A stretch of DNA of 32,000 nt from a bacterium (GTDB lineage Bacteria; Patescibacteriota; Microgenomatia; UBA1406; GWC2-37-13): positions 56,766-88,765 of the forward strand of contig JAKQDR010000165.1 in the NCBI GenBank assembly GCA_029573715.1, given 5' to 3'. Of this stretch, positions 1 to 32,000 are shown piece by piece (position 1 is the first letter of the stretch; every line of letters starts with the position of its first letter). A model generated the notes under the pieces. It saw only the letters and a list, made by a program, of their open reading frames with translations, was not told the origin of the DNA and made no database searches. Position numbers and translations under genes: made by a program.

Positions 1-948
1 CAAAAACATCCTCACCTCGTCAAACAATATTTCGGCAAGCTTATTCCGCCTAATGATAATAAGTTTGCCGCATTAAATAGTGCATTTTGGAGCGGAGGAA
101 GCTTCATATATGTCCCTAAAGGAGTGACTGTACGCCTCCCCCTTCAGGCATATTTTCGAATAAATGCTGAAAAACTCGGACAATTTGAACGCACGCTCAT
201 CATCGCTGATGAGGGAAGCAGCGTCCACTACATTGAAGGATGCACCGCACCTGTGTATGATAGTGATTCGCTTCATGCGGCAGTTGTTGAGATATTTGCA
301 AAAAAAGAATCAAAAGTCCGCTATACAACGGTCCAGAACTGGAGTAAAAACGTATACAATCTGGTTACCAAACGTGCAATGGCCGAGGCGGGGGCTCATA
401 TGGAATGGGTAGACTGTAACCTCGGAAGCAAAATTACCATGAAGTACCCGGCCATACACCTTATGGGGCCTCACGCAAAAGGTGAAGTGCTTTCAATCGC
501 GCTTGCAAGTAAAGGACAGATATTGGATGCAGGTGCAAAAGTTTATCATAAAGCATCACATACCTCATCGCGCATCGTGAGCAAATCTATCGCCAAAGAT
601 GGCGGACAAACCTCATATAGAGGTATTGTTGATGTGCTACCTAATTTGTCCAATTGCAAAGTATATGTCAGTTGTGATGCCATGATCATTGATCCGCGAT
701 CGCGCTCAGATACCTATCCAACCATGAACATTCGATCATCTGATGTAGAGGTTCAGCATGAAGCGACCGTTGAGCGACTCGGTGAAGAACGCCTCCTCTA
801 CCTTATGTCTCGCGGAATAAGTAAATCCGATGCGGAAGGCCTTCTGGTTAATGGGTTCATTCAGCCCGTTTCACGTGAAATACCTTTGGAGTATCTGATT
901 GAACTTAATCGCCTTATCAACATTGAGATGGAAGGAAGTGTGGGATAA
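1..948 (+). CDS. sufB: Fe-S cluster assembly protein SufB (5' end cut by window edge)
   Basis: Frame 1 is open from base 1 (QKHPHLVKQYFGKLIPPNDNKFAALNSAFWSGGSFIYVPKGV) and runs into the 124..948 ORF. SufB-type stretches are present: ERTLIIADEGSSVHYIEGCTAP, VRYTTVQNWS, YPTMNIRSSDVEVQHEATV. TAA stop at 946-948. sufD, sufS and sufU follow. Confidence 0.93.
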   Translation, partial: QKHPHLVKQYFGKLIPPNDNKFAALNSAFWSGGSFIYVPKGVTVRLPLQAYFRINAEKLGQFERTLIIADEGSSVHYIEGCTAPVYDSDSLHAAVVEIFAKKESKVRYTTVQNWSKNVYNLVTKRAMAEAGAHMEWVDCNLGSKITMKYPAIHLMGPHAKGEVLSIALASKGQILDAGAKVYHKASHTSSRIVSKSIAKDGGQTSYRGIVDVLPNLSNCKVYVSCDAMIIDPRSRSDTYPTMNIRSSDVEVQHEATVERLGEERLLYLMSRGISKSDAEGLLVNGFIQPVSREIPLEYLIELNRLINIEMEGSVG

Positions 949-963
949 ATCCACCAAACATCT

Positions 964-1518
964 ATGCAGCACACAACACACATCACCAAAAGCCAAGACA
1001 AATCGTTTTCTTATGAACAGGAAGGTGTGTATGTTGTAATGCTTGATAATGTATCGGGAACCTTTGCGTTTAACATTAAGGCGTCAGGGGTAAAACTATC
1101 GATATTCGGCCTATATACCGGCACATCTAATCAGTTGTTTCAGGTACACACGATTCAACACCATCACGCACCAAGTGCTACTTCTAATTTGCTTATCAAG
1201 TCGGTGCTGTATGGAAAATCACAATTCAACTATCAAGGTCTTATTCGCATTGAGCAACATTGCAATGGGAGTCATGCCTATCAGAAGAATCAGAATTTGC
1301 TTATGTCCTCGGAATCGAAAGTCACCTCAGAGCCCAATCTTGAGATATTGTCTCATGAGGTATTTTGCACACACGGTTCAACAACTGGCAAACCGGACTC
1401 CAATCAATTGCATTACCTGCATTCACGCGGCCTCTCATATACAGACGCCGAAAAACTCTATGTGGAAGGATTCCTGCAAGAAGTGAAAGATGGTATGCAG
1501 ACGGTTATGCAAAAATAA
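964..1518 (+). CDS. sufD: Short SufD-like Fe-S assembly protein (SufBD-family C-terminal region only)
   Basis: 184-aa ORF 15 nt after sufB. The C-terminal part resembles the SufB/SufD family (NQNLLMSSESKVTSEPNLEILSHEVFCTHGSTTGKPDSNQLHYLHSRGLSYTDAEKLYVEGF, parallel to the sufB tail). Its position between sufB and sufS fits. Confidence 0.72.
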   Translation: MQHTTHITKSQDKSFSYEQEGVYVVMLDNVSGTFAFNIKASGVKLSIFGLYTGTSNQLFQVHTIQHHHAPSATSNLLIKSVLYGKSQFNYQGLIRIEQHCNGSHAYQKNQNLLMSSESKVTSEPNLEILSHEVFCTHGSTTGKPDSNQLHYLHSRGLSYTDAEKLYVEGFLQEVKDGMQTVMQK

Positions 1519-1569
1519 AGACACATGAGTCTCATCTTTTTGCCGAGCACTCATATACAATACTCATTC

Positions 1570-2793
1570 ATGAACACCATCCGTGATCGCTTTCCCTTTT
1601 TCAGTCATAATCCTCATGTCGTATATCTTGATTCAGCAGCTACGACGCTGAAGGCAGATGTGGCGCTGCAGGCTCTGAATGAGTATTACACCTCATATAG
1701 TGTGAATATCCACCGGGGGATGTACCCGCTTGCCCAGAAAGCCGATTTGGCATACCACGCGTCTCGCAAGAAAATTGCACATTTCCTGAATGCTCAAACA
1801 CCCGATGAAATTGTTTTCACCAAAGGTGCAACAGAAGGACTTAATTTGCTCGCATCGTCACTAGGTCAATCATTAATCAATCCAGAACGTGGTGTACTGA
1901 CAAGTGTCATAGAGCACCACGCTAACTTTGTGCCGTGGCAACAAATTGCCAAAAAACACAATGCGCCTTTTCAGGTTGCGCTGATAAACCCACTGACAAT
2001 GACTGTTCGCGAAATATGCGATGAGTTTGAAAAGAATATTACCCAGGATACCGCAATACTTGCGCTCACCCACATATCAAATGTGACCGGCACCGTACTT
2101 CCTATTCAAGAAATTGCGCATCGAGCCCGTCAGATTAATCCGCACATAATCATCGTTTTAGACATGTGTCAATCAGTTCAGCACATGAGCATAGATGTGC
2201 AACAGCTTGATATAGACTTTGCCGTATTTTCCGGCCACAAATGTTTTGGTCCTACCGGCATCGGAGTTTTATATGGGAAAAAGTCGCGCCTTGATAATCT
2301 GTTACCGTACCAATTTGGAGGAGATATGATTTATGAGGTTGGGCTTTCACAATCTTCATTTGCCGAAGCACCTTCAAAATTTGAGGCGGGCACTCCACCC
2401 ATTGCTCAAGCGATATCTCTTGCATCAGCGCTCGAATTCGTGCAAGAGATTATATCATCGGATTGTCATAATAATCTCAAAGACCTAAGAGCATATTGCG
2501 TAAAGCAATTTGAAAAGTTGTTTCCAAACGATGTGGTGGTCCATCAAAGCAAGCATCTGGATTCTTGCGCGATCGTTTGTTTTACCGTCAATAGATGTCA
2601 TCCTCATGATGTTGCTCATATGCTGGGTGAACAAAATATTTGCATCCGTGCCGGACATCATTGCGCCCAGCCACTACACAAGCACCTTAACATACCCTCA
2701 TCATGCAGGGTTAGTCTATCCGTATACAATACAACTGATGATATTGACAACCTGATGCAAGGCATTACTCGTGTTATAACTCAATTATCCTAA
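1570..2793 (+). CDS. sufS: Cysteine desulfurase SufS (class V aminotransferase)
   Basis: Motifs VYLDSAATTLK, HHANFVPWQQ and SGHKCFGPTGIGVLYGK (PLP lysine), plus RAGHHCAQPL (catalytic Cys loop). The ORF track starts at 1525, but ATG 1570 (MNTIRDRFPFF) matches the usual SufS N-terminus. Confidence 0.9.
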   Translation: MNTIRDRFPFFSHNPHVVYLDSAATTLKADVALQALNEYYTSYSVNIHRGMYPLAQKADLAYHASRKKIAHFLNAQTPDEIVFTKGATEGLNLLASSLGQSLINPERGVLTSVIEHHANFVPWQQIAKKHNAPFQVALINPLTMTVREICDEFEKNITQDTAILALTHISNVTGTVLPIQEIAHRARQINPHIIIVLDMCQSVQHMSIDVQQLDIDFAVFSGHKCFGPTGIGVLYGKKSRLDNLLPYQFGGDMIYEVGLSQSSFAEAPSKFEAGTPPIAQAISLASALEFVQEIISSDCHNNLKDLRAYCVKQFEKLFPNDVVVHQSKHLDSCAIVCFTVNRCHPHDVAHMLGEQNICIRAGHHCAQPLHKHLNIPSSCRVSLSVYNTTDDIDNLMQGITRVITQLS

Positions 2794-2799
2794 TACTCC

Positions 2800-3165
2800 A
2801 TGACACTCTACCACGACACTATTATGGACCATTATCGAAATCCGAGACATTTTGGATGTTCGAAATTCAAAGCATCTGCATCATCCTCCACACATAATCC
2901 TTCATGTGGTGATGCAATCAAAATGCAGATCTACATTTATAAAGGCAAGATAACTCGCATATGTTTTGAGGGGGAAGGATGCGCACTTTCAATTGCCTCT
3001 GCCTCGCTTTTGTGTGAGTACACAAAAGGAAAGTTATTGCGCGAAGTGCAATCATTTGATGAAGAAACAGTGTTACATTTACTTCAAATTGACGTTACCC
3101 CCGCTCGAACAAGGTGTGCCACAATCGGACTTAAGGCATTAAGACAGGCCATTGCAACGCTTTAA
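2800..3165 (+). CDS. sufU: SufU/IscU-type Fe-S scaffold / sulfur acceptor
   Basis: 121 aa. Has the N-terminal YHDTIMDHYRNPRHFG, and conserved Cys residues in NPSCGD, GEGCALSIASAS and TRCA. Lies immediately downstream of sufS. Confidence 0.85.
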   Translation: MTLYHDTIMDHYRNPRHFGCSKFKASASSSTHNPSCGDAIKMQIYIYKGKITRICFEGEGCALSIASASLLCEYTKGKLLREVQSFDEETVLHLLQIDVTPARTRCATIGLKALRQAIATL

Positions 3166-3225
3166 AAAATACACTTTTCTCCCTCATATTCTGCAGTACA
3201 ATACGTAAAGAATTTATGCTTATTT

Positions 3226-5007
3226 ATGCAGTATTCGTGGAAAATATCAGGTGAGGCGGGATTTGGCATTACTACTGTCGGACTCACATTCTCTAAAATC
3301 TGTGCACGGCACGGGCTCCATGTGTTTGATTACGCAGAATTTCCCAGCCTCATTCGTGGCGGATTTACCACCTATGAAGTTACACTCTCCACAAGTAATA
3401 TCGGTAGCCTAAAGGAAACGCTTGATATGTTGGTTTGTCTCAGGCAAGATGGATTTGACAGAGATAAACATAGACTAACCCCCCAATCCGTCGTCCTATT
3501 TGACCAAGATACCGTGGAAGTAGAGGGTGACTTCGTTCAAATTCCCCTCCCCCTCAAATCCCTGCGCACCAAACACAAAGCCTTTCAAGTCATGGTAAAC
3601 ACCATATCACTCGGCGCAACCTTGGCACTCAATGGATGGAACATTCAAACATTCTATTCCATTCTTGAAGAAGAGTTTGGCAGGAAAGGCCAGGAGATAA
3701 TAGACCATAATAAAATATTGGCTCAAGAAGGATGGGACTATGTGACCGACTTGGTCGGTAAAGACAAAGAATTACAAAAGAAGCTTGCTAATTCTATCCA
3801 TGCCAATTCCATCATCTCATCGCATTCAAAACCCCTTTCTCAAAAACAGCTCCTCCTTATGACAGGTAATGAGGCCTTTTCCCTTGCTTCTGTAGTTGCT
3901 GATTGCCGGGGATACTTTGCATACCCCATGAGCCCCGCTTCAACGGTGTTAACTACCCTAGCCTCATGGGCAAAACACACTAAGATGGTCGTCAGACATG
4001 TGGAAGACGAGATTGCCGTCATTAGTGAGGCACTTGGCTGCGCATATGCAGGGGTCAGATCATCTGTTGGCACCTCAGGAGGAGGATTTGCGCTTATGGT
4101 GGAGTCACTCAGTTATGCGGGGGTCGCTGAAATTCCGCTTGTTGTGTATGTGGCACAGCGTCCGGGCCCCGCAACCGGCTTGCCCACGTGGACTGGTCAA
4201 GGAGATTTGCTCTTTGCTGTTCACGCAGGGCATGGTGAGTTCCCCAAAATTGTGCTTGCGGCGGGTGATATTCAAGAAATGATTGAAATTACCACAAAAG
4301 CATACGATTTGGCAGATACATATCAAGTGCCGGTAATTGTCCTCGCAGACAAACTTGTTGCTGAATCTCATGCGACAATTGATAACCAGTGGTTTAAAGA
4401 TTTTACCAAAAAGCATACGCCAAAAAGAGGTAAGCTGGTTATGCACACTGACCAAAACCCGTACCTACGATATAAAGATTCGCCCGATGGCATATCTGAA
4501 TATCTTATACCTGGTATGCAAAAAGGCCATTTTTGGCAAGCCAATTCATACGAGCATGTGGAGGATTCTCATACCACCGAAGATGCGGAAGAGGTGGTCA
4601 AACAAGTTGAAAAGCGTGCAAGAAAACTTTCTACATATCTTAATTCCGGTGATTACCAACCTCCGCTAGTTTTTGGAGATATACAGTCAGCCTCAATCAT
4701 TTTCGTATCATATGGCTCAAACAAAAAAGCTATTCTCCAGGCACAAACAATGCTTCAAGATGAAAATATTCACAATGCATATATACACTTTACGCACGTA
4801 TACCCGCTTTCTGAAACACTCGTGAAGCCATTATTTGACGCATCTGGAATATACGTGCTTATTGAAAACAATAGCGAAGGTCAGCTGGACAGGCTTTTAA
4901 AATCAGAATGCAACATAGATCAAATTACACATAAACTACTCAAGTATGATGGTCGCCCCATATTCGCACATGAAATAGTTACATTTACCAAAAACTTAAT
5001 ACAATAA
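3226..5007 (+). CDS. 2-oxoacid:ferredoxin oxidoreductase, fused gamma/alpha subunit
   Basis: 593 aa. N-terminal gamma-like domain (ISGEAGFGITTVG), then an alpha domain (LMTGNEAFSLASVVADCRGYFAYPMSPAS, GTSGGGFALMVESLSYAGVAEIPLVVYVAQRPGPATG). Its stop overlaps the beta-subunit start (TAATG at 5005-5009). Substrate (pyruvate, 2-oxoglutarate or other) cannot be called from sequence. Confidence 0.85.
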   Translation: MQYSWKISGEAGFGITTVGLTFSKICARHGLHVFDYAEFPSLIRGGFTTYEVTLSTSNIGSLKETLDMLVCLRQDGFDRDKHRLTPQSVVLFDQDTVEVEGDFVQIPLPLKSLRTKHKAFQVMVNTISLGATLALNGWNIQTFYSILEEEFGRKGQEIIDHNKILAQEGWDYVTDLVGKDKELQKKLANSIHANSIISSHSKPLSQKQLLLMTGNEAFSLASVVADCRGYFAYPMSPASTVLTTLASWAKHTKMVVRHVEDEIAVISEALGCAYAGVRSSVGTSGGGFALMVESLSYAGVAEIPLVVYVAQRPGPATGLPTWTGQGDLLFAVHAGHGEFPKIVLAAGDIQEMIEITTKAYDLADTYQVPVIVLADKLVAESHATIDNQWFKDFTKKHTPKRGKLVMHTDQNPYLRYKDSPDGISEYLIPGMQKGHFWQANSYEHVEDSHTTEDAEEVVKQVEKRARKLSTYLNSGDYQPPLVFGDIQSASIIFVSYGSNKKAILQAQTMLQDENIHNAYIHFTHVYPLSETLVKPLFDASGIYVLIENNSEGQLDRLLKSECNIDQITHKLLKYDGRPIFAHEIVTFTKNLIQ

Positions 5008-5873
5008 TGAACGACACCAATTTACTCATTAAAGATCTGACTGGCTACCCCCCCACCTGGTGTCCGGGTTGCGGAAATTTTGGCATCATTCGAGCCATTC
5101 GACTCGCGCTCGCCCAGCAAAATCTTACCCCCTCAGATATTTTTGTTACTTTCGATATAGGGTGCTCTGGTAATATGAATGATTTTCTCAATGCCAACAG
5201 CATGCATACGCTTCATGGCAGAGCAATTGCGACTGCCATCGGCATAAAACTTGCTCACCACACAAAACCAGTGCTCGTTGTTGGTGGAGATGGAGGGCTG
5301 TATGGAGAGGGTGGGAATCACTTTCTTCATGCGTGCAGAGGCAACCATGACCTAACCATTATCGTGCACGACAATATGGTATATGGCCTGACGACAGGTC
5401 AGGTTGCACCAACTGCTAATAAGGGGTATAAGTCGCGATCAACGCCTTCGGGCATCATAGAAACACCCATTAATGCGTTGGCCCTTGCCATATCTCAAGG
5501 AGCGACGTTTGTGGCACAAACATTTGCCAACGACGCAAAGCACATGGCTGAAATGATTACCAAAGGCATGCAACACAAAGGATTCTCTGTAATTAACATA
5601 TTACAGCCGTGTGTCACATTCAATAAAATAAACACCTTCGAATACTTCTTAAAACGATCGTATAAGTTGGTAGATCATGACGCTCATAACATGCATTCTG
5701 CAATCATCAAGTCGCTTGAGGCAATGGAAGAGAAATTCCCCCTCGGCGTACTGTATGAGAACAAAGACAGATTACCTTTTCACGAAGAACTGCTTGGCAT
5801 GGATGGTAACGACACGCTTCTATCGTCTCAAAGATATACAGATTATGACATTCTCACCCAAAGATTGTCCTAA
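5007..5873 (+). CDS. 2-oxoacid:ferredoxin oxidoreductase, beta (TPP-binding) subunit
   Basis: 288 aa. Has WCPGCGNFGI (Fe-S cluster Cys motif) and VVGGDGGLYGEGGNHF (TPP/Mg motif). Translationally coupled to the alpha subunit. Confidence 0.9.
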   Translation: MNDTNLLIKDLTGYPPTWCPGCGNFGIIRAIRLALAQQNLTPSDIFVTFDIGCSGNMNDFLNANSMHTLHGRAIATAIGIKLAHHTKPVLVVGGDGGLYGEGGNHFLHACRGNHDLTIIVHDNMVYGLTTGQVAPTANKGYKSRSTPSGIIETPINALALAISQGATFVAQTFANDAKHMAEMITKGMQHKGFSVINILQPCVTFNKINTFEYFLKRSYKLVDHDAHNMHSAIIKSLEAMEEKFPLGVLYENKDRLPFHEELLGMDGNDTLLSSQRYTDYDILTQRLS

Positions 5874-6032
5874 TAGAACAACCCGAAATACCCAACAAGT
5901 AGCCTTATAACGTGATTATAGGACGACATTAGCAAAAAGTGTTCGGTCTTGATAACACAAGTACATACTTATATTGGCACGTATTGACGATGTAAATGAT
6001 GATACAGTTAAGATGTAATCATAAAGACATAC

Positions 6033-6049
6033 ATAGTGTAAAACACTAT
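6033..6049. promoter_or_regulatory. 17-bp perfect palindrome ATAGTGT-AAA-ACACTAT, candidate operator upstream of lon
   Basis: Read directly: 7-bp arms at 6033-6039 and 6043-6049. More copies of the half-site lie at 6052-6058 (inverted, ACAGTGT), 6075-6081 (ACACTAT) and 6088-6094 (GCACTAT). Confidence 0.3.
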
Positions 6050-6109
6050 AGACAGTGTTACCACATGTCAAATGACACTATACGAATGCACTATTTAATC
6101 GCCTAACCC

Positions 6110-6138
6110 TTGACAATTAGCAATTAACCTTATATACT
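6110..6138 (+). promoter_or_regulatory. Sigma70-type promoter of lon (TTGACA-17 nt-TATACT)
   Basis: TTGACA at 6110-6115, a 17-nt spacer, then TATACT at 6133-6138. The lon ATG at 6149 is only 10 nt past the -10 box, which predicts a very short or absent leader. Confidence 0.5.
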
Positions 6139-6148
6139 GCTAACCATT

Positions 6149-8623
6149 ATGGAAAATCAAAATGAACTGTCACAACAACATGTATACCCCCTTCTACCGG
6201 TGCTTGACACGCTCGTCATGCCTTCATGCGAATCCGTTTTAATTGTGGGAAGGGCTAAAAGCATTGCTGCGGTCTCATATGCCGCTCAAAAGGACAATAA
6301 GATAGTCGTTGTATCTCAGCGCAACTCAAAAGACCAGCCCGGTGTTGAAGATATGCACCCTATAGGTGTTTTAGCGGTAATTGAGCGAGTTAATCCGGGT
6401 GAAAAAGGTGAGACGCACATCATGGTGCGAGGTATTGAAAAAGTAAAGCTTGAGAACCTCACACAAGTCGAACCTTATCTTGAGGTAGAGGTATCTAAGA
6501 TTATTGAGTCATCCGCCGAGGACAATGAAACTCAAGCATTGGTGCATCACATCGCTTCAGAACTGAAACGCGCAATCAATATGGGAAAAACGCTCGATTT
6601 GAATTTTATGATTAATGTGTTGTACATAAACAATGCGTATACTTTCTCATATCAGGTGCTCTCCGTTTTAGAACTTAAGCTCACCGATAGATATGCGGTA
6701 TTTCAGGAGGATGATCTCAAAAAACGTCTTGTCATGATTTCAGAGCACCTTGCTCAAGAAATTAAAATACTCGAGATCGAACACAACATCTCCAAAAAAA
6801 CCAGTGAAAAGATAGATGAAACCATGCGTGAAAATATTTTGCGAGAGAAAATGAAGACAATAGAAGAAGAGCTTGGTTCATCTAAAGGCAGCCCTGCAGA
6901 TAAGGGAGTTAAAGAGTTAAAAGACAAACTCAAAGAGGCTAAAATGCCTAAAGAGATAGAAGAGAAAGTGCAAAAAGAGATTAGACGACTGGAGCAAATG
7001 TCGCAATTTAATCCTGAGTCATCATCGCTTCGAAGTTATATCGAGACAGTGGTTGAGCTCCCCTGGAATGTTCGATCACCCCAATCAATTGATATTGCCC
7101 AAGCGCGTCATATCTTAGATGAAGATCACTATGGCCTACCGAAGGTAAAAGAACGTATTGTTGAGTATTTATCGGTTCTTAAACTTCATGCTCAAGACAC
7201 TATAACCGATAGTCCAATCGTAAAAGAACAACAAGAGAGTGTTAAAAAACGAAAAGCAACACCTATACGGCAGGATATTGTTGATATGAAAGAAAAGCAG
7301 CCCAACATATTATGTTTTGTCGGTCCACCGGGAGTAGGTAAAACTTCTATAGGCAGATCAATATCAAAAGCTTTAAACACCAAGTTTGTTAAGGTTGCAC
7401 TTGGTGGCGTACGAGATGAGGCGGAGATTCGTGGCCACCGGCGCACCTATGTTGGCTCTATGCCTGGTCGATTCATTAAGGCAATTAAACAAGCTGGTGT
7501 CAAAAACCCGGTATTTATGCTTGATGAGATAGACAAAATTGGAAATGATTATCGCGGCGACCCAGCCTCAGCACTACTGGAACTACTTGACCCTGAGCAA
7601 AATGGCACATTTGAAGATCATTACCTCGAGCTTCCGTTTGACATGTCTGAAGTATTTTTCATAACGACCGCAAACCAACTCGACACCATCCCGCCGGCAC
7701 TTCTTGATAGGCTCGAAGTTATTCATTTTGCAGGCTATACGGAAGATGAAAAATACAATATAGCCAAAAAGTATCTTGTTCCCAAACAACTTCATGCTGC
7801 GGCGGTCAAAGAAGAACAGGTCGAAATACCCGAGGAAACTCTTCGCGAGATTATTCGCAAATACACGCGAGAAGCTGGCGTAAGAAATGTCGAACGAGAG
7901 ATAGCCCGTGTTCTTCGCAAAGTAGCAACAAAAATCGTCGAGCAGATTCCTTTTGAAAAAGTCATTCAACCTGATGATTTGAGAAAGTATCTGGGTGTCC
8001 CCAAATATCTCAATCAAATGGTTGAAGATATTGATTATATTGGCATAAGTACGGGTCTTGCTTGGACACAGTCTGGAGGTGATATTCTCTTTATCGAAGT
8101 CACAACCATGCCGGGCAAGGGTAATCTCACGCTCACGGGCAATTTGGGCAATGTAATGAAGGAATCCTGCCAAGCTGCCCTATCATATGTACGGTCTCAC
8201 TGGAGCGCATTAGGACTTGATAAAAACCTTTTTGAAAAAATTGATGTGCACGTGCATGTCCCCGAAGGCGCAACGCCCAAAGATGGCCCCTCAGCAGGTG
8301 CAGCGATTACGACAGCGATGGTCTCGGCTCTTACTAAGCGTCCTGTAGACAAATATTTGGCCATGACCGGTGAGATAACTCTTCGAGGGAGAGTGACTGA
8401 AATAGGAGGGGTTAAAGAAAAAGTGCTCGCCGCAAATCGAGCGGGAATAAAAACAGTTCTTTTGCCATCGGAAAACAAAAAAGATTACGAAGAAGATATT
8501 CCGGAAAACATCAAGGCTGTTATGAAATTTCAGTTTGTCGAGAGGATTGAGGATGTGTTAAAAATTGCATTACATGAACCCAAAAAGAAGCGAGGAAGTA
8601 CCAAGAAATTAGAAAGCATCTAA
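6149..8623 (+). CDS. lon: ATP-dependent Lon protease (LonA type)
   Basis: 824 aa. N-terminal LON domain; Walker A GPPGVGKTS; LGGVRDEAEIRGHRRTYVGSMPG; Walker B FMLDEIDK; protease Ser in PKDGPSAGAAITTA and Lys in GGVKEKVLAA. Confidence 0.95.
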   Translation: MENQNELSQQHVYPLLPVLDTLVMPSCESVLIVGRAKSIAAVSYAAQKDNKIVVVSQRNSKDQPGVEDMHPIGVLAVIERVNPGEKGETHIMVRGIEKVKLENLTQVEPYLEVEVSKIIESSAEDNETQALVHHIASELKRAINMGKTLDLNFMINVLYINNAYTFSYQVLSVLELKLTDRYAVFQEDDLKKRLVMISEHLAQEIKILEIEHNISKKTSEKIDETMRENILREKMKTIEEELGSSKGSPADKGVKELKDKLKEAKMPKEIEEKVQKEIRRLEQMSQFNPESSSLRSYIETVVELPWNVRSPQSIDIAQARHILDEDHYGLPKVKERIVEYLSVLKLHAQDTITDSPIVKEQQESVKKRKATPIRQDIVDMKEKQPNILCFVGPPGVGKTSIGRSISKALNTKFVKVALGGVRDEAEIRGHRRTYVGSMPGRFIKAIKQAGVKNPVFMLDEIDKIGNDYRGDPASALLELLDPEQNGTFEDHYLELPFDMSEVFFITTANQLDTIPPALLDRLEVIHFAGYTEDEKYNIAKKYLVPKQLHAAAVKEEQVEIPEETLREIIRKYTREAGVRNVEREIARVLRKVATKIVEQIPFEKVIQPDDLRKYLGVPKYLNQMVEDIDYIGISTGLAWTQSGGDILFIEVTTMPGKGNLTLTGNLGNVMKESCQAALSYVRSHWSALGLDKNLFEKIDVHVHVPEGATPKDGPSAGAAITTAMVSALTKRPVDKYLAMTGEITLRGRVTEIGGVKEKVLAANRAGIKTVLLPSENKKDYEEDIPENIKAVMKFQFVERIEDVLKIALHEPKKKRGSTKKLESI

Positions 8624-8769
8624 GAACATATCTCTGATTCGCTGTGTGTCAGATTAGTCTGTTAGACATCTTTACAAAGGTGAATACCCACAAGCATTAC
8701 TATGTGTAAGGCCAACGTGGCAACCATTTGTTTGATTAAAAACGAGCACTAAACCATCTTAACTTTGTA

Positions 8770-9813
8770 CTATAGGACAATCTTTTGCCGAATGTGGTGA
8801 GCCGTTGTATATAGTTTGTAGAGCAAGAGGTTTATAACAAGATCAAACGACCCTGCATATTGGACAAATTGAGTGCCATAGCCTTGCTTAAACTTCGTAA
8901 ACCCGGCCCACGGGTCTGATGAGTTATGATTGGGTGGTAAGCTTCCCCACATATCAAAACGAGTACATCCAAGTTGTTTCGCAAGAAGCAGCGCCTCCCA
9001 CATAAGTAGATTGGGCGCCATTACGTTTTTGTGTGTGTCAGATGATCCACCATAGACATAATACATGGTGTCTTTAAATTGCCATAATTGATAAGCAGCA
9101 AGAGGCTCGGCATTATAGCGAGCTACAATAATATGATTTTGCAGTCCGGTTTGTCCGGACACATACTCGCTCTGTTGCCTTTCATTCAATATTACCCATA
9201 CATTCCTATGGTACGCCGGTATGTGGCCTTTGTATCGCTGTCTCATGCAGGTGTCAAAATACAAACGCTCGAAAATTTGATAGCCTTCTTCATTGTTTAA
9301 TACTTCAGTAGTTACATGTTTTCGCTGGGCAAGTCGAATGTTGTATCGGGTCTTTGGATGCATTGTTGCCATGAGTTCTTGTTCTGTTCGAGCGATGTCA
9401 AGCGTCTGATTCCACATGGTAAAGAGTGGATGGGGCGACATGATTAACCTGGGCACATGGATCGACTTCCATTCATCTTTCAATATGTTAGGTTCAAATT
9501 TAATGAATATAACTCCATACTTCTTGGCCCATGGTTTCAAATAGTTCACCAAATCTAATGTCGGAGCGAATGATTTGGGCACATACCCTATTGCATATGG
9601 AGAAAATGGGATAGGATGAATGGTGAGTAAATATACCTGAGCATCATTTCCCTGTTCGTCTTTTTGTATCAGGCGCACAATCCGCTTACCTTCGTGTTTG
9701 CGCACCTCTCCCCACTCCCATGATTGCATGGGGTGTGTGGCCAAAGCATTCCACTCACGCGGGCCTAAATCATTTTCCCGTATGGTTGATGGGTGGTGGT
9801 GTGTTTTGGTCAT
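8770..9813 (-). CDS. FemABX-family peptidoglycan-bridge aminoacyl-transferase (lipid II:amino acid transferase-like)
   Basis: 347 aa. Motifs MQSWEWGEVRKHEG, HPKTRYNIRLAQRK, YYVYGGSSDTHKNVMAPNLLMWEALLLAKQLGCTRFDMWG and GFTKFKQGYG fit the FemAB family. Its ATG overlaps the TGA of the upstream GT4 gene (ATGA at 9810-9813). TAG stop. Confidence 0.78.
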   Translation of the reverse strand: MTKTHHHPSTIRENDLGPREWNALATHPMQSWEWGEVRKHEGKRIVRLIQKDEQGNDAQVYLLTIHPIPFSPYAIGYVPKSFAPTLDLVNYLKPWAKKYGVIFIKFEPNILKDEWKSIHVPRLIMSPHPLFTMWNQTLDIARTEQELMATMHPKTRYNIRLAQRKHVTTEVLNNEEGYQIFERLYFDTCMRQRYKGHIPAYHRNVWVILNERQQSEYVSGQTGLQNHIIVARYNAEPLAAYQLWQFKDTMYYVYGGSSDTHKNVMAPNLLMWEALLLAKQLGCTRFDMWGSLPPNHNSSDPWAGFTKFKQGYGTQFVQYAGSFDLVINLLLYKLYTTAHHIRQKIVL

Positions 9814-10964
9814 TTCAACAATATTTCAAGTGTATTCTCCGCACAGTATTCCCATGAGAATTTTCGTGCTCGAGCCTCTCCCCGCTCAACAAGTTCATTT
9901 CTCAGTTTCAAATCTTTCTCCAGCATCCGGAGTTTATCAAGTAAGCTATTTGCGTTCTTGGGCTCAAAATACAACGCTGCCGTCCCCCCCACTTCAGGCA
10001 AGGCTGAGGTGTTACTTGCAATAACCGGACAACCAGCGGAAAAAGCCTCAAGCATGGGAATACCAAATCCTTCATATAAGCTTGGCATAACAAAACAAAA
10101 CGCCTTATGGTACAAATGATATTTCTCAAGTTCATTCACATATCCAACTATATGCACTACATCTTCCAACTTTAATTTATGAACCAAAGAAAATATTTCT
10201 TTATACAACCATCCTTTCTTTCCAGCGATAACAAGCTTATAATCCGGATTTTCTTTGTGAAATAATGCAAAGGCGTACACAAGCGTGGTTAAGTTTTTAC
10301 GAGGTTGCAGTGTCCCTACATACAAAATATAGTGATACGGCACCAATTTGTAATCATGCCCTTGTATCAGCATATTTTGTTTGGGTGTTGTTGTTTTAAA
10401 TGGGGTAAGGCCGTTAGGTATGGTGTGAATCATTTCCTCTGGTATATGATACATTTTCACAATATCTGCCCTTGTGTGTGAGGAAACGGCGATAATATCG
10501 TGGGCTTTGGTTACTGATTCTATAGTCCAATGATGGAGTTTATACAAGTCTTTCTTAAGAAATTCATCAGGGAAAAATTCATACGCCAAATCGTGAATGG
10601 TCACAACTAATTTGCAATTTGGAGGTATCCAAGGAGGAGAATAGTGTGCCGGGGCAAAAAACGCATGAAACCGTATATTGGATAGTATTAATACTTTTCT
10701 CAATCGTTGCCACATGTAATCAATACGCATCTGCAGGGGTAAAAAAAAGCGAAGCCACATAAATGGCCCCCACACAACTTTGTATCTAAAATATTGATTT
10801 TCTCTGGGGAGGTGTAGCTTGGGGTTTTCGCGTAGATACACCAAAAATCGAATATCATGCGAAGCATACCGTTTAAACTGGGAAAGGAGATTGCTCGTGT
10901 ATACCGAGACACCAACGGTTTTATCTACGTTAGCTTCGTTTCCATCAATAAGAATTAGACGCAT
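9810..10964 (-). CDS. Glycosyltransferase family 4 (GT-B)
   Basis: C-terminal GT4 signature FVMPSLYEGFGIPMLEAFSAGCPVIASNTSALPEVGG. The ORF track begins at a TTG (10982); ATG 10964 (MRLILIDGNE) is the more typical GT4 start. Confidence 0.85.
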   Translation of the reverse strand: MRLILIDGNEANVDKTVGVSVYTSNLLSQFKRYASHDIRFLVYLRENPKLHLPRENQYFRYKVVWGPFMWLRFFLPLQMRIDYMWQRLRKVLILSNIRFHAFFAPAHYSPPWIPPNCKLVVTIHDLAYEFFPDEFLKKDLYKLHHWTIESVTKAHDIIAVSSHTRADIVKMYHIPEEMIHTIPNGLTPFKTTTPKQNMLIQGHDYKLVPYHYILYVGTLQPRKNLTTLVYAFALFHKENPDYKLVIAGKKGWLYKEIFSLVHKLKLEDVVHIVGYVNELEKYHLYHKAFCFVMPSLYEGFGIPMLEAFSAGCPVIASNTSALPEVGGTAALYFEPKNANSLLDKLRMLEKDLKLRNELVERGEARARKFSWEYCAENTLEILLK

Positions 10965-10984
10965 AGAAAATAATGCACTCAAAA

Positions 10985-12091
10985 TCAGAGTTCCTCTATC
11001 GATTCTAACATATTTGCGAGGTAGGCTTCATGGGTAAATCGCTTGACATTGGCATACCCATTATCAATAAATGATTGGCGCGCTTGAGGTTGAAGGGCCA
11101 TAAACCGCATCGCAGCAACTAATTCATCCATATTGCGAGGATCAAAATACAAAGCCGAGCGCTCGTCTGCAATCTCAGTGAGTGATGAACTATTGCTCAT
11201 AATCACTGGACACCCAAGCGTCATTGCCTCAAGAGGAGGAATACCAAAACCCTCATACAAAGAAGGAAATACAAAGGCGAGGGCATGAGTGTAGAGTGTT
11301 GCAAGATCTTCATCTGATACCGCACCAAGCATTAGAATCTTGGGATGTTGGAAAGCGGAGGTATCAACATCCCACCCACGAGGCCCGGCGATGACCAAAG
11401 ATAAATGAGCAAATCGAGGATCTTGAATCAGGTGCAAAAACGCTTCAATAAGAATTTTCAAATTTTTCCGAGGTTCCACCTTACCAACTGCAAACAAATA
11501 TTCGCCAGGTTTAAATGCATAGTTGAATCGAGCGCTTGTCGGCACTGAAAGGCGGGATATTCCCGGGTAATTTACTGATACTTTAGCAAAAATATCTTGA
11601 TATTCAGATTGAAGATCAGCTTTAGTTGACGCACTATCACACCATATCTGTGCGCATTCCTTCACGACATGACTTAAACGTTTTGACTGGGTTGATAATA
11701 TAAGTGGATCAACTGTCTCTGGCATTTTTCGAAAGACCAGATCATGGACAATTGTTGCTTGTTTCTGTGCAATCTTCACGGGTGGCTGAGTCCAGTCAGA
11801 TGAAATAAACAAGTCAAATTCATGGGGTACGGGCATGGTGTTTCGCCATTTCGCTTCATTCCACATCAGTGAGAGCATACGGGGTGGGACATACCATCGA
11901 ACAAGCGTATGATCTGTTTTTTTTATTTCAGAAAGAATATCTGCATGCAAATTATGCTTAAGCGAGGAGAAGAAAAATGTAAAACGATGAGGCGTTCGAG
12001 CAGCAAGGATGCTTTTTGTTAAATGATAGGTAAACCGAGCGACACCAGTTCCCTGATAAATGATTTGTGATATGTCTATGCCGATATGCAT
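10985..12091 (-). CDS. Glycosyltransferase family 4 (GT-B)
   Basis: 368 aa. Signature FVFPSLYEGFGIPPLEAMTLGCPVIMSNSSSLTEI. ATG at 12091, TGA at 10985-10987. Confidence 0.85.
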   Translation of the reverse strand: MHIGIDISQIIYQGTGVARFTYHLTKSILAARTPHRFTFFFSSLKHNLHADILSEIKKTDHTLVRWYVPPRMLSLMWNEAKWRNTMPVPHEFDLFISSDWTQPPVKIAQKQATIVHDLVFRKMPETVDPLILSTQSKRLSHVVKECAQIWCDSASTKADLQSEYQDIFAKVSVNYPGISRLSVPTSARFNYAFKPGEYLFAVGKVEPRKNLKILIEAFLHLIQDPRFAHLSLVIAGPRGWDVDTSAFQHPKILMLGAVSDEDLATLYTHALAFVFPSLYEGFGIPPLEAMTLGCPVIMSNSSSLTEIADERSALYFDPRNMDELVAAMRFMALQPQARQSFIDNGYANVKRFTHEAYLANMLESIEEL

Positions 12092-12116
12092 GATAAATAC
12101 AGGGGGCTACCAATGA

Positions 12117-13325
12117 CTAATTTCGACTACTGACCAATGATTCATATGAGCTTACTAATTTTTTTGTTATGGATTCCCAGCTAAATTGACTGCGAGCAAT
12201 GGTGTAAGCATTATGTGCAAGAGCCTGTCGCAATACATCATCTTGTGCGATATGAGTAATTTTTTGGGCGAATTCTTGCGGGCTTTGCGCCAGTAAGACA
12301 CTCACGCCATCTTGAAGGGCAAGGCCTTCAGCGCCGGTAGCGGTTGTGACTACCGGTAAGCGAGTTGCCATAGCAGTAAGTATTTTTAAACGTGTTCCTC
12401 CAGGGCCAAATATAGGTGCGACAAACACATGAGCGTCAGTGTATACCTGGCGAACCTGTTCATTGCCGGCTTCATTGAGATTAACAAAGTGCAGATTGCT
12501 TGCCTTGGCCTGCAAGAGGCGCGAAGGAATATTTTGACCCGCGACAGTGAGCTCATATTGGATGGTGTCATGGGATAAAAGTGGCATAACTTGCTCTATC
12601 AAAAATCCAACTGCCTCAGTATTTTGAAGCCAGGAAAAGTTGCCAACAAAAAGCATCTTCACCGATTCCTTAATATCTTTTTTTACCGGATCCATAACAA
12701 ACATATCATCACTTGCGCCGTTGGGTATAACGACCGGATTGATATTAGGTGCAAGATCATGAATCATAGCCGCATCTGAGTCAGAAACTGCAGCTACAAG
12801 TTGTGCATGATTCCAATAATGCTTTTCCCAAAATTTCAGCTTAAAAGTGTCCAATCTTAATGGGTGGTGCAGATACCACGGAAGCTGGGTAATATAATGT
12901 TTGTATACTCTATACTCAAGCGTTTGATCTACCAATAGAGTCGGTATATGTGTTTTGGGAATATGTGGCATCACATAAAATGTTTCTGCATGTAATACAT
13001 CAAATGATTCTGTTTTAAGCAACTCTTCGACTTTGTCTGCCGCTTCTTGTGAATAATTACGCACCACTAAAAATGGAAGGAGTCCAAAAACCGACTTTAA
13101 GACCGTGCTTATCTGCCATGGCTTTTCTGGGCGTTTACATAAATAGATGTCTTTACAGTAGTCTTTTAGATGCTGTGCGTACTGACGCTCTTCAATTTTT
13201 TTATATAAACACACGAGTGTAATCTCATGTGCACTACTAAGGTGCCTGAGTAAATTGTATGTACGAATTTGCCCACCTGAAGCGGGTGGATACGGCAAAT
13301 ACGGAGTAAGCATGAGGATTTTCAT
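12117..13325 (-). CDS. Glycosyltransferase family 4-like (GT-B)
   Basis: 402 aa. N-terminal MKILMLTPYLPYPPASGGQIRTYNL, and a C-terminal nucleotide-sugar region FVAPIFGPGGTRLKILTAMATRLPVVTTATGAEGL. TAG stop at 12117-12119. Confidence 0.8.
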   Translation of the reverse strand: MKILMLTPYLPYPPASGGQIRTYNLLRHLSSAHEITLVCLYKKIEERQYAQHLKDYCKDIYLCKRPEKPWQISTVLKSVFGLLPFLVVRNYSQEAADKVEELLKTESFDVLHAETFYVMPHIPKTHIPTLLVDQTLEYRVYKHYITQLPWYLHHPLRLDTFKLKFWEKHYWNHAQLVAAVSDSDAAMIHDLAPNINPVVIPNGASDDMFVMDPVKKDIKESVKMLFVGNFSWLQNTEAVGFLIEQVMPLLSHDTIQYELTVAGQNIPSRLLQAKASNLHFVNLNEAGNEQVRQVYTDAHVFVAPIFGPGGTRLKILTAMATRLPVVTTATGAEGLALQDGVSVLLAQSPQEFAQKITHIAQDDVLRQALAHNAYTIARSQFSWESITKKLVSSYESLVSSRN

Positions 13326-13343
13326 ACCCTATCAAAAATGCAT

Positions 13344-14786
13344 CTAAAGCTTTAATAGAACAAAGCGATCGTTTGCAAAAACCCGAGTAATGGTTGGATC
13401 TTCTTGCTCGAGACTGTCTGCAGTTTGTTGATTATAAGTGAATATATAGGCGTATCCTTTCTCTTTAAAACTTTTTGCAGAGCTGTAAATGCCGGGTGAG
13501 CCTTTTCTATCAAAGGCAAATAGAGCCGTTGTGTCGCCTCCGGTATCAACGACAATAAGCTCATCCGGGGCAACAAACGTGCGGACAATCTTGGCAAATT
13601 GAGGGATGTCGCTGAGCGAGTAATAATAGTGTTGCACTTTCTCCCAAGAGATAAACCAACTTGCGATAAAAAGCGCAGTACCCATGGCAAAAACAGCTAT
13701 TTTTTGAATCAAATGATGGGCATTTTTGTATATATACGAAAAACCTATGCCTGAGATGATCGCAAGGCTTGGAAGAATGAGTATTTGATAGTATTCATGC
13801 TGTACGTTACCTCCCTGAAACGTAAATAGGTAGGCAAATGATGACAAAAGAAGGGCATGTGGAAGAAATGTCTTGGTTTTTGACCATAACCCTTGTATAA
13901 AAAATACTAGATTATATGAACCTAATATCAAAACATTTATCCGTTCAAAAAATATCCATCTGAAAAATGCGGGTCGGAAAAAGATTGGATACATAGCTCC
14001 ACCCGTGCTGACACTTGTGATAAGCCAAGAATTCGCAGGTATTCCTTCGGGATACTGCTGAATGTAGAGTCGCCACAAGCCAAACGGGACAAGAGCCACC
14101 GCAAGAAGTACAAGAGGGGTTGCTAGTCGAAAGCTCAACTTGGATTGGTGATGTGCATACGCATACCAGAGGGCTAGTGCATAAAAGACAGTTGTCGGCT
14201 TCACGAGCACTGCTAATGCAAATGCGACCGCCGATAAAATTATGGCATATTTACTACGCGAGCGATATGCTACATACAGCGCAATCATAACCAACATGCT
14301 TGCAAATACTTCAGGGAGGATGGCGCGGGTATAAAATACAAAAAACGGCATCACCGCATACATCATGGCTGAAACGACTGCAGCGATCCGGCCAGCTTCT
14401 CGCAGGGCAAGATTAAAAATTATGCCAAGAATAACTATTGAGGAAAAAATGCTTACCGCTCGACCCCATACCACAATGTCAAGTTGAGGAATTAATTGAT
14501 ACCAAAGCGCAATAACTGCATTATAGAGGGGAAACTCAACCATACGATACCCGCGAGGGTTATCCTGCCCAGTTTGAAGTGGCGATACGTCATCATAGCG
14601 AGGTAAAAGCATATTAATCCCCTCACGACTATAGTTACGAGCGACTGCAAGTGTGTCTGCTTGACGCCAGCTGTGAAACTCAATAAGCGGTGTCTCAATT
14701 TTGTACAAGCGAAATGCGAGAGCGAATATAATGATTACAAAAAGAATCACAATATCAATCCGATTATGTTTTTTCAAAAAAGTCAT
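13344..14786 (-). CDS. Polytopic GT-C glycosyltransferase (ArnT/PMT, GT39/GT83-like)
   Basis: 480 aa and strongly hydrophobic, with many predicted TM helices. First-loop motif HSWRQADTLAVARNY is typical of polyprenyl-phosphate-sugar-dependent GT-C enzymes. Soluble C-terminal domain. TAG stop. Confidence 0.68.
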   Translation of the reverse strand: MTFLKKHNRIDIVILFVIIIFALAFRLYKIETPLIEFHSWRQADTLAVARNYSREGINMLLPRYDDVSPLQTGQDNPRGYRMVEFPLYNAVIALWYQLIPQLDIVVWGRAVSIFSSIVILGIIFNLALREAGRIAAVVSAMMYAVMPFFVFYTRAILPEVFASMLVMIALYVAYRSRSKYAIILSAVAFALAVLVKPTTVFYALALWYAYAHHQSKLSFRLATPLVLLAVALVPFGLWRLYIQQYPEGIPANSWLITSVSTGGAMYPIFFRPAFFRWIFFERINVLILGSYNLVFFIQGLWSKTKTFLPHALLLSSFAYLFTFQGGNVQHEYYQILILPSLAIISGIGFSYIYKNAHHLIQKIAVFAMGTALFIASWFISWEKVQHYYYSLSDIPQFAKIVRTFVAPDELIVVDTGGDTTALFAFDRKGSPGIYSSAKSFKEKGYAYIFTYNQQTADSLEQEDPTITRVFANDRFVLLKL

Positions 14787-14800
14787 ATCAATAGAATTAT

Positions 14801-16447
14801 TTAAGCGTGCTTTGAATGAGTATGAGATGTGCTAAAAATGCCGATATATAACCCCGTTATGGTCCAGAAAATAAATGCAACTTTTGATGCCTCAAAAACA
14901 TCAATGAGAATTGCATTGACCAGAAGCGCGATAAAGCCTGCGCAAAAACCCGCAATAATCAATACATCTTGCGTATGATTTTTGATGGCACTAACCATTG
15001 TCTTACCAATAAGCGCCAATATTCCCATGAAAAGCAATGCGCCAAGCGCACCCATTTCACCAAACCATCTGAAATAATCGCCATCAGTGCTTTCGGTGAG
15101 TGAGCTCGGGCCCGTCCCAAGGATGGGATTGGCAAGAAATGCACGCCATGCGCGTGGCCATTCAACCTGTGTACGTGTCGCAAGAGATGTGTCACCGGCG
15201 ACGACATCTTTAGCAACAAAAGATTGGAATTCTTTGTACTTCTCGTTCACCAGGCGTATTGCATCTTCCTCGGTGATGACCCGACCGCTTTTTTTCGCTT
15301 CTTCAATCTCTTTTTTCACCAACTGTTTCTGCAAATCTTTTTTGTCTTTTTCGCTGACTACCGGGGCTGAGCCGCCCTGTACAACGAAATGGCTTCCTGC
15401 AGGAAGTGTGGTAACCTCAATTTCTTGGTTAATGATTTCAGCTCCGGTTTGCACATTTTCAAATACACGGGTTTTCTGAAACATATCCATAAATCGATTG
15501 GTCATGTCCCGACTCATTAAAAGTAAAACGAAGGTGAGCAGGGCGGTGAGCACGAGTCCGCGCCACTTGCGCGTAAACACAAAGTATAGAGTGATAGAAA
15601 AGACAAAAGCACCAAAAGAAATGCGCGATGCAGTAAGGATAAGTGTGGTAATGGCGAGAATATACACAAATATTCCACGAATCTTATGGGTGGTATAGCT
15701 TATGCTTGCAGCGACAATGGGAATCAAGAAAACCAAATACGCTGCAAGATCATAGTGACCGGCAAATGTGGCAGAGACTCGAGATTCAGGGGTAAGCTTC
15801 AAAAGATGGCCCTTGGCAAACTCCGCATTCATTGTTTGTACGGCCGGAAAATCGAAAAAGCGGAAGAAAAAATATCCCACATCTTTCATAAATCCATAGC
15901 TATTGACTGACATCCATTCAAACACATCACGCACCGGCTGAAACAAAATGGAGCTTTTTTGACCAAGCGCATAAAGGCTTACCAAAAGCGTAACCCAAAT
16001 GCTTACATTCAGAAATTTCATAAGGATTCTTTTATGGCTGTCCGCGCCTCGCACATGAAGAAGTTCTATTTGTACGGCAGCGAATGCTACGAAGAAGGGA
16101 AACATGTACTCCACACGGCGAAGCGCGTGAAGAAATCCGATGTTGCGAAAGGTAATTACCTGACTTACAAATATATTAAAAAAGAGGGAGATAAAAACCG
16201 AGCTCCAAAAAAGGAAGAAAAGCAATGTAAACTGTCGGTGCCACTGAATTTTGCGACGCAAAAATTGAATGACAAACACCACACCCATAAGCGCCACATA
16301 AAAATCCTCCAGACGTATTGCGATATACGTGTCGTGAATGCGGATAAAGGGTATTTTAGGATAGAGCGGAATAATGACCAATAGAACTAATGTACAGAGG
16401 GTCAAAATATGTCTATCGAATGTGCTGAGTAGTTTATGCCATTTCAT
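14801..16447 (-). CDS. O-antigen ligase / Wzy_C-family polytopic membrane protein
   Basis: Multi-TM protein with ILTASRISFGAFVF, then a roughly 130-aa charged loop ending in WPRAWRAFLANPILGTGPSS, which is the pattern of the Wzy_C/O-antigen-ligase loop. I chose ATG 16447 (MKWHKLL), which overlaps the GT2 TGA (ATGA at 16444-16447). The track's extension to 16603 lies inside the GT2 gene. Confidence 0.68.
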   Translation of the reverse strand: MKWHKLLSTFDRHILTLCTLVLLVIIPLYPKIPFIRIHDTYIAIRLEDFYVALMGVVFVIQFLRRKIQWHRQFTLLFFLFWSSVFISLFFNIFVSQVITFRNIGFLHALRRVEYMFPFFVAFAAVQIELLHVRGADSHKRILMKFLNVSIWVTLLVSLYALGQKSSILFQPVRDVFEWMSVNSYGFMKDVGYFFFRFFDFPAVQTMNAEFAKGHLLKLTPESRVSATFAGHYDLAAYLVFLIPIVAASISYTTHKIRGIFVYILAITTLILTASRISFGAFVFSITLYFVFTRKWRGLVLTALLTFVLLLMSRDMTNRFMDMFQKTRVFENVQTGAEIINQEIEVTTLPAGSHFVVQGGSAPVVSEKDKKDLQKQLVKKEIEEAKKSGRVITEEDAIRLVNEKYKEFQSFVAKDVVAGDTSLATRTQVEWPRAWRAFLANPILGTGPSSLTESTDGDYFRWFGEMGALGALLFMGILALIGKTMVSAIKNHTQDVLIIAGFCAGFIALLVNAILIDVFEASKVAFIFWTITGLYIGIFSTSHTHSKHA

Positions 16448-17439
16448 ATGGGTGATGATGGTAATTTTTGACGGGATTCTTGCACAATTGCGAGTGCGCT
16501 TCGATATGTTTCCATGAGTTTCTGACGGCCTAAAAGCATCGCAAGTGCTATGACCAGGCGTGCTTTTAGTGCAAGAAGCCATTGTACCATACCCAGTGCC
16601 CAAGGATGATGATGGGTGCGGTATAAAAAGAGAAAGCCACGATACACCTGGAAGATGGGATATGTTTTATTACTGGAGGCCGATCCAAGGTGAACTAGCT
16701 GTGCGTTTGGCAGATACCACACATTCATTCCCTTCTTTCGTGCCCGATACAAGAGCTCAATCTCCTCCATATACATAAATATGTTTTCATCAAAGCCATC
16801 AAGCTCTAGAAAATCATCCTTCCTGCACATGATGCATGCACCGGAAACCCAATCAACAGCCTTCGGGATGCTTGGTGCATAACGCGTCAGCCCCCAATAA
16901 TCACCGCGTAAAAATAGCGCACCAATGATGGTGGGTATGGAATAATACGGTCCACATGATGGTTGGGGAGAAAAGTCTTCGTTCAGAAGTTGAGGCCCCG
17001 CAAAATGCACTTTGTAGCCGGTGCGCGTTGGACGAGTGACCAATGCTTCGTACGCTTTGGTGTGAGGTGGATTATTAGCCATACACTCCGAAACGAATGT
17101 TGCAAGCGCATCCTTCACCATGATTGTGTCAGTATTAAGCAGAAGTAAATATTCTCCCCGAGATGCGCGAGCTGCTTTATTGTGACCTTTGCCAAATCCC
17201 GCATTCTCAGTATTTCGAATAAGACGAATAGGAATGCCCAGAGAGCTTTTGTATTGCTCTATTGCGTCAAATGAGCCATCTTTTGAATTGTTGTCAACAA
17301 TCACAATCTCAATATCATGTGAGGGGGTTTTTGTGAGCCAGCGTAACGCGAGCGATTTTTCGATGGATCGCAAGCATTGCAGGGTAATGTCTTTTGTTTG
17401 ATAAGACACGATGTTTATCGAAAGAAGCGGCGTATCCAT
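16444..17439 (-). CDS. Glycosyltransferase family 2 (GT-A)
   Basis: 331 aa. Motifs LSINIVSYQTKD, IVIVDNNSKDGS, LLLLNTDT (DxD-like) and DENIFMYMEEIELLYR. First gene of the minus-strand operon. Confidence 0.85.
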   Translation of the reverse strand: MDTPLLSINIVSYQTKDITLQCLRSIEKSLALRWLTKTPSHDIEIVIVDNNSKDGSFDAIEQYKSSLGIPIRLIRNTENAGFGKGHNKAARASRGEYLLLLNTDTIMVKDALATFVSECMANNPPHTKAYEALVTRPTRTGYKVHFAGPQLLNEDFSPQPSCGPYYSIPTIIGALFLRGDYWGLTRYAPSIPKAVDWVSGACIMCRKDDFLELDGFDENIFMYMEEIELLYRARKKGMNVWYLPNAQLVHLGSASSNKTYPIFQVYRGFLFLYRTHHHPWALGMVQWLLALKARLVIALAMLLGRQKLMETYRSALAIVQESRQKLPSSPI

Positions 17440-17440
17440 G

Positions 17441-17456
17441 TGCTATAATTTTAGCA
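17441..17456. promoter_or_regulatory. Palindromic element carrying two overlapping divergent extended -10 boxes
   Basis: TGCTATAATTTTAGCA reads TGcTATAAT on the + strand (17441-17449, 25 nt before the tRNA). It reads TGcTAAAAT on the - strand (17456-17448, 8 nt before the GT2 ATG at 17439). The arms TGCTA and TAGCA are inverted repeats. Confidence 0.4.
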
Positions 17457-17473
17457 CGAAATTGACCAAAATA

Positions 17474-17548
17474 GCCATCGTAGCTCAGGGGCAGAGCAAA
17501 CGTTTCATAAGCGTTGGGTCGTAGGTTCGAATCCTACCGGTGGCACCA
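17474..17548 (+). tRNA. tRNA with anticodon CAT (elongator tRNA-Met, or tRNA-Ile2 if lysidinylated), CCA encoded
   Basis: Hand-folded cloverleaf: acceptor GCCATCG/CGGTGGC (one G-U); D arm GCTC-AGGGGCA-GAGC; anticodon arm AACGT-TTCATAA-GCGTT; variable loop GGGTC; T arm GTAGG-TTCGAAT-CCTAC; discriminator A; CCA. It has a G1-C72 pair and no GGG/CCC in the anticodon stem, so it is not an initiator. Confidence 0.9.
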
Positions 17549-17550
17549 TT

Positions 17551-17575
17551 GAAAAAATAGCCCAAGCGTTGGGAG
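17551..17575 (+). repeat. Left copy of an imperfect direct repeat flanking the R-M cassette
   Basis: GAAAAAATAGCCCAAGCGTTGGGAG, compared with 21677-21703 CAAAAAGAGCTACCACCAAGCGTGGAG. Shared blocks are AAAAA, AGC, CCAAGCGT, GG and AG. Confidence 0.35.
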
Positions 17576-17603
17576 TAACGAGCGATGAGCTTTTGAGATA
17601 ATT

Positions 17604-18410
17604 ATGAGCACTAAACCAAACAAAATAAATCAAGAATCGGAATCGCTCAAAGAACAAATTATCAAGCTGGAAAAACAGCTTGAAAGTTTTAGGCATTCCA
17701 ACGACCATTTTCTCAAAAATAAACTTTTCCTCCACTACGACATCAAAGATCCAGAAAAGGTGGCGGTGGATTGCGAGACGAAATTACCCGTCTTGGCAGA
17801 AATAGACAAAAAGAAAATACAAAAAGGGAAAGAAACCGACCCGACCCACCTCATTATTGAGGGCGACAACTATCACGCACTCTCTGTCCTCAACTATACC
17901 CACGCTGGCAAGATTGATCTCATCTACATTGATCCGCCTTATAACACGGGCGCAAAAGACTGGAAATATAATAACGATTATGTAGATAGCGAGGACTCTT
18001 TCCGACATAGTAAGTGGCTTTCGTTTATGGAAAGTCGTCTGCGTCTCGCGAAAAATTTGATGAAGGATGACGGTTTCATAGTTTGTACCATTGATCACTA
18101 TGAGCTTTTCTATCTCGGCGCACTCATGGACAAAGTTTTTGGTGAACAAAATCGCATAGGTATTGTTACGGTGTTTATTAATCCAAAAGGACGTCAGCAT
18201 GAGAGATTTTTTTCTGCATCAACAGAATATATGCTTGTATATGCAAAAGACATATCAATAGCAGAATTTGAATCGGTTGCTATTGATGATGAAGTTGCGC
18301 AGACATTTGATCAGCAAGATACACAAGGTCGGTTTAGATGGCAGTCATTTGCGCGTATAAGAACAAGTACAAGTCGTGAGAAAAAACCTGCTTTTTATTA
18401 TCCTATTTAG
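17604..18410 (+). CDS. mod: Mod N-terminal fragment (catalytic DPPY region and start of the target-recognition region)
   Basis: LIIEGDNYHALSVLNYTHAGKIDLIYIDPPYNTGAKDWKYNNDY and SKWLSFMESRLRLAKNLMKDDGFIVCTID. Ends at TAG within ...PAFYYPI*. This entry duplicates part of the pseudogene entry, in case the halves are annotated separately. Confidence 0.6.
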   Translation: MSTKPNKINQESESLKEQIIKLEKQLESFRHSNDHFLKNKLFLHYDIKDPEKVAVDCETKLPVLAEIDKKKIQKGKETDPTHLIIEGDNYHALSVLNYTHAGKIDLIYIDPPYNTGAKDWKYNNDYVDSEDSFRHSKWLSFMESRLRLAKNLMKDDGFIVCTIDHYELFYLGALMDKVFGEQNRIGIVTVFINPKGRQHERFFSASTEYMLVYAKDISIAEFESVAIDDEVAQTFDQQDTQGRFRWQSFARIRTSTSREKKPAFYYPI

Positions 18411-18605
18411 GTAAGTCCAGACCTAAAAAAGATAACTACTACTAATACTGATGGTTATGTTCCCGTATATCCAGTATCTAATGGCAAAGATTATAGTTGG
18501 AAAACGAAACCAGATACATTTGCTAAGCGACTTGCAGATAGTCAGTATCGGGCTATTAGAGAAAACGGAAAACTTGAAATACAGCATAAATATCATGAAC
18601 AACAA

Positions 18606-19355
18606 GTGCTAAAAAACTTATGGACTGATAAAAAATACTTCCCAGAGTTTCAAGGAACGAATTTGTTAAAAAAAATAATCGGCGAGGGTAAGTTTAATTA
18701 TCCAAAGTCATTATATGCAGTCATGGACACGGTAAAATTAATGACTTCTGACCAAGGCATTGTTTTAGATTTTTTTGCCGGATCTGGAACAACTGGGCAT
18801 GCCGTTCTTGAATTAAACAAGGAAGACAATGGCACGCGTCAATTTATTCTTTGTACCAATAACGAAAATAAGATTGCTGAAGATGTTACCTACCCTCGCA
18901 TCAAAAAAGTGATTGACGGCTACGGCAACACGGCTGGCATCCCTGCCAATCTCCGCTACTTCCAGACAGACTTTGTGGAGAAAAAAGGAAGCGTCTCGCA
19001 ACTCAAGATTGATCTGACGCGCCAGTGCGCGGAGATGTTGCGTGTTAAGGAAAATGTTTTTGAAGCGGTGAAGCTCAAAAAGCAGGCGAAGAATTATAAG
19101 TTTTTCAAAAATGGTAACAAGTATCTTGGCATATTTTTTGATTTCTTTACCGATCCGGAGTTTACGGACTTTATCGCGGAGCTGAACAAGTTGCCGCAAG
19201 AGTCAGAAAAATCCGTATATATCTTTGTGTTGGACGGCTCGGCGAGCATCTTTGCCGATGAGTTTGCAGGCGTGGCAAATTGCGAGATTAAGGAAATTCC
19301 ACAAAAGATTTTGGATATTTATAAACAACTAGCGCGCGAAGTCGCGAGAAAATAA
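18606..19355 (+). CDS. mod: Mod C-terminal fragment (AdoMet-binding motif I region)
   Basis: NYPKSLYAVMDTVKLMTSDQGIVLDFFAGSGTTGHAVLELNKEDNGTRQFILCTNNEN. GTG 18606 is the first in-frame start after the TAG, and it has no convincing SD. Independent translation is therefore doubtful. Confidence 0.5.
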   Translation: MLKNLWTDKKYFPEFQGTNLLKKIIGEGKFNYPKSLYAVMDTVKLMTSDQGIVLDFFAGSGTTGHAVLELNKEDNGTRQFILCTNNENKIAEDVTYPRIKKVIDGYGNTAGIPANLRYFQTDFVEKKGSVSQLKIDLTRQCAEMLRVKENVFEAVKLKKQAKNYKFFKNGNKYLGIFFDFFTDPEFTDFIAELNKLPQESEKSVYIFVLDGSASIFADEFAGVANCEIKEIPQKILDIYKQLAREVARK

Positions 19356-19356
19356 T

Positions 19357-21615
19357 ATGGCACGAACACTCAAACAATTTCAAGAAATCGCGGTGCAGGC
19401 AATTTTGGCAGGCGCAAAGTATAAACTCACCAGCCAGAATATGGTTTTTGTTTTTAAGTCGCCGACTGGTTCCGGTAAAACTTTTATGATGTCGCAAGTG
19501 GTAGCGCGGATGGCAGATAGCGACAATGTGGACTTCAACTCAATGGACTTGTGTTTCCTCTGGGTGTCTATCGGCAAAGGCGATTTGGAAAAACAATCAG
19601 CGAAGTCGCTCAAAGAGGCATTTGACGGCTCGCCACAGGTAACAATGCTGGAAGCTTTTGCGGGAAGCAAGGATATTATTGAAAAGAACGAGGTGATTGT
19701 TTTTAACTGGGAAAAGATACGCACGCGCGACCGCGAGACGGGTGAATGGAAAAATGTGGTGATGAAAGATGGCGAGCGAAGCAGTTTTGTTGATGTGCTC
19801 AACGAGACGCGCGAAATGGGACGAAAAATAGTGTTGATTATTGACGAAAGCCAAATGGCTGCAAAGACAAAACTAGCGTTGGAGATAATTAATGATGTCA
19901 TCAAGCCCAACTTGATCATTGAGATGTCGGCAACACCTAAATTGACTGAACAGCCAGACTACACCGTGAACCCGCAGGATGTAATTGACGAGGAATTGAT
20001 CAAGAAAGATATTGTCATCAATGAAGATTTTACGAACGAAGACGCGAGCGAGCTGGACACGGAGCAAGCTGTTCTTTTGGCTAGCTGGAATAAATTGACG
20101 GAGCTTGAGGGCTTATTTAAGAAAAAGAAAATTGGCGTGAAACCACTCCTGTTGATACAGCTCCCAAACAGCGAAGCGGGAGATGCGAAAAAAGACGTGG
20201 CGGTAGAGTTTTTACGAGAGCAAGGAATATCGCAAGAAAACGGCAACTTGGCGATCTGGTTGTCGGAAGAGAAGTTTTTGGCGGACAAAGATTTGGTAAA
20301 GCTGAACAGTCCAGTGCGTGTATTGATTTTCAAACAAGCGATTGATACTGGTTGGGACTGCCCGCGCGCGCATATACTTTTGAAATGGCGTGAGAGTGCC
20401 AGCATCACTTTCGAGGTCCAAGTTTTAGGGCGCATATTGCGTATGCCGGAAGCGAAGCATTATGACGATGATGTGCTGAATCGCGGATATGTGTTTACTA
20501 ATACACCGAGAATTGATGTGAAGCGTGAAGTCTATGGCCCGAATATTATCAAGACTCTGGTCGGCAAAAAACGAGATGGTGTGAAGAATATCACTTTGCG
20601 AAGTTATTATCGCACGCGCACCACGTATAACGACATCACAGCAGGACTCTTTAGTGGGATTTTTGAAAATAAATTTGCGAAGTTTTTTGGATTAAGTGCT
20701 GATACGAGCGAAAACTATAAAACAATAAAGGCATGGAAAGGAAGCGACGGCGAAAAAGTAGAAATGGAAGGCAATTTGCGCGTGAATATTATGAGTGATG
20801 TAATCATTTCTGGTGGGACGATTGATGAGACGGCGCGCATAGAGGACGACTCCCAGACGAGCCTCGTGATGAGCGAGAACGATTTGCGCCTGAAAATAGA
20901 GGCGATTCTAGGAAGTGAACTCGCTGGCTATCAGGCGGCGCGGTCTATCCCCGTGATGAAGAATACGCTCGTTGGAATAATCAAAAAGTATTTGGGTAAG
21001 AACATCGTATGGATTGACGCGTTTATTATTTACAACGAGGCGATTATAAAAAGTATTTTGCACGAGGCCGTTGCAGACTTCAAGCAAAAGAAAGACAAAG
21101 TAGACGCAGAAAAATTGAAGGAGTTAGAGATATGGGATGACGCATGGCAGATTCCGGAGGAGAAAAGTTATAACGATAAGGTTTTTGCGGTGGAGCGCGT
21201 GGAGAATTATTTTTACGATAAGGCTATCTTGGAAGTTGAGAAAAGTGAGCCAGAAACGAAATTTATTGATTTGCTAAAAAATAGTGGGAAAGTCGTATGG
21301 TGGTGGAAAAACGGAGATGAACATATGCAGGAAAACTTCGGTATAAAAATAGACGAGAAAGGCAAAACTTTTCAGCCGGACTTTATCGTGAAATATACCG
21401 ACAATACTATCGGTATTTACGATACCAAGTCGGCAGGTTTTCAGGTGGAGGACACGAAAGCAAAAGCTGAGGCATTGCAGAACTACATCAGAGAACAGAA
21501 AAAAGTAGTGGGCGGAATTGTGATATTTGACCACGGTGTGGCAAAGATAAACTCAAAAGAGGTGTATCGGGATTTTAGAGAGGGTGCGGAAGACTGGGTT
21601 GATTTTTCGCGATAA
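19357..21615 (+). CDS. res: Type III restriction enzyme Res subunit (SF2 helicase-like ATPase plus C-terminal PD-(D/E)xK nuclease)
   Basis: 752 aa. Starts 1 nt after the mod stop. Walker A FKSPTGSGKT; motif II LIIDESQ; EMSATP; FKQAIDTGWDCPRAHIL; C-terminal nuclease-like FQPDFIVKYTDNTIGIYDTKS. Confidence 0.85.
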   Translation: MARTLKQFQEIAVQAILAGAKYKLTSQNMVFVFKSPTGSGKTFMMSQVVARMADSDNVDFNSMDLCFLWVSIGKGDLEKQSAKSLKEAFDGSPQVTMLEAFAGSKDIIEKNEVIVFNWEKIRTRDRETGEWKNVVMKDGERSSFVDVLNETREMGRKIVLIIDESQMAAKTKLALEIINDVIKPNLIIEMSATPKLTEQPDYTVNPQDVIDEELIKKDIVINEDFTNEDASELDTEQAVLLASWNKLTELEGLFKKKKIGVKPLLLIQLPNSEAGDAKKDVAVEFLREQGISQENGNLAIWLSEEKFLADKDLVKLNSPVRVLIFKQAIDTGWDCPRAHILLKWRESASITFEVQVLGRILRMPEAKHYDDDVLNRGYVFTNTPRIDVKREVYGPNIIKTLVGKKRDGVKNITLRSYYRTRTTYNDITAGLFSGIFENKFAKFFGLSADTSENYKTIKAWKGSDGEKVEMEGNLRVNIMSDVIISGGTIDETARIEDDSQTSLVMSENDLRLKIEAILGSELAGYQAARSIPVMKNTLVGIIKKYLGKNIVWIDAFIIYNEAIIKSILHEAVADFKQKKDKVDAEKLKELEIWDDAWQIPEEKSYNDKVFAVERVENYFYDKAILEVEKSEPETKFIDLLKNSGKVVWWWKNGDEHMQENFGIKIDEKGKTFQPDFIVKYTDNTIGIYDTKSAGFQVEDTKAKAEALQNYIREQKKVVGGIVIFDHGVAKINSKEVYRDFREGAEDWVDFSR

Positions 21616-21627
21616 GATAAAAGGGAG

Positions 21628-21653
21628 CCACTCGCGTTAGCGGGTGGTTTTCT
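21628..21653 (+). terminator. Rho-independent terminator after res
   Basis: Stem CCACTCGC (21628-21635), loop GTTA, stem GCGGGTGG (21640-21647, one G-U pair), then TTTTCT. Begins 12 nt after the res TAA. Confidence 0.6.
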
Positions 21654-21676
21654 GTGCGCGCACTGGGTGGGGCAAG

Positions 21677-21703
21677 CAAAAAGAGCTACCACCAAGCGTG
21701 GAG
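21677..21703 (+). repeat. Right copy of the imperfect direct repeat flanking the R-M cassette
   Basis: CAAAAAGAGCTACCACCAAGCGTGGAG. See the left copy at 17551-17575. Lies just past the res terminator, inside the GC-rich spacer. Confidence 0.35.
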
Positions 21704-21881
21704 ACGGGGGCGTCTCGCGCCGACGCAAGCTACGGAGAAAATGCGGGCGCGGGAGAGGTGCAAAGGTTAGCTGTTTCGTTCAAAATGCGTTCGAGCAGAG
21801 TTATATAATTCCACCAAATACCAAGTCCTCCTTCTGCACATATCCATATCTCTCGTACATAAGCCGATCAGGGTAATTCTC

Positions 21882-22316
21882 TTAAAGTCTATTAAGATAT
21901 TCCCCAGAATCCAGTTCTTCCTGCGTGAAGTCCACTTGCTCATCGAGAAGCTTCGGGTCGTAGGCAGGATCGGGATAATTCACAAGCCATGCATCTACAT
22001 CGCCAATATTCTCCAACCCTGTGGGTACATGAGGAGGAATGTATAGTCGTGTCAGGTTTTCCTCGCTTAATATGTGCTCTTCTCGCTTGCCATCAACATA
22101 TAAAATTATCTTCATTGTTCCCTTAATACACATGTAGCGGGCTGCACGAACACGGTGCAAGTGGTAGCCCTTGAAGGCGCCTGGCTTGGCGCAGGTTAGG
22201 TACACGTCCGTTTTATCTTCGTTTTTAAATAACTCAATCAAAAATCCGTTTTCTTGTTTTGAAAGGTCATACGTCGGCACTTTCTTTGCTTTTTCTGTGT
22301 GAACTTTGGTGATCAT
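21882..22316 (-). CDS. RmlC-like cupin (dTDP-sugar epimerase / 3,4-ketoisomerase family)
   Basis: 144 aa. Small beta-barrel pattern with GFLIELF, AFKGYHLHRVRAARYMCIKGTMKIILY, LYIPPHVPTGLENIG and YDP, which resembles RmlC/FdtA/WxcM-like sugar-nucleotide enzymes. Exact activity is not callable. Confidence 0.5.
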   Translation of the reverse strand: MITKVHTEKAKKVPTYDLSKQENGFLIELFKNEDKTDVYLTCAKPGAFKGYHLHRVRAARYMCIKGTMKIILYVDGKREEHILSEENLTRLYIPPHVPTGLENIGDVDAWLVNYPDPAYDPKLLDEQVDFTQEELDSGEYLNRL

Positions 22317-22435
22317 AATTATTATTTAAATGATAATCAGTGTCAATCATCAGATACCTAGTGTACCAAACAAGTCGCACATTATCATCAGCCATGTTCA
22401 TGTGTGATGCGTGAGATAATGTGGGGCAATAGAAA

Positions 22436-23236
22436 GTGTTTCATCAAATCATCATGCATCCCTCTGCAATTGTGCCCGTCAATAAGCCCATATTTCGCAC
22501 TCCTCTGGAATGCGTTCATGCATATCGAAAATTGCATGCCATACCTGAAGATATTCCCATAAGCTACGCCGGGAGACTTGATCCGATGGCAGAAGGCGTG
22601 CTTATCTTGCTTATTGGCGCAGCAAACAAACAAAGGCGCACTCTGGAACATCTTGATAAAGCATATGAAGTTGAAGTTCTTTTTGGATGTGCAACTGATA
22701 CCGGTGATGTATTAGGAAAGGTCACCAAAATATCGAGTACGAAAATTGATGTCCAAAAAAAAGTTGTTGAAACAGCACTCTCCGCTTTCAGTGGCACCAT
22801 AAATCAACGCTATCCTGCCTATGCATCAATCAAAGTACAGGGTAAGCCACTTTTCTGGTGGGCCAGGCAAAACAGACTCCAAGAAATTGACATTCCAACT
22901 CACTCCGTACACATTCATAGTATTCACATGCACCAAATGCACCACATTACGCCTTTTGAATTGCGCCTTGCGATACGCAATCGTATCACATCTGTATGCG
23001 GTGACTTCAGACAGGAAGAAATTGCGAAACTCTGGGAAACGAAACTGTCGCAAGTGTCAGCAAATAGTAGGTTCCCCGTGTACACATTACACGTGTCGTG
23101 TGGTTCTGGAGTGTACATGCGGGTACTGGCCGAAGATCTGGGTGCTCAACTGGGATTACCATCACTTGCATACTCCATCGTACGCACCAAGGTGGGCGCC
23201 TACACACGTGCAGAGTGTGAACAACTGGTGTTTTAG
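22436..23236 (+). CDS. truB: tRNA pseudouridine(55) synthase TruB
   Basis: Catalytic Asp motif YAGRLDPMAEGVLILLIG, then KAYEVEVLFGCATDTGD and QRYPAYASIKVQGKPLFWWAR. The track starts at GTG 22436; ATG 22454 is an alternative start. Confidence 0.85.
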   Translation: MFHQIIMHPSAIVPVNKPIFRTPLECVHAYRKLHAIPEDIPISYAGRLDPMAEGVLILLIGAANKQRRTLEHLDKAYEVEVLFGCATDTGDVLGKVTKISSTKIDVQKKVVETALSAFSGTINQRYPAYASIKVQGKPLFWWARQNRLQEIDIPTHSVHIHSIHMHQMHHITPFELRLAIRNRITSVCGDFRQEEIAKLWETKLSQVSANSRFPVYTLHVSCGSGVYMRVLAEDLGAQLGLPSLAYSIVRTKVGAYTRAECEQLVF

Positions 23237-23683
23237 TTACACAGCGGCCGCAACTGCTTTCTCTGCCCATGCATTCGCTTGAGCAAGTACTTCGTCTTCC
23301 GGATATCCGTCAATCTTAAAGCTTTCGACAATGGGAGCTTTCCCCTTCTCTTTCAACAGTTCTTCGAATCTGTCTACGATGCCACAATAATGTGCGTAGC
23401 TACTGTCCCCGAGTCCAAATACTGCAAACTTCACTGCACCAAAAGGCTCTGTGTGTGTCTTGAGCTTTTCCATAAATACCTCTGATGTTGGATTTGGTTC
23501 ACCATCTCCCCAAGTCGAAGAGCTTAAAAATACCAATTCGTACTCATTCATCTGTGTCGGCTCAAGTTCATCCTGACTCATGATGGTTACATCGTGTGAA
23601 AGCCCTTTTAAATGGTCTGCCACATGCTCTGACACCATCTGGGTGTTGCCGCTTAATGTTGCAAAGGCGATAAGTATTTTCAT
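23237..23683 (-). CDS. Short-chain flavodoxin
   Basis: MKILIAFATLSGNTQMVSEHV (FMN phosphate loop), SSSTWGDGEPN and FGLGDSSYAHYC. I chose ATG 23683; the track's extension to 23746 adds an unlikely hydrophobic leader. Confidence 0.85.
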   Translation of the reverse strand: MKILIAFATLSGNTQMVSEHVADHLKGLSHDVTIMSQDELEPTQMNEYELVFLSSSTWGDGEPNPTSEVFMEKLKTHTEPFGAVKFAVFGLGDSSYAHYCGIVDRFEELLKEKGKAPIVESFKIDGYPEDEVLAQANAWAEKAVAAAV

Positions 23684-23767
23684 AAAAGAAAATGCAAATG
23701 GTAATAATATATAAATTCTGAAAGCTAGTATATCACGCACCCTCAATGAACGACTCGCCCACAGTCT

Positions 23768-26311
23768 TTAAGGGTGCAACGTATCAAAGGCTTCTTCAAT
23801 TTTTCGTGTTATCTGTGTCGCCGATTCAGTGGAATCGTATTGAACAGGCTCTCCCACCAGCGCCACTACCGTACCTCGTTTTTTGGGCAACATGGTCGCA
23901 ATGTCTTGAAATAACACTTGGGGTGCCGGCCATACATCTTCGTATCCCACAAGCTTTATGGGCACCACAGGGCATCCGAGCTCCTTTGCAACAAATCCAA
24001 CCCCCATTTTGAATCTGTCTTGCGTTTTTGCTCGTTGTAATCTGCCCTGCGGAAACATAATGAGGTATCTTCCACCTGCCAACAAATCCCATGCTCGCGC
24101 TAAAAAGGGGATCATTGTTGTTCCCGTTTGATCAAGGGGCAATCCGCCTGAAAGAAGCTCAATTACCTTGCCCATTACCCGATTATCCCAAAAGGTGCTT
24201 CGAGCAAGTGAAATAGATTTCACCGCTTGCGGGCCAAGTAAACGCCACACACAGGCAACATCAAGCACTCCGACATGATTGACCACAATAAGCGTACCTT
24301 CCGGTATGCGTTGCAACGATTGAGGCCAGCGTACTTTCAATTTGACAAACAAAACGTGGAGCGGAAATGTCACCACATACTGAAATACCAATCGAATGAG
24401 TTCACCCCACCAAGTAAAGTGCCACGTGTTGTCTGACTGAGTAGATTGGACTTGAGCACTATCAGTCATCATATGCTTGACATCTAAGACAGTGGTTTTG
24501 GCGTCTATGCGGGTTGCATCAATGATTGTCCCGAGATGCTCCTCTATGCTTGCTACCAGTTCACCCCGATCTATGGAATCAAGCCCCAAATCAGAGGTGA
24601 GCAGATCTGTGTCCTGTATTTTTGACTTATCGATTGAGCTAATGCGCGACAAAATGTCAATCACGTCATACGGTGATGTATTCGCTTGATTACTATCGAC
24701 ACGCATATCATCGCGATCTAAAACCCCCGACACAACATCTTTTATGGCCTTCCTATCAAGCTTGAGTGTGGCTGTTCGGGGAAAATCCTCGCCATCCCAA
24801 AGTGAATGACTCATGATTTGTTGCTTTGACTCAAGTAAAGAGTTTATCTCTCGAACAATTGCAGAGCCATCAAAATGATTGCGGTCTTTTGGAATAAGCA
24901 CCGCATGCACGATGTCTGCTTTTTCACCAGGGAGCCCAAAGACACACAGATCTTTTATAGCGTTATGTTTTGTAGCGATTCGCTCAACATCCTCAACAAA
25001 CACCTTCTCACCGCTTGCAAGGACTATTTTAAAGAAGTCTCGTCCAACTACACGTAATACCCCATGAGCATCAAGGGCGCCGATATCACCCGTTCGATAC
25101 CATCCCTCGTGAAATACTGCTTTAGTCTTCTCTTCATTATCATAATATCCCAGCGAAACACACGGACTTTTTATGAGAATTTGTCCCTGCGCATCAAGCG
25201 TAACCTCTACCCCTTGAACTGCTGTGCCCACATTGCCAACGCCATGTGTGCCATCGTTTATCGTTGCTATTGCAGTCACTTCGGTCGCACCATAACCCTC
25301 AAGTATTTGTATCCCCATTGCCACAAAGTTTCGGCCGACATGATAGTTCATCGGTGCACCGCCACACCCGATAAATCGAAGATGCCCGCCAAATACATGA
25401 TGAATACGAGCAAATATTATCCGCCGGATAAAACGCGGCATGTATGATGCTACAGAAAGAAGTTTTTGAAGTAATGCACCTTTCCCCTGCTCTGCCGCCT
25501 GATCTTCAATACGTCGCCAAAACACTGCCATAAGCTGAGGAACAAGCGCCAAATAAGTTGGTTTCACATCTTGCATGGACTTTCGCAATTGAAAAGAGTT
25601 GACACGAGTCATATACGTCACTTGTGCCCCCATGCTCAGCGCCGCAAACAATCCAATAATTTGCTCAAACATGTGGCTCAGGGGCAATACCGAAATAGTA
25701 CGATGATGGAGATGTTTTTCGGGTATCAGCGGGTAGAGAGCCTGTAAGTTTTTAAGCATATTATTTTGAGAAAGCATTACTCCCTTGGGAATGCCCGTCG
25801 TGCCGGATGTGTACACCACTTGGCACAATGCTTGGACATCAAGCGCCTTTTGTGGGGTAACTTTCGGGCCAATATTTGCTTTGATTAACGCAAACAAATC
25901 CTCAAGCATCCATGTGTGAGAGAATTGCTGTGCAATCGGTGCATGATTGATAAATCGAGAATGAAAAAGAGCGGTTGGTTTCGTTTGCTCAATTATTCGT
26001 GTGAGTGTCGCAGCTCCGGTGCGATGGTCAATGGGCACCGCAACAAATCCATACGCAAACAAAGTCAAAAGAAGCAGTGCATACTCGGGGCAGTTAAACG
26101 CCCATATCAACACCTTGTCACCAGGTTGCACGCCATGCGCGATGAGAAACTGCGCGATAGACACCATGCGATCCGGAATATCTTTGTAAAGCACTCGTTC
26201 ACGCACCACACGTCTGCGTATCTCAAATGCAATTCGATCGGGATATGCAGATGCGACAGACTCAACAAAATCTGCAACTGTTGGCTGGGTGTGTACCGAA
26301 GAATTAGACAT
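23768..26311 (-). CDS. Tri-domain fusion: acyl-adenylating enzyme (acyl-ACP synthetase/FAAL-like), carrier domain, and PlsC-type lysophospholipid acyltransferase
   Basis: 847 aa. Adenylation motifs are YTSGTTGIPKGV (aa 167-178), EGYGATE, WYRTGDIG and GRDFFKIVLASGEKVFVEDVE. Carrier motif is DLGLDSIDRGELV with Ser579 (codon 24575-24577). Acyltransferase motifs are NHVGVLD (HX4D, His679 codon 24275-24277), FPQGRL and CPVVPIKL. Confidence 0.85.
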   Translation of the reverse strand: MSNSSVHTQPTVADFVESVASAYPDRIAFEIRRRVVRERVLYKDIPDRMVSIAQFLIAHGVQPGDKVLIWAFNCPEYALLLLTLFAYGFVAVPIDHRTGAATLTRIIEQTKPTALFHSRFINHAPIAQQFSHTWMLEDLFALIKANIGPKVTPQKALDVQALCQVVYTSGTTGIPKGVMLSQNNMLKNLQALYPLIPEKHLHHRTISVLPLSHMFEQIIGLFAALSMGAQVTYMTRVNSFQLRKSMQDVKPTYLALVPQLMAVFWRRIEDQAAEQGKGALLQKLLSVASYMPRFIRRIIFARIHHVFGGHLRFIGCGGAPMNYHVGRNFVAMGIQILEGYGATEVTAIATINDGTHGVGNVGTAVQGVEVTLDAQGQILIKSPCVSLGYYDNEEKTKAVFHEGWYRTGDIGALDAHGVLRVVGRDFFKIVLASGEKVFVEDVERIATKHNAIKDLCVFGLPGEKADIVHAVLIPKDRNHFDGSAIVREINSLLESKQQIMSHSLWDGEDFPRTATLKLDRKAIKDVVSGVLDRDDMRVDSNQANTSPYDVIDILSRISSIDKSKIQDTDLLTSDLGLDSIDRGELVASIEEHLGTIIDATRIDAKTTVLDVKHMMTDSAQVQSTQSDNTWHFTWWGELIRLVFQYVVTFPLHVLFVKLKVRWPQSLQRIPEGTLIVVNHVGVLDVACVWRLLGPQAVKSISLARSTFWDNRVMGKVIELLSGGLPLDQTGTTMIPFLARAWDLLAGGRYLIMFPQGRLQRAKTQDRFKMGVGFVAKELGCPVVPIKLVGYEDVWPAPQVLFQDIATMLPKKRGTVVALVGEPVQYDSTESATQITRKIEEAFDTLHP

Positions 26312-27221
26312 TATCTAAAGCTAAACTTTCAAGATATGAAAGCACGGGGGTGAAGCAGTCAAGTGCGAGGTGTGTCCACTCTTCTTGAGTTTTTTGTCGG
26401 ATGGTTTCGGCAATTTTTGCACGAATATTTGGTGAAGTATCAAACTGATTATTTCCAATCTTTGAAATTTCAAGTGCATCACAAAAAGAACTCCATACCG
26501 ATCGCTCTATTGCAGCAAGTGCCATATGTTTTCCATCTTTTGTTTCATACAAGGTGTAGCATGGATAATTGCCCCAAATGGCAACCTCATCTGCGTTAAA
26601 TTCACGGCCCGCATGTGTAAGCGGTGATCCAACAGGGGCAAGCGAGCTTTTTACTGTCTCAAAAGCAGATATGTGCAGATGAGCGCTCATGTTGCGTAAA
26701 AGAGCCGAAAGTATCTTTATGGCGAGATGATAAGAGGTGAAAATATCAGCGAGAGGAATGTGCGGGATGTAGTGAGCTTTTCCAAGCGTAAGTGCACCAC
26801 TATATCCGAGTATATTCAAATCTCTCATTGCCACGCGCGACAACGCATGATCAAAGCCAAAGTTGGAAATGGAACAATACACAATTCGTGGGTTGATTGT
26901 ATGGCATTCTTCATAGCTAAATCCGAGCTTGCTCATTCGGCCAGGGCGCATGTTTTCGATAACAACATCGCTTTCTTTTACAAGGGTATTAAGCCGATCA
27001 ATATCTGTTTGGTCTCTATAGTTTACCGGTACAACATGCTGACTTTTTGCAATTATTTGCGCAAATGAAGGAGTGTGATCATCGTGGGGCAAAGTTATAT
27101 CGTGCCGATCGGTATCACGCACATCCTCTACTGTGGTGACATGCACTTCGTTTGGCATTAACTGTTGTAAAATATAAGGCCCGGGAATAAGTGTAGAGAA
27201 ATTTAGAATTTTATATTGCAT
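26304..27221 (-). CDS. Family III CoA-transferase / alpha-methylacyl-CoA-racemase-like protein (CaiB/BaiF fold)
   Basis: ILNFSTLIPGPY, SDVVIENMRPGRMSKLGFSYEECHTINPRIVYCSISNFG, RDLNILGYSGAL, YTLYETKDGKHMALAAIE and CFTPVLSY are collinear with MCR/CaiB-type proteins. I chose ATG 27221; the track's 27248 is a TTG. The stop overlaps the downstream ATG by 8 nt, and the start overlaps the acpS end by 11 nt. Confidence 0.68.
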   Translation of the reverse strand: MQYKILNFSTLIPGPYILQQLMPNEVHVTTVEDVRDTDRHDITLPHDDHTPSFAQIIAKSQHVVPVNYRDQTDIDRLNTLVKESDVVIENMRPGRMSKLGFSYEECHTINPRIVYCSISNFGFDHALSRVAMRDLNILGYSGALTLGKAHYIPHIPLADIFTSYHLAIKILSALLRNMSAHLHISAFETVKSSLAPVGSPLTHAGREFNADEVAIWGNYPCYTLYETKDGKHMALAAIERSVWSSFCDALEISKIGNNQFDTSPNIRAKIAETIRQKTQEEWTHLALDCFTPVLSYLESLALDNV

Positions 27222-27549
27222 TTTTTGTAAACCAAATGGCAATGGCAACCACTGTGCTTGTAGTATGACTCAAAGAAACATCAAGTTCTTTAATCAAGTT
27301 TCCTTGCCCATCATACACGAAAGGCCTGCCCTCCGCGTTGTGTAATATTCTGACTGTGAGAAAATCGAGTTTCTTCATGTATCCTGTTTTATAAATTGCT
27401 TCTTTCACTGCAAAAATACCTGCAATAGACTCGATTTTTCTACCAGTGAGCTCTTCGGGATGAAAATGATTTTGAGCAAATGCGTGCCCGCCCTGATTGA
27501 ATGCGTCTTCAAATCGTTTCAATTCAATCATGTCTATTCCAATGCGCAT
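27211..27549 (-). CDS. acpS: Holo-[acyl-carrier-protein] synthase (AcpS-type 4'-phosphopantetheinyl transferase)
   Basis: 112 aa. MRIGIDMIELKRFE and ESIAGIFAVKEAIYKT are the two AcpS signature regions. Confidence 0.85.
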   Translation of the reverse strand: MRIGIDMIELKRFEDAFNQGGHAFAQNHFHPEELTGRKIESIAGIFAVKEAIYKTGYMKKLDFLTVRILHNAEGRPFVYDGQGNLIKELDVSLSHTTSTVVAIAIWFTKNAI

Positions 27550-27595
27550 AGGAATGCATTCTATGTAGATGAATACGTGATGTCAACCAGAAGAC

Positions 27596-28324
27596 TTAAT
27601 CAGCATCATATATTGCACGGACGACCTCATGAGGAGTGTCAATGGGCACAGAGTGGGTCGCGTCCACCGCACGAACATGTGCATGCTTTAATAACGGATA
27701 CAAATCCATGGCGCGGAATTTATGCAACACGGTGTCTCGGGTGCCATACAAAAGCGTTGTTTTTGTCGTTACTCCCCGTACCAAATCACTCATATCATAA
27801 GTGAATATATCTCTATAACAAGAACACACGGCATGGAGCGAGTTGTACTTTAAAAAGTCGGCTGTACTTATGTATCCAAATCGCGTGCGTTTGATAATGT
27901 TTTGGTATGACATAAGTTTCACTCCTTTTTTTACCAGATAATCGGCCTTTTTATATCGAGTGCCCACGGCCAGTCCGGCTCGATACAACATATTTAATTT
28001 GTGAGGATGTTTGGGTAGTGGTGTAGACGTTAATACCAAAGAAGCAACCCGATGAGGGTACATGTGGGCATAGTGCAATGCAACAAGGCCTCCAAGCGAC
28101 TGTCCGACGAGAATCATGGGCGTTCGAATGTTTTGTTCATGCACGACATCTTGTACATAGTGTGCATATGTCTGCAGTGACAATTGCTTATCTTTATACC
28201 GTGAGCCGTACTCGGGGAAATCGAGGGCATAGGGTGCATATATTGCTGGAGAAAGAAGTTTCTTCACTCCATCCCACATGGTACTGCGATAACTTAAGCC
28301 GGGCAAAAATACAACGGGTTTCAT
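27596..28324 (-). CDS. Alpha/beta-hydrolase (esterase/lipase/thioesterase class)
   Basis: Nucleophile elbow GQSLGG, acid candidate in GTRDTV, His in DATHSVP. I chose ATG 28324 (MKPVVFLPG), 7 nt after the upstream stop. The track's extension to 28540 overlaps the upstream gene. Confidence 0.75.
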   Translation of the reverse strand: MKPVVFLPGLSYRSTMWDGVKKLLSPAIYAPYALDFPEYGSRYKDKQLSLQTYAHYVQDVVHEQNIRTPMILVGQSLGGLVALHYAHMYPHRVASLVLTSTPLPKHPHKLNMLYRAGLAVGTRYKKADYLVKKGVKLMSYQNIIKRTRFGYISTADFLKYNSLHAVCSCYRDIFTYDMSDLVRGVTTKTTLLYGTRDTVLHKFRAMDLYPLLKHAHVRAVDATHSVPIDTPHEVVRAIYDAD

Positions 28325-28331
28325 AATAGAT

Positions 28332-29255
28332 TTATCGTGTGTGAAATCCACGAAGATGACGATCAAGGGGAATAAATATCTTTTGAGGATCAGTGATGCC
28401 AACCGCATGATCGGCATCCGGGATGCACTCATATGTTGCGCGCGGCATAATGCCAGCAAGTCGGCTCGAGCGCTCAGGCAAAACCGCCGTGTCGTTTTGC
28501 GCGGAAAGTACGAGTGTCGGTGTGTGCACAAGTTGAGCAACGTGGGTGAAGCTATTCATAGAGAGGTCGATAGCGAGGTCAAAAATAGACTTAATGTTAA
28601 ACTGACTTGTTTTATATAAGCTCCGAAACAAATGGCGTTTTCTCACTTTTTTTAGCATCTGAGGATAGAGCCTGGTATATATTACAACATAAAAGAATGC
28701 TATTGCAATTATTTTAACAGGCCTAGCGTTGATAAGCTTTATTAGGTTTTTGTGTCGAGTGAAAAATGGGTGGAGTTTTCGCATCATTTTTAGCCGTGAA
28801 GCGCTATTTTTCTCCATAGCAGCAAACTGCTCTATGCCGTCATATGGCACCGAGAATACTGTCAATGAACACACAGACTCGGGATGTTTGTGAGCATAAT
28901 TTATCGCATGCACCCCACCGGTTGAATATCCAAGAAGATGCACCGGGCCCGACCCCACCACATCCATATGAAATATACGCAAAAAATCCAAATAATAGTC
29001 AAACCCCGAATATACATTCATATCCGATTCCGACCCTCCATAGCCCGGTAAATCAACCACATAGCATTTGTTATGCGGCGCAATAAGGTGTAAAAGAGGC
29101 ACATATAATGCGCTTGCAGTAGGCCAGCCCACCAGAAATATAAGGGGCGGGCCACTTGACGGGCTTTGCTCAAGAGATGACTCCAAGTAATGTATGCGCA
29201 GTCCGCGAATATTCACATGGCGCGACACATGAAGCTTGGGAGTTTTTGAAGGCAT
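28332..29255 (-). CDS. Alpha/beta-hydrolase with a hydrophobic lid/anchor segment
   Basis: 307 aa. Has LIFLVGWP, nucleophile elbow GYSTGG, AQNDTAV and DADHAV. An inserted hydrophobic helix VKIIAIAFFYVVIYTRLY lies between the core strands. Confidence 0.75.
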   Translation of the reverse strand: MPSKTPKLHVSRHVNIRGLRIHYLESSLEQSPSSGPPLIFLVGWPTASALYVPLLHLIAPHNKCYVVDLPGYGGSESDMNVYSGFDYYLDFLRIFHMDVVGSGPVHLLGYSTGGVHAINYAHKHPESVCSLTVFSVPYDGIEQFAAMEKNSASRLKMMRKLHPFFTRHKNLIKLINARPVKIIAIAFFYVVIYTRLYPQMLKKVRKRHLFRSLYKTSQFNIKSIFDLAIDLSMNSFTHVAQLVHTPTLVLSAQNDTAVLPERSSRLAGIMPRATYECIPDADHAVGITDPQKIFIPLDRHLRGFHTR

Positions 29256-29301
29256 ACGAAATGAAGATTATAGGTACAATCAGTGATTTCTACAACAACA
29301 A

Positions 29302-31692
29302 TTAATGTGCGCAGTCTAGGCAGTATGTTGTGTATTTATCTTTGAGCACTGTCTTTTCACGTTGTTCGGTGTTCTCTTCTCCTTCCTTGGCCTGCTTATC
29401 GGTGTCACGATTGACCCACACCTGCTCGCGTGATATGGTCGTTGTGCGCACATTTTCCGTGCCCGCGATAAAGAATTCATATCGTGCGTCGGCACAGTCA
29501 CCTCCATCCCCGTCTTTGAGCCTTCCGTCTGCACACACCTGTCTTCCCACAACCGTTTCAGGTTTGACGGGCCATAAATCAGGTTGATCAGTCAAAACAT
29601 GGGTCATTACCTTATTCCAAATAGGTGCCGCACCGGTGACACCCGAGGCAAGCCACGGATTCATGGGTGTATTGTCATTATTTCCCACCCACACTGCCAC
29701 CAAAAAGTTTGGGGTGTACCCTACCGTCCAATTGTCGCGCTTTTCATCGGTTGTTCCGGTTTTGACCGATACTGCCGTGTGATCTTTTATGACAAGCTGT
29801 GAACCGCGCCCAAATGCCTGTGCGCGTGCATTATCATCAAGCAATATGTGCGATATGAGGTACGCCGTCTCCTCCGATATGGCGCGCGGGCCATTCATGG
29901 CCAAGTAATTGGGCATGGGAAGTGGCTCTTGCACTTTCTCAACATAATTTGGATCTTCAAACTGATAGAGTATTTTGCCATGTGGGTCAACTACTTTCAA
30001 AAGCGATTGCACCTGTTTTGGTCTCCCTCTATTGGGAAATGCAGAATATGCTTGTGCAAGTTCATACATCGGAAGCTCTCCTCCTCCAAGCGTTAATGAA
30101 AGCCCATATCTGCTCGGGTCTTTTTGAAATGCACTAATGAGAAACGCCGATGATGATGCGATAAAATCATCTACCGTATTAAGCCCCATAACTTTCACCG
30201 CAGCGATATTGTTTGAATTGCCCAGCGCAAACCGTATTTGTGTAGGTCCGCCAAATCCGCCCTCATAATTGCGCGGACAATAGGGTTTGCCCACCGCCGG
30301 GAAACAAGTCGCCGCATCAATAAGCACGCTTGCCGGCGTGATGAGCTTTCTATCAAGCGCTATTGCATAGTTTATTGGCTTTATCGAAGAGCCCGGTTGT
30401 CTATTTTCAGCAGTCACCACATTAAATGAACCGGATGGGCTCGCAAAATAGTCGGCAGAGCCTACCATCGCCAGTATCTCCCCCGTCACCGGCCGGGTGA
30501 CAAGCACCGCAGCATTGCCTACGTCTAAGTCTTTTACCTTCTCAAGCTCTTCCTTGACTGCCAATTCTGCATACTCTTGAATCCCCAGATCGAGAGTAGT
30601 ATAGATTTTTAGGCCTCCGGTGTTTATGAGGTTTTCATCGAACTGATCTTCCAAAATACTCCGTACATAAAACACAAAATGGGGGGCTTTTATTGAGACA
30701 AGCGGGGGTTTTACGGTGAGTTCGGTTGCGATCGCCTCATTGTATCGTTTTTGAGATATGTAGCCCTGCTCAAGCATGCGCCCCAATACATCGTCTCGTC
30801 TGGATTTGGCAAGTTCCGGATTTGCATAAGGGCTGTATCTGCTGGGAGCCTGAGGAAGTCCGGCCAAAAACGCCGCTTCGGCGATGCTTAAATCTTTTGC
30901 ATCTTTATCAAAATACTTATTGGCCGCTTCCTCAATCCCGTATGCATATCCTCCATATGGTATTTGGTTGAGATACATCTCAAGAATTTCATCTTTGGAA
31001 AATTTTCGTTCGACTGCAAAAGCTAAAATGACTTCGCGTATTTTGCGGATTATTGTTCGCTCAGGGCTTAACAGCGCTTGTTTCACGAGCTGTTGCGTTA
31101 TGGTTGAGCCACCTTGCAAACCCTGCCGTTTTACCGTCATATCCCGAATGGCCCGCAGAATTCCTGATCCAAACGATACACCCGAGTGCTTATAAAAATC
31201 TTTATCCTCAACTGCAATAGATGCCTGACCAATATATTTGGGAAGAGAGCTGAGTTTAATTGCGGTGCGGTTTTCTTCATCAAAAAGCTCATATAGAACT
31301 ATGCCGTTTCTATCGTAGATGTGCGAAGAGAGTGAAGTTGATTGAAAATTGCGCAGCTTCTCGGGGCTCGGCAAATCCTTGAGGATGTAAGCATACACTG
31401 ACCACACCACGGCAAACAGCATCCCTCCGGTCACAAATGCCATAATCGCCAGCCGTACAAACAGCGGTCGTCGAATGCCCAGGATTTTAACAGATGCATG
31501 GCCATGCGCATGATGTGGATGGGTTGTCTCATGACCCTTATGTGCATGATGCGCCTGGTGATGCGTTACATTATGATTGTTCGCGTGTAGTGGGGTATGA
31601 TTGTGCGGGTTTGACATAGTCCAGGATGGCATTGTAGCATAGTTTTTGGATCTCTTATACCTCGTGAACCTCATGCAAATTTCTGCCCTCAT
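29302..31692 (-). CDS. Class A penicillin-binding protein (PBP1A type: GT51 transglycosylase plus transpeptidase)
   Basis: GT51 motifs SIAVEDKDFYKHSGV, GGSTITQQLVKQ and RKIREVILAFAVERKFSKDEILEMYLNQIPYG. Transpeptidase motifs SSIKP, a possible SxN, and KTGTT. One TM anchor (LAIMAFVTGGMLFAVVWSVYAYIL). Start is uncertain: ATGs at 31692, 31674, 31632 and 31617. Confidence 0.9.
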   Translation of the reverse strand: MRAEICMRFTRYKRSKNYATMPSWTMSNPHNHTPLHANNHNVTHHQAHHAHKGHETTHPHHAHGHASVKILGIRRPLFVRLAIMAFVTGGMLFAVVWSVYAYILKDLPSPEKLRNFQSTSLSSHIYDRNGIVLYELFDEENRTAIKLSSLPKYIGQASIAVEDKDFYKHSGVSFGSGILRAIRDMTVKRQGLQGGSTITQQLVKQALLSPERTIIRKIREVILAFAVERKFSKDEILEMYLNQIPYGGYAYGIEEAANKYFDKDAKDLSIAEAAFLAGLPQAPSRYSPYANPELAKSRRDDVLGRMLEQGYISQKRYNEAIATELTVKPPLVSIKAPHFVFYVRSILEDQFDENLINTGGLKIYTTLDLGIQEYAELAVKEELEKVKDLDVGNAAVLVTRPVTGEILAMVGSADYFASPSGSFNVVTAENRQPGSSIKPINYAIALDRKLITPASVLIDAATCFPAVGKPYCPRNYEGGFGGPTQIRFALGNSNNIAAVKVMGLNTVDDFIASSSAFLISAFQKDPSRYGLSLTLGGGELPMYELAQAYSAFPNRGRPKQVQSLLKVVDPHGKILYQFEDPNYVEKVQEPLPMPNYLAMNGPRAISEETAYLISHILLDDNARAQAFGRGSQLVIKDHTAVSVKTGTTDEKRDNWTVGYTPNFLVAVWVGNNDNTPMNPWLASGVTGAAPIWNKVMTHVLTDQPDLWPVKPETVVGRQVCADGRLKDGDGGDCADARYEFFIAGTENVRTTTISREQVWVNRDTDKQAKEGEENTEQREKTVLKDKYTTYCLDCAH

Positions 31693-31742
31693 GCAAACTT
31701 TCGTTCAATTCATACACAAATAATAAAAGTTTATAATATAAT

Positions 31743-31955
31743 ATGTTTATGAAAATGAGTACGGCCGAATTGCAGCAGGCTTGGAGATTCTATGATCATT
31801 ATAGACTTCTGCATGGATTCAATGGCGTTAGTGATGATTTCAAGCCACGAGAGCCAAGACCTACACGGCCGGAAATTGGGACAAGTGTTCTTACGGGGAA
31901 TGTTTTCCAATTCACAGCTCAAAAACACTATCCTGATATTTACGAAATGTTATAA
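31743..31955 (+). CDS. Hypothetical small protein (70 aa)
   Basis: ORF only, with no recognisable motif. A TATAAT box at 31732-31737 sits 5 nt before the ATG, so if the gene is real it would be leaderless. Confidence 0.3.
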   Translation: MFMKMSTAELQQAWRFYDHYRLLHGFNGVSDDFKPREPRPTRPEIGTSVLTGNVFQFTAQKHYPDIYEML

Positions 31956-32000
31956 CGAAACCAAACTTCAATCGATATTTAAAACACTCTAAGTAAGTTG

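Follow-up and report, generated by a model that had tools for sequence, protein, structure and literature searches.

The window (the whole 32,000-nt stretch of DNA that we analysed) carries on its minus strand an intact open reading frame (ATG...TAA) of 847 codons plus stop, in which an adenylate-forming (ANL) domain, an acyl carrier domain and a PlsC-type acyltransferase domain follow one another in a single polypeptide, the A-ACP-AT fusion. A plus-strand reading of the same interval is ruled out, as stops occur throughout. The protein is 100% identical to HNQ31000.1 ('AMP-binding protein', Candidatus Woesebacteria), and since the identical protein is found on five contigs from several sources, the reading frame is not an assembly artefact. 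The gene and its parts are:

23768..26311, minus strand: A-ACP-AT fusion gene, 847 aa plus stop (ORF list, translation, three Pfam domains)
24728..26311, minus strand: ANL adenylate-forming domain, aa 1-528 (PF00501; motifs A3, A5, A7, A8 and A10; Foldseek)
24674..24727, minus strand: flexible linker, about aa 529-546 (pLDDT <50)
24437..24673, minus strand: acyl carrier domain, aa 547-625 (PF00550; Ser579 codon TCC at 24575-24577)
24347..24415, minus strand: long hydrophobic/amphipathic helix, aa 633-655, N-terminal to the acyltransferase core
23771..24346, minus strand: PlsC/LPLAT-type acyltransferase domain, aa 656-847 (PF01553, TIGR00530 AGPAT and Aas AT models)
24275-24277, 24260-24262 and 24047-24049, minus strand: His679, Asp684 and block III Gln755, respectively (motif table)

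Domains of the fusion protein

In Pfam searches the protein shows AMP-binding, PP-binding and PlsC-type Acyltransferase in this order, each above its curated cut-off (PF00501: aa 17-390, E 4e-62, 210.6 bits against 29.9; PF00550: aa 550-611, 28.8 bits against 20.8; PF01553: aa 668-786, 48.1 bits against 23). An earlier, sequence-only reading had proposed the domain order, the boundaries and the catalytic motifs; all of these hold, and every motif that it quoted was located. Judged by comparison of sequences, chance is excluded as the origin of the three collinear domains, because the arrangement is common to hundreds of homologous clusters.

The ANL domain comprises an N-terminal subdomain that runs to about residue 422, a hinge formed by GRDFFK (A8, aa 423-428) and a C-terminal subdomain with the catalytic lysine of A10, Lys517, in PRTATLK. 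The remaining core motifs are A3 (YTSGTTGIPKGV, aa 167-178 of the fusion protein), A5 (GYGATE, aa 339-344) and A7 (YRTGD, aa 405-409), and all five are conserved in the homologue alignment. The full-length predicted model has a pLDDT of 85.6, and its top Foldseek matches are ANL CoA ligases, luciferases and the A-PCP portion of carboxylic acid reductase (CAR). The closest solved relatives of the domain are oxalate-, feruloyl-, malonyl- and OSB-CoA ligases, with FadD13 also among them, which counts against treating a fatty-acyl substrate as settled. The top 60 sequence and top 50 fold matches of the domain include no FAAL, the nearest being CoA ligases.

The full-length Foldseek search was swamped by the A domain, and a model of the tail (AlphaFold2, residues 531-847; pLDDT 91.5) was therefore made. 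The linker has pLDDT <50 in both models (residues 532-546 of the full-length model, residues 1-15 of the tail model). The carrier domain that follows is modelled with averages of 74-98 in 10-residue blocks over tail residues 21-100, and it superposes on solved type II ACPs, which have the four-helix ACP fold, with an rmsd of 1.3-1.5 Å and a TM of 0.74-0.81 (Foldseek). Type II ACPs are also its best PDB sequence matches, aligned across the DS motif. The carrier motif DLGLDSID occupies residues 574-581, and in the predicted model Ser579 begins a helix (578-592). This serine, previously proposed as the phosphopantetheine site, is indeed the invariant carrier serine: aligned homologues carry it without exception (34/34 and 60/60), as do the full-length relatives taken from fetched loci (74/74), and it is kept even in relatives where Pfam misses PP-binding. 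Within the 32-kb window there is no second carrier protein, the fusion's carrier being the only carrier-like segment.

The predicted structure thus identifies the central segment as an ACP fold and the C-terminal part as PlsC-like. For the latter, the best fold match is T. maritima PlsC 5KYM (E 1.6e-8, rmsd 3.4 Å over 209 columns, TM 0.65 over the target), followed by GPAT 1K30, PatA, LpxM and GPAT1 (Foldseek), and the best sequence models are TIGR00530 AGPAT and Aas AT. The fusion shares with 5KYM the HX4D motif, the Pro and Gly of block III, a block IV-like PVVPI and a preceding hydrophobic helix, but identity is 17-18%, no block II Arg can be made out, block III has a Gln and the acyl donor would be tethered in cis. 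The helix (633-654 in the predicted model, with the hydropathy maximum at aa 638-642) is, by analogy to the N-terminal helices of 5KYM, a probable membrane-interface anchor. The HX4D motif, NHVGVLD (aa 678-684), keeps its His and Asp in 73/74 full-length relatives. Block III, FPQGRL (aa 753-758), does not match the expected (F/Y)PEG(T/x)R: the Pro and Gly are invariant, whereas in place of the Glu there is a Gln or, in two relatives from the clade of Candidate Phyla Radiation (CPR) bacteria to which the fusion belongs, an Ala. The canonical Glu is lost in this clade and PEG is retained in 65/65 non-CPR relatives. Because of this replacement, the acceptor site of the CPR-clade enzymes differs from that of the textbook PlsC/GPAT.

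Neighbouring genes and their conservation

Upstream of the fusion gene, and on the same strand, lie the following features.

26304..27221, minus strand: truncated family-III CoA-transferase/racemase-like gene, 305 aa (PF02515)
27211..27549, minus strand: holo-ACP synthase AcpS, 112 aa (PF01648; 11-nt overlap with the CoA-transferase-like gene)
27558..27586, minus strand: promoter-like site TTGACA-17-TAGAAT (11/12), within the 46 nt that separate acpS from the gene of hydrolase 2
27596..28324, minus strand: alpha/beta hydrolase 2, 242 aa, nucleophile motif GQSLGG (Pfam Abhydrolase_1/6)
28332..29255, minus strand: alpha/beta hydrolase 1, 307 aa, nucleophile motif GYSTGG (Pfam Abhydrolase_1, Hydrolase_4)

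AcpS, already recognised in the sequence-only reading, is adjacent to the fusion gene on the same strand at 12 non-redundant loci from three divergent lineages (the CPR clade, a second bacterial lineage and one archaeal contig), often with a 4-nt overlap; within the CPR clade it is adjacent and co-directional in 8/10 contexts. Such adjacency is the pattern expected if the carrier domain is a client of AcpS. The promoter-like site upstream of acpS is the best-scoring one in 22800-32000 and is suggestive only, the site total not exceeding the shuffled expectation; totals from the scan for sigma-70 promoters and terminators were at chance level.

The CoA-transferase-like gene, which the earlier reading missed, starts with ATG at 27219-27221 (the reading frame continues to a TTG at 27248), and its stop overlaps the fusion start by 8 nt. 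The match to PF02515 (E 1.5e-39, 136.7 bits) covers profile positions 4-301 of 366. The protein shares with the CaiB/BaiF/Frc/MCR family the PF02515 fold and the catalytic Asp, which is invariant and which we take to be equivalent to Frc Asp169 and MCR Asp156, but at about 305 aa it is missing the C-terminal 60-110 residues of normal members. Its best PDB matches are the Mtb Far and MCR racemases and CaiB/BaiF; Far and MCR, the closest solved relatives, handle long-chain acyl thioesters. Orthologues keep the MCR-type His/Asp pair and the window copy has an Arg at the MCR His position, a difference that bears on any racemase reading. The gene is directly upstream of the fusion in 7/9 CPR-clade loci as against 0/65 others. 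Short (~305 aa) CoA-transferase-like proteins form only about nine clusters, and in the CPR clade they are always beside an A-ACP-AT gene.

Hydrolase 2 (ATG at 28322-28324) is lipase/esterase-like, with PDB matches to monoacylglycerol lipase 6QE2, lipase 4OPM, 6I8W and ABHD6 that are all weak (E 1e-6 to 1e-4); homologues flank the fusion gene at loci L005, L089, L090, L091 and L094. Hydrolase 1 has generic alpha/beta-hydrolase PDB matches only, and a 312-aa orthologue takes the same position in L001 and L003. Elsewhere in the CPR clade the neighbours include two patatins, a glycerophosphodiesterase (GDPD), alpha/beta hydrolases with lipase-like PDB matches, a choline/ethanolamine-kinase-like gene and an ABC exporter. 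Together, AcpS and the lipase-like neighbours suggest a route to membrane lipid from scavenged parts.

The flavodoxin gene downstream was considered as a further component and rejected; we treat it as outside the system, because it is kept only in closely syntenic Woesebacteria relatives and is absent from all other contexts. The window, L001 and L003 all have a PBP1A gene beside the cluster, as does the divergent L097/L113/L124 group. The window also carries a large region of glycosyltransferase, O-antigen-ligase-like and PMT_2 genes; truB, restriction-modification genes and strand switches lie between this region and the cluster.

Relationship to known enzymes

Homologues of the fusion fall into about 330 clusters at 50% identity (E<=1e-10); the CPR clade comprises about 30 clusters at 90% identity. 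A scan of contigs with the full-length alignment added few full-length family loci, as its patterns matched ANL motifs in general and most hits were ordinary acyl-CoA synthetases. The architecture is not unusual; it is collinear with the A-ACP-AT portion of ElbD-like proteins and, on the sequence comparison, already known. ElbD, an ether-lipid enzyme of Myxococcus xanthus, has in its C-terminal three domains the same series of ANL ligase, ACP and PlsC-type acyltransferase, and by BLASTP residues 6-802 of the fusion align collinearly with 553-1393 of the ElbD-like protein P0120 (26% identity, E 1e-82). P0120 has in addition a fatty-acyl reductase (NAD_binding_4 and Sterile, residues 17-539), which the fusion does not. 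The CPR clade also differs from ElbD in its PQG/PAG block III and its linkage to AcpS, the truncated CoA-transferase-like gene and lipases. For ElbD, the ACS and ACP activities are reported to have been confirmed in vitro and acyltransferase activity to have been undetectable in vitro; uncharacterised ElbD-like homologues without the FAR domain are also mentioned in other phyla (PMC9131029). Our literature search found no specific account of an A-ACP-AT fusion in CPR bacteria. What appears to be new, all within the CPR clade, is the conserved, translationally coupled, truncated CoA-transferase-like partner, the loss of the block III Glu, and the gene set of AcpS, CoA-transferase-like protein, fusion and lipase.

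Escherichia coli Aas, to which the fusion had been likened, is likewise built from a PlsC-type acyltransferase and an acyl-activating ANL domain, and its donor is an acyl-phosphopantetheine thioester. Its order is reversed, AT(1-203)-AAS(204-719), and in place of the embedded carrier it uses free holo-ACP, lysophospholipids being re-acylated via acyl-ACP (PMC11416262). The comparison stands: NCBIfam Aas models match both halves of the fusion in swapped order, with 141.6 and 119.4 bits against equivalog cut-offs of 1221 and 1349. Aas is partnered by the lysophospholipid flippase LplT, whereas the cluster of the fusion has no lplT neighbour and no MFS gene. An MFS gene beside the Geomonas homologue was considered as LplT and rejected, its best NCBIfam matches being other MFS families. 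In the A-T didomain loaders (carboxylic acid reductase A-PCP, McyG A-PCP and FAAL-ACP), as proposed for the fusion, an ANL domain is followed by the carrier that it loads; the fold matches include A-PCP structures of CAR and McyG, and the NCBIfam carboxylic acid reductase model matches with E 5e-42. The partner downstream of these loaders is a reductase, condensation or ketosynthase domain, whereas that of the fusion is a lipid acyltransferase, and the A domain of the fusion is nearer to CoA ligases than to FAALs.

Proposed function and alternatives

On balance, we favour the view that the fusion is a self-contained fatty-acid activating and esterifying enzyme, related to the ElbD core and Aas-like, which acts in a deacylation/re-acylation module for host-derived lipids. 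AcpS would convert the embedded carrier to its holo form at Ser579. The ANL domain would then turn free fatty acid and ATP into acyl-AMP, after which its C-terminal subdomain would rotate and the acyl group would be thioesterified to the phosphopantetheine arm of its own carrier; we infer this activation and self-loading from the motifs and from the reported in vitro loading activity of the ElbD ACS and ACP domains (PMC9131029). On its disordered linker of ~18 residues, the carrier could hand the acyl chain to the PlsC-type domain, held at the membrane interface by helix 633-655, where His679 and Asp684 would catalyse transfer to a glycerolipid hydroxyl. A lysophospholipid seems the most likely acceptor, with glycerol-3-phosphate or lysophosphatidic acid as alternatives. 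The fusion would be co-transcribed with AcpS, the truncated CoA-transferase-like protein and the two lipase-like hydrolases, which in this Woesebacteria genome would together make up the module.

The sequence-only reading had likewise envisaged activation, retention in cis and transfer. This remains the most economical interpretation, and it is strengthened by the coupling to AcpS in three divergent lineages and by the lipase, patatin and GDPD neighbours. Its suggestion that the enzyme works without CoA was too strong, because AcpS takes CoA as its phosphopantetheine donor and a conserved gene of the CoA-transferase family overlaps the fusion start. The proposed fit to an organism that cannot make fatty acids survives in part. 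CPR bacteria are reported to make neither fatty acids nor phospholipids and to be enriched in lysolipids (PMC7242380, PMC12114108), and the lipid-hydrolase neighbours in the CPR clade agree with scavenging. As free-living bacteria such as Geomonas and Nitrosomonas carry members, the family is not inherently tied to organisms that depend on external fatty acids, and its presence in bacteria with normal lipid synthesis counts against a reading confined to scavenging. The conservation of the CoA-transferase-like partner is a further point against re-acylation, which does not account for it; our best guess is that the partner acts on the carrier-bound acyl thioester, exchanging or unloading it.

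An unlikely, though serious, alternative keeps the activation and carrier chemistry and replaces the membrane glycerophospholipid acceptor by an envelope component or specialised lipid (a glycolipid, lipoteichoic-acid anchor, lipid-linked glycan, amino-lipid or small metabolite). The block III Glu lost in the CPR clade is canonical in glycerolipid acyltransferases, and PatA and LpxM, two PF01553-fold enzymes that occur among the Foldseek matches, acylate glycolipids; PBP1A beside the cluster and the glycosyltransferase, O-antigen-ligase-like and PMT_2 region in the window could be read in the same sense. However, PlsC and then GPATs are the best fold matches, AGPAT and Aas AT are the best sequence models, the glycosyltransferase block is set apart from the cluster, and the recurrent CPR neighbours (patatin, GDPD, lipase-like) are phospholipid-degrading rather than glycan enzymes.

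We think it improbable that the ANL domain is an acyl-CoA synthetase whose acyl-CoA is taken by the acyltransferase, with the carrier dispensable and the CoA-transferase-family neighbour moving CoA from one acid to another in the manner of the CaiB/CaiC and BaiF/BaiB pairs. This would suit an ANL domain with CoA ligases as nearest relatives and no FAAL among its top matches, and a translationally coupled family-III CoA-transferase homologue with an intact catalytic Asp. It is hard to reconcile with a carrier serine kept in 74/74 relatives, which would be difficult to explain in a decorative domain, with a dedicated AcpS coupled to the fusion in three lineages, one of them archaeal, or with a CoA-transferase partner confined to the CPR clade when the carrier is universal in the family; the ElbD ACS and ACP activities noted above also argue against it. 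We give very little credence to an ether-lipid role like that of ElbD, in which alkyl-ether lipid synthesis would begin with the acylation of DHAP or G3P and a reductase would act in trans: the collinear alignment of all three domains to ElbD-like proteins (26% identity) and the split elbD of Poribacteria and Acidobacteriota, with the reductase as its own ORF (bioRxiv 10.64898/2026.06.23.733905), would allow it, but the window and the CPR-clade neighbourhoods examined contain no FAR/NAD_binding_4, AGPS, elbB HAD or elbE epimerase-like gene, and the neighbours are AcpS and lipid hydrolases.

A wider form of the re-acylation proposal is possible, although we put it forward tentatively and think it rather less likely than not. 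AcpS, the A-ACP-AT protein and lipases, joined in CPR bacteria by the truncated CoA-transferase-like protein, may form a portable, self-sufficient lipid re-acylation module with which ultra-small symbionts (CPR and apparently some archaea), otherwise lacking ACP, FASII and the Pls pathway, rebuild membrane lipids from host-derived fatty acids and lysolipids; the substrate of the CoA-transferase-like partner would then be a protein-bound phosphopantetheine thioester in place of CoA. If so, the activity would be new to the partner's family, and a new use of the family-III CoA-transferase fold could come to light. The proposal addresses how CPR/Patescibacteria without fatty-acid or phospholipid synthesis come by their membranes; one lipid study did not identify ACP-producing or ACP-requiring enzymes in its CPR genomes (PMC7242380). 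Since the clade is rare among CPR, it is not the general CPR solution and would explain lipid acquisition for some lineages only. For these the locus is a cloneable candidate, with genes for a PPTase, lipid hydrolases and a putatively self-loading, acyl-activating acyltransferase in one putative operon, and it would also supply a first function for the widespread reductase-less ElbD-like family.

Domain organisation and predicted structure

The A-ACP-AT fusion gene, which joins an ANL adenylation (A) domain, a carrier and a PlsC-type acyltransferase, had been read from sequence alone as a single polypeptide with these three domains in this order. The frame is intact, though on the minus strand; a plus-strand reading of 23768-26311 was rejected, its translation being full of stops. 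It is one of six minus-strand genes that are co-directional and separated by tiny gaps or overlaps.

Genes of the minus-strand run in the window, with one codon of the fusion gene
23768-26311, minus strand: A-ACP-AT fusion gene, ATG start, intact ORF, 847 aa
24047-24049, minus strand: codon of Gln755 (acyltransferase block III), a CPR-clade-specific change
26304-27221, minus strand: family-III CoA-transferase-like gene; overlaps of 11 nt with acpS and 8 nt with the fusion gene
27211-27549, minus strand: AcpS
27596-28324, minus strand: alpha/beta hydrolase 2; weak top PDB matches to monoacylglycerol lipase, a lipase, 6I8W and ABHD6
28332-29255, minus strand: alpha/beta hydrolase 1
29302-31692, minus strand: PBP1A

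Pfam places AMP-binding at residues 17-390 (E 4e-62), PP-binding at 550-611 (28.8 bits against a cut-off of 20.8) and Acyltransferase (PF01553) at 668-786 (48.1 bits against 23), all above the curated cut-offs and in the order expected. The motifs previously quoted, Ser579 included, are all in place: DLGLDSID carries Ser579, NHVGVLD carries His679 and Asp684, and FPQGRL occupies 753-758. The A10 lysine is Lys517, within PRTATLK. By sequence or structure prediction, the ANL catalytic motif set is complete, the carrier is a canonical ACP with an invariant serine, and the C-terminal domain has the PlsC fold with HX4D. A 100% identical protein from Candidatus Woesebacteria (HNQ31000.1; source organism in the Patescibacteria/Microgenomates group according to NCBI) was deposited simply as 'AMP-binding protein', and the fusion protein occurs on five contigs in several archives.

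The full-length AlphaFold2 model, made with a full-length alignment, has a pLDDT of 85.6 and a pTM of 0.81 and shows residues 532-546 as a disordered linker; for residues 531-847 modelled on their own, the pLDDT is 91.5. In Foldseek searches of the PDB, the carrier segment fits the type II ACPs of P. falciparum, E. coli and A. aeolicus at 1.3-1.5 Å with TM 0.74-0.81, and the top PDB sequence matches of the carrier-plus-acyltransferase tail are also ACPs, in alignments spanning the DS motif. A first objection, that the central segment is not a carrier, is removed because the segment is predicted to fold as one and Ser579 is conserved. The C-terminal domain matches T. maritima PlsC best (5KYM, E 1.6e-8), followed by squash GPAT, PatA, LpxM and human GPAT1 (Foldseek). 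Just ahead of the acyltransferase core is a long hydrophobic helix (633-654), which by analogy with PlsC may be a membrane-interface element. The A domain most resembles CoA ligases, luciferases and the CAR/McyG A-PCP didomains, with no FAAL among its top matches in sequence and fold searches. Its nearest solved relatives have varied substrates; we have assumed that the acyl substrate is a long-chain fatty acid.

Conservation across the family

There are many collinear full-length homologues, of about 820-850 aa. When the carrier-plus-acyltransferase tail alone was searched against 1.84 billion representatives, 332 clusters matched at E<=1e-10, most of them 820-850 aa long and matching at the same C-terminal position; the family's annotations go no further than 'AMP-binding protein' or 'long-chain acyl-CoA synthetase'. 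Alignments of 34 and of 60 homologues show an invariant carrier serine, which is kept in 74 of 74 non-redundant full-length relatives from genomic loci, and persists where Pfam misses PP-binding, as in the DLGLTSID of Desulfuromonadales-type members. The HX4D His/Asp pair is kept in 73 of the 74, the sole exception being a Chloroflexi protein. Some homologous proteins of about 300 aa (P0140, P0163, P0183, P0185, P0187, P0200, P0221, P0222, P0256) start with Met and consist of carrier and acyltransferase only. They may be stand-alone ACP-AT didomain genes or internal-start gene-calling artefacts; if real, they would suggest that ACP-AT is the evolutionary unit, to which the A domain is fused or from which it is separate.

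The members from Patescibacteria, the window protein among them, form a small clade (the CPR clade; about 30 clusters at 90% identity), and the fusion of this clade therefore cannot be a general CPR solution. Block III of the acyltransferase is PQG (n=7) or PAG (n=2) in all nine CPR-clade members, as against the canonical PEG in 65 of 65 non-CPR members examined. The change presumably falls in the acceptor site, and because block III is altered, the acceptor-binding site of the CPR clade departs from that of a textbook PlsC/GPAT.

AcpS and the CoA-transferase-like partner

An adjacent AcpS had also been claimed, and the gene at 27211-27549 (minus strand), within the same co-directional run, bears this out. 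The region's best sigma-70-like site, TTGACA-17-TAGAAT, lies in the 46-nt gap directly upstream of acpS, in a scan that as a whole was at chance level. Searched with a profile of the carrier segment of this family, the 32-kb window showed no second carrier protein; it also has no fab or pls genes.

We compared 88 non-redundant loci with a family member, gathered by look-up of encoding contigs and by a metagenome scan with the CPR-clade tail alignment, using local ORF calling, HMM and BLAST clustering. The CPR-clade proteins share 37-58% identity with the query and occur in ten distinct contexts. A same-strand AcpS is adjacent in eight of the ten; none was seen within the fetched flanks of L006 and L092. 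In a low-GC bacterial lineage outside the clade (L097, L113, L119, L124), AcpS overlaps the fusion gene by 4 nt. At L096 (contig Ga0209542_10005158), AcpS overlaps by 4 nt the stop codon of a full A-ACP-AT gene (4555-7331) whose Ser, HX4D and PEG are intact. We judge this locus archaeal from its EF-1alpha (723 bits) and archaeal-type triose-phosphate isomerase, each over the NCBIfam cut-off, and a further full-length member is present at L009, whose label is Methanosarcinales archaeon. To our knowledge, ACP is normally absent from archaea, and the two-gene module of AcpS and A-ACP-AT may have been transferred into them. No AcpS linkage was seen in the Geomonas or Chloroflexi loci, which belong to free-living bacteria. 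We infer that the phosphopantetheinyl transferase accompanies the fusion in hosts that probably own no other carrier protein. An AcpS that travels with the fusion is to be expected if the embedded carrier truly is modified and serves as an intermediate station.

The CoA-transferase-like gene lies directly upstream of the fusion in seven of the nine CPR-clade loci with DNA, with orthologues of the window copy (26304-27221, minus strand) at L001, L003, L005, L006, L089 and L093; P0272 with P0015 and P0273 with P0014 are probably two further cases, to judge by the equal lengths of their contigs. Its translational coupling to the fusion gene is found in the CPR clade only. This short form (about 305 aa) is rare: about nine clusters of it were found, whereas normal members, of 360-430 aa, number in the hundreds. 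The last 60-110 residues at the C-terminus are missing, and the catalytic Asp (Asp159 of the 305-aa protein) is invariant; the MCR-type His is kept in the orthologues and is Arg in the window copy. Closest to it are the racemases Mtb Far and MCR, whose ligands are long-chain acyl thioesters. Pairs of a ligase and a family-III transferase exist (CaiC/CaiB, BaiB/BaiF), and in them the thioester is recycled, something that would be impossible with an esterifying acyltransferase. Our guess is that the partner unloads the phosphopantetheine arm or exchanges the acyl groups on it.

Known systems, proposed role and further neighbours

The fusion is not an Aas (the E. coli acyltransferase/acyl-ACP synthetase), since its domain order is reversed, it contains a carrier and it scores far under the equivalog cut-offs. 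Although collinear with the core of ElbD, the myxobacterial ether-lipid enzyme with an N-terminal reductase (FAR), it is not an ElbD either, because the reductase and the elb or AGPS context are absent. 'ElbD-like homologues' without the FAR domain have been mentioned from other phyla (PMC9131029), and split versions of elbD are known in which A-ACP-AT forms an ORF of its own (bioRxiv 10.64898/2026.06.23.733905). The architecture is therefore already known, though uncharacterised, which weakens the novelty that the sequence-only reading gave it; the mechanism proposed there, activation, loading of the protein's own arm and transfer, is plausible and has been strengthened. A full-text literature search with partial coverage found no description of an A-ACP-AT fusion in CPR. 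What appears new in the CPR clade is the block III change, the AcpS coupling, the truncated CoA-transferase-like partner and the lipid-hydrolase neighbours.

The fusion gene has alpha/beta hydrolase genes nearby in the window and at L001, L003, L005, L089, L090, L091 and L094. Two patatin genes flank it on the P0009 contig, a glycerophosphodiester phosphodiesterase (GDPD) gene is directly downstream at L090, and a choline/ethanolamine-kinase-like gene and an ABC exporter are upstream at L092. We suggest that AcpS would make the holo form of the carrier, that the A domain would adenylate a fatty acid and load its own arm, and that this arm would swing over to the acyltransferase, which would esterify a membrane-associated acceptor. 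A precedent is E. coli Aas, which re-acylates lysophospholipids through the same pair of chemical steps, using free holo-ACP (PMC11416262). The lipases and patatins of the CPR clade would release free fatty acids and lysolipids, and GDPD would yield G3P. The context suggests a Lands-cycle-like deacylation and re-acylation of acquired lipids, in keeping with reports of CPR bacteria that lack fatty-acid and phospholipid synthesis and are enriched in lysolipids (PMC7242380, PMC12114108). As a candidate enzyme for re-acylating lipids in ultra-small prokaryotes that are lipid-auxotrophic, the fusion can be tested directly.

The window has two tandem hydrolase genes upstream of acpS (27596-29255, minus strand), and the 58%-identical relatives L001 and L003 have one; as called, the two ORFs share 209 nt, an overlap that disappears if an internal ATG (28322-28324) is the start of the second. 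A 12-locus non-CPR clade (L139, L129, L111, L121, L101, L112, L122, L120, L103, L102, L127, L157) has a different conserved partner from the CPR clade, an MBL-fold hydrolase (PF00753) immediately upstream on the same strand, with an acyl-CoA dehydrogenase nearby in some. In another lineage (L149, L141, L152 and eight related soil-metagenome loci), the genes conserved around the fusion gene encode an amine-oxidase/phytoene-desaturase-like flavoprotein, a VTT/DedA-domain membrane protein, a radical SAM enzyme and an alpha/beta hydrolase that shares a BLAST cluster with the CPR hydrolases. On the Geomonas chromosome (L008:10507-11751 and 13140-14204), an MFS transporter, not LplT by NCBIfam, directly follows the fusion gene, and an AI-2E-family transporter lies 2.7 kb downstream; in one homologue, P0056 (1207 aa), an AI-2E transporter domain (PF01594) is part of the same protein.

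PBP1A-type genes adjoin the fusion gene in Woesebacteria (window 29302-31692) and at the divergent AcpS-linked loci L097 (7371-9569, 10442-12673), L113 and L124, whether by coincidence, through conserved synteny or because of a link to the cell envelope. Elsewhere in the window, 17604-21615 (plus strand) resembles a type III-like restriction-modification unit whose mod gene is split or interrupted: 17604-18410 matches positions 1-111 of the 221 in the N6_N4 DNA-methylase profile, the next ORF (18606-19355, plus strand) matches positions 143-213, and a ResIII helicase-type gene (19357-21615, plus strand) follows directly.
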